Below, piece by piece: positions 1-64,000 of a stretch of 64,000 bases of DNA (positions are counted from its first letter, which is position 1; every line of letters begins with the position of its first letter). Source of the stretch: Trichormus sp. ATA11-4-KO1 (lineage in GTDB: Bacteria; Cyanobacteriota; Cyanobacteriia; Cyanobacteriales; Nostocaceae); assembly GCA_019358915.1 (NCBI GenBank), contig JAHHIM010000010.1:1-64000 (forward strand). Reading direction: 5' to 3'. Under the pieces are notes generated by a model. The model made no database searches and was not told the origin of the DNA. It saw only the letters and a program-made list of their open reading frames with translations. The position numbers and the translations under genes are program-made.

Positions 1-757
1 TTTGATGTTAGATTATTTATCTTCATGCCACAGATTCGTTCATTACTATAAGTCTTAATTAGCCAGATTTTTGCTTTTATCTTGACTGTAATCTCTTTGT
101 AATTCAAGTTGAAGTGCGGAATGTAGGTTTCAGTAAATCTCAAGGTCATCTTGTGATCAATATCATTGCGGTAATCTCATCTATATTTTTGTCACTTCAT
201 GTCGTACTAAACTGTGATGATGACCTTTGCTAGGATCAACTCAATAGCAGACAGTCACAGATTAATAACTGGGAAGCTTTACATTTGGTAATTAAACTTT
301 ACTACTAGTAATAATTGAGACTATAAAACTAACACATTATTCAGTAAGTAATGTACAAATGCCTTTACTGTAGTGTTTTAAACAATCTCGGTAGTTAGCC
401 CAGGGAATAAAAAGTTACATAAAAAAGCGATGCGATCGCTTAAATTATTCGTATCGGTGGTTTGACCCCCTCAGGGTAAAACCACTAATTAGGGTAATCT
501 TTTGAGGTAATAGATCATCTATCCCTGATTTAACAATAGAATGGGTTTGAGAACTACAAAATTTCTTCAACCTTTCTTCAACCTCTAAGGTTGCATACTC
601 ATTGAAGCTATGAAACTCACATACTTTATTTGATACAAGTATCTTTAATATTCAACAATCAATCTAAATTTATAGCTTCTAAAACCTCAGTAAAGGCTGA
701 ATTTTAACAGTTTTTTTAGTATTTCTTTCGCTATGTAGTTCTGATGTCAGTAAGATA

Positions 758-3700
758 ATGAAAATTGATGAATTAACTATGCGATTCAACAATCAGCTAA
801 TTAATTTTTCTCATTTATATCATGTTATTGATCATTGTCCGTTAACGATTAGCCCTGATAGTTATATAATTGATGCCATTATCTTGATGAGTCAGGAAAA
901 AACTCATAATTTATCACCCACTGACTCAAATTCTGCGACAGATTCTAGCGTATGCGCTCATCAAGAAACTGACTGTATCTTGGTCGTAGAGGGAAAAAAG
1001 CTTTTAGGAATTTTTACTTATAAAGATGTTATCAGAATTACAGCGAATAAAATTGATTTTTCCCAGGTAAAAATGGCTGAGGTTATGACACAGCCAGTCA
1101 TTACCCTGACACAAGCCAATTTCCATAACATTTACACAGCCTTGTCATTATTACATCAGCATCAGATTCGCCATCTACCAATTGTGGATGAGGAAGGGCA
1201 ATTGTTAGGCATTGTCACTGAAACTAGTTTGCTGCAAGCGATCGCTGGTGAAGTTGCAGCCTTACAGCAAATTTTACAAGACCCAATAGATGATTGCAGG
1301 CAAGCGAATCAACAACCAGAGGGGGGACGCTGCCAAACTCACGATCATTTAAAACAATGGTTCACTTCACAATCTATTGAACTGGTGCAAGTTAATCAGG
1401 TTCAGCAAACCCTCGAAGAACTTCAACTAACAGAACGCACAGCTGAACTTCTCGTATCCTACGAGCTTCTACAACGGGAAATTGCTGGACGCCAACGTAC
1501 CGAAGAGGCATTGCAGCAAAGTGAGAAACTTTATCGCCAACTAGTTGAAAGCCAAACCGACTTGATTACCCGCATAGATTTGCAGGGGCGGATTACCTTT
1601 GCCAACACAGCAGCTTGTCAAATATTGGGTCAGCAATTTGATGAATTGCTTGGTCAGCATTTGTTTGAGTTTTTTCATGTTGATGATTTGCCGCAAATAA
1701 CAGCCAATATCACCACTCTCCTATCCCCACCCCATCACTTGATCACAGATGAGCAACGTTTGTTCACAGTTGACGGTGTGCGCTGGTTTCAATGGAACGT
1801 TGCCGCAATTAAGAATGACGCGGGAGAGGTCGTTGAATTACAAGGGGTTGGCAGAGATATTACCGAGCGCAAGCAGATGGAGAGAGAACTACAAGCAGCG
1901 CTCGACCAACGCCAACAGGCAGAGTCAGCACTCTGCGAAAGCGAAGAACGCTATCGTTCAGTTGTTGCAGCCATCCAAGAGGGCGTTGTACTGCATGAGG
2001 CTAATGGCAATATAGTCGCCTGTAATGCCAGCGCCGAGAGGATTTTGGGACGTTCCACTGAGCACATCCTCAACCGCAACTGTAATGATCCCTGCTGGCA
2101 AACTATTCATCAAGACGGTTCTCCCTTCCCCGGTGACACTCATCCAGCCATGGTTACCTTACGTACAGGTCAACCCTGCGCGAATGTAGTCATGGGAGTC
2201 TATCAGCCCAATGGACAACTAACTTGGATTTCCATTAATTCCCAACCCCTATTTCGCGCCAACGACTCTCTTCCCTATGCCGTGGTCACTTCCTTTGCGG
2301 ATATTAGTGAACTGCAAGCAGCGCTCTGCGATCGCCAACAAGCAGAACAGAAAATCTTTGAACAAGCAGCCCTACTTGATATTGCCACCGATGCAATTTT
2401 AGTGCGAGATTTCCAATCCAAAATTTTATTCTGGAATCAAGGTGCAGAGCGTCTATACGGTTGGTGCGCACAAGAAGTTTTAGGCAAAGACCTCCAGCAG
2501 TTTTTGTACAAAAAAACTTCGCCTCAGCTAAAATCGGCTTTTAAAACTGTAACTGAGTCTGGCTCTTGGCAGGGTGAGTTGCATAAAGTGACAAAATCCG
2601 GCAAAGAAATTATTGTAGAAAGTCGCTGGACGCTGATGCATGATGCCGCAGGACAACCTAATATCCTTTCTGTTGACACTGACATTACCCAGAAGAAACA
2701 ACTGGAAGAGCAGTTTTTCCGCGCTCAACGATTAGAAAGTCTGGGTACTTTAGCAGGTGGGATTGCCCATGACTTAAATAATATATTGACACCAATTTTG
2801 GCTGCATCTCAACTGCTGCAAGTAAGATTACCTCAGGATAAAGAACATTATCAACACCTACTAGCGATTATCGAAAGCAACGCCAAACGTGGAGCTGCTT
2901 TAGTCAAGCAAGTGTTGTCATTTGCGCGCGGATTTAAGGGAGAGCGCACAATCGTTCAACTCAAGCACTTAATTTCGGAAATTACCCTGATAGCTAAACA
3001 AACATTTCCGAAATCAATTGAATTTGCCATCACCATACCAGAAGACTTGTGGGCTGTTTCTGGAGATGTTACACAACTGCATCAAGTGCTGATGAATTTA
3101 GTGGTTAATGCTCGTGATGCCATGCCAGACGGTGGTACTATCGAAATTTCTGCGGCAAATACGTTTATCGATGAAGCTTATACTCACATGAATCTTGATG
3201 CCAAAGTTGGTCATTATATTGTGATGACCATTGCGGATACGGGAATGGGGATGCCGCCGGAAATCTTAGATAGAATTTTTGATCCATTTTTCACCACCAA
3301 GGAAATCGGCACAGGTACGGGATTAGGACTTTCAACAGTGCTGGGTATTATCAAAAGCCACGGTGGTTTTGTGAGTGTGTCTAGCAAAGTTGATCAAGGC
3401 AGTAAATTTAAACTGTTTTTGCCGGCGGTGGAGGCAAATCAAGTACTTGATACCAATAATTTAGAAATACGTCAAGGCAAGGGAGAGCTGATTTTAATTG
3501 TGGATGATGAAACGCAAATTTGCGAGATTGCCAAAATCATCCTGGAAAAATACAACTACAAAGCCCTCACTGCTAATAATGGCATCGAAGCGATCGCACT
3601 CTACGCCCAGCACAAGCAGCAGATCAGCGCCGTTTTAATGGATATCATGATGCCCGAAATGGATGGGATCACAGCCATTCGCACCTTACAAAAAATGAAC

Positions 3701-3850
3701 CCACAGGTACAGATAATTGCTTGCAGTGGCATTAACCCAAATGAAACATTAGTGGCTTTGGATCATCCTGGTGTCCAGCTAGTGGTATCGAAACCTTACA
3801 CAGCACAGGAGTTATTGAACAGCTTACACCATATACTTAGTAAGAATTAG
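758..3850 (+). CDS. Hybrid sensor histidine kinase/response regulator (CBS pair, three PAS, HisKA, HATPase, REC)
   Basis: CBS motif ([19 protein letters not shown]), PAS/PAC repeats ([16 protein letters not shown]), H-box [10 protein letters not shown]-box [11 protein letters not shown]-boxes DTGMG/GTGLGL, REC (LIVDDE, MDIMMP). Confidence 0.95.
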
Positions 3851-3875
3851 CTGACCCCGCGTTTTACAACCAAAA

Positions 3876-4319
3876 CTACTTCATTGGCTGCTTTTGTTGC
3901 GAAATCGAGAGGGTATAGCTATACTGACGTTGAGATAACTCGCCCACGCGTAGTGTGTATTCTCCTGGCTGCCAATAGCCAGATAATTCTGGTTTGCTTC
4001 CAGAGTAATTATCTGCCATGACACAGAACCGTCCTCCAGGCCCATCAATTAAGAGTGTAGGCTGTCCAGGACTGTCAACTGTTAACCGCAAGTAAGGTAG
4101 TGGCTCGGTTACCTGGATAATTTGATTGGGTGTATCCGCAATGTTGCCGCAATTACTTGATACTGTTCCCCCAGATGTGCCACTTAAAACCAGTGGCTTT
4201 GACGGTAAATTGGAATTAACTTGGAGCCTTGGTACTTCAGCCAAACTAGCCTCAGTCAGCGCCAAACTCATTGCCAAAGCTGCGGGAACAACTGTAAGTA
4301 GCCTTAGCGTCTTCATCAT
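3876..4319 (-). CDS. Secreted hypothetical protein with signal peptide and a small beta-rich domain
   Basis: N-terminal signal peptide ending ASLA, two Cys, 147 aa ORF. Confidence 0.75.
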   Translation of the reverse strand: MMKTLRLLTVVPAALAMSLALTEASLAEVPRLQVNSNLPSKPLVLSGTSGGTVSSNCGNIADTPNQIIQVTEPLPYLRLTVDSPGQPTLLIDGPGGRFCVMADNYSGSKPELSGYWQPGEYTLRVGELSQRQYSYTLSISQQKQPMK

Positions 4320-4669
4320 TATTCATGCTCCCGACTATTTGTAAAGCGATATTGATTTAAATAGCCTGAATTAATAGACGACAGCAAATTATTTATGTTC
4401 CTCAAAGGTTTGTATAATTTTTTATTGCCTCAATTAATTATTATATGGCTAAATTTTGCAAAAACACGCCTTATTTGGTTTTCAGAGGGTGGAAATCAGT
4501 GTTATTTGTGGATGGAATTTAACACTAATTCGTAATTTAGGAAACAGAAAATTTACATATTTAGTAATATATCATACTTTATCTGTTAAACGAAACAAGA
4601 AAACCTTTCCCAAAGCGGTATGACACAAAAATCTCTAGGTTGTACTCTCCTGAAGATATAGATATTTTT

Positions 4670-4773
4670 GGCGTTGCTGAATCAAGGGCTGATCCTTGTA
4701 GGGTAGGCAGCGCTCAGTCGAACGCTTCCCATCCCACAAAACCAGCAAAATCATCCCACAAATATGCAATGCC
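4670..4773. mobile_element. MITE-like element with GGCGTTGC...GCAATGCC ends
   Basis: Imperfect terminal inverted repeats like the element at 10473-10587; no clear target duplication. Confidence 0.5.
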
Positions 4774-4783
4774 ATCATTCCTT

Positions 4784-4814
4784 ACTCAGCACTCAGCACT
4801 CAGCACTCAGCACT
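4784..4814. repeat. STRR-type heptamer tandem repeat (ACTCAGC)n
   Basis: actcagc x4 plus act. Confidence 0.9.
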
Positions 4815-4821
4815 TAAAAAG

Positions 4822-5166
4822 ATGAATCCTCAACCTGAAGAAGATTTACAACGTCGCCTCCAAAATTTAGAGGCACAGATAAATTCCCCATCAAGAAATG
4901 TAGGTCAACCGCCAGACCAAACACAGAAATCTCAATTTGATTTTTTCAACTTTAAATCACACTTAACGCGATCGCGGCTTTGGTTTAACAACTTGTCTGG
5001 GACAACCAAACTCATAGTTGCAGGCGTAGGAGTGGTATTAGGATTGGCGATACTGCAAACAGTAGTGAAACTAGTTACGTCTGTACTCAGTCTGGCACTA
5101 TTGGCAGTCTTAGTGTATTTTGGATACAAATTTTTTGTATCTGGTAGCTTTCAAAATAAGCAATAG
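4822..5166 (+). CDS. Small membrane protein (two C-terminal TM helices)
   Basis: 114 aa ORF with coiled N-terminus and hydrophobic C-terminal half. Confidence 0.8.
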   Translation: MNPQPEEDLQRRLQNLEAQINSPSRNVGQPPDQTQKSQFDFFNFKSHLTRSRLWFNNLSGTTKLIVAGVGVVLGLAILQTVVKLVTSVLSLALLAVLVYFGYKFFVSGSFQNKQ

Positions 5167-5220
5167 TCTATTTTAACTGCGCCGAGAGCCACATAAAAAT
5201 AAATTCAAAGGAATTATGCA

Positions 5221-7368
5221 ATGGCGACTCCAATTGTGAGGAGAAGTACTAGTCAATCTAGCCAGTCAAAAGAACCGGGAAAAGTCAATTCATTGCCCTT
5301 AAATACTAGACGTTTTGCTGCTTGGGCCACTGAAATCACGTTGGTGGTGGTCAGTGGCTTGGTTCCCTTCGGACTAGGTGTTTATGTCAATTCTCGCAGC
5401 GAATTCAATCGAGTACCCCTCAACCCAGTACTGGTAGTCACCGAAAGAGCGATCGCCAAGCCTTTAGCCTTGCCTGTAAGTTACGGCATCCGCAACGTAG
5501 CAGCCCCGACCAATTTTTTGTGGATAGTAGCTTTGTTAGCGCCGCTAACGCTCTCATGGTGGCAATTATATTTACTGGCGAAAACAGGTAGTACTATTCC
5601 TAAGCGGAAGTTCGGTGTGCGAATTGTTAACGAACAAGGCAAACCACCCGGTTTAGCAGCAGCCATAGCGCGGGAAGGTATTGGTCGCTGGACTGTACCC
5701 ACTTCTATCGCCTATATTCTTTGGCGTTACAGTTTTGCCTTTCCCAACTTAGGATTGTTCACCTTTTTGACTGTATTGATGGTGTTAGCAGAAGGGTTAG
5801 CCTTGCCATCACGCCGGGGACGGCGCGCACTACATGACTGGTTGGCAGGTACATACACCGTAGATGCTACTCGTCCCTTGCCGTCTTCTGCCAGAGGTCA
5901 TGAATCCCAGCAACAGCAAGAGGTAGAAGAATTAGCCCCTGTATCCATGGCAATGCTCACAGGAGAAACAACAAATACTCCTTCCCTGTGGCGGCGAATG
6001 CGGCAAAACCCCAGTCTGACACTGTTCGGGGTAGCGCTGACAAGCATGATAGCTGTACTAGCGACTTTAGTGGCCACCCAAGTCTACATCCAAACTCAGC
6101 AAACCCGGCGAGAAACCAAGCAAATCAACAGCCAAAAATTTCTCACACTCGTACAAAAATTGAGTCCCAACTCTGGTGCTACCAATGAGGAGCGCCAAAG
6201 TATGATTCTGGCAATGGGTGGTCTCAATGACCAGCAGTCCATCCAATTTCTTGCTGACCTTCTGGTGAACGAAACTAACCCGATGCTTCTGAATACAATT
6301 CAACAAGCTTTGACTGGTGTCGGACTCCCAGCCATCCCTGAACTAAAAACTAAAAATCAGTTTTTGGCAAGTGAACTAGAGTCTGTGCGTAGTAATACCA
6401 CTCAAGAGCGGGAATTGCGACAACAGCGATTACACATAAACCAGGAGACAATCAACAAAATTCTCAGCGTTTATAGTGGTCAAGTCGCAGATATTGATCT
6501 CAGTCGCGTTCAATTAGGACAAAGTGGCACTCCAGGAAGTTCCTTCTTCAACTTGGTTCTAGACAATGTTGATTTAGCGGGAATTGACTTGAAATCGGCA
6601 AATCTTAACCAAGCTAGTTTTAAGAATAGTCGCTTCCGGGGCACAGGTGCAGATGGGCGCTGGGATACCTATGATGATGCGATCGCTGATTTGAGTCAAG
6701 CTCAAATGAAACAAGCTAATTTCACCGATGCTAATCTCAGTCGCGTCATCATGAACCGGAGCGATTTAAGTCGCGCTACTCTCAACAGAGCCAACCTCTC
6801 CCATGCACGTCTAATTGAAGCTGATCTCAGCAGCACTCAACTAGTGGGAGCTGATCTGCGGGGTGCAGTCTTAGAAAAAGCCAGCTTCACAGGGGCAGAT
6901 TTAGGTGACGCAAAATTCAATGAGGCTAATTTATACGCTGCTCGTTTAAGTCGCGTCATTGCTATAGGCACACAATTGTCGTTTGCTAATTTAACTAATA
7001 CTGATTGGCGAGGAGCAGATTTATCCGGGGCTTATTTAGATCGTGCCAATCTCAGCAACGCCAACTTAAGTGCAACTCGTCTAACTGGCGCTGTTTTACG
7101 CTCTGCCAAGCTGGAAAATACTAACTTGCAAAATGCTGACCTGAGTTTTGTGGATTTACGGGGAGCGAATGTCACAGGAGCCGATTTCCAAGGAGCGATT
7201 CTGGCTCCCGGTAGACAAGATCCAGAAGACCAATTTGTCCAAATGCCAGAAATCGGCGCAATATCGGCTGTAGTCCAAGGCGTTGATTTTTCTCAAGCCA
7301 AAAATTTAGATACTAGGCAACTGGCCTATATTTGTACGCAAGGAGGTATTCATCCTCGTTGTCCGTAG
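5221..7368 (+). CDS. hglK: RDD-domain membrane protein with pentapeptide repeats, HglK-like (heterocyst glycolipid deposition)
   Basis: RDD motifs (RRFAAW...E, ALHDWLAGT), several TM helices, long A(D/N)Lxx pentapeptide tract; size and architecture as recalled for HglK. Confidence 0.65.
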   Translation: MATPIVRRSTSQSSQSKEPGKVNSLPLNTRRFAAWATEITLVVVSGLVPFGLGVYVNSRSEFNRVPLNPVLVVTERAIAKPLALPVSYGIRNVAAPTNFLWIVALLAPLTLSWWQLYLLAKTGSTIPKRKFGVRIVNEQGKPPGLAAAIAREGIGRWTVPTSIAYILWRYSFAFPNLGLFTFLTVLMVLAEGLALPSRRGRRALHDWLAGTYTVDATRPLPSSARGHESQQQQEVEELAPVSMAMLTGETTNTPSLWRRMRQNPSLTLFGVALTSMIAVLATLVATQVYIQTQQTRRETKQINSQKFLTLVQKLSPNSGATNEERQSMILAMGGLNDQQSIQFLADLLVNETNPMLLNTIQQALTGVGLPAIPELKTKNQFLASELESVRSNTTQERELRQQRLHINQETINKILSVYSGQVADIDLSRVQLGQSGTPGSSFFNLVLDNVDLAGIDLKSANLNQASFKNSRFRGTGADGRWDTYDDAIADLSQAQMKQANFTDANLSRVIMNRSDLSRATLNRANLSHARLIEADLSSTQLVGADLRGAVLEKASFTGADLGDAKFNEANLYAARLSRVIAIGTQLSFANLTNTDWRGADLSGAYLDRANLSNANLSATRLTGAVLRSAKLENTNLQNADLSFVDLRGANVTGADFQGAILAPGRQDPEDQFVQMPEIGAISAVVQGVDFSQAKNLDTRQLAYICTQGGIHPRCP

Positions 7369-7675
7369 TTTGGGGAGTGGGGAGTAGGGCAGGGCTGTTT
7401 CATTCGCTTGTGTTGGAGATTTGTCAAGAGGATAATCTCACGCAAAGGCGCAAAGACGCAAAGAAAAATCAGGTATTTCGGACTGAAGATGCCAAAATTT
7501 TTGGTCTTAATTGTGGATTTGCCCTTGCAATTTTAACCCTTTTAGGGAACGAATCAGCCCTGGGGAGTAGGGGAGCAAACAAACTCTTATTCTTCCTCGT
7601 TCTCCTCGTCTCCCCTTGAGGTAATTTATTTTGCCTTTACCCATGACCGATGATCAGTAACAGAGATAAGATAAG

Positions 7676-7912
7676 ATATCTTGCACCAGGTGACTAGAAG
7701 TCACGGCTATACAAACATAAGGCCACCTACGTGGGTTTGAACCCTAGTCTTTTCAACGTGTAATGTATTTTTCTTGGTGTCTTAGTGGTAAAAAAATAAC
7801 TTTTGAACCACAACGGCACAAAGACGAGCCAGGCTTTGGGCGGCTCCGCCGACTTGTAGCAACTGGCGTACAAAGGTGGAAAGCCTAAAATTTTGTCCTA
7901 GGTGCAAGATAT
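7676..7912. mobile_element. MITE-like composite element with nested dispersed repeats
   Basis: 12-bp perfect inverted ends ATATCTTGCACC (7676-7687) / GGTGCAAGATAT (7901-7912); internal REP/SDR-like units also seen near 18857, 45582 and 63909. Confidence 0.55.
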
Positions 7913-7958
7913 GAGCAAACGAACCTTTAAAATTTAAAATGGTGTGAGGCGTCTGGGA

Positions 7959-8456
7959 ATGAAATATCTTTCGTATTTAGTTCCGGTTTTAGCGGCTGGC
8001 TCAGTCTTGAGTATGGCTATCGATATTCAACCAGCACAGGCTCAAGTAGCTTATGGTAGCTATGTCGGTGTCGGGCCGACTGTGGGAATTACTGATGGGA
8101 TTCAAATTGGCGGGGTCGTAGCTGTCCGCTACAAACTTTTGGAAGCACCGATTTCTTTTCGCGCTCAAGCTTTAGTTGGTAGGAATACGGCAGTTGTACC
8201 TACAGTTTCCTACGACCTGCCACTTAACTGGCAAACTGATGCCTACTTGGGTGCTGGTTTGGTGTTAGCTGGTGGTGACAGTTCTTCTCCTGTGGGTAAT
8301 AAAATCAGTTTTGCTTTACAACCAGGAATTGATTACATTGTCCCAAATAGTAATACTGTGATTTTTGGCAATGCCATCATTGCTTTTGATGCTTACCGTG
8401 AAGGTGGCGGTGGTGCGGCTGTCTCTTTACAAGGTGGTGTAGGTTTGAGATTTTAA
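7959..8456 (+). CDS. Outer-membrane beta-barrel-like protein
   Basis: Signal peptide ending AQA, alternating beta-strand pattern, C-terminal GVGLRF; ATG 7959 preferred over GTG 7944. Confidence 0.7.
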   Translation: MKYLSYLVPVLAAGSVLSMAIDIQPAQAQVAYGSYVGVGPTVGITDGIQIGGVVAVRYKLLEAPISFRAQALVGRNTAVVPTVSYDLPLNWQTDAYLGAGLVLAGGDSSSPVGNKISFALQPGIDYIVPNSNTVIFGNAIIAFDAYREGGGGAAVSLQGGVGLRF

Positions 8457-8482
8457 TCGCGAAGGCTGGACTACAAATTTTA

Positions 8483-9973
8483 TCAGGATGCTGTGTTCAG
8501 TTCTGGCGATTTGAAATTAAAGCTTTGGAAACTGGGAGTTAAATAATTCTTGATTAAGCGACCAAGAATTTCAATTCCCTGTTCAATATCCTCTGGTGTG
8601 TGGCAAAAGTTTAACCGCATAGCTGGATAGCCTTGTCCTGGAAAAAATACGGCACCGTTGGCAACAAGGATATTATGAGATAAGGCTTCTCGGCAAATTG
8701 CCTGAATGGGTAAATGATCTGGCAGATGAGTCCACAAAAATAAACCGCCTTTGGGAATAGTCCAGGCGATCGCATCGGGAAAATAATGTTCTAATGCTTG
8801 TAGCATCACATTCCGGCTTTGTAAGTTACTAGTCCGCAAACGACTCAGGTGACGGCGGTAATGTCCTGAACCGAGAAACTCACTGACAATTGCCTGAGAT
8901 ACCGTAGAGACGTGCAGGTCATTTAGTAATTTTTGCTTAACTAGATGCTGATAATGTTCACCTGTGACTACCATGTAACCAACTCTTAATCCAGGCATCA
9001 GGGTTTTCGAGAATGTACTGATGTAGGTAACCAAATTGTGGCGATCTAGTGCCTTGATGGGAGCAGGAACAGGTTCAAAATTTAACCCTTCATAGGCATT
9101 ATCTTCCAAAATCAGACACTCATACTCTTGTGCCAACGCCAGTAATTTTTGGCGATGTACCTGAGAAGTTGTGATGCCTGTGGGATTATGTAGGGTGCTG
9201 ATGGTATAAATTAATTTTGGTCTGTGACTTTGAAGATACTGCTCCAGCAATTCTAAATTCATGCCCTCCGCAGTCATGGGAATTCCTATAACCTTGGCTC
9301 CCAAGTTTTCCAAAATACCCAATGCACCATGATAAGTTGGTGTCTCTACAATTACCCAATCACTCGGCTGGAGATAGTATTGCATTGCTAGCGATAGAGC
9401 TTGTTCTGAGCCAGTGGTAATAATTATTTCTTCAGGAGAAACCTCTAATCCTTGTGGCACTAACATCTGAGCAATCAATTGTCGCAGAAGCAGTTGCCCT
9501 TGGGGAAAATCATATTTAAAGAGGGTATCTGTGGCTTTCATCATTGCCCGCTTGGCAATTCGTTGGAGATTGTTTGAGCTAGAATTATGCGGAAAACCTG
9601 AACTGAAGTCAATAATATTTGACTGTTGTTGAGCCTGTAGTGAAGCTATATATTGTTCAGAGAATGACCCTCCCCCTTCGGAAATGATTACCTTTTGGGC
9701 TGGGGCAAAGTGCGAGCGCAATGTAAAATCAGAAGCTATACGGTTAACAAAATATCCTGAACCTTGGCGAGCATAAATCAGTCCATCGGCTTCTAAGAGA
9801 CTGTAAGCCTCAATTACAGTCAATTTGTTGACTTGAATACTTTCGGACAACGCTCTAATGGAGGGAAGTTTTTGTCCAGCAGGGATTTTGCCAGATTGAA
9901 TCAGACGACTCAGATAATCACGAATTTGCAGATAAATAGGCTTTTGTGAGTGCCGATCTAAGGGAATAATCAC
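8483..9973 (-). CDS. MocR/GabR-family regulator (GntR HTH + PLP aminotransferase domain)
   Basis: GntR HTH (LPSIRALS...GSGYFV), PLP motifs HNPTG, ILEDNAY, STFSKTLMPGLRVGY; GTG 9973 preceded by AGGAGG. Confidence 0.92.
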   Translation of the reverse strand: MIIPLDRHSQKPIYLQIRDYLSRLIQSGKIPAGQKLPSIRALSESIQVNKLTVIEAYSLLEADGLIYARQGSGYFVNRIASDFTLRSHFAPAQKVIISEGGGSFSEQYIASLQAQQQSNIIDFSSGFPHNSSSNNLQRIAKRAMMKATDTLFKYDFPQGQLLLRQLIAQMLVPQGLEVSPEEIIITTGSEQALSLAMQYYLQPSDWVIVETPTYHGALGILENLGAKVIGIPMTAEGMNLELLEQYLQSHRPKLIYTISTLHNPTGITTSQVHRQKLLALAQEYECLILEDNAYEGLNFEPVPAPIKALDRHNLVTYISTFSKTLMPGLRVGYMVVTGEHYQHLVKQKLLNDLHVSTVSQAIVSEFLGSGHYRRHLSRLRTSNLQSRNVMLQALEHYFPDAIAWTIPKGGLFLWTHLPDHLPIQAICREALSHNILVANGAVFFPGQGYPAMRLNFCHTPEDIEQGIEILGRLIKNYLTPSFQSFNFKSPELNTAS

Positions 9974-10041
9974 AGCGCCACCCCTCCTTAAGGACGATAG
10001 CAAGGACTATGGGCAATATAAGGGATTTTTTGGCGCTTTAA

Positions 10042-10123
10042 CTGGTACAGTTGAGAGCAATTCGACTAGAACAGTGAGAATTGCTACTACTGTACTAGTG
10101 CAAATTGTCTAAATCTGTACCTT
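10042..10123. promoter_or_regulatory. Candidate operator array between divergent genes (repeats of CT(A/G)G(T/A)ACAGT)
   Basis: Direct copies at 10042 and 10066; inverted copies at 10089 and (partial) 10114. Confidence 0.45.
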
Positions 10124-10182
10124 CTCACAAAGCTGTTACCAAGCGAATCTAGAAAGTATCTGATGTTCGCTTGAGGGTGGAG

Positions 10183-10410
10183 ATGAAAATAGTTGACGCA
10201 TGGTTGCAGCTAGAATCAAAATTCCAAAGAGTTTGGCAGAGCTTAGTTACAGCACTATCAACCAGTAATGAATTACAAGTTTGGCAGAAAAGCGATCGCT
10301 TTGGGCATATTTTTTGGCAAGCCTATAACCCCGCAACAGGTTGTTCTGCTTGTTTTGGCTCTGAAGAGGAAATACGAGTGTGGATTGAGATGCAATATTA
10401 TTCTAGGTAA
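10183..10410 (+). CDS. Small hypothetical protein, divergent from the MocR regulator
   Basis: ORF with W-rich motif WQAYNPATG...FGSEEEIRVWIE. Confidence 0.7.
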   Translation: MKIVDAWLQLESKFQRVWQSLVTALSTSNELQVWQKSDRFGHIFWQAYNPATGCSACFGSEEEIRVWIEMQYYSR

Positions 10411-10472
10411 TCTACGTAACCAAGTAAGTCGTCATCAATAATTAAAGGTTTGTAGTCAGGACTTTAGTCCTG

Positions 10473-10587
10473 GGCGTTGCTGATTGAAAATATGAATTTG
10501 TTTCACGCAGAGTCGCAGAGTCGCAGAGAGTAAGAGTTTGAAAGATGAAGTTTTTGAATTTCATATCCTGATTAAGCAACCAACGCC
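10473..10587. mobile_element. MITE with 8-bp target-site duplication
   Basis: Ends GGCGTTG...CAACGCC with internal inverted ATATGAA/TTCATAT; flanked by TAGTCCTG at 10465-10472 and 10588-10595. Confidence 0.8.
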
Positions 10588-10696
10588 TAGTCCTGAATTA
10601 AGGGCTGTACTGCTTCGCAGAACCCGTAGGGTAGCCCTTACATAAATCAAATAGTAGTCCTATATGTATAGGCTATGTACTCTGATTTTCCCCAGT

Positions 10697-11470
10697 TTAA
10701 GACAGCAAGCTAGCAGAATTCACATCTAAAAATAACGTTGCTGACAATTGTTGTCTCAAAATTGATGCTGGACAATTGGTGCTAATTGATCCTTGTAACA
10801 TCTCTTTTACCACCTGTGCCTTACGTTTTTCTGGTGCTAGGCAAATAATTTTTTTCGCTGCACAAATCAAAGGCAAAGTCACAGTAAAAGCGTACTGCGG
10901 AACACTATCGATGTTGGGGAAATGTCCTGTATTAACTTGTTGCTGGCGATTTGCTGTATCTAATTTCACCAGTTTTACGCTGTAAGGATCTTGAAAGTTG
11001 GCCACGGCTGGATCGTTAAAAGCCAAATGTCCATTTTCACCAACACCAAGACAACATAAATCAATTGGCTGTGCTTGCAATAATTTGGTGTAGCGATCGC
11101 ACTCGGCTACAGGTTCCAATGCATCACCTTCAATATAATGAAACTGCTGGGGACACACCCGCTTTTCTACACGTTCTCGCATATATCGCCGGAAACTAGC
11201 AGGATGGTCAGCAGTCACTCCCAAATATTCATCTAAATGAAATAAGGTAATTCGCGACCAATCTACACCACCCAACGGTATCAAAGCATCAAGAAATTTG
11301 AGTTGGGAATTTCCTGTTGCTAATAGGACAGCAGCTGTATCCTGCTGCTGAAGAACTTGCTGTAAATACTTTTGGGTGATTTCTGCAACATCTTGCGCCA
11401 TTTCAGCTTCAGAGTTGTAAATCTGCACTAATAAATCATCGACACGAAAAAGTTTTGTAGCGGCTAGCAT
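10697..11470 (-). CDS. nagB: Glucosamine-6-phosphate deaminase family protein
   Basis: LATGNSQ, FHLDEYLG, LGVGENGHLAFNDP, CPASILR motifs. Confidence 0.85.
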   Translation of the reverse strand: MLAATKLFRVDDLLVQIYNSEAEMAQDVAEITQKYLQQVLQQQDTAAVLLATGNSQLKFLDALIPLGGVDWSRITLFHLDEYLGVTADHPASFRRYMRERVEKRVCPQQFHYIEGDALEPVAECDRYTKLLQAQPIDLCCLGVGENGHLAFNDPAVANFQDPYSVKLVKLDTANRQQQVNTGHFPNIDSVPQYAFTVTLPLICAAKKIICLAPEKRKAQVVKEMLQGSISTNCPASILRQQLSATLFLDVNSASLLS

Positions 11471-11669
11471 TTGCTTACACGGAATATTGTAACTTGAGGA
11501 GCAATCCTTGTCTTCCCCTGACGTACCTTTTTCAGTATAGATTTCAGGATTTAGCTAATTGATGATAGTTTTTTGTCTGGATATTAACCTAGGCACAACG
11601 ATTGAGGACAAAAAACCATGTAAACTATGTAAATTAAGTTAACAATTATTTACAATTTACCAAAAAATC

Positions 11670-12359
11670 ATGCTATCTGCAATTCTCTTTGACTTAGACG
11701 GCACTATCGTCAATACTGACCCTATACATTTCCAAGCTTGGCAGAAAATGCTGTTAAGTTACGGGATGGAAATTGATGAAACATTCTACAAATCCCGGAT
11801 TAGTGGCGGGTTAAACCCGGAAATCGTCAAAGATATTTTGCCACAATTATCAGTAGCTGAAGGTCAAAAATTTGCAGATGAAAAAGAGGCACTTTTTCGC
11901 CAACTCGCCCCGGGTCTCCAGCCGTTACCTGGATTTGCGGAATTAATCGCATGGACAGAAACACATCAGCTAAAACGTGCTTTAGTAACAAATGCTCCTA
12001 GATTAAATGCAGCATTTATGCTAGAGGTTTTAGGAATAAAAGAAGCATTCCACACAATTGTGTTAGCAGACGATTGTACCGCAGGTAAACCCGACCCTGA
12101 ACCATATCAAGTTGCTTTGAATAACTTGGGAATTAACGCAGAACAAGCGATCGCCTTAGAAGATTCTCCCTCTGGTATTCGGGCAGCCGTCGGTGCTAAT
12201 ATTCGCACTATTGGTATAGCTTCCACCCATGAGCCACAAATATTGCAGCAAATTGGCTCATTGATGGCAATTCCCGATTTTACTGATTTGCAGTTGTGGG
12301 CATTTCTAAATTCTTTGATAGATTCAGATTTAAGTGCGATCGGCAAAGCCGCGCCGTAG
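11670..12359 (+). CDS. HAD-superfamily phosphatase (beta-PGM/CbbY-like)
   Basis: FDLDGT, VTNA, GKPDPEPY, LEDSPSG motifs. Confidence 0.92.
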   Translation: MLSAILFDLDGTIVNTDPIHFQAWQKMLLSYGMEIDETFYKSRISGGLNPEIVKDILPQLSVAEGQKFADEKEALFRQLAPGLQPLPGFAELIAWTETHQLKRALVTNAPRLNAAFMLEVLGIKEAFHTIVLADDCTAGKPDPEPYQVALNNLGINAEQAIALEDSPSGIRAAVGANIRTIGIASTHEPQILQQIGSLMAIPDFTDLQLWAFLNSLIDSDLSAIGKAAP

Positions 12360-12663
12360 GCGATCGCACCTAAATTTGAGTTTAAATCTGGCAGCAATCT
12401 CAATGACTGTGTGCAGACAGGGAGCATCCCTATTTTTTTCCAAAACCCAACACACAGCCTTCATTATACCAAACTTAAAGAAGGAAGAAGTCTTCTTCCT
12501 TCTGACTTGAAAGTGCTGAGTGCGCTTGTCCTGAGCGAAGTCGAAGGGGAGTACTGAGTGCTGAGTAAAAATTCCAGTCTCTAGCTTCTAGTCTCTCTTT
12601 CATACTTGGCTGTGAAACTCGTTTCATCGGAACTTCCCTCTGACTTCGTTAAAGTATTGAGCT

Positions 12664-13764
12664 TCACAAATTCAAAGGAGCGTAGATATCCTCAGAATGG
12701 GGATTGAGGTAAGGACGTTGTAATTCAATTTGCTGCTTCGAGAAATGTTGCAGAATTGCTGTCATCCGACTTTCTGGTGTATCGTTATCTTGATGCCAAA
12801 CCTCAAGCAAAGCATTGGCAATAATTTGACAGCGATTCAGACCAAAACTTTCTCGGTCAGTAAATTTGCTATTTGGTTCTTCAGCCAGAGCTAAACCTGG
12901 TGCTAGCAATTTGGTAAACAAAGGTACTGATTCGCCAAAATGGGATTGATTTTCTGTATACACCCTTTCTAATACTGGGTGAACAGTTTCATAGTTGTGT
13001 TTGTCAAAATAAAGTACTGCGGAGTCGCAACGTCCATAATCTGAGGGATTATATAATGCTTTAAATGTGAAGGGAATTGATAGAGCGTTGAGTTGAGTGG
13101 TTAAACTGTCCATGACAGCAACTGACCCATCTGGGGTTAAATTAAAGTAAATACGCACTATCTCCTGGTCACCATGAGCGGCTGCATCACCAATTGCCAT
13201 ATAAAATCCACTCTGCACCACATTTTTGGGCATTTTGATCGCCACTAAATCACCAACATTCACAGCTTGGTCTTCTGGTTGTAAGTGAACTTCGCGCTCA
13301 ATGTGCAATGTCAAGCCATTCTTATGCACTGCTAAAGCGCCATCTGTTTCTTCTTTCACCACTAGCCAATCGTAGCTCAAGTAGCCTTTACCTCTGTTGC
13401 TGTTATGCAAGCGATCATAAAAAGCTACATCTACGCCCAAAAAGCTGTTATTTTCTAGACTTTGGCTCAATGCTACATCTGTTGTCTCTTCATCTGATAT
13501 GAGAGTATGTTTCAAAGAACCGTTGTAGTAGACTCCATACAAAAAACTACGCAGTTGCAGACCTAAATACTTATTTTGGAGATCCAATGGCAATTTTTTA
13601 AAGCGGGAAATTGCCTGCTCTGACATCTCTAAGGTTTTATAATCTGGATGCTTAATACAATGGTAAGACTCGATTTCAATCTTATAAATAATGTCTTGTA
13701 GTGATGTCTGCAATGGCTCTGGAATACTGGCTAGTTGAGTTTGTAGCGCATCTAATAGTTGCAT
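12664..13764 (-). CDS. HopA1-family protein; LanY/LxmY-like phospho-Ser/Thr lyase subunit
   Basis: Motifs VRIYFNL, FTFKAL, GRCDSAVLY, GLALAEEP, ESFGLNRC; directly downstream of an APH-family kinase gene. Confidence 0.8.
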   Translation of the reverse strand: MQLLDALQTQLASIPEPLQTSLQDIIYKIEIESYHCIKHPDYKTLEMSEQAISRFKKLPLDLQNKYLGLQLRSFLYGVYYNGSLKHTLISDEETTDVALSQSLENNSFLGVDVAFYDRLHNSNRGKGYLSYDWLVVKEETDGALAVHKNGLTLHIEREVHLQPEDQAVNVGDLVAIKMPKNVVQSGFYMAIGDAAAHGDQEIVRIYFNLTPDGSVAVMDSLTTQLNALSIPFTFKALYNPSDYGRCDSAVLYFDKHNYETVHPVLERVYTENQSHFGESVPLFTKLLAPGLALAEEPNSKFTDRESFGLNRCQIIANALLEVWHQDNDTPESRMTAILQHFSKQQIELQRPYLNPHSEDIYAPLNL

Positions 13765-13886
13765 AAGAGCTTACCTATGAATAAGAGAGTGTAATGGGGA
13801 ATGGGGAGTGGGGAATGGGAAATAGGAAGAGACAAGATTGGCTGAAAGGTGCTTTGTATTTCAGCCAACTTTGCTGCTCTAGTTTT

Positions 13887-15065
13887 TTAAGCGCGTGATA
13901 ACTTTGTGGGAACTAAATCTGATGTTTCCATACCAAAAATCGTTGGGATGGATGCGTCTGGACGGCATAATAAACTTTTGGCAACCTGGAGCATTGAGAT
14001 ACCAGGATTACCAAAGGTTTTTTCGTGCTGGAGTGTTGCTTGAATTGATTGAATCAAGGCTAGACCACAAAATTGCACTACTCGTTGTAAAAAATCAGGA
14101 CGCTGCTCTAGAATTTCCGGGAATTCAGCTAAATAAGCGGTAACTAGTGCAGAAATCGAAGGACGGAGTGATTGTAGTGGGGTTGTAGCTAGGCGTAAAG
14201 ATTCTTCGATCGCCATTCCTCTACCGACGACTACACTGTATAACCATAATTGCAGGTAGCTGGCAAGCAATGCGCCTAAGTCAATCGCGGGATCTCCCCA
14301 TGAACAGCGTTCCCAGTCAATTAAGCGAATGATGCTTTCGTCTGCGAAAGATCCATTTACATTCACTTCTTCCCAATTTAAGGAAATGAGAATATTGTTT
14401 AGCTTCATGTCATTATGGGTCAAACAGTGGGGAGTGTAAGCACTACCCAACTCTGCGATCGCCTGACCCAAACTGTCATAACGTTGATAAAGAGCAAAGA
14501 ATTTCAACCCATCAGCAGGAACACTACCAAAAATTTCTGGGGTAATTCTATCGATGCGATGATTTAGTTTTGCAGCTTCTTGACTTGATGTATCCTGAGA
14601 ATTTTGCCAGTATTCCCGATACTCAGGACGTTGGATACTGACGCGATGCATTGATGCCAAAGTAGTTCCAACTATTGTGGCAATCTTTGTGGGAAAAACG
14701 TTCTCTTTTGTATAGAAATCCGCTACATCGCGATAGTTACTAAGATAATTGAAAATAATGATGGAGTTTTCAACGTCAAAATGCACTGCTTCTGAAATAG
14801 AAGCGCGCAAATAGCTAATTTCTGGATTTTTTTGCAAAAACTCGTGAATTCGCCATTCTTGCACAAATTCACCGGCAGTTTTTCCTTCTCGATTGTGACG
14901 CTCTTGCTTAACTAGAAGTTGGCGATCGTCAGGTAAGCTGAGTAACAAGTTAAAATTTTTGGCAGGTTTTAGTTCAATCTTGCTCGATAAACGTTCTTCT
15001 TGCGTACACAGTCCCAGGGGGATTAGGTAGTCAAAAACATTCTGGTCACTTAATAAAAATGGCAT
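13887..15065 (-). CDS. APH-family phosphotransferase; LanK/LxmK-like peptide Ser/Thr kinase
   Basis: LLVKQE (ATP lysine), Brenner motif THNDMKLNNILI, IDWE metal-binding loop, GDPAIDLG. Confidence 0.85.
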   Translation of the reverse strand: MPFLLSDQNVFDYLIPLGLCTQEERLSSKIELKPAKNFNLLLSLPDDRQLLVKQERHNREGKTAGEFVQEWRIHEFLQKNPEISYLRASISEAVHFDVENSIIIFNYLSNYRDVADFYTKENVFPTKIATIVGTTLASMHRVSIQRPEYREYWQNSQDTSSQEAAKLNHRIDRITPEIFGSVPADGLKFFALYQRYDSLGQAIAELGSAYTPHCLTHNDMKLNNILISLNWEEVNVNGSFADESIIRLIDWERCSWGDPAIDLGALLASYLQLWLYSVVVGRGMAIEESLRLATTPLQSLRPSISALVTAYLAEFPEILEQRPDFLQRVVQFCGLALIQSIQATLQHEKTFGNPGISMLQVAKSLLCRPDASIPTIFGMETSDLVPTKLSRA

Positions 15066-15176
15066 GGCTTCAGATACTTCTTAGTAAAGTAAAAACTTGT
15101 TGTTGGTCAATCAGGAAACTGTAAAACCACAGGAATGCTATCCAAGCATTGATTGCACACAACATCTTATTAGTCA

Positions 15177-15461
15177 TCATGTCAATTGGTGATTCAACAA
15201 TAAAGAAGGGACAAACAGATAAGATGAATAATCAAATTGGGCAGCAGCAAATGACTGTGCTAGCGACACAATGCTGTAAATTCCAAATGCCGATAACACA
15301 AAATCAAGGAGCGTATAAGCAAAGTTAAGAAATTGATGGAACCCATAGTGATATGCATAGTTAGTACCACCATGTACAGACAGAGAATACATATCAGTTA
15401 TTTCGATCAAAAAGCTTTCTGAGTCAGTAGGTTGCAGTTCAGAAATTATTATTTTTGCCAT
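15177..15461 (-). CDS. Divergent RiPP precursor-like peptide (GG leader)
   Basis: Leader MAKIIISEL...DSESFLIEI...VHGG; core retains the xFGIxxxxxLAxSF pattern of the neighbours. Confidence 0.7.
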   Translation of the reverse strand: MAKIIISELQPTDSESFLIEITDMYSLSVHGGTNYAYHYGFHQFLNFAYTLLDFVLSAFGIYSIVSLAQSFAAAQFDYSSYLFVPSLLLNHQLT

Positions 15462-15740
15462 TTATTTAATTTCTACACAAATTCTTGAGCAATTAGTCAA
15501 TGTCAGATAAATTCAGTCATTGACATGAAAAATTTGTGAATTTCCTTCTTTCTCTTGACCTGCTTTCTCTGTTTACTCAGCGTTAGCCAGTTTCAGAAAC
15601 CTCTCTTCCAAACGGCTTGCTGTCTCACTACTGCTCATCTACATCTCAAAAAAGTAATTTCCCAACTCAAATAAGATTGCTATAGATTACTTCTTACCTT
15701 AATCTAAGAAGCGCCATTTAACTCAGTAGTTAACTAAAAA

Positions 15741-15977
15741 CTAGTATCGACGATATGGATAGGGTGCACTATATGACTTGGCTACATAAGTAGCATGACC
15801 AATGCCATATGTTGTTACAAATGCCCCAGTCAATGCGGTAAATAAAAAGCCGCCGACAACAGCATATTCATCCCTAGACAGAGAGTCTGCGTCACTGAGT
15901 TCATTGAGAAAACTTTCAGAATCTTGAAACAGTGTAGAACCAGTAGTGTATAGTTGAGAAAGGGTAATATTTGCCAT
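15741..15977 (-). CDS. RiPP precursor peptide (variant with shifted GG)
   Basis: Leader LFQDSESFLNELSD, GG after DEYAVV, core YGIGHATYVAKSYS; AGGAG RBS. Confidence 0.8.
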   Translation of the reverse strand: MANITLSQLYTTGSTLFQDSESFLNELSDADSLSRDEYAVVGGFLFTALTGAFVTTYGIGHATYVAKSYSAPYPYRRY

Positions 15978-16116
15978 AATTTACTCCTAAAAGACTTGTT
16001 GTAATTTCTGGCTCTCAGGGATTATTGGTAATTAAGACACCTGATGTTAAATGCAAAGATGACTTTTTACTTTTCATCCCCAAAGAGCCATTTATCTCAG
16101 TAGTTACCTAGAAGAA

Positions 16117-16380
16117 TTAGTAGATTCCAGCTACACTGAATGACTTAGCTAAGTAGGTCACATGCTCAATGCCATATGTATAGACATAGGCTTCAGCTAG
16201 CTTAGTCAGTGTCATAGGATTGCTAGCAGCGTAGGTAGCACCTGTAGCTACGGTAGCACCGTAACCAATTTGACCACCAGAGATAGAATCTACATCGCTC
16301 AGTTCATTCAAGAAACTTTCGGAATCTTGAAACAATTCAGAACCAGCAGCGTGTAATTCAGAAAGAGTGATATTTGCCAT
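16117..16380 (-). CDS. RiPP precursor peptide (GG leader)
   Basis: Leader MANITLSELHAAGSELFQDSESFLNELSDVDSISGG; AGGAG RBS; paralogous to neighbours. Confidence 0.88.
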   Translation of the reverse strand: MANITLSELHAAGSELFQDSESFLNELSDVDSISGGQIGYGATVATGATYAASNPMTLTKLAEAYVYTYGIEHVTYLAKSFSVAGIY

Positions 16381-16551
16381 GATGTACTCCTAAAAGACTT
16401 GTGAAGACTTGTTTCAGTGAAAATTGAGAGAGTTGAATTTGCCTGGCTCTCAGGGATTATTGGTAATTAAGACACCTGATGTTAAATGCAAAGATGACTT
16501 TTTACTTTTCATCCCCAAAGAGCCATTTATCTCAGTAGTTACCTAGAAGAA

Positions 16552-16809
16552 TTAGTAGATTCCAGCTACACTGAATGACTTAGCTAAGTAGGTCACATGC
16601 TCAATGCTATATACATAGACAAAGGCTTCAGCCAGCTTAGTCAGTGTTAAATTATTGCTGACAGCAGCTTGAGTAGCAGCAGTAGCACCGTAGCCAATTT
16701 GACCACCAGAGATAGAATCTACATCGCTCAGTTCATTCAAAAAACTTTCAGAATCTTGAAACAATTCAGAACCAGCAGCGTGTAGTTGAGATAGAGTGAT
16801 ATTTGCCAT
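16552..16809 (-). CDS. RiPP precursor peptide (GG leader)
   Basis: Same leader and conserved TLTKLAEAF...HVTYLAKSFS segment. Confidence 0.88.
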   Translation of the reverse strand: MANITLSQLHAAGSELFQDSESFLNELSDVDSISGGQIGYGATAATQAAVSNNLTLTKLAEAFVYVYSIEHVTYLAKSFSVAGIY

Positions 16810-16986
16810 GATGTACTCCTAAAAGACTTGTGAGACTTGTTTGTTGCAGTCAAGACCAAGATGGTGTCTAGCCGACTCTCAGGGATTATTGGTAATCAAG
16901 ACACCTGATGTTGATACATAGGTAAATTGTTACTTTTAATCCCTGAAGAGCCATCAATCTCAGTAGCTACCCGGAGTCGTCATCAT

Positions 16987-17238
16987 TTATTGGGGCGCAC
17001 TAAATGACTTGGCTAAGTAGGTAACGTGACCAATGCCATACACATAAACAAAAGCTTCAGCTAGCTTAGTTAATGTCTTAGGATCGCTAACAGCGACTTG
17101 AGCGGCAGTGACACCACCAAAGCCAAGTTGACCACCAGAGATGGAATCTACATCGCTGAGTTCATTAAGAAAACTTTCTGAATCTTGGAAAAGTTCAGAA
17201 CCAGCAGCATGTAGTTCAGACAGTGTAATATTTGCCAT
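16987..17238 (-). CDS. RiPP precursor peptide (GG leader)
   Basis: Same leader and conserved C-terminal segment. Confidence 0.88.
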   Translation of the reverse strand: MANITLSELHAAGSELFQDSESFLNELSDVDSISGGQLGFGGVTAAQVAVSDPKTLTKLAEAFVYVYGIGHVTYLAKSFSAPQ

Positions 17239-17399
17239 GATGTACTCCTAAAAGACTTGTTGTAATGAAACTGAAGATTGCTCAGTTTAGCTAGACCTCA
17301 GGGATTATTGGTGATAACAAAAGTTTTTGTTCATCGTATAGATGACTTTTTACCTTTAATCCCTGGCAAACCATCAAGCACAGTAGTGACCCAGAACCA

Positions 17400-17645
17400 T
17401 TAAATTCCAGTTACACTGAATGATTTGGCTAACACCGTAACGTGACCAATGGCATAGATATTGACAAAAGCCCCAGCTAACTTAGTCAGTGTCGCAGGAT
17501 TGCTGACACCGACTTGAGTGGCGCCGTAGCCGATTTGTCCACCAGAGATGGAATCTACATCACTGAGTTCATTAAGAAAACTTTCAGAATCTTGGAAAAG
17601 CTCAGAACCAGCTGCGTGTAGTTCAGACAGTGTAATATTTGCCAT
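17400..17645 (-). CDS. RiPP precursor peptide (GG leader)
   Basis: Same leader and conserved C-terminal segment. Confidence 0.88.
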   Translation of the reverse strand: MANITLSELHAAGSELFQDSESFLNELSDVDSISGGQIGYGATQVGVSNPATLTKLAGAFVNIYAIGHVTVLAKSFSVTGI

Positions 17646-17818
17646 GATTTACTCCTAAAGGACTTGACTTGTCCCAATTAAGCAATTCAATTCAAAATTG
17701 TTCAACCCGCCCGGCTCTTAGGGATTATTGGTAATAAAAACTTTATGTTATTGGTTACATAAAATAGTTTTACCTTTCATCCCTGAAGAGCCATCTAGCT
17801 CCTAGTTACCTGAAGCCA

Positions 17819-18070
17819 TTAGTATGCGTAACTGAATGACTTAGCTAAGTAGGTGACATGCCCGATGCTATATGTAAAGACAAAGGCTTCAGCTAGCTTA
17901 GTCAGTGTGGAAATATCGCTGACACCTTCGTAGCCAGCAGCACCGGTATAACCGTAGGTGCTACCACCAGAAATGGAATCTACATCACTTAGTTCATTGA
18001 GAAAACTCTCAGAATCGTGAAACAATTCAGAACCAGTAGCGTGTAGTTCAGAGAGTGCAATCTTTGCCAT
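17819..18070 (-). CDS. RiPP precursor peptide (GG leader), first of the tandem run
   Basis: Near-identical leader, conserved C-terminal segment, GAGGAG RBS. Confidence 0.88.
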   Translation of the reverse strand: MAKIALSELHATGSELFHDSESFLNELSDVDSISGGSTYGYTGAAGYEGVSDISTLTKLAEAFVFTYSIGHVTYLAKSFSYAY

Positions 18071-18341
18071 ATAAGCTCCTCAAGCATTGTTGCTAGTAAA
18101 TAAAACTGGTGAACAATTAAGCTGTGTTTTGCTTAACTGTTACTGCTATTTTTATTTATCAAAAATCAGAAAGTCAAGACTAGAAACCTGGTTAAAAAGA
18201 CATATATGACTGATTTGTGTCTTACTGAAACTGTAGTTTTAGTCTAATGCTTTAGCGATACACGGTTTTTAGAGAGTCTGCCTAAGCTTACGGTACGCTT
18301 TCAATTGCCAGGGATTTCTCAAGTTGATAATTACTACAAAA

Positions 18342-18381
18342 ATCGTGCATTCTCAAGCTAGTTAGATTGAGAATGCACGAT
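18342..18381 (-). terminator. Intrinsic terminator-like hairpin after the 18407-18667 gene
   Basis: 15-bp perfect stem ATCGTGCATTCTCAA/TTGAGAATGCACGAT followed by a T run on the minus strand. Confidence 0.7.
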
Positions 18382-18406
18382 ACTAAAATATAAATTTAAG
18401 TAGAAT

Positions 18407-18667
18407 TCAGAGCAAATCTAATTCCTCACTAACTCGATTGCGAGTGAGAGAAAGTGTTTCATCAATTTGTGACCTTAAACTAAATAGAAACCCATTTAAA
18501 TTTTGATCAAATGTGTCTACTAAAGATTGTTCATTGATATTGGATGTATTTGGTGATACTATGCTTCCTTGACCGCCTTCTATTATCTTCATTTCTCCAT
18601 TGGTTATTTCATTCAAAGGCTGTTCTTTATTACTTGGATACAAATCAGCAATTTTTATCTTTGCCAT
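18407..18667 (-). CDS. GG-leader peptide with an unrelated, acidic core
   Basis: MAKIKIADL...LNEITNGEMKIIEGG leader; GGGAG RBS. Confidence 0.65.
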   Translation of the reverse strand: MAKIKIADLYPSNKEQPLNEITNGEMKIIEGGQGSIVSPNTSNINEQSLVDTFDQNLNGFLFSLRSQIDETLSLTRNRVSEELDLL

Positions 18668-19172
18668 GTCATTAACTCCCTAAATACTTACGATGAAATT
18701 TAACTAGCACGACTTTGAATATGATTAAGCTTCAAATCTAAAATCTCTCTTCTATTTTGCAATTTAATTTTAAAAAGTCAATGGTTTCAACCATTTTTAT
18801 AGACAAAATTAAAGGATTTATGTCTTGAAAAGAAATGATTTTTTAGATCGCCCACAGACTAGAAGTCTGGGGCTACACATAGGAGCGATAGCTTCGCTAA
18901 CGCGGAGGTGGCGTAAAGCCCTACGGGCATGGCTGCGCTTAAAGCCATAGCGTGCCGGAGGCTCTTTTCCAATCGCCCGGTGTTTTTGCAAAGGATGTAA
19001 AAAAAATTGTAGGTTGGGTTGAACGCGAAACCCAACCTTGTATCTTATACGGAGAGTATTGTTAGGTAGTGGGTTACGGCTACCCCTAAAGCTCTCTACA
19101 AATTTTCTAGGTGAATAAAATATTGCGATCGCACAGCGAAATTATAATCACTATATATTCTGGCTGACACTG

Positions 19173-19880
19173 ATGCGACCCTATCACCAAATCCCTATCC
19201 TTGAATGCGGTGAACTACTTGTGCCGATTCCTTTAGAATTATTTGCGGTGGAATCTCCCCATCCTTATGAAAAACTTGGTGCGCCTTATGGGGAACATTC
19301 TCCTTATTATCTGCGCCAAAGTGTGGTTGACAATTTAATTCAAGCCCAAAATTATCTGCAACAACTGCATTCTCATTGGTACATCCAAATTTTTGATGCC
19401 TATCGCCCCGTGGCTGTACAACAGTTCATGGTAGATTACAGTTTTTCCCAAGCGTTACAGCAGCAGAAATTGACTGAGGCTGAGTTATCACCAAACCAAC
19501 GCCAAGAGATTTGGGAAGCAGTTTATGAAATTTGGGCTGTACCAAGTTTGGATGAAAAAACTCCGCCGCCGCACAGTACGGGTGCAGCCGTAGATGTGAC
19601 GCTGGTTGATGAGGCTGGGGAAATAGTAAATATGGGTTCGCCGATTGATGAATTGTCAGAGCGATCGCATCCCGATTACTATGCCAATAGTGACCAGCCA
19701 AAAGCACAACAATATCATGCCCATCGTTTGTTGTTATGTGATGTCATGTTAAAAGCTGGGTTTCAACGTAACCCTAGAGAATGGTGGCATTTTTCCTATG
19801 GTGATCAAATGTGGGCTTGGTTACATAATCAAGCCCATCCAGCTAATTCCTTTACAGCACGTTATGGGCGTTTGGTATAG
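19173..19880 (+). CDS. D-Ala-D-Ala dipeptidase (M15D, VanX/DdpX family)
   Basis: FDAYRP, HSTGAAVDVTL, EWWHFSYGD motifs. Confidence 0.92.
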   Translation: MRPYHQIPILECGELLVPIPLELFAVESPHPYEKLGAPYGEHSPYYLRQSVVDNLIQAQNYLQQLHSHWYIQIFDAYRPVAVQQFMVDYSFSQALQQQKLTEAELSPNQRQEIWEAVYEIWAVPSLDEKTPPPHSTGAAVDVTLVDEAGEIVNMGSPIDELSERSHPDYYANSDQPKAQQYHAHRLLLCDVMLKAGFQRNPREWWHFSYGDQMWAWLHNQAHPANSFTARYGRLV

Positions 19881-19888
19881 GTGCATGA

Positions 19889-20365
19889 CTACGCATCTTC
19901 TGGATTTAGCTGTCTTAATTCATCGGTAGTGTATGTACCAATGGGACTCCAAACCAGATAGGGAATGAGTAACAGCGCCGCTAATGTAGAAATTGGCAAA
20001 ACGCAGATTGTCAGCACAATGCCTGAAATCAAACCAATTAACCCAATAACTTCCCCGGCTTTGAGACTGCGAAACCTCAACATGAGAGGTATATAGGCAA
20101 TGGTGATTATTTCTACTAGCAAGTAGAAACCCATCAATAACCAAGTGATTAAGCCTCCTGGATTTTTCTGCCAGACAATGTTAGCTGAAGCAGCACCGCA
20201 GATAAAAATCACAGTCCAAATCAATGGGATAAACGGCTCAAAGACTAACCATTGGGGACGACTTAGCTGTGCAAACCACTTCACATCGCGAGGTGTGATG
20301 AAGAAACTACCAATCGCCACTAAAAAAGTTATAGATCCAATTACCATCCAAGAGGGAATCATCAT
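19889..20365 (-). CDS. tspO: TspO/MBR tryptophan-rich sensory protein (paralog 2)
   Basis: WF..L.RP.W, IWTVIF, LLIPYLVW motifs; five TM helices. Confidence 0.9.
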   Translation of the reverse strand: MMIPSWMVIGSITFLVAIGSFFITPRDVKWFAQLSRPQWLVFEPFIPLIWTVIFICGAASANIVWQKNPGGLITWLLMGFYLLVEIITIAYIPLMLRFRSLKAGEVIGLIGLISGIVLTICVLPISTLAALLLIPYLVWSPIGTYTTDELRQLNPEDA

Positions 20366-20452
20366 TCAATCCTTGCCCCTGTATTTTGTTAACTTTGACA
20401 TTGCCAGTTTGACAATTGAGGGCATGAGTTAAATCACTCGATGGTTTGAATC

Positions 20453-20490
20453 TTAAGCATCTTGAGGGTTGAGGCTAATCATCTGTCAAG
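20453..20490 (-). pseudogene. Duplicated 3' end of tspO (att-like remnant encoding QMISLNPQDA-stop)
   Basis: TTAAGCATCTTGAGGGTTGAGGCTAATCATCTGTCAAG vs TTAAGCATCTTGAGGATTGAGGCTAATCATTTGCCAGG at 37183. Confidence 0.85.
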
Positions 20491-20500
20491 GTTTCAGATT

Positions 20501-20886
20501 GTTTATATCCCCGTTAGGGGAAGAGATTATGTAAAGGGCAGTGGCGTACCCACTCGCCTGGAGATTGGCGTTTACATCCCCGTTAGGGGAAGAGGTTATG
20601 TAAAGCGTGCTGGCAAGTAGGCGCTGAAGTGTTTAAGTTTACATCCCCGTTAGGGGAAGAGATTATGTAAAGAGGCAAATACTGATATGCAAAACGCATG
20701 TCAGGAATGTTTACATCCCCGTTAGGGGAAGAGGTTATGTAAAGGTGTGCCAGGCGATGCCTATAACCGTCGTTCGGAGAGTTTACATCCCCGTTAGGGG
20801 AAGAGGTTATGTAAAGCTGGTTGCTCTATGTTTTTCTTGTTTGTCTATTTGTTTACATCCCCGTTAGGGGAAGAGGTTATGTAAAG
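20501..20886 (-). CRISPR. CRISPR array 1: 6 repeats, 5 spacers (33, 31, 36, 36, 34 nt)
   Basis: 36-nt repeat GTTTACATCCCCGTTAGGGGAAGAGGTTATGTAAAG (+ strand) at 20501, 20570, 20637, 20709, 20781, 20851; most degenerate copy on the left and leader on the right imply minus-strand transcription. Confidence 0.97.
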
Positions 20887-21217
20887 AGTTCACGTCTGAA
20901 AGCTTGACTAGGACTGACTTTCAGACCCCCTAATCGACACACCTCTGAAATTTGACAAAAAACTTGCCAAAAATCATCAATTTTGTCGGTTGAAACCCTT
21001 GCTGTGTCAAGCATCGACACAGTTCAACGAAGTTATGCGGTTTTCAAGGTTCGGCGGAGGTGTGTAGATGAAACTCACAAGCTTGTTAAAACAGTAAGAT
21101 ATGTGGCTGATCACTGTCAAGATTGTTACAAAAACTTAAAGTGAGAGGCTCAGATACCCGACTTCTTGAAGAAGTCGGGGATCTTTATTGTTCGTGAGGT
21201 CATTCAAGAGCGATCGC
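20887..21217 (-). promoter_or_regulatory. CRISPR leader 1 and upstream region up to a HIP1 site
   Basis: Homologous to 22981-23312 and 35307-35743. Confidence 0.8.
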
Positions 21218-21246
21218 ACTGACTGAGAATGAGGGGATGCGATCGC
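21210..21246. repeat. HIP1-bracketed element copy A (GCGATCGC-ACTGACTGAGAATGAGGGGAT-GCGATCGC)
   Basis: Same core at 21944, 22735 and 24126. Confidence 0.9.
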
Positions 21247-21271
21247 AGTTTCCCTGTTACCCAATATATAT

Positions 21272-21874
21272 TTAGGCTGCAAATACTTGCTCAACTGTAA
21301 AATTTAATTCTGGGAAAGTGGGAGATACAATTTTATCTGTCCCTCGGTAAGCATTTGATTGATAAATACCTTGTTCATTGAGAACATATACAAAAATTGT
21401 GGGTTCTTTGGGATTACCTAAATAATTACGACTACCAATAGCTAAATAATCAACAATCCAATATTCATAAATACCTAAACGTTGATATTCTTCAAGTTTA
21501 TCTATATAGTCATCTTCCCAATTTGTGGAAACTATTTCTACAGCTAATTGTAAAGGTTCAACAAAAGCAGTATATGCAGATAAATTAGCATCCCATAGAT
21601 TTTTATCTACTACGCTAACATCAGGTACACGGCCTTGTTCTTGACCACTTGCGGTTAAGGTTCTAATTGTAATTCTTCCCGATACTCTGTAATTAAGATT
21701 CAGACGTTCAACTTCTTGATCTAATTTTTTGGTGATAAAATCTGCTAAATTATCATGTTTTCTGGTTGCTTGTATCCGCATTATTTCTCCATTTATAAGT
21801 TCATATCGACCTTCTTCGGGAAAGTTGTAGTTAAGGAATTGCTCAAAAGTGAGTCTGTTTTTAGTTAGAGTCAT
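21272..21874 (-). CDS. Uma2-family (DUF820) putative endonuclease
   Basis: RYELINGE, PDVSVV, LAVEIVS, KLEEYQRLGIYEYWIVD motifs. Confidence 0.92.
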   Translation of the reverse strand: MTLTKNRLTFEQFLNYNFPEEGRYELINGEIMRIQATRKHDNLADFITKKLDQEVERLNLNYRVSGRITIRTLTASGQEQGRVPDVSVVDKNLWDANLSAYTAFVEPLQLAVEIVSTNWEDDYIDKLEEYQRLGIYEYWIVDYLAIGSRNYLGNPKEPTIFVYVLNEQGIYQSNAYRGTDKIVSPTFPELNFTVEQVFAA

Positions 21875-21885
21875 ATTTTTTTATT

Positions 21886-21980
21886 TTTTTCTGATGAGAA
21901 TTAAATAACAAATGCGATCGCATTATATATAGATATTTTACGAGCGATCGCACTGACTGAGAATGAGGGGATGCGATCGT
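21886..21980. repeat. HIP1-bracketed element copy B (extended form with three HIP1-like sites)
   Basis: TTTTTCTGATGAGAATTAAATAACAAAT-HIP1-ATTATATATAGATATTTTACGA-HIP1-core-GCGATCGT. Confidence 0.9.
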
Positions 21981-22032
21981 TTGTTTTATCTTGTGATGTG
22001 ATATGCACATCCTCAACACTTAATACTTAAAT

Positions 22033-22383
22033 TCATGATTCATTAGTTTCTCCATTTAACATATCCATGACTACAGCTTTTAATGATGGTAAAAAATTAT
22101 GCACTGTTGCCCATACTACTGCTACATCCACTTGCCAGTATTCATGTACTAGTATATCTCTCATTCCTGCTATAGCTTGCCAAGGAATCTCTGAATAACT
22201 GTTGCGCTTGTCATCAGGAATTTTTTTCACTGCTTCGCCAATGATTTCTAATAGCTTGACTACCGCCAAAGTCTTTTCTCTATTTGCTTTAAAAGCATCA
22301 AAATTGATACCGTTGACAAAAAACTCAACTTCGGTAATAGCGTCTAGAATATCTTGTAAAAATTCCGTATAGCTGCGTTTCAT
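22033..22383 (-). CDS. HEPN/DUF86 toxin (HepT-like RNase)
   Basis: LEIIGEA, IPW..IAGMRDILVHEY (R-x4-H motif). Confidence 0.92.
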   Translation of the reverse strand: MKRSYTEFLQDILDAITEVEFFVNGINFDAFKANREKTLAVVKLLEIIGEAVKKIPDDKRNSYSEIPWQAIAGMRDILVHEYWQVDVAVVWATVHNFLPSLKAVVMDMLNGETNES

Positions 22384-22673
22384 ATATAGATAGTCTCAGA
22401 TAACACGCGATCCCGAATACGAGGCTTTAGTCCATTTTTAGTGACAATATCTACCTTTAAGTCAAACGCTTGACTCAAATAATCTTTCAGTTGAGCTAAT
22501 TTAATAAAAGTCGGCGCTGTTTCATAGTCAACCAGAATATCCACATCACTAAATTCTGTCTGTTCTCCTCTTGCATAAGATCCAAAAATACCTAGTTGTG
22601 TAATTTGATAAGTTTCACACAGGTATTGTTTTTGTGCTAATAAAATTTGCTTTAACTCATTAATAGTTTTCAT
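22380..22673 (-). CDS. Minimal nucleotidyltransferase antitoxin (MntA-like)
   Basis: FGSYARGE...SDVDILVD motif; 4-nt overlap with the HEPN gene. Confidence 0.92.
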   Translation of the reverse strand: MKTINELKQILLAQKQYLCETYQITQLGIFGSYARGEQTEFSDVDILVDYETAPTFIKLAQLKDYLSQAFDLKVDIVTKNGLKPRIRDRVLSETIYI

Positions 22674-22771
22674 TTTTCTCTGATGAGAGTTAAATAACCA
22701 ATGCGATCACACTATATATATAGTTATTTTACGAGCGATCGCACTGACTGAGGATGAGAGGATGCGATCGT
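22674..22771. repeat. HIP1-bracketed element copy C (extended form)
   Basis: Near-identical to copy B; begins directly upstream of the MNT start codon. Confidence 0.9.
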
Positions 22772-22796
22772 TTTATAGATAGATTGATTTTTGAAG

Positions 22797-22980
22797 GTTT
22801 TAATCCCCGTTAGGGGAAGAGGTTATGTAAAGTAATGGCGGTAACTTCCAGTGGATGGAACCTGTGGTGTTTACATCCCCGTTAGGGGAAGAGGTTATGT
22901 AAAGTGTTCCGCATTGACAAAGCACCGGTGGATGACGTGATTGGGTTTACATCCCCGTTAGGGGAAGAGGTTATGTAAAG
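22797..22980 (-). CRISPR. CRISPR array 2: 3 repeats, 2 spacers (36, 40 nt)
   Basis: Same repeat as array 1 at 22797 (degenerate GTTTTAATCC...), 22869 and 22945. Confidence 0.95.
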
Positions 22981-23312
22981 AGTTCACATCTAGAAGCCTT
23001 GCAGTGAGGAGGTTACAGACCCCCAATTCGACACCACTTTTTTCTTTAACCAAAGAAATTTCATAAGTCGCGGCTTTTGTAGCCTAAAACCCTTACTGTG
23101 CAAGCAATCGACACCAGTCAACGAATTTATGCGGTTTTCAAGGTTCTGGTGAGTGGTGTCGAAGATATTGAACACACTAGATAAAAAAGTAGGATATGTG
23201 GCTTATCGCTGTCAAGATTGTTATAAAAACTTAAAGTGAGAGGCTCAGATCCCCGACTTCTTCAAGAAGTCGGGGATCTTTATTGTTCGTGAGGTCATTC
23301 AAGAGCGATCGC
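22981..23312 (-). promoter_or_regulatory. CRISPR leader 2 and upstream region up to a HIP1 site
   Basis: Homologous to leaders 1 and 3. Confidence 0.8.
23247..23279. repeat. Palindromic dispersed repeat (second copy at 21152-21184)
   Basis: AGATCCCCGACTTCTT-C-AAGAAGTCGGGGATCT, 16-bp perfect arms. Confidence 0.85.
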
Positions 23313-23401
23313 CTGTTTAATTTGATATAAGTTTTGATGATTAATTCAACTAAAATATAATTATTAAATGGATAAACGTATCACAATCTAATTCATTCAC
23401 T

Positions 23402-23647
23402 ATGACAAATATTACCATTTTTAACATTGATGACAACATCAAATACCTATTGCAAGAACGAGCCTCAAAAAATGGTCGTTCCTTAGAAGAAGAAGCAACG
23501 GAGATTCTCCGCCTTGCTTTATGCGAAAATCAACAACAGCCTGTCAATATTGTAAATATGATAGAAAAACGCTTTTCTCACTTAGGAGATTTTGAACTAG
23601 GAGAAATTACCAGAGAATCTATGCGTTCTGCGCCAAATTTTGAATGA
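23402..23647 (+). CDS. FitA/VapB-like ribbon-helix-helix antitoxin
   Basis: NITIFNIDD...LQERASKNGRSLEEEATEIL pattern; overlaps the PIN gene. Confidence 0.85.
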   Translation: MTNITIFNIDDNIKYLLQERASKNGRSLEEEATEILRLALCENQQQPVNIVNMIEKRFSHLGDFELGEITRESMRSAPNFE

Positions 23648-24075
23648 TGATTATCCTTGATACTAATGTGTTGTCAGAATTAATCAAACCTCAAGGTTCT
23701 AAAGTAGTTCGTAATTGGGCAGCGCAACAACCTGTAATCAGTTTATTTACTACAACAATTACACAAGCAGAAATACTCTATGGCATCGCCATTTTACCAG
23801 AAGGCAAGCGGAAATATGAACTCTACCAAGCCGCTACTTTAATGTTTGCAGAAGACTTTATGGGACGTGTTCTCTCATTCGATGAATTGGCTGCTGTAGC
23901 TTTTGCTAATATTTCAGCCCAAAGCAGAGAAAGTGGAACTCCCATATCTCAAGCTGATGCCCAAATTGCTGCTATTTGTTACTCTCATAATGCAGCTATA
24001 GCAACTCGTAATGTTGCTGATTTTGTAGGCTGCGGAATTTTTATTATTAATCCTTGGGAAGAGAAATCCCCATAA
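23644..24075 (+). CDS. vapC: VapC/FitB PIN-domain toxin
   Basis: ILDTNVLSE, ITQAEI, ADAQIAA, ATRNVADF, INPW motifs. Confidence 0.92.
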   Translation: MMIILDTNVLSELIKPQGSKVVRNWAAQQPVISLFTTTITQAEILYGIAILPEGKRKYELYQAATLMFAEDFMGRVLSFDELAAVAFANISAQSRESGTPISQADAQIAAICYSHNAAIATRNVADFVGCGIFIINPWEEKSP

Positions 24076-24097
24076 TTAATTGTTAAAAAAAAAGTCG

Positions 24098-24162
24098 TTT
24101 TTCTGATGAAAATTAAATAACTAATGCGATCGCACTGACTGAGAATGAGGGAATGCGATCGT
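24098..24162. repeat. HIP1-bracketed element copy D (middle segment absent)
   Basis: TTTTTCTGATGAAAATTAAATAACTAAT-HIP1-ACTGACTGAGAATGAGGGAAT-GCGATCGT. Confidence 0.9.
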
Positions 24163-24195
24163 TCTTTAGCTTTTTTTACTTAGTTTATAACTCTC

Positions 24196-24741
24196 TTATG
24201 TATTTTCAGAAACAAAAGTAGACAAGATAGCAAAAATATCAGAAATTAGTCGAAGAGGAGTATTAGATACAGAATACCAGCGATATGTGTTTAGTAAACT
24301 CCAATGATTTTGTTTTAATGCCTGGTTATCACCATAAGTATAAATAATAATAGGACTTCTCTGTCTTTTTGCTTCATTAAATACGGCTTCAAAATAATCG
24401 AAATTAATACCTACTCCTAAAATCACAAGGCTTTTATTATTTACAATAGTAATTTGATTAGGATTATGTCCTTTAATTAAAATAGGTTCTACTTTTTTAA
24501 ACAAAGGATTCCTTTTAATTTCTGTAAGTTCAGCATTCATATCCTTATCATGTTGGTTTGGTGGATCAAACATCTGAAGTTTCCTATCTAAATTTTCAAA
24601 TAGTATATTTTCTCGTTGAAAAACAGTATTGAGAACTTTATAAGTGGTGAATGAACCAACAGCTATGGAAATAAGAGTAGTCAAAATACTCTTGAGTGAA
24701 TCAAGATTACTCAAATATTGGTAGATATTTAGATTGCTCAT
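24196..24741 (-). CDS. Single-TM protein with C-terminal receiver-like alpha/beta domain (NARF/Cam2-like candidate effector)
   Basis: ATG 24741 with GGAG RBS; TM ILTTLISIAVGSFTTY; C-terminal IIIYTYG...YSVSNTPLRLI resembles 34023-34868; divergent from cas10. Confidence 0.55.
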   Translation of the reverse strand: MSNLNIYQYLSNLDSLKSILTTLISIAVGSFTTYKVLNTVFQRENILFENLDRKLQMFDPPNQHDKDMNAELTEIKRNPLFKKVEPILIKGHNPNQITIVNNKSLVILGVGINFDYFEAVFNEAKRQRSPIIIYTYGDNQALKQNHWSLLNTYRWYSVSNTPLRLISDIFAILSTFVSENT

Positions 24742-25121
24742 GTGATTTACTCCAAGGAAATTAATGTTATTTTTGGGCTTAACCAAGATATCTGCCAGAT
24801 TAAAGCATAAAATCGCCACTGTTTAAAATCAAAGTATAAAAATGTAAACACTGCTATCTTGTGAGATAGATCACTGACAGACTAGATAAGTTAACAAATG
24901 AGGTGAGTAATTGAATAAAATTTTTACTAAAGAAAATTAATTTTTATTACTAACTCTAGAAAATTAAGAAATATTGAATTTTTTTGGTTTTATTGAAAAC
25001 TCAGTGTGAAATAGTATAAATCTTTAATAGATAAAATTATTACCTGCTTCACAAAGTCTATTAGGTGAAAAAAATAACTGCTAATAGGTTTGTGCTACTT
25101 ATTAATGATTGCTTTAACGCC

Positions 25122-27476
25122 ATGACAGACGAATCAAGTATACGTACAATTACTGCTTTAAGCTGGTGTCTTGCTTGGGGTGAAAAGCACAAGCTAAATG
25201 AGGATAAACTAAGTGCCTTGCATCAAATGAGACAGGCATTATCTATAAGTCAGACTATGCCAAAAAGCATAGAACATTTTGTCCAACAGGCAAAAGGACT
25301 TTACGCAATATCTGACAAAGACTTTCCTAAAACCCTAGACGAGTTACACAAAGATTATCCTGACCTCTGGGAACAGAAAACGCCTATTGGCTTAGTTTAT
25401 GGTGGTGCGACAAAAATTAAACAATATGTTTTTGAAGCGGCGAAATTACCTGATATTCGTGGTGCTTCAGCACTCCTTGACCGGATAAATTTGTTCGATT
25501 TACCTAAATTTTTTGGTGATGGTAAACCTTCAAAATCAATCGAAGAGTGGTTAGATAATAATTTTCCAGATTTGAGAAAAGCTTTAATCCCGGAACTCAT
25601 TATCTATTCTACAGGTGGTAACATTCTCGCATTTTGTCCGGCGGCTTTTGTAGATGATTTAGCACAGGCTATTGAAAAACGCTACACTCACGAAACGCTT
25701 ACAGCTAATTCTTGTGCAGTTGGCGATACTTTTAAGTTATTAGAATTTCGCTTTGGTTTATTGTCAGACAACATTGCAGATACTTTCTGGTTTGATCAGT
25801 ATGAAAAAAATCAAGATAATTCTGTAATTAAAGCTTATTTTGATCAACCAGAAGTTAATGATCCTTTTGAAAGATTTAAAAATCGGAAAAATTTTAATGA
25901 ACTGGTGGGTAAATTAGCAAACCAGTTTACACAAAGACGAAATGGGAATGATTTTCCTAAACGTCCGAGTCGCTGCTATCCACCTATGTTTGAAACTCAT
26001 CCATATATACAACGGGATGAAAGCGATCGCCGTTCTGCAATTATGGATGTAGACTTACCAAATAGTAGTTTTTTGTCGGAACCTCTAGCACGAAAACGCT
26101 TGGTAGGCGAGATAGCTAAACGCGAAAGTTCTCACGCCTGGTATGATAAAGCTAATTTAAAATGGAAACCTTTTGATATTTGGATTCCTAGCTGGGTAAA
26201 AAAGTTTGAAGAATTTCTCAAACAAAAAGAGAACCAACACTTAGCTAGTCAATATTATGGCGATGTTAATAAAAAAGACGTTGAAGAAGCGCGTTCTCTG
26301 CGAGAAATTGCATCAGCAAGTAACCCATCTGGATTTGTGGCTTATATTTATGCTGATGGTAACAATATGGGTGGCTATATTCGCCAGAAAATTAAAACAC
26401 CCCAAGATTACCAGCTTTTTAGTCATGATGTTTTTGATGCTACAGAAAAATCAGTTTATGCAGCTTTAGCTAACTATTTGCATCCTTATGAATATACGCC
26501 TGATGCTAAATCTAGTAGAAGCGATAAAAAACCTGTTTGGATTCATCCTTTTGAAATTATTACTATTGGGGGTGATGATGTATTATTGGTTGTTCCTGCA
26601 AATAAAGCTTTAGAAATTGCTAAAATGATTGGCAATCAGTTTGAAGAAAAACTGCTAGATACTAATCGTTATTCATTACAAAAAATACAGCCTAATTTAT
26701 TAGCGCATCGTTACAACACAGGTGAAAATCCCGCTTCTCAATGTTTGTTGAGTATGTCAACAGGAGTGTTAATTACAGCGCAGGATACACCAATTTATTA
26801 TGCAGATAAGTTAGTTAGCCAATTATTAAAATCAGCTAAGAAATATGCAAAAGAGTTGAAAAAAGACCACAAATATTATAGTGGTACAGTAGATTTTTTG
26901 GTGATGAAAGCTGTAACCATGATTTCCTCGAATATTAAGGATTTTCGCGAACAGGGGTTAATCAAAAATAAAGATGGACAATCTAAGTTAAAGCTTTATG
27001 CTTCTCCTTATACATTATATGAACTAGGAGGATTATTAGAAACTGCTAAAGCTTTTAAACAAGCTGAATTTCCGCGTTCGCAACTTTATCAAATTCGCAG
27101 TTTACTAGAACGAGGTAAGCGTACAGCTATTTTGAATTATCGCTATTTTCGGATTCGGTTAATGAATGAAAAAGCTAAACAAGAGTTAGAAGATAAATTT
27201 GACTTAGCTTGGTGTAATGCACTGACAAATAATGGGAATATAGCACCTTGGTTATGTGATATTGCTAATCTTCGTCGTAACTTATTGTTACTAATTTTCC
27301 TTAAGGCTTTACCGCCAGAAGATTTCCGATTGCGCTATGTAGTTATAACTTTACTGAAAAAATATACTTATGAAACAATTTGGCGAGAATTAGTTGATTT
27401 GTATCCGTTTATTGAGAAACCAAAAGATGATCTCGATGAATCTACACCATCAGAAGCATCAGAGGTCAGTCTATGA
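25122..27476 (+). CDS. cas10: Type III-D Cas10 (palm/cyclase intact, no HD domain)
   Basis: GGATKIKQYVFE...IRGASALL, YSTGGN, YADGNNMG, IGGDDVLL; ATG 25122 preferred to GTG 25065. Confidence 0.93.
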   Translation: MTDESSIRTITALSWCLAWGEKHKLNEDKLSALHQMRQALSISQTMPKSIEHFVQQAKGLYAISDKDFPKTLDELHKDYPDLWEQKTPIGLVYGGATKIKQYVFEAAKLPDIRGASALLDRINLFDLPKFFGDGKPSKSIEEWLDNNFPDLRKALIPELIIYSTGGNILAFCPAAFVDDLAQAIEKRYTHETLTANSCAVGDTFKLLEFRFGLLSDNIADTFWFDQYEKNQDNSVIKAYFDQPEVNDPFERFKNRKNFNELVGKLANQFTQRRNGNDFPKRPSRCYPPMFETHPYIQRDESDRRSAIMDVDLPNSSFLSEPLARKRLVGEIAKRESSHAWYDKANLKWKPFDIWIPSWVKKFEEFLKQKENQHLASQYYGDVNKKDVEEARSLREIASASNPSGFVAYIYADGNNMGGYIRQKIKTPQDYQLFSHDVFDATEKSVYAALANYLHPYEYTPDAKSSRSDKKPVWIHPFEIITIGGDDVLLVVPANKALEIAKMIGNQFEEKLLDTNRYSLQKIQPNLLAHRYNTGENPASQCLLSMSTGVLITAQDTPIYYADKLVSQLLKSAKKYAKELKKDHKYYSGTVDFLVMKAVTMISSNIKDFREQGLIKNKDGQSKLKLYASPYTLYELGGLLETAKAFKQAEFPRSQLYQIRSLLERGKRTAILNYRYFRIRLMNEKAKQELEDKFDLAWCNALTNNGNIAPWLCDIANLRRNLLLLIFLKALPPEDFRLRYVVITLLKKYTYETIWRELVDLYPFIEKPKDDLDESTPSEASEVSL

Positions 27477-28183
27477 TTTATTTAGATGACCTTTCCGCAA
27501 TGGAAACTGAAACTATATCCTTGAATGCTGTCATTGACACTGCATTATGTGTAGGTGCGGGTGGTTCTTCTGGTTCATTAGCAGATAAACCTATAGTTCG
27601 TAATGCACAAGGACAACTGCTAATACCTGCGTCCCAGATCAAAGGAAGATTGCGTCATGAATGTGAAAAATTAGCGCGTAGTTTAGGATGGCAAATTTTT
27701 TCAGCACCAACTGCTAATTTACTTTGTCCTAGAGAAGAACAGGTATTAAGTCAGTTTAGAAATGATTATAAAGTTCCGGGTTATAAAGGATATCACTGTT
27801 TTGTTTCTCAAATATTTGGTAATCCAATTTTACCTTCACGGGTGATTGTTGATGATTTGATTTGCTCTGTAGCAGCAGATTTACCAGAAGTTTTGCGTCC
27901 TGGGGTGACAATTAACCGCAAAAGACGCACCGCAGAAGAAAAGAAATTATATTTATTAGAAACTTCTCCAGTCAATGCTCAATTAAGTTTTACAGGAGAA
28001 ATTCATCTATTACCAAATTGTCCAAATTATGCCAAACCTTTGATAATTGCTGCTTTACATCATATTCACGCCTTGGGTGGTAGCAAATCTGCGGGGTTAG
28101 GATGGTTGCGTTGGGAGAGATTACCAAAAATTTCTAGTGATGATGAGGTTTGGTTAAGTTTATTACCAAAGGCAAAATCATGA
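27473..28183 (+). CDS. csm3: Cas7-group RAMP (Csm3-like)
   Basis: LCVGAG, ADKPIVR, IPASQIKGRLR, LGGSKSAGLG loop. Confidence 0.85.
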   Translation: MIYLDDLSAMETETISLNAVIDTALCVGAGGSSGSLADKPIVRNAQGQLLIPASQIKGRLRHECEKLARSLGWQIFSAPTANLLCPREEQVLSQFRNDYKVPGYKGYHCFVSQIFGNPILPSRVIVDDLICSVAADLPEVLRPGVTINRKRRTAEEKKLYLLETSPVNAQLSFTGEIHLLPNCPNYAKPLIIAALHHIHALGGSKSAGLGWLRWERLPKISSDDEVWLSLLPKAKS

Positions 28184-29460
28184 CCAGACTAGAATTAATG
28201 ATTACAGCTTTATCTCCCCTCGCACCTGGGCGACAAAAACCCGGTGGTTCTGTGAGTGAGGTGGAAAACTATATTGCAGGTTCGGTGTTACGAGGTGCGA
28301 TCGCTTACCAAATTTTACAACTATCTGGTCAGCAGTCAGCAAATTTAGCCGCGAATGGTGGGGATTTTCAAACTCTATTTTTAGGGGAAAATCCGGCGAT
28401 TTTTAGCAATGCTTACCCCGCAGTTACCAAAATAGGCAATAAATCCACAGTTGTAAATCATCCCATTCAGGTTTTACCTGCAACTGCTGTAAGTTCCAAA
28501 ACCAATCCTGGCTTTACTTCCAGTAGTGGACATGGAGTGTTTGATACTCTCATTGATAGCTTTTGTGCAACAGCTTACAATCAAGTTTACGACCCCAGCG
28601 ACCCCCAGGCGATCGCCCAAGGAACAAATCCCCAGGTAGAAACCTACAGCACTTTTTACAGTCAAGTAGACAACAAATATTACAGTCATGATGCGAGTAG
28701 CCGCTTTTTAACACGCGTGGGAATTAATCGTCGTCGCGCTACCGCAGAAGAAGAAATCCTTTACAGTGTGCAAGTTTTAAATGAGTCTTTTTTGAAAGAT
28801 ACCAAGACAGATGAATGGGGTAACTTCGTTTTTCGCGGTTTTGTTGTGGTTGATGATGCAACTTTGGCTGAAAGGTTGCAAAAATTCATCGAAAACAATT
28901 CCTGTAACTTTCGCATTGGTGGTTCTGCTTCCAGAGGTTTAGGAAAGGTGAATATTGCAGTCACACCGGGAAATCCACCAGTTAAAAGTATTCAAACTCG
29001 AATTGAGGAGTTTAACGCAGAATTAAAAAAGAGATGGGGTCTTTGGTCTGTTTTTGATCAACCTCAACATGATTTATTAACAGATAGAATTTTTTTCACA
29101 CTCGATTTACAATCAGATGCTATTCTGAGCGAGAATTGGCAACGCACAACTGTAGTGTCAGCTAATATGCTGAAGGAATTTGCCAAAGTTGATTTATCAC
29201 TGGAAATGCACGTTGCTTACAGCAGTTATGAATATCGTTCCGGCTGGAATAGCGCTTGGGGATTAATGAAAGATGTTGAACTAGTGACGAATAAAGGTTC
29301 TGTGTACCTGTTCAGCACAACCGCAGCAGAAAAAGATAAATGGTATGCAGCTTTAGAAATTATAGAAGCAAAAGGAATAGGCGATCGCACCTGCGAAGGC
29401 TTTGGACAGGTGGAGGTTTGTCATGAATTTCATCAAGTTTTTCGGGAGAATGCAAAATGA
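28180..29460 (+). CDS. csx10: Cas5-group RAMP Csx10 (III-D signature)
   Basis: LSPLA, YIAGSVLRGA, TRVGINRRR, IGGSASRGLG and GIGDRTCEGFG loops; ATGA overlap with the upstream gene. Confidence 0.85.
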   Translation: MTRLELMITALSPLAPGRQKPGGSVSEVENYIAGSVLRGAIAYQILQLSGQQSANLAANGGDFQTLFLGENPAIFSNAYPAVTKIGNKSTVVNHPIQVLPATAVSSKTNPGFTSSSGHGVFDTLIDSFCATAYNQVYDPSDPQAIAQGTNPQVETYSTFYSQVDNKYYSHDASSRFLTRVGINRRRATAEEEILYSVQVLNESFLKDTKTDEWGNFVFRGFVVVDDATLAERLQKFIENNSCNFRIGGSASRGLGKVNIAVTPGNPPVKSIQTRIEEFNAELKKRWGLWSVFDQPQHDLLTDRIFFTLDLQSDAILSENWQRTTVVSANMLKEFAKVDLSLEMHVAYSSYEYRSGWNSAWGLMKDVELVTNKGSVYLFSTTAAEKDKWYAALEIIEAKGIGDRTCEGFGQVEVCHEFHQVFRENAK

Positions 29461-29936
29461 CTCAGAGATTAGACCCCAAAGTAGCGCTAAATGTGCAAAA
29501 AGCCATTCGCCAAGCAGAAGATGAGTTGGTGATTGCGATTGAAACAGCTTTAGATAATTGTGAATATAGTAAAACTGGGGATAAAAAATTAGAGGAATCA
29601 CAGTTTAATAATTTGCTGAGAGTTGCTGACACCACAGATAGTTCAGAAGTGATTAAAAATTTTATCTGTTATCAAGTTGGTAGGGATAAAAAGTGGGGGA
29701 GAGGTGAAAATTCTCTTGCTGCTCAAATTATTCGAGATATAAATGTAACTCTTAAAGCTAAAGCTAATCAAATTGTTGCCGATAATCCAGGGTCATCTGA
29801 ATATAATAAAGATATTTTGATACAACTTATTCGTCGCTATATTGGTTATGGTTCGCGTTATTTATTATATCTTAATAAAATAAGAGATGAGGAAAATATA
29901 TCAGTTGTTGAACCTCGCACTTCTGAAAGTATTTAG
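29457..29936 (+). CDS. Probable Cas11 small subunit (Csm2-like)
   Basis: Small helical protein, SQFNNL...NFICYQVGR motif, operon position. Confidence 0.65.
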   Translation: MTQRLDPKVALNVQKAIRQAEDELVIAIETALDNCEYSKTGDKKLEESQFNNLLRVADTTDSSEVIKNFICYQVGRDKKWGRGENSLAAQIIRDINVTLKAKANQIVADNPGSSEYNKDILIQLIRRYIGYGSRYLLYLNKIRDEENISVVEPRTSESI

Positions 29937-29960
29937 ACATAAAAATGGAAAGTAAAATTT

Positions 29961-30821
29961 ATGTTTGATATATTTAAAAATCGCTTAGAAATCACAGGAA
30001 AACTTTCTACAGTCACCGCATTACGTATTAGTGCTGGTCGTTCCACCGAACCAATAGGTGCTGATTTACCTGTAATTAAAGACGCATTAGAACAACCTTT
30101 AATACCTGGTGCTAGTTTCAAAGGCGCAATGCGATCGCGTCTAGAAAGCTTCTTGCGAGGAATTGATATTAGTTTGGCTGAAGACCCTGCTGATTTCACT
30201 AGTCAAAGTCGCAATCAAATCATCAAAAAAATCAAAGAAGATTATCAAGACGATGCTGTTTTAACTGAAGAATTACTCAAGCAAACAGATTTAATTTCCC
30301 GTCTTTTTGGTTCACCTTGGATTGCTAGTAAATTTCAAGTACGAGATTTAACAGTATCTAGTGATACATGGTTTGGACAATATCAAGAACGTGACGGTGT
30401 TGCAATTGACCGTGACACAGAAACAGCAGCAGAAGGAAAACTTTATGATTTTCAAGTAGTTCCATCTGGCACAAGTTTTGATTTAAAAATAGTAGTAGAA
30501 AATGCAGAAACCTGGGAATTAGGTTTACTGATGATTGGACTACATCAGTTTGAAAGCGAACAGATACCACTAGGAGGAGGACGTTCTCGTGGTTTGGGAG
30601 TAGTCAGTTTAAAAATCGAGGAAATGCAATGGTTTGATGCTGGAAATGATGCTGAAAAGCTTTTAACTTATCTACAAAATCAAGTCACAGGAAATATGAA
30701 TGAATATCAATATAAAAAAGAACAAATTAATACACTAAAGCATGATTGGACGCAAGCTTTAATTTGGCATTTAAGATGCTTAATACCTGCAAATTCCGTA
30801 ACTCAAACTACGACTGAATAA
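29961..30821 (+). CDS. csx7: Cas7-group RAMP (Csx7-like)
   Basis: LRISAG, DLPVIKD, IPGASFKGAMR, RDGVAIDRDT, LGGGRSRGLG. Confidence 0.8.
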   Translation: MFDIFKNRLEITGKLSTVTALRISAGRSTEPIGADLPVIKDALEQPLIPGASFKGAMRSRLESFLRGIDISLAEDPADFTSQSRNQIIKKIKEDYQDDAVLTEELLKQTDLISRLFGSPWIASKFQVRDLTVSSDTWFGQYQERDGVAIDRDTETAAEGKLYDFQVVPSGTSFDLKIVVENAETWELGLLMIGLHQFESEQIPLGGGRSRGLGVVSLKIEEMQWFDAGNDAEKLLTYLQNQVTGNMNEYQYKKEQINTLKHDWTQALIWHLRCLIPANSVTQTTTE

Positions 30822-30829
30822 ATTTAACC

Positions 30830-31816
30830 ATGCACAAGCGATTAGTTAACCATTGTACAATTGATTTCAGCATTATTCCCGTGGGGCCGATTCTCATTAA
30901 ATCAGGAAAAGAAGGTGCAAATCCCACTAAACCCAATATGGAATTTGTGGAAACATACCACGCAGGTGGATACTCAGTTTATCTACCAGGAAGCTCCCTC
31001 AAAGGTGCGATTCGCGCTCATGCTGAACGTATTGTCCGCACAGTAGGAAGCGATAAACCTTCTGAAACTAATCCTCAAATTATTTGGGCAAATAATCCAT
31101 TAGATAAAGATAACATTAACAAACAAGAAGCATTTAAAAAGAAATTACCTGACGATGAAACTTACAAAATCTATCAACAATCTTCTTTTACTGACCAAAT
31201 ATTTGGCAATACTATTATAGCTAGTCGTTTCCGTATTCAAGATGCTTATCCTGATTTAACTAAACCTCTGAAAATTGAAGAACGTAATGGAGTCGCAATT
31301 GATAGAGTATTTGGTTCTGCTGTGCGAGGTGCATTATTTAATTATGAAGTTTGTACCTCTGGAGATTTTCGTACAAAGCTTCACTTAAAAAATTTCTCTT
31401 TAGCGCAATTGGGATTACTTGGCTTAGTATTACGCGATTTAAATGATGGTTGGTTTGGTCTTGGTTTTGCTAAATCTCGCGGTATGGGTACAGTGAAATT
31501 ACAATTTCATTCAGCTGTTGTGCAATATCCTGGCTGTGAGTTACGAGGTGATAAAATTTGCGCTATTGGTAAAGATTTAAGTTGGCCAAATACATTTTTA
31601 TTAGGAGCAGGTGCATTTTTACCAGGAAAAGACGAAAATCTTTATAAATTTCCTGTGAATGATCAACAAAATACTATCATTACTGCTGAAGAAATGTCTT
31701 ATGGTTTTGGTGTGCAGTTAACTTGGAAAGGAGAAGACGAGAGGGGTGTTCCAGATTTATTTGAATGCGCTGTTCGTCAATGGCGTGAATTATTACCAAA
31801 AGAGGTGAGTGCATGA
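30830..31816 (+). CDS. Cas7-group RAMP
   Basis: YLPGSSLKGAIR, RNGVAIDR, LGFAKSRGMG. Confidence 0.85.
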   Translation: MHKRLVNHCTIDFSIIPVGPILIKSGKEGANPTKPNMEFVETYHAGGYSVYLPGSSLKGAIRAHAERIVRTVGSDKPSETNPQIIWANNPLDKDNINKQEAFKKKLPDDETYKIYQQSSFTDQIFGNTIIASRFRIQDAYPDLTKPLKIEERNGVAIDRVFGSAVRGALFNYEVCTSGDFRTKLHLKNFSLAQLGLLGLVLRDLNDGWFGLGFAKSRGMGTVKLQFHSAVVQYPGCELRGDKICAIGKDLSWPNTFLLGAGAFLPGKDENLYKFPVNDQQNTIITAEEMSYGFGVQLTWKGEDERGVPDLFECAVRQWRELLPKEVSA

Positions 31817-32250
31817 GTTTTGTGGGATATAAGCAAGTCTCATCTTCAGAAGAATTACGAAAACTACTCCAAGATTATTATCAGCAACCCAGTTATTATT
31901 TTTTGCGTTGGACACATAAAGTTAGTGGTATTAGAGCTGATTTACCACGAGAGTTTCCTAGTCCAGAAGGACAAATGTTTAATACAGAATTAGAGATACG
32001 CTGGAAGCACAATAATTCTGGTTATCAAGTGTTATTACTCAGTCAAAATCAGCCAAACACAGAATCAGATTTTACCCCTATTGGTAAGACTTGGAAAACT
32101 TGCGATCGCCTAGCATATTTATATGATTTTGATAAAACTCAATTCCCTAAAGGATTCAGCTATCCTCATAAGCTTAATTTAGGTCAGCGTTATTTTCAGG
32201 ATGCTGAGACTTCAACTATACATTTTGTTGCTTTAACTGTTAAATCATAA
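31813..32250 (+). CDS. csx19: Csx19-like III-D subunit
   Basis: 145 aa, EGQMFN..LEIRW motif, position between RAMP genes. Confidence 0.6.
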   Translation: MSFVGYKQVSSSEELRKLLQDYYQQPSYYFLRWTHKVSGIRADLPREFPSPEGQMFNTELEIRWKHNNSGYQVLLLSQNQPNTESDFTPIGKTWKTCDRLAYLYDFDKTQFPKGFSYPHKLNLGQRYFQDAETSTIHFVALTVKS

Positions 32251-32268
32251 AATATTATATCAAAATAT

Positions 32269-33348
32269 ATGGCTAGAAACTATCACTTTATTTCTCTACC
32301 TCAAGATAAACCTCACAGAATAAATATTTCAGGACAAGACAAATTTGGACATGATAAATATCAACTAAATAATCAACGTTATAGCGGTAAATTATTTTTA
32401 ACTTTAACAGTTATTGCACCCGTATCTGTAAATTCAGGTATCAAAGTCATGGGTAGCGATTTAGCACAACAAACTCTAGATCCTAATTCAGCTAAATACG
32501 TCGCCACCATTAGTTTAATTCAATCTTCTGTACAACAAAACCAGCGACTCATCATTCCTGGTAGTTCACTCAAAGGCGTTATCCGTTCAATATATGAAGC
32601 AATTACCAGAAGTTGTGTGTGTAAAACTAATGCAAAAGTTCCTGAAGGTTACAGCGAGTGTAAAGACACAACTAAACTTTGTCCCGCTTGCGTCACATTT
32701 GGCGCGATGAGTTGGCTAGGACTAGTACATTTTCATGATGCTCAATATGACCCTGATAATGACAAGCCAGGATTTCAAACAGGACTGATTCCCCCTTTAT
32801 TTTCTCCTCAACCGGATGCTGTTGATTTAGAAACTGGTGAAAAAATTTATTATGACAGTAACAATAAAGTTCGCGGACGTAAATTTTATCCCCATACTTA
32901 CAACGAAGAAGTAAAACCGACATTTCGGATTCAACAAGCGGAATTAGGTAAAAAATTTACAACTTATGTAAATTATACAAATTTAACCAAAGCGCAATTA
33001 GGCACATTATTAATTGCTTTAGGACAAGACCCAGAAAACCGATTAGGATTAAAAATTGGTAGCGGTAAAGCCGTGGGAATGGGAACTCTCAAAATAGATG
33101 TAGTTAAAATTGAGCAATTAAATATTAATCGCTACTTATCTTATAATTCAACCTCGTCAGATTTAGAGGGTGATAATTTACAGACATTTGTTTTAGATGT
33201 AATCAAATCTGCAAAACCTCAACCTGAACCTAAGCAATCAACAAATCAGCCTAGAAAACCCATAATGAAATCTGCTAATCAAGCATTAGTACAGATAAAA
33301 CAATTACAGGAATTAACAGAAATACTAGGTTTAATAACAGACTCATAA
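32269..33348 (+). CDS. Cas7-group RAMP with Cys cluster
   Basis: IPGSSLKGVIRS, C...C...CPAC, RGRKFY, IGSGKAVGMG. Confidence 0.85.
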   Translation: MARNYHFISLPQDKPHRINISGQDKFGHDKYQLNNQRYSGKLFLTLTVIAPVSVNSGIKVMGSDLAQQTLDPNSAKYVATISLIQSSVQQNQRLIIPGSSLKGVIRSIYEAITRSCVCKTNAKVPEGYSECKDTTKLCPACVTFGAMSWLGLVHFHDAQYDPDNDKPGFQTGLIPPLFSPQPDAVDLETGEKIYYDSNNKVRGRKFYPHTYNEEVKPTFRIQQAELGKKFTTYVNYTNLTKAQLGTLLIALGQDPENRLGLKIGSGKAVGMGTLKIDVVKIEQLNINRYLSYNSTSSDLEGDNLQTFVLDVIKSAKPQPEPKQSTNQPRKPIMKSANQALVQIKQLQELTEILGLITDS

Positions 33349-33369
33349 TAATTAAGAGGATAATAACCA

Positions 33370-34014
33370 GTGCAAATTAAAGAATGTTTACCAGAAGATA
33401 AGATGTGGGAAATTGCTTATGCGATCGCCACCCAACTTGTGCAAGAACAAGATAAAATTGAACCTAAAAAAGATGGTATTCGCTCTGAGTTAAATAAAAT
33501 TATTGCTTATCTTCGTACTACAATTAATAACAATCTAGATAATATCGGTGAAAACTTTTTTAAATATTTAAAACTACTAGTTGATAACAGTAAAAGCCTA
33601 AAACGTAGTGATAGAACACCTGAATATTATCGTAGCATTCAGAAAATTTGCAACCAACATCTGTTAGCTATCCAGTCAAATCCTGAAGCCATGTTAGAAA
33701 TCTTAGGTTGGTCATCTCGGCTATTTATAGCAGCTACATTAGAAACTTTCGACCAATCTACCCAAACAAATCGACAAATGGAAATTCAAACAGCAGCTAA
33801 ATCACAAAACTTGCAAATAGGCGATGAAATAGAAGCAGAGATAACAAGAATTAGTGGTAATAAAGTTACCTATCAGTTATTAAATATTTTCTCTAAAACA
33901 GTAAAAGAACCAAAACATTACACATCATTAAAAATTGGGCAAATAGTCATAGTGGAAATAACGGAAATCGAAAATGGAGTACCCAAGAAAATTAAATATA
34001 TTAAACCTCAATAA
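33370..34014 (+). CDS. Cas-operon terminal protein: helical N-domain plus C-terminal S1/OB-like domain
   Basis: GAGGA RBS and GTG start; C-terminal IGDEIEAEITRI...LKIGQIVIVEITEI pattern typical of S1/OB folds. Confidence 0.55.
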   Translation: MQIKECLPEDKMWEIAYAIATQLVQEQDKIEPKKDGIRSELNKIIAYLRTTINNNLDNIGENFFKYLKLLVDNSKSLKRSDRTPEYYRSIQKICNQHLLAIQSNPEAMLEILGWSSRLFIAATLETFDQSTQTNRQMEIQTAAKSQNLQIGDEIEAEITRISGNKVTYQLLNIFSKTVKEPKHYTSLKIGQIVIVEITEIENGVPKKIKYIKPQ

Positions 34015-34022
34015 AGCCAAAT

Positions 34023-34868
34023 CTACAAATTATGTTGTCCATGTGCTACATAGGCTGAATCTGCAACTAGACCTATCAAAGTTATGGGAGTATTTGCTGC
34101 AACATAATAGTAATCAACTCGCGTTGCTAAATTCTTCACTTCTTCCGAAAATCCATCAATATAAATTACTAAAACAGTTGCTTTATCCAGCCAATTTAAT
34201 ACTAAATCGATTTGATTTTTTACTTTCTCTTCACGTTTATCTTTTGCATCTTCCCTTGATAGTCCAGCAAAATCTTGTCCTTCCAGTATTTTAGAATTTA
34301 CTAAATCTAAAACCAAAATATCTCCGACTGGTGGCTTGGGTTTTCTCTTTTGATTCCAAAACCTAACTTTTGCGAAACCTCTGGTTTTCAAAAGCTTACA
34401 ATCATCCGGTTCTGTTGGGTTATCACTAGGTAAATAATAATCTACCACTGTAGAACCAATTACTCTTTCACGCTGCAAAGAACGCTTAACACTATCAACT
34501 TCAGACTGCACCAAATCTGTAATTTTATTCTCTACTTCTCGGTTAATTAATTGACTCGCTATTCTTTTTGCATCCTCAACATTTTTACCGACAACAAAGG
34601 CTAAAACCCCACCCAAAAAGCCAAATACTACTAAAGTAAATTGCATTGCTGCAACAAATCTGTTAAAGCTTTCCCCTAGTTGACCATTGGTAGCTTTAAG
34701 AAATTCTAGCTGGCTTTTGAGTAGTTCAATTTCATTTGAGTTGGGAGGGTTTACTGTCGGTGAAGGGGTGGGTGTAGGTGTCGGGATTTGGGCAATAATC
34801 AAGTCCCAAAGGTGAGATATATCAATTGAATATAACCAATCCATATAGGTTTTTATAGCGATTAACAA
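34023..34868 (-). CDS. TM + coiled-coil + receiver-like domain protein (NARF/Cam2-like candidate effector)
   Basis: PT-rich linker, TM FTLVVFGFLGGVLAFVVG, C-terminal DILVLD...LVIYIDG...YVAANTPITLI; start could be ATG 34844. Confidence 0.6.
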   Translation of the reverse strand: MLIAIKTYMDWLYSIDISHLWDLIIAQIPTPTPTPSPTVNPPNSNEIELLKSQLEFLKATNGQLGESFNRFVAAMQFTLVVFGFLGGVLAFVVGKNVEDAKRIASQLINREVENKITDLVQSEVDSVKRSLQRERVIGSTVVDYYLPSDNPTEPDDCKLLKTRGFAKVRFWNQKRKPKPPVGDILVLDLVNSKILEGQDFAGLSREDAKDKREEKVKNQIDLVLNWLDKATVLVIYIDGFSEEVKNLATRVDYYYVAANTPITLIGLVADSAYVAHGQHNL

Positions 34869-34894
34869 TAATCAATCATATCCTTACTTTGAAA

Positions 34895-35306
34895 GTTTAC
34901 ATCCCCATGAGGGGAAGAGGCTATGTAAAGGTTCGACAAAACATGGATGAACGGAATAGAACGGAATAGAAACGACTAACAGGTTTACATCCCCGTGAGG
35001 GGAAGAGGCTATGTAAAGGTCGTTGATGCTGAAAAGCGTTTCATTGGATGCAATAGTTTACATCCCCGTGAGGGGAAGAGGCTATGTAAAGTTTAGCAAC
35101 AAGTTTGCCTTCAACCTTAGCAGTAGGTGTTTACATCCCCGTGAGGGGAAGAGGCTATGTAAAGACTTCAGATGCAAATAGTGCTGCGAATGCTTACGTT
35201 TACATCCCCGTGAGGGGAAGAGGCTATGTAAAGCCAGCAGCACAAATCCCAACTCCTGTTACACAACAAAGTTTACATCCCCGTGAGGGGAAGAGGCTAT
35301 GTAAAG
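34895..35306 (-). CRISPR. CRISPR array 3: 6 repeats, 5 spacers (52, 37, 37, 33, 37 nt)
   Basis: Repeat variant GTTTACATCCCCGTGAGGGGAAGAGGCTATGTAAAG at 34895 (one mismatch), 34983, 35056, 35129, 35198, 35271. Confidence 0.97.
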
Positions 35307-35591
35307 AGTTCACATCTAGAAGCCTTGCAGTGAGTAGCTTACAGACCCCCAATTCGACACCACTTTTTTCTTTAATCAAATGAATTTCATAAGTCGTGGA
35401 TTTTGTAGCCTACAACCCTTACTGTGCAAGCAATCGACACCAGTCTACGAAGTTATGCATTTTTCAAGGTTCTGGTGAGTGGTGTAGACAACACTAACTC
35501 AATAGCTAAAACAGTACAGGATAGGACTGATTATTGTCAACATTATTACAAAAAATTAATTAAGTAACTGACAATCTTGTTGTTCGTTAGA
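35307..35591 (-). promoter_or_regulatory. CRISPR leader 3
   Basis: Repeat-proximal ~180 nt nearly identical to leader 2. Confidence 0.8.
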
Positions 35592-35715
35592 CAATACTTT
35601 TCGGTTAGTCGCTTTAGTTATTTGATCCGCCCCCTAAATCCCCCAATCCTGGGGGACTTTCACAAATCTGCCTCCCCCAAAGTTGGGGGTTGGGGGGCTT
35701 AACCGAACGGTATTG
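35592..35715. mobile_element. 124-bp MITE with 10-bp target-site duplication
   Basis: Ends CAATACTTTTCGGTTA / TAACCGAACGGTATTG (14/16); GTTCGTTAGA at 35582-35591 and 35716-35725. Confidence 0.85.
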
Positions 35716-35786
35716 GTTCGTTAGATCATTTAAGAGCGATCGCCTGGCTAATTTAATTTTTTCTAAATCATGAGCGATCGCCTCCT

Positions 35787-36269
35787 TTAATCTAATTTTT
35801 GATGACGAGCTAGTAAAGATTTTAATAAGCTCGGAGCAGCACGAAAGTTAGTTTTCTGTAAATCCATAATCACAGACGACATTTCTACGAGATTTTGACT
35901 AGCTGCTGAATCTAAAATACCGAGTAATCCAGTTATTTGTAGTCCTTTTGCTTGTGCAGCTTTACGAGCAGCTTTTTCATCTAAAATAACTACCTCAGCA
36001 TTCAATTGTTCTGCTAATAAAATTGCTTCCTTTTCGCCTAAATGAAGATTGGCTAAAAGCGGATCATCTTTCAGAGAAATTGAGCAAACTTCTAACCAAT
36101 TTGGAGAAGTGCTAATCCAAGATTGCAACTGAGGAGGTGCGCCATCTGCAACTAATTCAGCATAAACAGCTTGAGGAATCAGAATTTTACCAAATAATTG
36201 GGGGAGAAGTTCAATCTGTCCGATTAAAACTAAATAACAAATCGGAGAGGTATCTGCAATGACAATCAT
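35787..36269 (-). CDS. DUF3368-type PIN-domain putative toxin
   Basis: IADTSPI, IPQAVYAEL, LHLGEKEAI, ILDEKAAR, TGLLGIL motifs. Confidence 0.88.
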   Translation of the reverse strand: MIVIADTSPICYLVLIGQIELLPQLFGKILIPQAVYAELVADGAPPQLQSWISTSPNWLEVCSISLKDDPLLANLHLGEKEAILLAEQLNAEVVILDEKAARKAAQAKGLQITGLLGILDSAASQNLVEMSSVIMDLQKTNFRAAPSLLKSLLARHQKLD

Positions 36270-36532
36270 TTTGATAATATCTGATGGAGGGTTTGGATAT
36301 CTTGCTCCAAATCATTTTCTGTATAATCAAGATAAGCTTGAGATTGTTTAAGAAATTGTTCGGTTTCCCACCAAGAAGAAAAGTGTAATAACTGTTGAAT
36401 TTGTGCAGAAGTCATTATGCCACTTCTATAAGCTTCTAATGCTAAAGATTCTAAAATTTTTTGGGGTAAGTCTTGCCAGGTTTGTTGTAACTGGTTACCG
36501 ATTTCTTCGGGAATTTCTATAGTAATTTGCAT
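36266..36532 (-). CDS. UPF0175-family putative antitoxin
   Basis: MQITIEIPE...LALEAYRSG...Y.ENDLEQD; overlaps the DUF3368 gene. Confidence 0.85.
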   Translation of the reverse strand: MQITIEIPEEIGNQLQQTWQDLPQKILESLALEAYRSGIMTSAQIQQLLHFSSWWETEQFLKQSQAYLDYTENDLEQDIQTLHQILSK

Positions 36533-36574
36533 ATTAATTGCACATCCTTATTGTTTGTAGTTTAGCTTCACATT

Positions 36575-36706
36575 TTACTTTGTCACAGGTTTTATTTGTG
36601 TAGCCGGTTGAGCTAGATATGCTTGAGCTTTAGGAATGACAAGCGGATTTTGACGCATAATTGCTGACAGCGTATCAGTATCTAAAAGAACTTCCTCTTG
36701 ACTCAT
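36575..36706 (-). pseudogene. Truncated PIN/VapC toxin remnant (43 codons)
   Basis: MSQEEVLLDTDTLSAIMRQNP... begins with an ATGA overlap on the antitoxin stop and ends early at TAA 36575. Confidence 0.75.
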
Positions 36707-36939
36707 TCCTCAGTTCTATCTACAAAAAAATAATCTTGCTTTAAGGCAATTTCTTCAATTTCATCAATATCCGTTTCTGACAATCCCTCATACACTTCAG
36801 ATGCTAGTTGTAGCATTTCTTGAGCAGTAATAGGATTAGTCGTGTCAACTATTAGTTGGACAGATTGCCCTTCAGCCAATTCAAGTTTTTCTAAAGGGCG
36901 AAATACACCATTTTCATAGATAGCTTTTAAAGTTTGCAT
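36703..36939 (-). CDS. AF2212/DUF104-like antitoxin
   Basis: KAIYENGVFRPLEKLELAEGQSV motif. Confidence 0.85.
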   Translation of the reverse strand: MQTLKAIYENGVFRPLEKLELAEGQSVQLIVDTTNPITAQEMLQLASEVYEGLSETDIDEIEEIALKQDYFFVDRTEE

Positions 36940-37182
36940 TTTGCTATTCGCCTAGTTACTTATTTAAACAACATCACACAATGATTCTAACTCCTGACTC
37001 CTTAGTCCATCTGGTGAACCTAGATTAGCTTTAACGGCGCGTTGGCTACTATCCCATAAAATTAAATCGCTGGATATCAATTGCTTTTTAGCGATCGCCT
37101 GGCTAATTTGACGTATGTTTTAATAGATTCTCCCATTTCTCGACGGGCTTAAGTAAATCTAATTTTAACGGTGCGATCGCCT

Positions 37183-37656
37183 TTAAGCATCTTGAGGATT
37201 GAGGCTAATCATTTGCCAGGTGGTATAAGTACCGATGGGACTCCACAGTAAATAAGGAACTAGTAATAGTGCTGCTGAAGTGGAAATAGGTAAGACTGCC
37301 AGTGTCAATACAAGACCAATAATAAAACCTGTGCCACCGAGAATTGTACCTACCCGCAGACTACGCAGCCGGAACATTACAGGGGTGTAGGCGATGGTGA
37401 CAATTTCTAGGAGTAAGTAGAAACCCATAAGTATCCAAGTACTGATGGTTCCTGGGTTACTTTCCCAGACAATATAAGCTGACCAAGCACCACAAACAAA
37501 GATTACAGTCCAGATAACGGGAATTGCTACCTCAAAGGTTAACCATCTCGGTCTTTGTAAGCGCTTGAACCACTGGCGATCGCTCGGTGTAATTAAGTTA
37601 GCCGCCAAGGCTACCAAGAACGCCACACCCCCAATCACCATCCACGATCTAATCAT
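37183..37656 (-). CDS. tspO: TspO/MBR tryptophan-rich sensory protein (paralog 1, island integration target)
   Basis: WFKRLQRPRW, IWTVIF, LLVPYLLW motifs. Confidence 0.9.
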   Translation of the reverse strand: MIRSWMVIGGVAFLVALAANLITPSDRQWFKRLQRPRWLTFEVAIPVIWTVIFVCGAWSAYIVWESNPGTISTWILMGFYLLLEIVTIAYTPVMFRLRSLRVGTILGGTGFIIGLVLTLAVLPISTSAALLLVPYLLWSPIGTYTTWQMISLNPQDA

Positions 37657-37900
37657 GCCCCTTATCCTCTGCGATTTGCTGCCTATCGCTTAAATATCAC
37701 GTTTAATAGGGGCATTTTGTCAATTTATTGGCAGATTTCTCATCATCCCGGAGTTTGATAATTTGCCATCAGATGTTGTAACTTGACGAGGTTTTTTAAT
37801 CTCTTCCCCAAGGTTATGAGGTAATTCTGTCCGTGGATGGGGGTGTACGGTGGGCACGTAGAAATACTGTTGATATTTGGGGTATAAGACGGCAATTCTG

Positions 37901-38494
37901 ATGGAAAAGAATATACAAACTGAAACGGAAACACAAGGGCGATCGCTAGTACCATCTCATCCACTTCAAAGAATTGCTCATAATATTCGCCTGACGGGTT
38001 GGATTACCTTATGGGTGCAATTAGCGCTAGCTCTAGTTTCTGGCTTATCTCTATTATTTGCTGCTACTGGTCGTGAATTTGCCGATCGCTCGAATCCAGG
38101 TTTGGGAATTGGTATATTTTGGGCTATATCTGGAATTTTAGTTTTGTTATTTGGCGTATTTTGGGATTTTCGTTACACCCGTATAGGTAGACGTTTAGCA
38201 AATCCTAATCCGACTTTGCATCCCAGTAAGGCGGATACAACTAGAGCCATCCGACTGGGAATAATGGTAGGTTTAGTAGGATTATTAATCACCATCTTGG
38301 GTGCTGGCGTAAGTGTAAGTGTGCTAGTGGCAAAAGCTGTATCTCAACCACCAGGAGTAGCAATTACTGACCCCAATAAAATTATTCGAGCGCTTGATGT
38401 GTTCATAGTAGTAGCTAACATCAATGGTATTGCTGCTCATTTTGTGGGTGTTGTTGCTTCTATGTGGCTATTAGAAAGGGTGCATCAACATTAA
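37901..38494 (+). CDS. DUF3611-like membrane protein
   Basis: GWITLWVQLAL, QPPG, IRALDVFIV..N...AHF motifs. Confidence 0.75.
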   Translation: MEKNIQTETETQGRSLVPSHPLQRIAHNIRLTGWITLWVQLALALVSGLSLLFAATGREFADRSNPGLGIGIFWAISGILVLLFGVFWDFRYTRIGRRLANPNPTLHPSKADTTRAIRLGIMVGLVGLLITILGAGVSVSVLVAKAVSQPPGVAITDPNKIIRALDVFIVVANINGIAAHFVGVVASMWLLERVHQH

Positions 38495-38825
38495 GTCAGG
38501 GAGTGGGGATTTAGCAAGTTGAGTAACTTTCACCCTTTTTAACACATAAGTAAATCCCCAAAATTGTATGATCGCCTAGAAACACTGGTTCTGGATTCAG
38601 CCTCAGTCTGACTGTAAATTAGTTGTGACTCGCGATCGCCAAAAACCACAACCACAATCAGCCAGACGTAAAACGGCTATGGAAGTAGAAGCAGATTTGC
38701 GGCGAATTAGAGATATCTATTACTTAGAACGTCGTCATATCTTGTAAATTAAAAAATAAGGAAGAAGGAAGATGAAAGAAGGTATGAGTATTTTTCGTCC
38801 TCCTTCCTCCGAACTTCTGACTTCG

Positions 38826-39503
38826 TTAAACTAACCCAGAACGCAAAGCCACAACTGCTGCTTGTACGCGATCGTCTACTGCTAGTTTGTTCATAATCCC
38901 TCTGACGTGAGTTTTAATGGTGTTGGGACTGAGATAGAGTTTTTCTGCTATTTCTGGGTTACTCAATCCTTCTACCATTAGTTTCAACACTTCTAATTCA
39001 CGTCCAGACAAATTAGCGGTATTTCCTGGAACTGAAGGAGGTTTGAGATTATCGATTACTTGTCGCGCAATCTGGGGATCAAGATAAGCTGCACCATCTA
39101 CTGCGGCAGCGATCGCACTTAAGAGGCGCTCTACACTCGCACCTTTGATACAATACGCATCAGCACCGCTAGACAGTGCCGCGATAATTTCTGTCTGTGT
39201 TGTATGGGATGTTAACATTACCACATGAGTTGCTGGTAATGCTGCCTTGATTTGTTGTGTCGCTGCAATTCCATCAAGTCGCGGTAAGCCAATATCCATG
39301 ACTACCAAATCAGGCTTTAATTTCAGTGCTGCTTGTACACCCAAATAACCATCTTCTACCTGTCCCACAATCTCTAACTGAGGATGTGCCATTAAAGACT
39401 GTTCTAATCCTAGTTGCATCATAGGATCATCTTCAACAATTAACACCCGTAACCGGGAAACATCGGTTGATAGATTTAAAGGATAACCAGTATCGGGAGA
39501 CAT
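38826..39503 (-). CDS. NarL/LuxR-family response regulator
   Basis: LIVEDD, VMDIGLP, LSGRELEVL...NPEIAEKLYLSPNTIKTH. Confidence 0.95.
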   Translation of the reverse strand: MSPDTGYPLNLSTDVSRLRVLIVEDDPMMQLGLEQSLMAHPQLEIVGQVEDGYLGVQAALKLKPDLVVMDIGLPRLDGIAATQQIKAALPATHVVMLTSHTTQTEIIAALSSGADAYCIKGASVERLLSAIAAAVDGAAYLDPQIARQVIDNLKPPSVPGNTANLSGRELEVLKLMVEGLSNPEIAEKLYLSPNTIKTHVRGIMNKLAVDDRVQAAVVALRSGLV

Positions 39504-39536
39504 TTTATCTACTATCAAAAGTTCATAGTAAAAAAA

Positions 39537-39610
39537 TTCGTAATTAAATGATTAATTACGAATTACGAATTACGTTAGCGAAGCTCCTCTGAAAGAGGCA
39601 TTACGAATTA
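39537..39610. repeat. STRR tract (AATTACG)n interrupted by a small dispersed repeat
   Basis: aattacg x3, then ttagcgaagctcctctgaaagaggc, then attacgaatta. Confidence 0.7.
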
Positions 39611-39613
39611 TTT

Positions 39614-40588
39614 TTATTCTTCCACACGGTAACCCAACTCTGCCAAACTCATGCGAGATTGTCGCCATTTTGGCTGCACTTTCACGAACAGTTCTAAATA
39701 GACTTTGCCAGAAATTAACTTTTGGATTTGTTCACGAGCTTCACTCCCAATGGCTTTGAGCATCGAGCCACCTTTACCAATGAGAATTCCTTTTTGGGAA
39801 TCTCGCTCAACGTGTATAGTTGCCAGCACACGGGTAATGGTGGGTGTTTCTTCCACTTTGTCAATAGCGATCGCTACTGAATGGGGAACTTCTTCACGCG
39901 TCAACAGTAATATTTGTTCGCGAATTAATTCACCCATAATAAAGCGTTCTGGCTGGTCAGTTACCAAGTCGGGAGGATAGTAAAATGGCCCGGTTTCTAA
40001 ATGTTCAATTAATAAGTTTTGCAGTTGTGGTAATCCAGTACCAGTTTTGGCAGAAAATTTTACTGTCGGCCATTGATTAACTTCAGCCAGCGCTCGGTAA
40101 CTATCATCTATTACTTGGTAATTTGGTGATTGTTCATCGATTTTATTCAAACCCAAAATTACAGGTGTTTCACTGCGAGTCAGCAAATCCGCAATAAAGC
40201 GATCGCCTGCACCACAAGCGACTGTTCCATCCACCACAAATAGCACCACATCTACTGAATCGATGGCAATTTTGGCATTTTGCACCAACACTTCCCCCAA
40301 TTGATGATGGGGTTTATGAATTCCTGGTGTGTCTACAAAAATTAACTGTGCTTCTGGTGTAGTTAAAATCCCTCGTAAACGATTGCGTGTAGTTTGTGCT
40401 ACTGGTGATGTAATAGCAATTTTTTGCCCTACTAATTGATTCATCAAAGTAGATTTACCGACATTTGGGCGACCGATAATGCCGATAAAACCTGATTTAA
40501 AGTCAGGAGGAGCCTGGGGGATAGATACTTCTCCTGAAAAAGAGGAGATGTGATTCTCAATACTAGTCACCTTTAGCTCCACCGTCAT
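39614..40588 (-). CDS. era: GTPase Era
   Basis: GRPNVGKS, QTTRN, DTPG, NKID, KH domain IGKGG. Confidence 0.97.
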   Translation of the reverse strand: MTVELKVTSIENHISSFSGEVSIPQAPPDFKSGFIGIIGRPNVGKSTLMNQLVGQKIAITSPVAQTTRNRLRGILTTPEAQLIFVDTPGIHKPHHQLGEVLVQNAKIAIDSVDVVLFVVDGTVACGAGDRFIADLLTRSETPVILGLNKIDEQSPNYQVIDDSYRALAEVNQWPTVKFSAKTGTGLPQLQNLLIEHLETGPFYYPPDLVTDQPERFIMGELIREQILLLTREEVPHSVAIAIDKVEETPTITRVLATIHVERDSQKGILIGKGGSMLKAIGSEAREQIQKLISGKVYLELFVKVQPKWRQSRMSLAELGYRVEE

Positions 40589-40802
40589 ATTTTACAGATC
40601 AGATGAGTTGATTTTTCTCGAAGATACGTAACAAACATAATTTCACCCTGGCATTTTTGAGGGACTGCCCTTGTTTTAGTTTAATCTACTAATGACGTAC
40701 CTATAAAGATTCTAAAGTATAAGAGATGGATTGCTAATATGTACTGATAATTGATGTAGTGGTAATCTTTATGATAATTAAGTTCTCAGTATCAAAGAGA
40801 AT

Positions 40803-41930
40803 CTACTGAAGAATGCCCAAAACAAACTCACCTTGATTTACAGCTTGATTGGTGGAAATCTCATAAACAAATCCATTTTGTTCAGCACAGATATCAATCA
40901 CAGTTGGTAATTTACCTGCTTTATTAAAACTGAGAATTTGATACAGTCTTTCTCCTGTCTTCACAACAGTACCCAATTCCACTCTTGATTGAATCATGCC
41001 ACCGGCGATCGCGTAATATTTTTTTCTTTTGCTGCTGACTGCAAAAATCATTTCCTGATATGTTGTCTTGAGAGTTAAGTCAGAAGTTAGCAATATCCCT
41101 TTTTGTGCTAAATAGTTTTTCACACTCTGCACACCTTTGGTAACTGAATCCGGGTGCATCTGCATTCCTGTTCCTAGTTCCAGCGTCCAAGCTTCCACAT
41201 CAAATTTAATTTCTCTCCCCAGGCTTTTAAAACAAGCTTCTAAAGCTAACCAAGGTTTGATAAAAGCCTCATCAAAGGCATCCCCATCATATTTATCTAG
41301 TAAGATACCGAAATCAAACAGGAAATATTTGGCACTTACTTCCTGATGAGGAAAGTAATAAAGGTAGTTTAAACCTTGATTTGTCGAACTATGTAAATCA
41401 ATCAAATAATTTGCATCTAAACTGAGAGATTGTAGCTGGTAGCGAAAACGTTCAGTGTAAGGTACGCTACTAGGAGAATTAATTTTTTCTAAAATTTTCG
41501 TCAATTCTTGCTGAATTATAGTTAGATAATTTTGTCGGACGACCTCTTGATTAATCTGAAGTTGAGATTTAGTAAAGGCTACTAAATCATCAGCTTCTTT
41601 CTCGTAATCCCAAAAAATCCGGTTCCAGTCTTTAGCTTCGTAGACACAAAATCGCCCTGGAGAAAAACTATGAGAACGTTCGTTAGTTCCCATAGGATTA
41701 CAAACAGGAACCAGCCAAATTTCTCCAATTAAATCAGTATCATTGATCGACAGCAAAAATTCAATTAGTTGATGAATAACGGCATTCCCAGCAATTTCTG
41801 CTCCATGCAAATTAGATTGAATATAAACTTTTTTACCTGAATGAGCGCCAATAAATTTGTAAACTTGCAGAAATAGGCGATCGCCTGAAGCCATTTGACG
41901 AAGAAAAATCGTTTCAATAACAGGAATCAT
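40803..41930 (-). CDS. Succinylglutamate desuccinylase/aspartoacylase family (M14-like)
   Basis: HGAE, DWNR, IDLHS, TLELG motifs. Confidence 0.85.
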   Translation of the reverse strand: MIPVIETIFLRQMASGDRLFLQVYKFIGAHSGKKVYIQSNLHGAEIAGNAVIHQLIEFLLSINDTDLIGEIWLVPVCNPMGTNERSHSFSPGRFCVYEAKDWNRIFWDYEKEADDLVAFTKSQLQINQEVVRQNYLTIIQQELTKILEKINSPSSVPYTERFRYQLQSLSLDANYLIDLHSSTNQGLNYLYYFPHQEVSAKYFLFDFGILLDKYDGDAFDEAFIKPWLALEACFKSLGREIKFDVEAWTLELGTGMQMHPDSVTKGVQSVKNYLAQKGILLTSDLTLKTTYQEMIFAVSSKRKKYYAIAGGMIQSRVELGTVVKTGERLYQILSFNKAGKLPTVIDICAEQNGFVYEISTNQAVNQGEFVLGILQ

Positions 41931-42083
41931 AAAAAAATCGCCGCTGATTTAAGTAATGTACCAGAGAAGTACAACATTTTACCTTTTGACTTTCTGATGT
42001 ATTACGCAGCACCATCAAGGCGATCGCTAATATTATTAAACAAAGTGCCACTATCAGATTCACTCGCTCTCACAATCAACACA

Positions 42084-43481
42084 ATGGCAATAACAGCAAT
42101 CAATCCTTATCTTAATAGCAATTTTGCGCCAGTCCGTGCAGAAATCACCACCGACAATTTAAAAGTCATAGGTGAGTTACCTGCCAACCTATCAGGAATG
42201 TTTGTGCGGAATGGCCCTAATCCTCAATGGTCACCGATTGGCCAGTATCACTGGTTTGATGGCGATGGGATGTTGCACGGTGTGAGGATTAGCAACGGTC
42301 AAGCTAGTTATAGCAATCGCTATGTGCAGACACAAGCATGGAAAATAGAACAAGCCGCAGGAAAAGCTGTATGGTCTGGGTTATTAGAACCGCCGCAGAT
42401 GGATAATCCTCATGGTGCATACAAAAATACTGCCAATACAGCCTTAGTTTGGCACGCTGGTCAGGTGTTGGCATTAAATGAAGGCGGTGCGCCTCACGCT
42501 ATCAAAGTTCCTGATTTAGAGACAAAAGGTGAATATACTTACAACGGTAAGCTAGTTTCTGCTTTCACAGCTCATCCAAAGGTAGACCCAGACATCGGCG
42601 AAATGATGTTCTTTGGTTACTCGTTCACCCCACCATACTTGCAATACAGCATAGTGTCAGCAGCAGGTGAGTTGCTGCGAACAGTGCCAATTAACCTGCC
42701 AATGGGAGTGATGATGCACGATTTTGCCATCACGGAAAATTACACGATATTTATGGATTTACCCCTGACTTTCAACCCAGAAAGAATGCAACGGGGAGAA
42801 TCTTTAATGATGTTTGAGCGCGATCGCCCCAGTCGTTTTGGTATTGTCCCCCGTTATGGCGATAATAGTAATATTCGCTGGTTTGAAAGTTCTCCTTGCT
42901 ACGTCTTTCATACCCTCAACGCCTATGAAGTTCAAGATGAAATAGTACTAGTTGCCTGTCGGATGAATGCTACCACCGTCTTAAATGCTAGTAATTCCCA
43001 ACCCGATTTGGAAGCTGATATCCCCCGTCTGCATCGCTGGCGATTTAACCTCAGCACAGGCAAGGTACAAGAGGAAATGTTAGACGATGTACCTGCGGAG
43101 TTTCCTCGCATCAACGAAAACTACTTGGGGCAACTAACGAGATATGGTTATGCTGGCAGGATGGCGAAGAATTCTTTACCATTGTTCGATGGTTTAATCA
43201 AGTATGACCTGAGCAATGGCAAATCCCATACCCATGAATTCGGACGGGGACGCTATGGGGGTGAAACTGTGTTTGCTCCGAGCCTGAATGCAACAGCTGA
43301 AGATGATGGCTGGTTGGTTACTTTTGTTTATGATGAGGATTTAGAAACTTCTGAGCTTGTAGTGATCAACGCTCAAGATGTCACCTCTGAACCGATAGCA
43401 CGGGTAATCATTCCCCAAAGAGTGCCCTATGGGTTCCACGGTACTTGGATTTCTGAGCAACAGTTGCAGGTTTCTGTTTAA
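42084..43481 (+). CDS. Carotenoid cleavage oxygenase (RPE65 family)
   Basis: RNGPNP, HWFDGDGM, FTAHPK, MMHDF, FHTLNA, EDDG, GFHG; ATG 42084 avoids overlap with the divergent gene. Confidence 0.93.
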   Translation: MAITAINPYLNSNFAPVRAEITTDNLKVIGELPANLSGMFVRNGPNPQWSPIGQYHWFDGDGMLHGVRISNGQASYSNRYVQTQAWKIEQAAGKAVWSGLLEPPQMDNPHGAYKNTANTALVWHAGQVLALNEGGAPHAIKVPDLETKGEYTYNGKLVSAFTAHPKVDPDIGEMMFFGYSFTPPYLQYSIVSAAGELLRTVPINLPMGVMMHDFAITENYTIFMDLPLTFNPERMQRGESLMMFERDRPSRFGIVPRYGDNSNIRWFESSPCYVFHTLNAYEVQDEIVLVACRMNATTVLNASNSQPDLEADIPRLHRWRFNLSTGKVQEEMLDDVPAEFPRINENYLGQLTRYGYAGRMAKNSLPLFDGLIKYDLSNGKSHTHEFGRGRYGGETVFAPSLNATAEDDGWLVTFVYDEDLETSELVVINAQDVTSEPIARVIIPQRVPYGFHGTWISEQQLQVSV

Positions 43482-43485
43482 TAAT

Positions 43486-43616
43486 TAAGTAGGTGGGTGG
43501 GAAAATTTATCGCTAGGATAAGGCAGAAGGCAGAAGGCAGGAGGCAGAAGGGAAGAGGGTTTTAAGCTGATTCATATTTCTTTACATAGTTGATTTTATT
43601 TGTGCCTACCTACTTA
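43486..43616. mobile_element. MITE-like element with TA-flanked inverted ends
   Basis: TA-AGTAGGTGGG ... CCTACCTACT-TA; internal (GGCAGAA)n. Confidence 0.6.
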
Positions 43617-43617
43617 T

Positions 43618-43830
43618 CTATTCCTGTACGGTCTCAACTAATTCTTCAATCATCACATCAAAAGTTTTTGCCAACTTCTGAATAGCGGTAAAATCCACAG
43701 TTGCCAATCCAGGCGATCGCGCATAAGTTCTCAGAGTGCTGTAAACTACACCAGAACGGTCAGATACTTCTTTCAATGTCCAACCTTTTTGGGCAGCAAA
43801 CTCGCGAATCTTCAGCCGAATCATTCCCAT
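43618..43830 (-). CDS. Small XRE/Cro-like HTH regulator
   Basis: IRLKIREFAAQKGWTLKEVSDRSGVVYSTL...KLAKTFDV.IEEL. Confidence 0.85.
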   Translation of the reverse strand: MGMIRLKIREFAAQKGWTLKEVSDRSGVVYSTLRTYARSPGLATVDFTAIQKLAKTFDVMIEELVETVQE

Positions 43831-44012
43831 AATTTGTTTATTCAATGACTTGTATGAGTCGCTGAATGATTGTATCATATAAAACGATCACCCTTTGGCC
43901 TAGGAAACTGAAGGGCGATCGCATGATTGACAATACGTATCCGGTAAAACGGATCATGTCTTCACCCCTATCCATTGACAGGGCAAAATCTACCCGCTTT
44001 ACAGACATTTTT

Positions 44013-44546
44013 ATGGTATCATCACTCCAGCGAAAAGCGCTTGCTATCCGTGAATCGAAAATTGTCCACAAATCGTTAATCTCTCATCAACTATCACGGT
44101 TTGTCACGGAAGAAGCAATTTGCTTGATGTACAGAATTAGCTTGCAAGATATATATGTAGTTGAATGCTGGCGATATGTGGTTTATGTCCATGCCCAGGG
44201 TGTGAGTAAGTTTGTCAGCTATGCCGATTTTCCGCCAATCTTAGGAGTAACGCCACCTACTACAACCAACTTTATCAAATGGCGCAAGCGTTGGCGCCAG
44301 CAACATGACTATGCCTACAGAAACCAGGCTCCCCAGTGGTGGGCAGAATTTTTTGCACAAGAATTTAGGCAAGCTACCTCAGAATCTGTGTTGTACGGTT
44401 GGAGCAAATTACTTGGGTTAATTACATTTGCCTTTACTGAAGATACTTGGCAGATACTCCAAGCAAGCTATTACCAGGAAAAATTGCTTTTAGGATCTCA
44501 CGCCAAGACACAAAGGCACACAGAAAAACTCAGTATTTTGGCGTGA
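44013..44546 (+). CDS. Hypothetical protein, divergent from the XRE gene
   Basis: Open frame from 43866; ATG 44013 chosen as likely start. Confidence 0.6.
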   Translation: MVSSLQRKALAIRESKIVHKSLISHQLSRFVTEEAICLMYRISLQDIYVVECWRYVVYVHAQGVSKFVSYADFPPILGVTPPTTTNFIKWRKRWRQQHDYAYRNQAPQWWAEFFAQEFRQATSESVLYGWSKLLGLITFAFTEDTWQILQASYYQEKLLLGSHAKTQRHTEKLSILA

Positions 44547-44563
44547 AATTTAATGGCGATCGC

Positions 44564-45466
44564 TTATTCAGATGCTTTGTTATTAGCTCGATTCGCACGC
44601 GCTTCGGCTGAAGCCATCACTTCCTCAAAGTTCTCTAGTACTTCACCTGGGAAGTTTTCCAAAACTCTGGTAGAAAGAGCTACCCGACCTTTTCCTTCAT
44701 CCAAGTCAATAATTACAGCTTTAATGATTTGACCAACTTGAAAAACTTTTTCTAGGGATTCAATGAATTTTTGGCTCACTTGCTTGATATGTAGTAAGGC
44801 ACTGAGACCATCTAAATCGACAAATACCCCAAAAGGTTTAATGCCAGTAACTTTACCTTCTACTAGCTGACCTAGTTCTAACAAGCTGAAACTGCTAGAA
44901 CGAGTTGCCAAGCGTTGGGAAAGGATGAGTTTATTGGTGTTACGATTAATTTCCAAAAAACCCACAGTCAAAGTATGACCTTTGAGTCCTTCTAAATTAT
45001 CCCGTTCAGCCAAGTGCGATCGCGGAATAAATCCCCGTAAAGACAGCAGGTCAACGGTGACACCACCTTTATTTACACCCATGACCCTGACTTGCACTGT
45101 CTGGCCATTTTCCTGCATTTGTGCCAGTCGTTCCCAGACCTGCTGAATTTCCAACTGCTTGCGCGAAAGGGTGACTTGACCTTCTGCATCCTGATCTCGG
45201 ATAATCAAAAACTCTAGTTCCTCTTGCAACGGCAGCACCTCCGATAAATCGGTAATTGCTCTCAAAGAAGCCTCATCGCGGGGAAGAAAAGCTGACGACT
45301 TGCCACCAATATCAACATAAGCTCCATCATGGTCAAGTTGAAACACTTTGCCATGTACAACCTGTCCCTTCTGAAACTGGTAGTCGTGTACTTCTAGTGC
45401 TTTGGCAAAATCGTCCATCGTAAAAGACGAATTGGCTGGTTGAGAAAGTTTCGATTCGGAGTTCAT
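44564..45466 (-). CDS. Ribosomal protein S1 homolog (three S1 domains)
   Basis: GAYVDIGGKS, LRGFIPRSH, FGVFVDL motifs. Confidence 0.9.
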   Translation of the reverse strand: MNSESKLSQPANSSFTMDDFAKALEVHDYQFQKGQVVHGKVFQLDHDGAYVDIGGKSSAFLPRDEASLRAITDLSEVLPLQEELEFLIIRDQDAEGQVTLSRKQLEIQQVWERLAQMQENGQTVQVRVMGVNKGGVTVDLLSLRGFIPRSHLAERDNLEGLKGHTLTVGFLEINRNTNKLILSQRLATRSSSFSLLELGQLVEGKVTGIKPFGVFVDLDGLSALLHIKQVSQKFIESLEKVFQVGQIIKAVIIDLDEGKGRVALSTRVLENFPGEVLENFEEVMASAEARANRANNKASE

Positions 45467-45581
45467 GACAATTGAAGATAAATTGTTATTTGATTTGATG
45501 CCACTGGAGTTTTACTAAACGCCTAACAAAGTCCGGATAGGTGGGAGTGTTAGTTGGATATGCCTGTAATTATGGCATGGG

Positions 45582-45710
45582 GAAGCCAGTGCGTTGCGGT
45601 GGACAATTTTCCTGCCCCGCATCAGCAAAGTGGTGTCAAGCTCTGACGGGCATAGCCGCGCCGCAGGCTTTACCCACAGGGAAGTTCCGTCCGTTGTAGC
45701 AACTGGTGTC
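45582..45710. repeat. Nested small dispersed repeats
   Basis: Outer AGCCAGTGCGTTGCGG ... CCGTTGTAGCAACTGGTGT resembles the uninterrupted unit at 7826-7869. Confidence 0.55.
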
Positions 45711-45755
45711 ATTTTGCATAGACCCCAAGCTGGGAACTTCCGCCATGCTTTTTCT

Positions 45756-46502
45756 CTATGCTTTTAACACACTGCCAAAGAGTTGTTTTACCTGCTCCCA
45801 AGCATCAGCTGCGGCTTTAGGATTATAGCTGCCACGACGGTCACAGAAAAATCCGTGGTCAGCTCCATCGTAGCGAAACACATGATGAGAAATGTTGTAT
45901 TTTTCTAACTCTGCGGCAATCTCATCTACCTGTTCTACGGGAATACTGGCATCTGCCATCCCAAAGAAGGCATATAGTGTGCCTTTTATTTCTGGGGTGC
46001 GCGTGACAGTGGGAGCGCCACCTCCTGGTGTCCGGGTAGTAATGCCAGCACCATAAAAGGAAGCAGTAGCTTTGATATCTGGTAAGGTAGCGGCAAGATA
46101 TGCTACATGACCACCAAAACAAAAGCCAATACAGCCAAAGCCATCTTTGTTCACTTGCGGCAGGCTTTTCAGATAATCAATTGCCAATTGAATATCATTC
46201 AATAACTCGGATGCTTGAGTTTGCATCGCGTATCCCCTACCAATTTCAATATCTTCGGGGGTGTAGCCAGTGGCAAAACCAGGGGCTTGACGTTGAAAGA
46301 GTGCGGGGGCGATCGTCACATATCCTAGTTTGGCAATCCGTTCTGTAACTTCTCGAATGTGATCGTTAATACCAAAAATTTCCTGTAACACCACAACTCC
46401 TGGGTAAGATCCAGATGCTTGCGGCTGTGCTAAGTAAGCAGATACTAGGAAATTATCTTGCGAAAGTTTAACCGTTGTGGTATCTATTACTTGCTCTGAC
46501 AT
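45756..46502 (-). CDS. Dienelactone hydrolase family protein
   Basis: QEIFG, GFCFGG nucleophile motif, HGFFCD. Confidence 0.93.
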   Translation of the reverse strand: MSEQVIDTTTVKLSQDNFLVSAYLAQPQASGSYPGVVVLQEIFGINDHIREVTERIAKLGYVTIAPALFQRQAPGFATGYTPEDIEIGRGYAMQTQASELLNDIQLAIDYLKSLPQVNKDGFGCIGFCFGGHVAYLAATLPDIKATASFYGAGITTRTPGGGAPTVTRTPEIKGTLYAFFGMADASIPVEQVDEIAAELEKYNISHHVFRYDGADHGFFCDRRGSYNPKAAADAWEQVKQLFGSVLKA

Positions 46503-46789
46503 AAAAATTTTACCGATGCAATGTAATTGGCTAGGTGATTATTTGATATAACTATGCCAGTATATCCAGGCGATTCCCATCAAATTATTCATCACTATAA
46601 AGTGAGCGCATGAGAAATTTCCACCTAAAAAACCTATGTGTAAATAAAATATTGGACATGTAACAAATACAGCTAGTAAAGGTTGGCTTTAATCAGCCAG
46701 CCATTTAAAATGCTAAAACCCTTACGAATTAAGAATTACGTAAAGCGGTACTAGTCATTTGCCCGTCTTAGTCTTCAAGAGGTTTGGTG

Positions 46790-47776
46790 ATGATTCAATT
46801 CCGTATTCAGCCAGACAGTGAAATTCCGGCATCAACCCAACTATTTAATCAAATCCGGTTTGCGATCGCCTCCCGGCAATATCCGCCTAGTTACAAATTG
46901 CCAAGCACACGGGCACTAGCAATGCAAACTGGGTTACACCGCAATACCATTAGCAAGGTTTACCGCCAGTTGGAAGAAGACGGGTTTGTGGAAAGTCTGG
47001 CTGGTTCGGGAATTTATGTCCGCGCCCAGGGTCATGAAGGTGGTAGCAGACTGCAATCCCCCATTGTGAAAAAACATCCCGACGATGCCTATAAACTTGT
47101 GCAGCAAGCACTTGACGAAATGCTCTCTCAAGGCTACTCACTCAATCAAGCACGGGAACTATTTTTAGCGGAAATTGACTGGCGCTTGCGTTGTAGCGCC
47201 CAAGTGCTGGTTGCAGTGCCCACTCATGACATCGGCGCTGGTGAATTAATGGTGTATGAGTTAGAACTGGCTCTGAAAATACCAGTACAGTTGGTAGCGA
47301 TGGAAGAACTAACAGCTGTACTAGATAAAACTAACTCGGCAACAGTAGTTACAAGTCGATATTTTATCGGTGATGTGGAAGCGATCGCTGCACCGAAAGC
47401 TGTACGTGTGATTCCTCTGGATATCTATGACTACACTAAAGAACTGAATTTGCTGAAAACCTTGCCAAAAGAAAATTGTGTAGGCATAGTCAGCCTCAGT
47501 TCGGGAATTGCCCGCGCCGCCGAAGTTATTCTCCACGGTTTACGAGGAGATGAACTATTGGTGATGACTTCACAACCCAAAGATGCTTACAAACTGCAAG
47601 CGATTGTCAGACGCGCTGAAGTCATTATCAGTGATCAAGCCAGTTTTCCCGCAGTGCAAGCAGCAGTGCAGGCATCTCTTGAAGATATTATTCGTCCACC
47701 TAAGCTGATTAAGGTGGAAAACTACATCGGCACTAGCTCGATTAACTTGTTAAAACGCGAACTAGGTTTGAGTTAA
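46790..47776 (+). CDS. plmA: GntR-family regulator PlmA
   Basis: QFRIQPDSEIPASTQL...LPSTRALAMQTGLHRNTISKVY, typical of cyanobacterial PlmA. Confidence 0.85.
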   Translation: MIQFRIQPDSEIPASTQLFNQIRFAIASRQYPPSYKLPSTRALAMQTGLHRNTISKVYRQLEEDGFVESLAGSGIYVRAQGHEGGSRLQSPIVKKHPDDAYKLVQQALDEMLSQGYSLNQARELFLAEIDWRLRCSAQVLVAVPTHDIGAGELMVYELELALKIPVQLVAMEELTAVLDKTNSATVVTSRYFIGDVEAIAAPKAVRVIPLDIYDYTKELNLLKTLPKENCVGIVSLSSGIARAAEVILHGLRGDELLVMTSQPKDAYKLQAIVRRAEVIISDQASFPAVQAAVQASLEDIIRPPKLIKVENYIGTSSINLLKRELGLS

Positions 47777-47850
47777 CCCATAGGTAGAAGAGAAAAAACA
47801 TAGATAGGAGGAATATGGTATAGGCAGACACATTTAAGTTAAAGTTTTTT

Positions 47851-48522
47851 ATGTTTGTAGAAATGCAACCTCATGTTGGTTTGATAGAAGCAATTAAACA
47901 GCGTCGTGCAGCTAGAGCGTTCAAAAGCGATCGCATTCCTGAAGCGATTTTGCAAGAAATCCTGCAACTAGGAATACAAGCACCATCGGGCTTTAACCTC
48001 CAGCCTTGGCAATTTATTCTCGTTACGGAGCAAGCAAACAAAGATAAACTCCAACAATGTGCTTTTAACCAGCGCCAAGTGGGTGAAGCGCCAGTAGTAT
48101 TAATTTGTTGTGGCGATCGCCGTGTAAGTAATAGGGAAAATATCGCCTCTGTCATCCATCTAGGGGAAGAGAATGGAATGATGACCGATAGCTACGCCAA
48201 TTATATGCGTTCCAGCATCCCCGAATTCTTTGCTAATCATCCCAGCTTTACCACAATGGAGGCGTGGACTAATCGCCACACCATGTTAGCCGTAGCCCAT
48301 ATGATGATTGTGGCCAAAAGTTTTGGAGTTGATAGCTGTCCCATGGAAGGATTTGTCAGTACTCAAGTCAAGGAAACATTCCAAATTCCTGAGGAAGTTG
48401 ATGTTTGCTGTTTACTGGCACTCGGCTATGCTGATGAACCCCTTAAACAGTACGGAGGACGCTTTTCTCTCGACCAAGTTTGCTTTCATGAAAGCTATGG
48501 CGAACCCTTCAGACTCAGTTAA
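47851..48522 (+). CDS. Nitroreductase family protein
   Basis: RRAARAF, APSGFNLQPW, SCPMEGF, LALGY. Confidence 0.92.
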   Translation: MFVEMQPHVGLIEAIKQRRAARAFKSDRIPEAILQEILQLGIQAPSGFNLQPWQFILVTEQANKDKLQQCAFNQRQVGEAPVVLICCGDRRVSNRENIASVIHLGEENGMMTDSYANYMRSSIPEFFANHPSFTTMEAWTNRHTMLAVAHMMIVAKSFGVDSCPMEGFVSTQVKETFQIPEEVDVCCLLALGYADEPLKQYGGRFSLDQVCFHESYGEPFRLS

Positions 48523-49439
48523 CTCGCTTGTGGTTCTGATGCGGTAACTTGCAAAAACTCTCGCACCCGTCGCAGGTAAGTTGGTGCATCTTCCAACATC
48601 GGGAAATGTGCTGTATTGGGAATCATCACAAACTCAACTTGATCATTCTGTGCGGCGGCTTGCCGTCCCATCTTGGCAGGAATAATCTGGTCATATTCTC
48701 CAGATATCAGCAAAGTTGGTACTGTCAACTTGGCAAATTCATCCGGCATTAATTCCGATTGTGCCTTACTGACTGAAGTAAAAATTGTCCCTAAGGCTGC
48801 ATCATAATCTGCTTCGAGAAAATCTTGTAAAAAAGCCTGACGCTCAGCATTTGGTATAGGGCTATGTAAAAATCTCGCCATAAACATTCGGTCAACAAAT
48901 GGTATTTTCCCTAACCATTTAGGACGGAATTTGACTACGTAGCTGCCAAATTTATGAAAAGCAGTAAAGGCTTTTTCGTCATACTCAAAAATCCCACTAC
49001 AGGTTAAAATTCCTCGTTCTACGCGTTGAGGGTAGCGGTTGAAGAACAATGTAGCAATAGATGCACCCATTGAATGAGCATTAATGTAAACACGCTGGAG
49101 TTGCAACTCATCTAACAAAGCTGCTAAATCCTCGGCATACTCCTCTAATTCATAAGTTAATTCTTTGATGGCCTCTGATTTTTCTAGAGTTGACTGAGAC
49201 TCGACAACAGATTCACCTGCTTGGGCTACGGTGGGTTTACCACGAGAACGCCCAAAACCCCGCAAATCGTAGAGTAAACAATCAAATTGGTCTACTAAAG
49301 CATCAGCCGTACTTTTCCAGTACCTAGCTGAACCAGCCCAACCATGAATAAAAACCATCACTGGCTTTACCAAGGAACCAGATGGTTTTTTCACCCACTC
49401 ATAGTAATGCTCAACGCCACGAACACAAATATAAGGCAT
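48519..49439 (-). CDS. Alpha/beta-fold hydrolase
   Basis: HGWAG, DLRGFG, AHSMG, GEYD, AHFPMLE. Confidence 0.9.
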   Translation of the reverse strand: MPYICVRGVEHYYEWVKKPSGSLVKPVMVFIHGWAGSARYWKSTADALVDQFDCLLYDLRGFGRSRGKPTVAQAGESVVESQSTLEKSEAIKELTYELEEYAEDLAALLDELQLQRVYINAHSMGASIATLFFNRYPQRVERGILTCSGIFEYDEKAFTAFHKFGSYVVKFRPKWLGKIPFVDRMFMARFLHSPIPNAERQAFLQDFLEADYDAALGTIFTSVSKAQSELMPDEFAKLTVPTLLISGEYDQIIPAKMGRQAAAQNDQVEFVMIPNTAHFPMLEDAPTYLRRVREFLQVTASEPQAS

Positions 49440-49444
49440 ATTGT

Positions 49445-49576
49445 AAAAGTCAAAAGTCAAAAGTCAAAAGCCAGAAGTCAAAAGTCAATTACTAATGACC
49501 AATGACCCTTCAGGTTCACCAGTTGCTCATGAGGGAAACCCCCAAGACCGCACTGGTTCACCAATGACTAATGACT
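49445..49576. repeat. STRR tracts (AAAGTCA)n and (AATGACY)n with an inserted dispersed repeat
   Basis: Tandem heptamers flanking a GC-rich unit at ~49508-49561. Confidence 0.75.
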
Positions 49577-49577
49577 A

Positions 49578-50918
49578 CTAAGCTGATTCTGGCTTAGGCA
49601 GAGAAGACGGATGTACTATCAATTCAGCAGTGGAGCGCTTCTCAACCATTTCTCGCGTGACAGTGCAGCGAGTCACATCTTTACGAGATGGTAACTCGTA
49701 CATGACATCAAGCATCAATTCTTCCACAATGCCTCGCAGCGCCCTAGCACCAGTTTTCCGGCGGTAGGCTTCTTGCGCGATCGCTCGCAGGGCATCTGGC
49801 TTAAAGTCTAATTGGACATTATCCATTTTCAGCAATTTTTGGTACTGTTTCACCAACGCACTGCGTGGTTCTGTCAAAATTGCCATTAGCGCTTCTTCAT
49901 CCAACGGATCTACCACTGCTACCATTGGCACTCGTCCAATAAATTCGGGAATCATGCCAAACTTTACTAAGTCATCTGGTTCGAGATGACGGAGAGTATC
50001 AGCAGCCCGTTTTTCTTTGGATTGACCTTCACCTGGTTGCACAAAACCCATTGACTTTTTGCCCGCTCTCTGCTCTACCACCTTCTCTAAACCCACAAAC
50101 GCACCACCACAAACAAACAGAATGTTGCTGGTATCAATTTGAATGCAGTCTTGATAAGGATGCTTGCGTCCTCCCTGAGGTGGTACATTGGCGACTGTTC
50201 CCTCTAACATTTTCAGTAAAGCTTGCTGCACACCTTCACCAGAGACATCGCGTGTAATTGAGGGATTTTCACTCTTGCGAGCGATTTTATCAATTTCGTC
50301 AATGTAGATAATTCCTCGCTGGGCTTCCTCTACATCTAAATCTGCCACTTGCAATAGTCGCAGCAAAATATTTTCGACATCTTCACCTACGTACCCTGCT
50401 TCTGTTAGTGTCGTGGCATCAGCCACAGCGAAGGGTACATCCAAAATTGTGGCTAGGGTTTGCGCCAAGAGGGTTTTACCGCAACCAGTCGGGCCAATTA
50501 ACAAAATATTGGATTTTTGCAGTTCGACCGCATCGTCGGCAGCATTTTTACCATTGCCTTTAGATTGAATTACTGCCAGTCGTTTGTAATGGTTATAAAC
50601 TGCCACTGACAGCACTTTCTTGGCTTCGTCTTGACCAATGACGTGTTCGTCCAGATACTTTTTAATCTCTCTGGGTTTGGGAATTTGATTAAACGAAAGA
50701 CTGGAAGAGCGGGCACGGCGTTTTTGAGGTGGCTCTGACCTTGGTGCTGGTTGTGACGCCGCACTGCTGGTGTCGAGTAACTCCTCATCGAGGATTTCAT
50801 TACACAAGTCAACGCATTCATCGCAGATGTAGACTCCCGGACCTGCGATTAATTTACGCACCTGCTCTTGAGACTTGCCACAAAATGAACATTTTAAATG
50901 GGAGTCGTACTTAGACAT
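49578..50918 (-). CDS. clpX: ATP-dependent Clp protease ATP-binding subunit ClpX
   Basis: CSFCGK zinc finger, [24 protein letters not shown]. Confidence 0.98.
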
Positions 50919-50927
50919 ACCAGCCTC

Positions 50928-51626
50928 TTATTTCAGAATGGTGACGTTTTCCCCTGCGGTGGGAAGATTTTGTCTGGAGATGACCTGATCAATCAAACCG
51001 TAATTCTTTGCCTCTTCTGCCGACATAAAAAAGTCGCGTTCAGTATCTGCCTCAAGTCTTTCTAAGGCTTGACCAGTGTGATGAGCCAGTAACTGATTTA
51101 GCTTAGCCTTAATATAAAGGATTTCTCTCGCTTGAATTTCTATGTCAATGGCTTGACCTTGGGCACCACCTAATGGTTGGTGAATCATAATGCGAGAGTC
51201 AGGTAGAGACATCCGTTTACCAGCAGATCCGGCTGCTAATAGGAATGCCCCCATGCTGGCGGCTAATCCAAAACATATAGTAACAACATCGGGACGGATT
51301 TGCTGAATTGTATCATAAATTGCCATCCCTGCGTAGACGGAGCCGCCAGGAGAGTTTATGTACAGTTGAATGTCCTTTTCTGAGTCTTCGGCATCTAGGA
51401 ACAGCAATTGGGCAACAATTGAATTGGCAACAGCATCATCTATGGGAGTGCCCAAAAATATAATCCGCTCTCGCAGCAGGCGGGAGTAGATGTCAAACGC
51501 TCTTTCTCCCATACCAGACTGTTCTACCACCATTGGTACGATGTTGGTAGGGCTGCTCAAATGGGAGCTAATTTCTATTCGACTTAAACTGCTGATGGGG
51601 TGATTTCCCGACTGCGATAAAAGCAT
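50928..51626 (-). CDS. clpP: Clp protease proteolytic subunit ClpP
   Basis: [29 protein letters not shown]. Confidence 0.97.
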
Positions 51627-51879
51627 ATAAGAACATTTGACAGTAAGTTAGGACAGGTTTGGCAGCAGTGATCACTGCCTTTTTTTACGGATGCAATTTT
51701 ATTTGAGCTATGTGTTAACCATTATGCCTCATCTATATTGCTTCCGTGTAAGTCAGTATCAAGCTAAGGCGATCACAGATGCCGTTATTTCTTGAAGATT
51801 CCTTAAATTTTTCAGTGCTGAGTCAACATTTTTCATACTCAGCACTCAGGAAGGAAGCACTTTCAAAAGCATTCAGCAC

Positions 51880-53304
51880 TCATGATGTACTAACTTCGGT
51901 ACTTTGTTCCTCGGTCTGAGGTTCAGTTGTCTCTGACTCGACAAGTTCGGATTCTGTTTCCTCAGCAACACTCAAAGAGCCTTCGGGTACTAGTTCTACT
52001 GATGAGTGTTCTAGCAGCCAATCGATGATTTTTTCAGTTAACAGTTCGTTTTCCACCACTGATTGAAGTCTATCTTCATCAATGTCTTGGTCTGCGTACT
52101 GCTGCATCAGTTCTGTGACTTTGGCTTGAATTTCTGCGGGTGTGACCTCAATGGACTCGCGTTTGCTGACTTCCAGTAATCCCAAAGACCGTTTGAGGCG
52201 TTCAATAGCCTCATCGCGCGATCGCTCCCGCAATTGAGGAATAATATCTGGCGTAAACAACTTTCTCACATCCAATCCCTGCTGAGAAAGTCGCACGGCT
52301 GTTTGCGTCAGCATTGTGTCTATTTCTTTCTCAATCATGGTTTCTGGCAAGTCAACTTCCACGTATTTGAGCAGTTCGGCTAATAAGGCTTCCTGCTGGT
52401 TCGATTTAGTTTTTTCCTCAGCCTCTTTTTGATATCGCTCTTCTAGAGACGCACGCAGTTCATCTAAGGTGTCAAAGTCACTAACTTCCTGGGCAAAGTC
52501 ATCATTCAGTTCTGGGAGTTCTTTTTCCTTTAATTCCTTGAGCGTCACTGTGAAAGTTGCGGCTTTTCCAGCTAACTCTTCGTTGGCATAAGGATCTGGA
52601 AACTGAGCCGAAACCTCTCTGGTTTCTCCAGGATTCATCCCTACCATGCCAGAAACAAAGCCGGGAATAAACTTATCTTCTTGTAACTCGAGTTGAAAAT
52701 CTGTGGCTTCAGCTCCCGGAATTGGTGTTGGTTCGGCTGTTTCGTCTTCGCCTTCACCTTTTGCTAGTACACCTTTAAAATCAACTACGGCTACATCACC
52801 AATTTGGGCGGCGCGTCCTTCTACAGGAATCAGTGTGGCTAATTCTTCCCGTTCCTTCTCCAGGACTTCATCAATCCGACTAGAGTCGTACTTGATTTCC
52901 TCGGCTTTGGCTTGCAAACCTGTGTACTGCACCAGATTAACTTCTGGTTCTACATCTACCGCCGCCGCAAACGTCAGGGGTTTTCCTGGTTCATAATTAT
53001 TAATCAATTCCTCAAACGAAGTCCGCAATTGTGGCTGACCAATTGCCGGAATTTCTTCCTGTTTGAGTGCTTGCTCAACGCCATCTTGAATTAGTTCTTC
53101 CAACGCTGCGGCTTTGATTCGAGTTACGCCCAGGCGCTGTAGCAATATCTGCCGAGGCACCTTGCCTTTACGAAACCCAGGAATAGTTGTAGTACTTGCT
53201 AAGTTTTTAATTACCTGTTCGTAAGTTTGCTTGGTAATTTCTGGCGTAATCTCTATTTCCAGACCAATTTGGCTGGCGGGAAGTTTCTCCTGGGTAACTT
53301 TCAT
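51880..53304 (-). CDS. tig: Trigger factor
   Basis: IPGFRKGKVP signature, FKBP-like middle domain, upstream of clpP-clpX. Confidence 0.97.
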   Translation of the reverse strand: MKVTQEKLPASQIGLEIEITPEITKQTYEQVIKNLASTTTIPGFRKGKVPRQILLQRLGVTRIKAAALEELIQDGVEQALKQEEIPAIGQPQLRTSFEELINNYEPGKPLTFAAAVDVEPEVNLVQYTGLQAKAEEIKYDSSRIDEVLEKEREELATLIPVEGRAAQIGDVAVVDFKGVLAKGEGEDETAEPTPIPGAEATDFQLELQEDKFIPGFVSGMVGMNPGETREVSAQFPDPYANEELAGKAATFTVTLKELKEKELPELNDDFAQEVSDFDTLDELRASLEERYQKEAEEKTKSNQQEALLAELLKYVEVDLPETMIEKEIDTMLTQTAVRLSQQGLDVRKLFTPDIIPQLRERSRDEAIERLKRSLGLLEVSKRESIEVTPAEIQAKVTELMQQYADQDIDEDRLQSVVENELLTEKIIDWLLEHSSVELVPEGSLSVAEETESELVESETTEPQTEEQSTEVSTS

Positions 53305-53557
53305 GCTTCGTCTCTGTATTTCTGGTATTTTTGACTCCAAGTACGCACAAGAAGCGATTTACTGCTTCTGTGGATTGATTCCTCTTGGCTGAGGACGGGA
53401 GGTGCCCACACGTTATGTTTCAAAATCCCATATTATCTGGATGAGTGCCCTTTACGTAGATATCCAGTTTACGGCCAATAGCAAAGAACTTGATAATTTA
53501 CCGCAATAACTTTACCTCTTGAAACTCCAAATCATCAAATAATTTAAGTAGTCTCAA

Positions 53558-53772
53558 GGAGCCAGCAGCGTGAACATCACGCCACTTGTGGACTCTTCTG
53601 GCAGAGGAGATCCGCTAACCAGTCGGCAAAGTCTTTCGGTTCCCCGATTTGTAGACGCTGCTGCGGTGAGGGGGTCGCAGTCTTGGCGGTTCCCGTCGTT
53701 CGCGTAGCGTCTCCGAAGGAGTTTTGCGACCCCCCGAACCCGCAGGGCTGACCGCAGGGTGTGGACTGGCGT
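53558..53772. repeat. GC-rich nest of small dispersed repeats
   Basis: Outer GGAGCCAG...ACTGGCGT ends enclosing several related units (GGTTCCCCGATTTGTAG, GGCGGTTCCCGTCG, TTCGCGTAGCGTCTCCGAAGGAG). Confidence 0.55.
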
Positions 53773-54377
53773 TGCTGAATACTGAAAAAACTGCTAAACA
53801 TACCTATGCTGGGAATAATTTATCGCTCATAACTCAGCGTCTGCAAGGAAAGTTCAGATTTACAGGGCTAACAGCGTGATATCCTGGTTTTCAACCAGCA
53901 TTTCTTACTCCAATTATTTTACTGTTAGGTCTGTCCGCCTTGTAGAACTCACCTTAATTGTTGCTTCTTCACACAGATGCATTCTGTGGCTATGCTGGTG
54001 GCATCCCCTTTGAATCATAGTACATTCATCGTCTTGACCATCCACTTTACAGGTTAACTGTTTTTTGACTTTAAAACTTCGAGATTTATACATTAATTAA
54101 GTGTACGTAATCTATTTTTTCACTGGACATCGGGTTAATGTATAGTTTTGATATATACTTTTCTACATCTAGCGAAAAGTTTTATTAGCAGCAATGTTAT
54201 GAAATTACAATATCAGTTAACTTATGTAAACTAAAAAGTCAGCGCACCGTTTTAAGAAAACTCGACTAAAATTAAAAAAAATTTATTGAAAGTCTGCCAT
54301 TGCTATTTAAATAAATCAGCATAAGTTGTAAATTGTTACGAAAAAATGCACATAACCTCTTAAAGGAGGGAACCAAT

Positions 54378-55427
54378 TTGTCTAAATCCTATCGTGTAGC
54401 TATTTTGGGAGCGACTGGTGTTGTGGGCACAGAGTTGCTGGAATTATTAGAAAGCCGTAATTTTCCGGTTTCCGAATTAAAGTTGTTGGCATCAGAGAGA
54501 AGTTTAGGGCGATCGCTACAGTTTAAAGGTGAAAATTTACCAGTAGAACTAGTGAGCGATCGCGCCCTAGAAAATGTAGATTTAGTACTGGCTAGTGCAG
54601 GAAGTTCCACATCCAAAACTTGGGCAGCAGTTGCCGTAGAAAAGGGCGCAGTGGTAATAGATAATTCCAGTGCTTTTCGGATGAATCCGGAAGTTCCCTT
54701 AGTAGTGCCAGAGGTAAATCCCTCAGCAGCAGCTAACCATAAAGGTATTATCGCTAACCCTAACTGCACCACAATTTTGATGGCAGTGGCAGTCTGGCCA
54801 TTACATCAAGTTAGTCCAGTAAAACGTATTGTCGCCTCAACCTATCAATCGGCTAGTGGCGCTGGTGCCAAAGCAATGGCAGAAGTCAAAACCCAAGCCA
54901 GTGCTATTTTACAAGGACAGCAGCCAGTAGCCGAGGTCTTGCCTTACCCGTTGGCTTTTAACTTATTCCCACACAACTCTCCTCTCAACGATTGGGGATA
55001 CTGTGAGGAAGAAATGAAAATGGTCAACGAAACCCGCAAGATTTTCGACAACCAACAGATGAGAATCACAGCTACTTGTATACGGGTTCCCGTACTTCGT
55101 GCCCATTCAGAAGCAATTAATCTAGAATTAGAAAAACCATTTAGTCCAGATGTAGCAAGAGAAATATTAAGTCGCGCCCCTGGAGTAAAATTAGTAGAAG
55201 ATTGGAAAAATAATCATTTTCCCATGCCAATAGAAGCTACTGGCCAGGATGAAGTTTTAGTGGGCAGAATCCGTCAGGATATTTCTCATCCATGCGGCTT
55301 AGAACTATGGCTGTGCGGTGACCAAATCCGTAAAGGTGCAGCTTTAAATGCTGTACAAATTGCGGAATTATTGGTAGAAAAAAACCTACTTAATCCGTCA
55401 AAAGCTTGCGTTTCTAGTGAAAAATAA
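54378..55427 (+). CDS. asd: Aspartate-semialdehyde dehydrogenase
   Basis: GATGVVG, DNSSAFRM, ANPNCTT, TYQSASGAG, RKGAALNAVQIAE; TTG start after AGGAGG. Confidence 0.97.
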   Translation: MSKSYRVAILGATGVVGTELLELLESRNFPVSELKLLASERSLGRSLQFKGENLPVELVSDRALENVDLVLASAGSSTSKTWAAVAVEKGAVVIDNSSAFRMNPEVPLVVPEVNPSAAANHKGIIANPNCTTILMAVAVWPLHQVSPVKRIVASTYQSASGAGAKAMAEVKTQASAILQGQQPVAEVLPYPLAFNLFPHNSPLNDWGYCEEEMKMVNETRKIFDNQQMRITATCIRVPVLRAHSEAINLELEKPFSPDVAREILSRAPGVKLVEDWKNNHFPMPIEATGQDEVLVGRIRQDISHPCGLELWLCGDQIRKGAALNAVQIAELLVEKNLLNPSKACVSSEK

Positions 55428-55582
55428 GAGCAAATTAGATTTCAGGCATTTTTCACTCGTAAGGCATAAAAAATTAATCTGCATGTGTGAACTACGCTTG
55501 AAAGAAATTGGTAAATAGGTTATCAAAATAGAAAACCACCAAAACATAAAAAACCAAGAGGGTAATCAGGAGTGAAAACAGG

Positions 55583-56467
55583 GTGGGAGAATTTGGCAGA
55601 GTTTTAACCGCTATGATTACGCCGTTCAAAGCAGACGGTAGTGTAAACTATGATGTAGCGGCAGAACTAGCAGCACATCTAGCTAACAACGGCACAGATA
55701 CATTAGTGGTATGTGGTACGACAGGTGAATCTCCTACCCTCAGTTGGGAGGAAGAATATCAGTTGTTCGTGGAAGTATTGCAGGCCGTGGCAGGAAAAGC
55801 CAAGGTAATAGCAGGATGTGGTTCTAATTCCACCAAAGAAGCGATCGCAGCAACCGAAAAAGCAGCTAAAATAGGAGTACATGGTTCCTTACAAGTTGTA
55901 CCTTATTACAACAAACCGCCCCAAGCGGGTCTCTACCAGCATTTTCAAGCGATAGCTCAAGCCTGTCCCGAGCTACCGTTGTTGTTATACAATGTTCCCG
56001 GACGTACAGGTCAAAACCTCAGTCCAGACACTGTTGCCCGGTTAGCACAAATTAACAATATTGTTGGGATAAAAGAAGCTAGCGGAAATTTAGACCAGGC
56101 AAGTGAAATACGTCGCTTGACATCAAAAGAATTTCAAATTTATTCTGGTGATGATTCCTTAACCCTGCCCTTGTTAGCGATTGGGGCAAAAGGGGTAGTT
56201 AGTGTAGCATCTCATCTGGTAGGAAACCAACTACAGCAGATGATTCAAGCTTTTATTGCCGGGAAAATTGAAGTTGCCAGCGAAATTCATCTCCAATTAT
56301 TTCCCTTGTTTAAAGCTTTATTTTTAACTACAAATCCCATTCCAGTTAAAAAAGCGCTGATGCTTAAAGGTTGGCAGGTCGGTTCAACTCGTCTACCGCT
56401 ATATGAAGCTGACTCAGAGGTCAGCGACAAGTTAAAGACGGTTCTAGCAGAACTCCATTTAATCTAG
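55583..56467 (+). CDS. dapA: 4-hydroxy-tetrahydrodipicolinate synthase
   Basis: [26 protein letters not shown]. Confidence 0.97.
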
Positions 56468-56750
56468 ATAGCAAGCAACTTGTTGAACGCGGACTAACTG
56501 ATGGTTGCTAAAGATGCACATCAACAACAAGCATAATGTTAACCAGTTTGTACTTTAAATAGCTGTGCTAAGACTGTCATAGATATTATGTTAAATCTCT
56601 CAATGTCAATTCGATTTTATTGAACAAACAACTGAAAATCCGAATTAAAATTTAGCTGCTTTCACATAGAAAGCTAGTATTTTCTTTCATACAAGATCGC
56701 TAAATTTGAATTTATTAACACTAGAAAACAAACAACAATCTCAGGAGAAA

Positions 56751-58523
56751 ATGGTAAAAAACGAAACTAATTCTGCCCTCAAAATTATTCCGTTGGGCGG
56801 GTTGCATGAAATTGGCAAAAACACCTGTGTTTTTGAATACGAAGACGAAATTATTTTATTAGATGCCGGATTAGCTTTTCCGACAAAGGGAATGCTGGGG
56901 GTAAATATTGTCCTGCCAGATATGACCTATCTCCGGGAAAATCGTCACAAAATTAAAGGCATGGTTGTGACCCACGGTCACGAAGACCATATTGGCGGCA
57001 TTGCTTTTCACCTGAAGCAATTTGAAATCCCTGTGATTTATGGGCCTAGACTAGCAATGGCCATGCTAGAGGGTAAATTAGAAGAAGCAGGGGTACGCGA
57101 TCGCACCGAGTTAAGATCTGTCACACCCCGGGATGTAGTAAGGATTGGCCAACATTTCTTTGTAGAATACATCCGCAATACTCACTCAATGGCTGATAGC
57201 TTTACTGTGGCTATCCATACGCCTCTGGGTGTAGTTATCCACACAGGTGATTTTAAAATTGACCATACACCTGTAGATGGTGAAAAATTTGATTTGCAAA
57301 GGCTAGCAGAACACGGTGAACGAGGTGTACTTTGCTTATTAAGCGATTCCACCAATTCAGAAGTGCCGGGATTCACTCCTTCAGAACGTTCAGTTTACCC
57401 CAATCTTGACCGGGTATTCGGTCAAGCCACTGGACGATTATTTGTCACCACCTTTGCTTCCAGCGTGCATCGTATCAACATGATTTTGCAACTGGCACAG
57501 AAACATAACCGTGTAGTCTCGGTTGTGGGTCGTTCCATGTTGAATTTAATTGCTCATGCCCGTAATCTGGGTTACATCAAGTGTGATGATAGTGTCTTCC
57601 AACCATTGCACGCAGTCCGGAACATGCCTGATGAGAAAGTACTGATATTAACTACAGGCTCTCAGGGTGAGACGATGGCAGCCATGACCCGCATTGCTAA
57701 CAAGGAACACCCCCACATCAAAATTCGCCAAGGAGATACGGTAGTATTCTCCGCTAACCCAATTCCCGGCAATACCATCGCTGTGGTTAACACCATCGAT
57801 AAGTTGATGATTCAGGGAGCAAATGTAGTCTATGGTCGAGATAAAGGGATTCACGTCTCTGGTCATGGCTGTCAGGAAGAGCAAAAATTGATGATTGCTT
57901 TAACGCGTCCTAAGTTCTTTGTGCCTGTTCACGGCGAACATCGGATGTTAGTGAAGCACTCACAAACAGCTCAGAGTATGGGCATCCCGGCCGAAAACAT
58001 GGTACTCATCCAGAATGGGGATGTGATAGAACTGACTGAAGACGCTATCCGTGTTGCAGGTAAAGTGCCATCTGGCATCGAACTTGTGGATACTACAAGC
58101 TCTGGCATGGTAAGCGCCAAAGTCTTGCAAGAAAGGCAACGCATGGCAGAAGAAGGTCTGGTCACCATCGCGGCGGCTATTGATTGGAATGGTAAACTCA
58201 TGGCCAAACCAGAAATACATATGCGGGGTGTGGTTACCAGTGTAGAGCGATCGCTTGTACAAAAGTGGGTACAACAGCGCATTGAGGAAATGCTCAGCGT
58301 GCGTTGGACAGAATTTGCCCAGCCCAGTGAAGGTGAGAGAACAGAGGTAGACTGGGGTGGATTGCAAGGTACTTTAGAGCGGGAATTGCAACGCTCCATC
58401 CGCCGAGAACTACAATGTCAACCAACGGTGACTTTGTTGATGCAAATTCCTGAAGAACCACCTGTGAAGGTTGCTGATGGTAGAAGACGACGCACTCGTA
58501 CTACCGCTCAGGTGGCATCCTAA
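56751..58523 (+). CDS. rnj: Ribonuclease J
   Basis: GGLHEIGKN, THGHEDHIG, HTGDFK, HVSGH, PVHGE; ATG after AGGAG. Confidence 0.96.
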   Translation: MVKNETNSALKIIPLGGLHEIGKNTCVFEYEDEIILLDAGLAFPTKGMLGVNIVLPDMTYLRENRHKIKGMVVTHGHEDHIGGIAFHLKQFEIPVIYGPRLAMAMLEGKLEEAGVRDRTELRSVTPRDVVRIGQHFFVEYIRNTHSMADSFTVAIHTPLGVVIHTGDFKIDHTPVDGEKFDLQRLAEHGERGVLCLLSDSTNSEVPGFTPSERSVYPNLDRVFGQATGRLFVTTFASSVHRINMILQLAQKHNRVVSVVGRSMLNLIAHARNLGYIKCDDSVFQPLHAVRNMPDEKVLILTTGSQGETMAAMTRIANKEHPHIKIRQGDTVVFSANPIPGNTIAVVNTIDKLMIQGANVVYGRDKGIHVSGHGCQEEQKLMIALTRPKFFVPVHGEHRMLVKHSQTAQSMGIPAENMVLIQNGDVIELTEDAIRVAGKVPSGIELVDTTSSGMVSAKVLQERQRMAEEGLVTIAAAIDWNGKLMAKPEIHMRGVVTSVERSLVQKWVQQRIEEMLSVRWTEFAQPSEGERTEVDWGGLQGTLERELQRSIRRELQCQPTVTLLMQIPEEPPVKVADGRRRRTRTTAQVAS

Positions 58524-58564
58524 TCACCAATCACTGTCACCCTTGAGGGTGCAGCCATACTAAC

Positions 58565-58590
58565 AAAGCCTGCCTATGCAGGCTTTTTTT
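58565..58590 (+). terminator. Intrinsic terminator after rnj
   Basis: AAAGCCTGC-CTAT-GCAGGCTTT followed by T run. Confidence 0.85.
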
Positions 58591-58704
58591 AGTTACCGGA
58601 TTTTTGTGAACGTTCGCGTAGCGTGCGCGCAGCGCATACCACAGAGGCGCAGAGAACACAGAGTTAGAGAAAAAATAAATAATTTACACTTTGTCAAAGT
58701 TCCT

Positions 58705-59901
58705 TCACCTCACCCAGAGATATACTAGAGATAGAGTACAAACCGTTAGTGGTACTCCAAAACGTAGATGCTCCCAAAAAGTTAGCCTGTAACCTAACTC
58801 AGCAGTAGCTTCTACAACGATTAGATTGGCAACTGCACCAAATAAAGTCAAATTGCCTGCTAGGGTCGATGATGCTGCGAGTAACAGCCATAACTGCTGA
58901 TTATCTCTAGGAATTAGGGGTTCAAGTAATAGTACGGTAGGAACATTAGAAATTATATTAGACAAAATAGCCGTGATTCCTACTAGACCAGCCGGTGAAC
59001 TGACTATATGAGTAAATGGCTCTAGCAAATTCAAATTCTGGATAACTCTAGTTAATATAAACAGTCCAGAAAACATCAGCAGCAGATTCCCATCTACTTT
59101 GTTCAGGATGCGCTGTGGTTTTAGCCGCCGAGTGATTAGTAACAAACTCGCAGCTACCAAGGCGGACTCGGCTAATGGCAAGCCCACTGCAAAAGCAATC
59201 AACAACCCGATAATGATGACTAAGGTTTTATTAAATAAAGGTCTGAAGATGCGTTCTTTACTAGTGGGTAATAACTGACAAGGTCGAGTTGAGCGCACAT
59301 CTGGATAGAGTAACCATAGTAGTCCTATTTGAATTATTAAGCCAGTTACGGCTACTGGCGCTAATGCTTGGGAAAAATCTAAGTAGGATATGCCGGAAAA
59401 AGAACCAATGAGAATGTTTTGGGGATTACCGCTTAAGGTAGCAACAGAGCCTATATTAGTTGCAGCCGCGATCGCTAGTAAATAAGGGATGGGATTTAAG
59501 CCTACAGTTTGAGTCAAGCTCAAGGTCAAGGGTGTAAAAATCAGCGCCAGAGTGTCATTCAGAAAAAAGGCAGACAGAATAGCACTACCAAAAGTTAAGG
59601 TAATCAACAAGCCTAGAGGACTGCGAGTCAGACTTAAAAGTATTAATAGCGATCGCTGAAAAAAACCTGCATAAAATAGGTTGGCGTTCACTACCATCAT
59701 ACTCAACAAAAACACAATGGTCTTGGCATCAATCGCCTGCCATGCTTCCTGTAAATTCAATGCCCCCAGCGCAATTAAAAAAGCAGAGCCAACTAAGGCA
59801 ATAGTGGCACGGTTCATCCGTAAACCAGGAATGTAACCTAATGCCAAACCTAGGTAAGTCAGCCCTAACACTCCATAAATTGCCAATTGGAGAAAAATCA
59901 C
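58705..59901 (-). CDS. ArsB/NhaD (SLC13-like) anion permease
   Basis: Multiple TM helices; FLNDT, ATNIGS..T.SGNPQN, SNVP, STLAGNLT. Confidence 0.88.
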   Translation of the reverse strand: MIFLQLAIYGVLGLTYLGLALGYIPGLRMNRATIALVGSAFLIALGALNLQEAWQAIDAKTIVFLLSMMVVNANLFYAGFFQRSLLILLSLTRSPLGLLITLTFGSAILSAFFLNDTLALIFTPLTLSLTQTVGLNPIPYLLAIAAATNIGSVATLSGNPQNILIGSFSGISYLDFSQALAPVAVTGLIIQIGLLWLLYPDVRSTRPCQLLPTSKERIFRPLFNKTLVIIIGLLIAFAVGLPLAESALVAASLLLITRRLKPQRILNKVDGNLLLMFSGLFILTRVIQNLNLLEPFTHIVSSPAGLVGITAILSNIISNVPTVLLLEPLIPRDNQQLWLLLAASSTLAGNLTLFGAVANLIVVEATAELGYRLTFWEHLRFGVPLTVCTLSLVYLWVR

Positions 59902-60316
59902 TTTCTGTTTCCAGCCATTACGAGTAGCGCTGTCTGAGTCAAAGCCACCTGACTTCTACGACATGCAACCACCAAAACCACTATTTTCATTGCTGATATT
60001 TATACCTAGCAAAAATAACCGCAGGATTTGCTTATATTAAGCTTTGTAACAATTACACTAAAACCTGTCCAATGACAGATGTCTTTATTAAAATTTAAAC
60101 TGTGTCAAGTTATGAATAAGATTACATTATTACACTACCGATCCCGCGAAAATTGCGATTAACTTGACGTAGTAATAAGTCGGATTCTGACCTAAGTGGC
60201 TACTGTAACACCCTATTGTAACTCAGTCAGGAAACGATTTCTCCGGGAAAGGTTGTTGCCACGTTGTATATATTCATCAGAAAGGTGAATAACCTCATTA
60301 ATACAGAGGATTAATC

Positions 60317-60694
60317 ATGAAGGTATTTGATAATACCACAAAAAAGATTTTTCTAGCAAGCTGGGTATCAATTAATCAAGCCGAGACTAGTAAAGCTCAA
60401 GCAACCCAGTTACGCCATTCAACTGCCAAGTCTTATTGTGATATTCTCCAACCCCTGCGGCAGAAGGTAGAAAGTATTCAAGTCCGCGATCGCCAACTAG
60501 CTCACCGTTTGTGTAAACTCATTCCTGCTCAATGTCCCTTTGAGCGTGATGTTAAATTCTTCGGGAAAACCCTGTTTCATATTCCGCCTATGTGTAAACT
60601 CAATCCTTTATATGAAGAAGTGGTTGGTTTACGTTTTCGAGCGATGTGCTTCCTTGCTGATGAATGTGGTGAGGATATATCGCAGTACTGCTAA
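60317..60694 (+). CDS. Mo-dependent nitrogenase C-terminal-like domain protein
   Basis: CKLIPAQCPFERD...HIPPMCKLNPLYE motif. Confidence 0.85.
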   Translation: MKVFDNTTKKIFLASWVSINQAETSKAQATQLRHSTAKSYCDILQPLRQKVESIQVRDRQLAHRLCKLIPAQCPFERDVKFFGKTLFHIPPMCKLNPLYEEVVGLRFRAMCFLADECGEDISQYC

Positions 60695-60697
60695 TTA

Positions 60698-60724
60698 TGA
60701 GTGCTGAGTGCTGAGTGCTGAGTA
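60698..60724. repeat. STRR heptamer tract (TGAGTGC)n
   Basis: tgagtgc x3 plus tgagt. Confidence 0.85.
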
Positions 60725-60762
60725 AAAAGAGTTAGGAGTTAATTATCGACTCCTAACTCTTT

Positions 60763-62748
60763 TTAATTTTTAGCTTTTCTAGCCTGCCATTTTTGGATGG
60801 CTTCTTGAGCATCTTCGTAAACTGCCGTTACCTCAGGGACTAAAGTAGCCGTTTCAATTGCCGCTTTGATGTTGCCTTGATCTGCTCGATTTTTGGCCAA
60901 CTCTAAAATTTTTTCACTCCATTGATTAATGGATTGTTGAGCCATATCGAAACCTGGTTGACCTGCTGGTACTCTCTTAGCGACTTCTATAGCTCGATTA
61001 TATGTTGATGCTTGTCCGGGTCTAATTAAGGACTTAGCTGCATCTAAAACGGTTTTATTACCCACAAATTGTTTAGCCTCTAATTGCCATTGCTGAATTG
61101 CTGCTTGTGCCTGGGGATAAAGGTCTTGGTCTGGAGAAACTAATTTAGCGGCAGCGATGGCATTTGTATATTGTTTTTGCTTGGCACGACCCTCTGCTAA
61201 ATCAAGGATCATGCGAGTCCAAATTTTAATATTTTCCTGAGCTTGTTCATAGAGTGGTTCATCTGGTTGAATTTTGCGCGCAGTGGCGATCGCCAAGCTG
61301 AGATCGCTAGCTTGAGTTTGTCTCAGAGACATTTTTGCTAGGTCTAACACTGCTTGACTCCGCTTTCTCGACTCAGAAAGAGAGGCTAGTTGGGCACTAG
61401 ATGGGTTGGTTGCTGGAGGAGTTATGGGAGATGTCTCTGAGGTAGAGCGAGTGTTTGACTCAGGGGTAGTAGTGGGTGATGCGGGTGATATTTGTTTGAC
61501 TTGCAAAAATCTCGCCTGATTACGGAGAACAATGACAGCAATTAAAGCTACTACCAACATAGTGCCACCACCCCAAAGTAAAAACTGTTTCCACAGTGGG
61601 TTGTTGGCTTTATTCTGAGGCAAGCTAGAAATGTAGGGTGGAGGATTATTGGGGATGAACCTACCTCCTGTAACTGTTTCCTGGAAAGGTGTGAGTGGTT
61701 GGGGTTGTTGATTGAAGTACTGTTCTTTGGCGACTATATCAGTAGCCACACCAGAAAATTTTGGTTGTTCTAAATTACCGGAATTTGCTGTGAAGTTGGG
61801 CAAGTTCAACTGCTGAGACCTATTACCGAGGGTGGTTTCTATTCCTGGCGCTTCTTCCCAGATGCTCGTTTTTTGCGACTTAGGCGAACTCATTGGGGGT
61901 TTTGCGCCTACAGAAGGTGCAGCAAGTGCCACAGCAAAAGTTTCGTCTGGAAAAATTACTGGTTCTGCGGCACTAGGTTCTATAGTGCTGGGAACTTCTT
62001 TGCTGTTGCTTTGCTCTGCCAATTGCGGCAAAATTGCCTTTTGATGCGCTGGGAATATTGTTATCGGGTTTTGTGTGGGACGCCAGTAGTGTTGACATAA
62101 TTCTGGGGTGAGAACGCTCAAATAGCTTTCTAAATCAGTCAGACTACCAGCATTACCAGAACGTAAAGCCTCTAATAATGCTGCTGTAAAGAATCCGTGA
62201 CCTAGTTCGCTACTTTCGTGAGAGAATTGCTCTGGTTGGCAAGAAAGAATTGTAGCAATTTGAAGTTCTTCAGCCAGTTCTATGGTTTCTTGTCCCACAG
62301 GAGCATCTGCTTGAGTACCAAAAGCACGGTTGATATCAAGCAGCAGTAATGTATTTAGTTCAGCCAGTTGCAGACTTTGCATGAGCGATCGCACTTCTAT
62401 GCCAGTCTCATGTACTAACTCAGGATTTCCTGCTACTGGCATCAAGTAATCTTTGCCGTCATGGTTGACCCCATAACCGCTAAAGAATAACCACAGATGA
62501 TCTTGTGGTTGCCAACAAGCTGCTGTCAAATCCTCCAACAACAACAGAATATTTTCCTTAGTTGGATAAGTTGATCTATCTCCAATTGGTGGTGAAGAAT
62601 CTGTCATCAATAGACAGCGTTGCCGTGTAAAACCTCCTTCTTGAATCAAAAAATCCTTTAGCACCTCAGCATCTGCTTGGGCACAACGTAAAGGTTGAAA
62701 TAACTGATATTGATTGATGCCAATTGCGATCGCCCAGTAATTTGCCAT
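60763..62748 (-). CDS. Caspase-family (C14) domain membrane protein with substituted catalytic dyad
   Basis: AIAIGINQY, FSGYG (His site is Tyr), LLDINR (Cys site is Asn), HGFFT; TM helix; helical C-terminal repeats. Confidence 0.85.
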   Translation of the reverse strand: MANYWAIAIGINQYQLFQPLRCAQADAEVLKDFLIQEGGFTRQRCLLMTDSSPPIGDRSTYPTKENILLLLEDLTAACWQPQDHLWLFFSGYGVNHDGKDYLMPVAGNPELVHETGIEVRSLMQSLQLAELNTLLLLDINRAFGTQADAPVGQETIELAEELQIATILSCQPEQFSHESSELGHGFFTAALLEALRSGNAGSLTDLESYLSVLTPELCQHYWRPTQNPITIFPAHQKAILPQLAEQSNSKEVPSTIEPSAAEPVIFPDETFAVALAAPSVGAKPPMSSPKSQKTSIWEEAPGIETTLGNRSQQLNLPNFTANSGNLEQPKFSGVATDIVAKEQYFNQQPQPLTPFQETVTGGRFIPNNPPPYISSLPQNKANNPLWKQFLLWGGGTMLVVALIAVIVLRNQARFLQVKQISPASPTTTPESNTRSTSETSPITPPATNPSSAQLASLSESRKRSQAVLDLAKMSLRQTQASDLSLAIATARKIQPDEPLYEQAQENIKIWTRMILDLAEGRAKQKQYTNAIAAAKLVSPDQDLYPQAQAAIQQWQLEAKQFVGNKTVLDAAKSLIRPGQASTYNRAIEVAKRVPAGQPGFDMAQQSINQWSEKILELAKNRADQGNIKAAIETATLVPEVTAVYEDAQEAIQKWQARKAKN

Positions 62749-62946
62749 CCCGCTCTTTGTAGGTTGTTGTATGTTTGCCTAAAATTGCGGTTGGCTTTGC
62801 TGAAAAAACAAAGCTAACCTATGTCTTATGGCCTAGGAAATTCTGATCAAGCTACTGTGTTTTAAGTTAAATTAGTTACATTATTCCTAGCAAAATTGCT
62901 TACAAAAAAATTCAATTACTAATCATCAGGAAGGAGCTATCAGGTT

Positions 62947-63462
62947 ATGACCAAGAGTATTGCTTATCAACCATCATCGATCATCCCCTTTCCAGTTATT
63001 GGCCAAATTGGCACAAAGATCCGGATATTTCCATTAATTATTTTACTTTTCTCGCCAGTTTCCTTGTGGATAATGACAGAAACACTCGCACCCCAGATAG
63101 TTCGCGCTTATACCGCCAGAGTTGACCTGAGCATAGACCGAATGGAAGATGAAACTTACGAAACCATACTGCGAAGAGCAGAAGCAGTTGCCAGAGCAGC
63201 CGCTCAACGTAGCTTCGACCAAGATATTTTAGTAACAGATGTTTCTATTATTGTTTCCGTACAAAGTTATGGCGCGATCGCACCAATTTTGTCTTTAGAT
63301 GTTAGTCGCCAGCAATGGCGTACACGCCCCGATGCTCAACGTTGGGCAACTTACTTTAAAACTGCGCGATCGCTATTATTCTTTGATCAACAGCCAATAA
63401 CCTCCAATGTAGGTCAAGCAGCTACTATCATTCCTCCAGCCGCCAATCCCGCAAAAGAGTGA
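62947..63462 (+). CDS. Hypothetical exported/membrane-anchored protein
   Basis: Hydrophobic segment then a soluble domain, 171 aa. Confidence 0.7.
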   Translation: MTKSIAYQPSSIIPFPVIGQIGTKIRIFPLIILLFSPVSLWIMTETLAPQIVRAYTARVDLSIDRMEDETYETILRRAEAVARAAAQRSFDQDILVTDVSIIVSVQSYGAIAPILSLDVSRQQWRTRPDAQRWATYFKTARSLLFFDQQPITSNVGQAATIIPPAANPAKE

Positions 63463-63463
63463 A

Positions 63464-63515
63464 GGGGACAAGGGGATAGGGGGACAAGGGGACAAGGGGA
63501 CAAGGGGACAAGGAC
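63464..63515. repeat. Octamer tandem repeat (GGGGACAA)n
   Basis: Six copies, one variant. Confidence 0.9.
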
Positions 63516-63633
63516 AGATTACTAATATTAAGTTCTTCCCCCCATCCCCCACTGTCCCCAATTATTAATGTTGGGTTGGTCAATTTGATCGCTTAGAATA
63601 GGAAGGTTGTCAAGAATTGCGATATCCGCTATT

Positions 63634-63804
63634 ATGGCTGTCCCTAAGAAGAAAACATCCAAATCCAAACGAGATAAACGTCGAGCTACCTGGAGACACA
63701 AAGCTGCTGTCGAAGCTCAGAAAGCTCTATCCCTAGGCAAGTCAATTTTGACTGGACGTTCTACCTTTGTTTATCCAACGGCTGAAGAAGAGGAAGAATC
63801 ATAA
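63634..63804 (+). CDS. rpmF: 50S ribosomal protein L32
   Basis: [18 protein letters not shown] signature. Confidence 0.97.
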
Positions 63805-64000
63805 TTTGCCAGTGAGGAAAAGCTTCTGTCCAGATTACTCACTACTGTATAAGGGCTTTTCTAATTACAGAAAAATACCTTCGCCAAGATTCGACACCTG
63901 GTCAGGGTGCGGCTATACAAACAAAGGCTGCTTTTCCAGTCTGTAAGGATTTCAGCCCACTTGTGTGGGCTTTGTACGTATAGCCACATGGGTGAAGACA

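Follow-up and report, generated by a model that had tools for sequence, protein, structure and literature searches.

Background

Class V lanthipeptides such as cacaoidin and lexapeptide are made with a separate APH-fold kinase and HopA1-like lyase (CaoK/CaoY and LxmK/LxmY; PMC9486802, PMC12141560, PDB 9DK1), and the CaoKY pair dehydrates its substrate CaoA eight times. In cyanobacteria, the HopA1/phosphotransferase Family 1A of Eyles (2021; PMC8153245) comprises 570 peptides in 183 clusters. Unlinked dehydroamino acids are also known from Nostoc punctiforme, where the Cys-free peptides NpnA3 and NpnA6 carry them (bioRxiv 10.64898/2026.08.14.744816).

The locus analysed here lies in a 64,000-nucleotide stretch of DNA (the window) from Trichormus sp. 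ATA11-4-KO1. Judged from its sequence, it is a member of Family 1A, which is catalogued and chemically uncharacterised: a cyanobacterial HopA1 protein stands beside a phosphotransferase, and the several non-identical precursors share a conserved GG leader but have no Cys in common. The Eyles dataset contains 193 hits to DSESFL, 44 to LAKSFS and 41 to TLTKLAEA, the last being the number of peptides with the core motif; at least 32 of the TLTKLAEA rows belong to network 1, whose cyanobacterial rows are taken as Family 1A on our reading of that paper. The cluster type, which a first-pass annotation of this DNA could not assign, had thus been catalogued in 2021, and peptides with the same core motif are in that dataset. 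The first-pass view that the locus cannot be assigned to a chemically characterised RiPP class stands; the catalogued family has no characterised product, and none was found for this cluster type in the literature searched.

It is probable, though by no means assured, that the LanK/LanY-like pair produces exported, unbridged, hydrophobic, predicted-helical peptides bearing Dha or Dhb. Linear Dha/Dhb peptides were among the products proposed in the first-pass annotation, and they are the best reading of an intact enzyme pair with Cys-free GG-leader peptides.

Gene content and order

The cluster consists of ten open reading frames, all on the minus strand, with the co-oriented peptide genes p1-p8 upstream of an APH-type kinase gene and a HopA1-family gene, as first annotated (Table 1). 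Each of p1-p7 has a GGAG ribosome-binding site. The leaders of p2-p6 are near-identical, sharing 31-36 of 36 residues; p1 lacks the DSESFL leader motif, and in p7 the GG ends at residue 43 instead of 36, a form also found in Nodularia-like relatives.

Table 1. Features of the peptide cluster, with positions in the window
Feature	Position	Strand	Details
p1, type A peptide, first gene of array	18407..18667	-	acidic amphipathic core; GG leader without DSESFL; without KSF motif
hairpin 3' of p1	18342..18381	-	near-perfect; 19-nt arms, 95% complementary; z -3.7
p2, type B precursor	17819..18070	-	36-aa leader ending GG, 47-aa core
conserved spacer hairpin 3' of p2	17713..17792	-	z -5.1
p3, type B precursor	17400..17645	-	from ORF and leader comparison
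homologous spacer hairpin 3' of p3	17293..17373	-	weak fold, z -0.9
p4, type B precursor	16987..17238	-	core predicted to form a single helix (residues 53-78) that stops at conserved Ser78
spacer hairpin 3' of p4	16873..16952	-	z -3.4
p5, type B precursor	16552..16809	-	from ORF and leader comparison
spacer hairpin 3' of p5	16444..16525	-	z -2.8
p6, type B precursor	16117..16380	-	from ORF and leader comparison
spacer hairpin 3' of p6	16009..16090	-	z -3.1
p7, type B' precursor	15741..15977	-	GG at residue 43, 35-aa core
p8, type C precursor, adjoins kinase gene	15177..15461	-	short leader, more hydrophobic core, QSF replacing KSF
LanK-like APH-fold Ser/Thr kinase	13887..15065	-	K53, H217-D219-K221-N224 and D250-E252 present
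LanY-like HopA1-family phosphoSer/Thr lyase	12664..13764	-	R204, K235, R245, Y252 correspond to CaoY R187, K219, R229, Y236

For comparison, 57 loci were collected; 14 (L053-L066), which are non-cyanobacterial partial kinase matches, were left out to give 43 loci, and four of these (L021, L023, L025, L034) have no core, leaving 39 KSF loci. One peptide with unread letters was excluded ahead of the counts. The gene order is fixed across the related loci as A, Bn, C, kinase, lyase, with an A-type gene first in 27 of the 29 that have at least 4 kb upstream. The neighbouring genes for a HAD hydrolase, glucosamine-6-phosphate deaminase and MocR occur together in only one of 43 loci (L010) and were not counted as belonging to the cluster; an upstream D-Ala-D-Ala dipeptidase gene is in no shared cluster.

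Precursor peptides

As first noted, none of the eight precursors contains Cys. The depletion extends to 229 related peptides, which have 7 Cys in 18,795 residues compared with about 180 expected at the genome's 0.96% (the rows are kin, which overstates the significance), and to 10,592 core residues across the peptide family, which have 3. Lanthionine and AviCys products are therefore excluded, as had been concluded. Among the cores, described at first pass as rich in Ser, Thr, Ala, Gly and Tyr, that of p1 is of a different type, being acidic and lacking Tyr.

The core is a helix with the pattern K-x18-K-S-(F/Y)-S, found only in Nostocaceae among the genomes sampled. In the AlphaFold prediction for p4, the helix spans residues 53-78, with pLDDT 84-87 over residues 61-80; a complex prediction with four p4 cores scored 0.01 (mark 0.42). 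The core helix has a dN/dS of 0.06-0.14 in four groups, and the cores are under purifying selection, not hypervariable, which is new here. When segments are anchored on the motif Ser (Ser0), this residue is present in 97% of rows, partly by construction; in an unanchored count of open reading frames, [KRQEH]S[FYV] occurs in 186 of 222 and KS[FY]S in 149 of 222. Most other core Ser/Thr are unconserved, at no more than 45% per position. The first-pass annotation named a conserved Lys and a conserved His. Of 160 unique segments, 132 have Lys at exactly -20, a spacing that the anchoring does not impose. The His is conserved in only part of the family: His is at -7 or -4 in 100 of the 160 segments and at neither in 60.

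These residues bear on the main rival, in which dehydration is followed by non-thioether cross-linking to give stapled peptides or covalent oligomers after export. His(-7/-4) would add to Dha0 within the helix, and Lys(-20) or Lys(-1) to the Dha0 of a neighbouring chain; Lys(-20) lies 30 A from Ser0 along the helix, so its bond would be interchain. Besides the frequency of Lys(-20) and His(-7/-4), the geometry is favourable, with -7 on the same helix face as Ser0 and -4 likewise by the 100-degree rule. In Nostoc, nostolanthin oligomerises covalently via a free dehydro residue, which its authors propose to be widespread (bioRxiv 10.64898/2026.08.14.744816), but nostolanthin has a free Cys. Moreover, no cyclase or other shared tailoring gene was found across the 39 loci, 60 of the 160 segments have no His at either position, and the two Lys may simply border a stretch of hydrophobic residues (mean hydropathy 1.24). 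Addition of thiols to Dha is far faster than that of amines or imidazoles. We regard cross-linking as a serious yet rather unlikely outcome. Distinctly less likely is a Nostocaceae-wide structural RiPP, in which helical B subunits, produced in bulk from the tandem genes, would be exported and joined as a covalent surface polymer through Lys/His-to-Dha bonds at K-S-(F/Y)-S, with the peptides fixed in first (A) and last (C) place as minor nucleating or capping subunits; if true, class V dehydratase chemistry would here serve a structural purpose and form no thioethers.

The core profile gave 36 hits among 1.84 billion representatives, 35 of them short peptides of the same family or fragments; the 36th, an unrelated repeat protein, was rejected as spurious. 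Against the PDB the same profile found nothing (best E 0.24), and the named homologues among the best 120 of 523 are all annotated as hypothetical or uncharacterised. A plasmid search gave three records, two of them cyanobacterial and full-length, none above 60% identity.

Kinase and lyase

Profile comparison, which the first-pass annotation had proposed, labels both enzymes. The HopA1-family ORF matches PF17914 (E 7e-62) and the kinase ORF matches APH PF01636 (E 1.5e-9), but the kinase misses the cut-off of the LxmK equivalog NF038156 (84.5 bits, cut-off 315) and is thus related to LxmK, not a member. The streptomycete enzymes are distant (LxmY E 6e-6, LxmK E 0.011), which weighs against the favoured reading, whose chemistry rests on homology to them. 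The kinase motifs of Table 1 are presumably functional, their roles being taken from general kinase knowledge. The catalytic Arg, Lys, Arg and Tyr of the lyase were mapped onto CaoY via equal spacing in the LxmY (9DK1_B) alignment, and three of the four mapped CaoY residues have been tested by mutagenesis. A single-sequence AlphaFold model of the lyase has a mean pLDDT of 40.9 and was set aside.

All 43 related loci retain the four catalytic residues of the lyase, as do all of a further 20 that have leader peptides close by. Dehydration is for this reason likelier than phosphopeptides as end products, in which the HopA1 protein would be only a kinase scaffold. That rival draws on a paralogous HopA1 protein, paired with an intact kinase in this genome and across the family, that lacks the catalytic Lys: the peptide-less paralogues have Gln or Glu at this position in 21 of 21 sampled. 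Kinase-only chemistry therefore seems to exist in the lineage. However, the Lys-less proteins group in a clade of their own (SH-aLRT 99; quick unrooted tree), for which none of 20 loci has a leader peptide within about 4 kb, and the lyase retains its Lys in all loci that have peptides. Phosphopeptide products, also put forward in the first-pass annotation, are thus highly improbable. The Lys-less, peptide-less pair, apparently Nostocaceae-wide, is a separate unexplained lead.

Reduction of Dha/Dhb in trans to D-Ala/D-Abu, in the manner of LanJ, is similarly remote. An aldo-keto reductase gene lies directly 3' of the lyase gene in 13 of 20 same-leader sister loci, NpnJ is a Nostoc precedent, and the main KSF lyase clade is placed among these reductase-bearing lineages, in a quick unrooted tree from which the order of events is unreadable. 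Yet the sister reductase's action on dehydro residues is only putative, and its gene is present in 12 of 38 core-bearing genomes and none of the 39 KSF loci. The absence of a reductase from the locus had been noted, and the sister-cluster enzyme was not found elsewhere in this genome either.

Exporter and other genes

The statement that the locus has no C39 exporter is accurate for the locus itself, but the suggested genome search found a matching cassette on another contig (C73), and in 21 of 39 related loci a C39-ABC gene is within the flanking sequence covered. The closest counterpart of these linked genes in this genome is on C73 (79-93% identity, compared with 46% or less for the runner-up), which identifies the exporter as orthologous; its C39 Cys and His are present. 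An upstream M16 peptidase pair follows the same pattern, being found in 23 of 39 loci and on C73 here. Against the favoured reading, the exporter is unlinked in this genome, which has four other C39 genes.

LanC, HFCD, YcaO and methyltransferase domains, reported absent at first pass, were not found among the window ORFs scanned. Across the 99.9% complete genome, no LanC-like domain (three positive controls) and no YcaO PF02624 (control positive in 5 of 14) was found.

The GG leaders, hydrophobic helical cores and C39 exporter would also suit essentially unmodified multi-component class II bacteriocins, in which the enzymes touch few or no important sites. The low conservation of most core Ser/Thr is consistent with this, as is the top ESM Atlas feature cluster (0.95), which bears the automatic name 'Bacteriocin family protein' and may be the protein's own cluster. 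Nonetheless, 38 of 80 Nostocaceae genomes have the core motif. All 38 carry at least two HopA1 copies, and none of 25 single-copy genomes has the motif, so that the peptides always accompany an extra kinase/lyase pair; relocation of the block in this lineage left them beside the enzymes and not beside the exporter. No conserved immunity gene was found across the 39 loci and no Pfam or NCBIfam bacteriocin model matches the peptides, including the CTB cyanobacterial bacteriocin model NF038167 (none of eight at E 0.1), which does match other peptides of the genome. The chance of unmodified bacteriocins is accordingly slight.

Spacers between the peptide genes

A hairpin follows p1 and each B gene (Table 1). 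Of the 30 B spacers sampled, 28 fold with z below -2, compared with 15 of 40 controls. RNAalifold gave no consensus pairs for 30 spacers, spacer pairs with double changes (8 of 20) were not above shuffles (79 of 500), and Rfam had nothing near gathering score; the null consensus and covariation searches count against a role for the hairpins in the favoured reading. Promoter-like matches in the spacers (25, with 16.5 +/- 4.4 expected) were not accepted as promoters. In one run from a related strain (X1), RNA contigs extend over most of p2-p6 with their spacers and over part of the kinase gene, with DNA carry-over possible; among the pieces listed, the control stretch 1-12600 gave two 151-nt contigs and short partial matches.

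Proposed function

In the favoured reading of unbridged Dha/Dhb peptides, the leader motif DSESFL of p2-p8, perhaps not of p1, would recruit the kinase, which likely phosphorylates Ser/Thr of the Cys-free cores. The lyase would then eliminate phosphoSer/Thr to Dha/Dhb, and the C73-encoded transporter would cut at GG and export the peptides. The key functional site may be the helix-terminal Ser in K-S-(F/Y)-S, the other Ser/Thr being variable. Since CaoKY dehydrates CaoA repeatedly, this focus on one residue may be mistaken, and the pair may act on all 7-12 Ser/Thr. The hairpins may stabilise or attenuate the transcript, giving an excess of B peptides.

As to role, we tentatively favour a product of several components (A + Bn + C), made in bulk and associated with the surface or the membrane, with Dha still reactive after export; a membrane-active bacteriocin is a plausible alternative, and a signal is rather unlikely. 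About half of the Nostocaceae genomes sampled keep the peptides under purifying selection, which argues for a conserved role and not a chemical-diversity library. Heterocyst formation is a trait of Nostocaceae, and the evidence points to a conserved role for the peptides in heterocyst-forming cyanobacteria. For this large family, the outcome of class V-type dehydration in the absence of Cys can be tested directly, and this locus is well suited to it, having two enzymes, a target residue that can be named and an exporter that has been identified.

Comparison with known systems

Eyles (2021; PMC8153245) describes the Family 1A cores as highly variable and without conserved Ser/Thr, whereas this sub-branch has a conserved helix and Ser. 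Variable cores without conserved Ser, Thr or Cys hold across sub-branches, as a family-level description, and not within this one. The conserved helical core, fixed gene order and conserved hairpin after each B gene are new here; the A/B/C order, hairpins and Lys-less paralogue are absent from the available main text of that paper.

Judged from its motifs, the GG leader with a peptidase-bearing ABC exporter resembles GG-leader/C39-exported peptides. Group II bacteriocin clusters with 'HetP-like' precursors and the hetP locus (Wang, Fewer and Sivonen 2011, PMC3140520, as available) likewise have a long cNMP-C39 ABC transporter, HlyD and rotamase with M16 peptidases nearby, and the leader motif KIxDL...E-x10-GG is common to p1 and this genome's HetP. 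The available part of that paper names no kinase, and the three peptide motifs were not found in five of its supplement files.

Thioamitides differ in their YcaO/TfuA enzymes, and both they and AviCys peptides in their C-terminal Cys and HFCD domain. Class V systems are closer, with a separate kinase and lyase of the same apparent LanK and LanY types and the catalytic Arg, Lys, Arg and Tyr conserved. Unlike them, this locus lacks Cys, so that neither lanthionine nor AviMeCys can form, and it has none of HFCD, LanJ and methyltransferase; its kinase is below the LxmK cut-off (84.5 vs 315 bits), and its GG leaders go with a C39 exporter. In the Npn system, NpnA is a substrate of LanM. Nostolanthin differs in being a class II LanM product with a Nif11-type leader, rings and a free Cys, and the Npn system in having the reductase NpnJ, compared with no locus reductase and no LanC-like domain in this genome. 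As Cys-free Nostoc Dha peptides, NpnA3 and NpnA6 nevertheless provide a precedent for this cluster.

A catalogued peptide family with a kinase and a HopA1-family lyase

The locus is genuine and looks intact, and it belongs to a family that is catalogued but uncharacterised. All ten genes of the first-pass annotation are present on the minus strand: eight small peptide genes (type A, p1; type B, p2-p6; type B', p7; type C, p8), a LanK-like kinase and a LanY-like lyase. None of the eight peptides contains Cys, as had been claimed. The shared GG leader holds for p2-p6, in which it is near-identical and 36 residues long, but not throughout: the GG of p7 ends at residue 43, the leader of p8 is shorter, and p1 has neither the DSESFL motif nor the shared core.

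The annotation could place the cluster in no characterised RiPP class. The family is indeed chemically uncharacterised, but it is already catalogued as Family 1A, cyanobacterial HopA1/phosphotransferase peptide clusters, and the accessible parts of that work list close relatives of p1-p8 (Eyles 2021, PMC8153245). Its supplement file 1 already has PPIase and aldo/keto reductase columns, and file 2 holds 41 matching rows. No characterised Family 1A product was found in the literature searched, most subscription papers being outside its reach, and the peptide motifs gave 0 matches in the accessible supplement of Wang 2011 (PMC3140520).

Two orphan type B precursor genes on other contigs (see table) are likely served in trans. 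In many Nostoc-like relatives (first peptide of L027, L030, L032, L036, L038, L039, L048, L051 and L052), the type A core opens with 4-8 Arg right behind the GG, and an acidic amphipathic helix comes next.

Features of the Trichormus genome (G000; C, contig; L, extracted locus) and of related loci
Feature	Location	Remark
Second kinase and HopA1 pair, no adjacent peptides	G000:C55:310579-312967 (L003 7580-9968)	Gln at catalytic Lys of lyase
Orphan type B precursor gene	G000:C3:36037-36270	hairpin element downstream (element identity 77-82% across both orphans)
Orphan type B precursor gene	G000:C65:141314-141550	hairpin element downstream (element identity 77-82% across both orphans)
Exporter cassette	C73 234599-241135	70-93% identical to linked copies of relatives
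HetP-family gene	L009 5328-9998 (G000:C36)	internal KIxDL..LE-x10-GG motif
CTB-family GG-peptide clusters	L006 3918-12505; L007 5476-9788	each with own C39 exporter
Dispersed repeats flanking the block	window, about 12440-12600 and 18830-18990	over 100 and about 30 BLAST matches in densest bins
CRISPR array, two blocks	window, 20501-22997 and 25065-34014	6 + 3 repeats; duplicated flank
Sister clusters with PF00248 aldo-keto reductase and second PPIase	L087-L090, L092-L096, L101, L102, L105, L106

The enzyme pair and its Lys-less paralogue

The profile search proposed in the annotation placed the 366-aa gene in the HopA1 family (PF17914, E 7e-62) and the 392-aa gene in the APH family, but the match of the latter to the class V kinase model LxmK fell below threshold. 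The kinase is 99% identical to that of its nearest named relative, a Nostocales record (L010). Against the PDB, the sole clear match of the lyase was LxmY (9DK1_B, E 6e-6), and the kinase weakly matched the LxmY partner (9DK1_A, E 0.011). The aligned stretch of LxmY carries Arg, Lys, Arg and Tyr at spacings of 32, 10 and 7, those of CaoY R187, K219, R229 and Y236, the first three of which were probed by mutagenesis (Liang 2022). Lyase residues R204, K235, R245 and Y252 align with this quartet, which is conserved in 43/43 related loci; the kinase motifs are conserved in all 44 true kinases aligned.

Twenty further copies of the paralogous lyase on C55 (L067-L086), picked from family genomes as HopA1 matches of about 50% identity, have Gln in 18 cases and Glu in 2 where the catalytic Lys would be, and within about 4 kb of them no leader peptides were found. 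With the C55 copy, Gln or Glu occurs in 21/21 sampled, which form one clade. A HopA1-like match is present in 81/81 family genomes, and by sequence the paralogous pair resembles a kinase of the core genome partnered by a pseudo-lyase. The catalytic Lys is present in 20/20 other loci with leader peptides nearby, one of which holds a degenerate second copy. Because the Lys is kept where peptides are and absent from the peptide-less paralogue, elimination appears to be retained alongside the peptides. Among the options that the annotation had offered, this pattern argues for dehydration rather than phosphopeptides.

A conserved core motif

Cores of types B and C have the pattern K-x2-E...(Y/F)(A/G)I...(L/I)A-K-S-(F/Y)-S in common, 6-30 residues behind the GG. 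Across 160 unique segments anchored on the terminal K-S-(F/Y)-S (KSF), which inflates the frequencies of its Ser (Ser0), Lys-1 and Phe+1, Ser0 reaches 97%, Lys-20 82% and Ser+2 78%, with Ser/Thr elsewhere never above 45%; the set excludes 38 of the 229 peptides, most of them type A. Unanchored, [KRQEH]S[FYV] occurs in 186/222 ORFs and KS[FY]S in 149/222. The stretch between the two Lys is hydrophobic and predicted to form a single helix up to Ser0; its dN/dS is 0.06-0.14 in pooled pairs of kin, with similar values in the leader. A core profile matched 25/37 same-family genomes and 0/263 others in a phylum sample, and 38/80 genomes in a family sample, counts biased by its construction from that family.

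Gene order and probable relocation

Among 57 loci, 43 hold the kinase/lyase pair, 39 of them with KSF cores. The order across relatives is A, several B, C, kinase, lyase, with type A first in 27/29 loci that have enough upstream DNA and type C as the last peptide gene in 31/39 by script and the other 8 by eye. A convergent cassette (HTH, cNMP/C39 ABC, HlyD, parvulin) usually lies downstream (ABC in 21/39 and HlyD in 25/39 loci, many contigs ending early), and an M16 peptidase pair lies upstream of the array in 23/39. No tailoring enzyme common to the 39 KSF loci was found.

The C39 exporter that the annotation suggested seeking elsewhere in the genome is part of the C73 cassette, and the M16 pair is likewise on C73. 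Since both are linked to the array in relatives, the peptide-kinase-lyase block has likely been relocated in the Trichormus genome, as judged from gene order. Dispersed repeats, of which the genome holds many copies, flank the block on either side and may bear on this relocation.

On C36, the internal motif of a HetP-family gene resembles the leader of the p1-p8 cluster family. Next to this gene lies a paralogous cNMP/C39 ABC transporter, presumably HetC, with about 40% identity to the orthologues of the C73 exporter in relatives. Two more GG-peptide clusters are present in the genome. Elsewhere in the window, a Uma2 endonuclease gene and a nucleotidyltransferase/HepT toxin-antitoxin-like pair lie between the CRISPR blocks, and beyond the array lies a type III cas operon with Cas10, Csx10 and RAMPs.

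Spacer hairpins and transcription

The five spacers behind p2-p6 are homologous to one another, and four fold with z -2.8 to -5.1. In relatives, z is below -2 in 28/30 B spacers (sampled from 103), against 15/40 controls and 5/30 C-to-kinase spacers. A stem taken from a single copy pairs in 85% of cells, compared with 29-48% when slid, and 33 stem cells are changed on both sides, a count attained in 0/500 shuffles; the number of stem pairs with two-sided change did not reach significance, and no consensus hairpin for the spacers emerged from RNAalifold. The hairpin likely stabilises or attenuates the transcript. In one RNA run of a related strain, assembled contigs span the greater part of p2-p6 and part of the kinase, which is compatible with their transcription but falls short of showing it.

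Sister clusters with a reductase

Sister clusters have this leader and these enzymes but different cores, mostly Cys-free and rich in Ser/Thr/Asn, and 13/20 add an aldo-keto reductase (PF00248). In these 13 the cores are Ser/Thr/Val/Asn-rich; the clusters could yield D-amino-acid peptides, and their putative reductase may be a new type of LanJ. A quick lyase tree groups 38 KSF rows in one clade (SH-aLRT 98) that sits among lineages bearing the reductase, and a second clade holds 4 more.

Proposed mechanism and product

By analogy with the CaoA leader, for which such a role is a model with mutant support, the leader would recruit the kinase. Phosphorylation of Ser/Thr would be followed by elimination, after which the C73 transporter would cleave the leader and export peptides of 35-62 residues. 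A genome-wide search found no LanC, YcaO or sister-cluster aldo-keto reductase. With no Cys, cyclase or reductase, we lean slightly towards an unbridged product with free Dha/Dhb as the default. Cross-links to Lys/His, or oligomers, forming after dehydration seem rather unlikely: the fixed Lys-20 and a His on the Ser0 face would permit them, and work on nostolanthin shows that oligomers of this kind can form in Nostoc, but nostolanthin has free Cys available (bioRxiv 10.64898/2026.08.14.744816). That the peptides form a covalent structural polymer is quite improbable. Near-identical genes in tandem, their hairpins, the purifying selection and the lack of a conserved immunity gene together point more towards a product made in bulk than towards an arms-race toxin. 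From its sequences, the system would work like a class V dehydratase system, yet its product is not a class V lanthipeptide.
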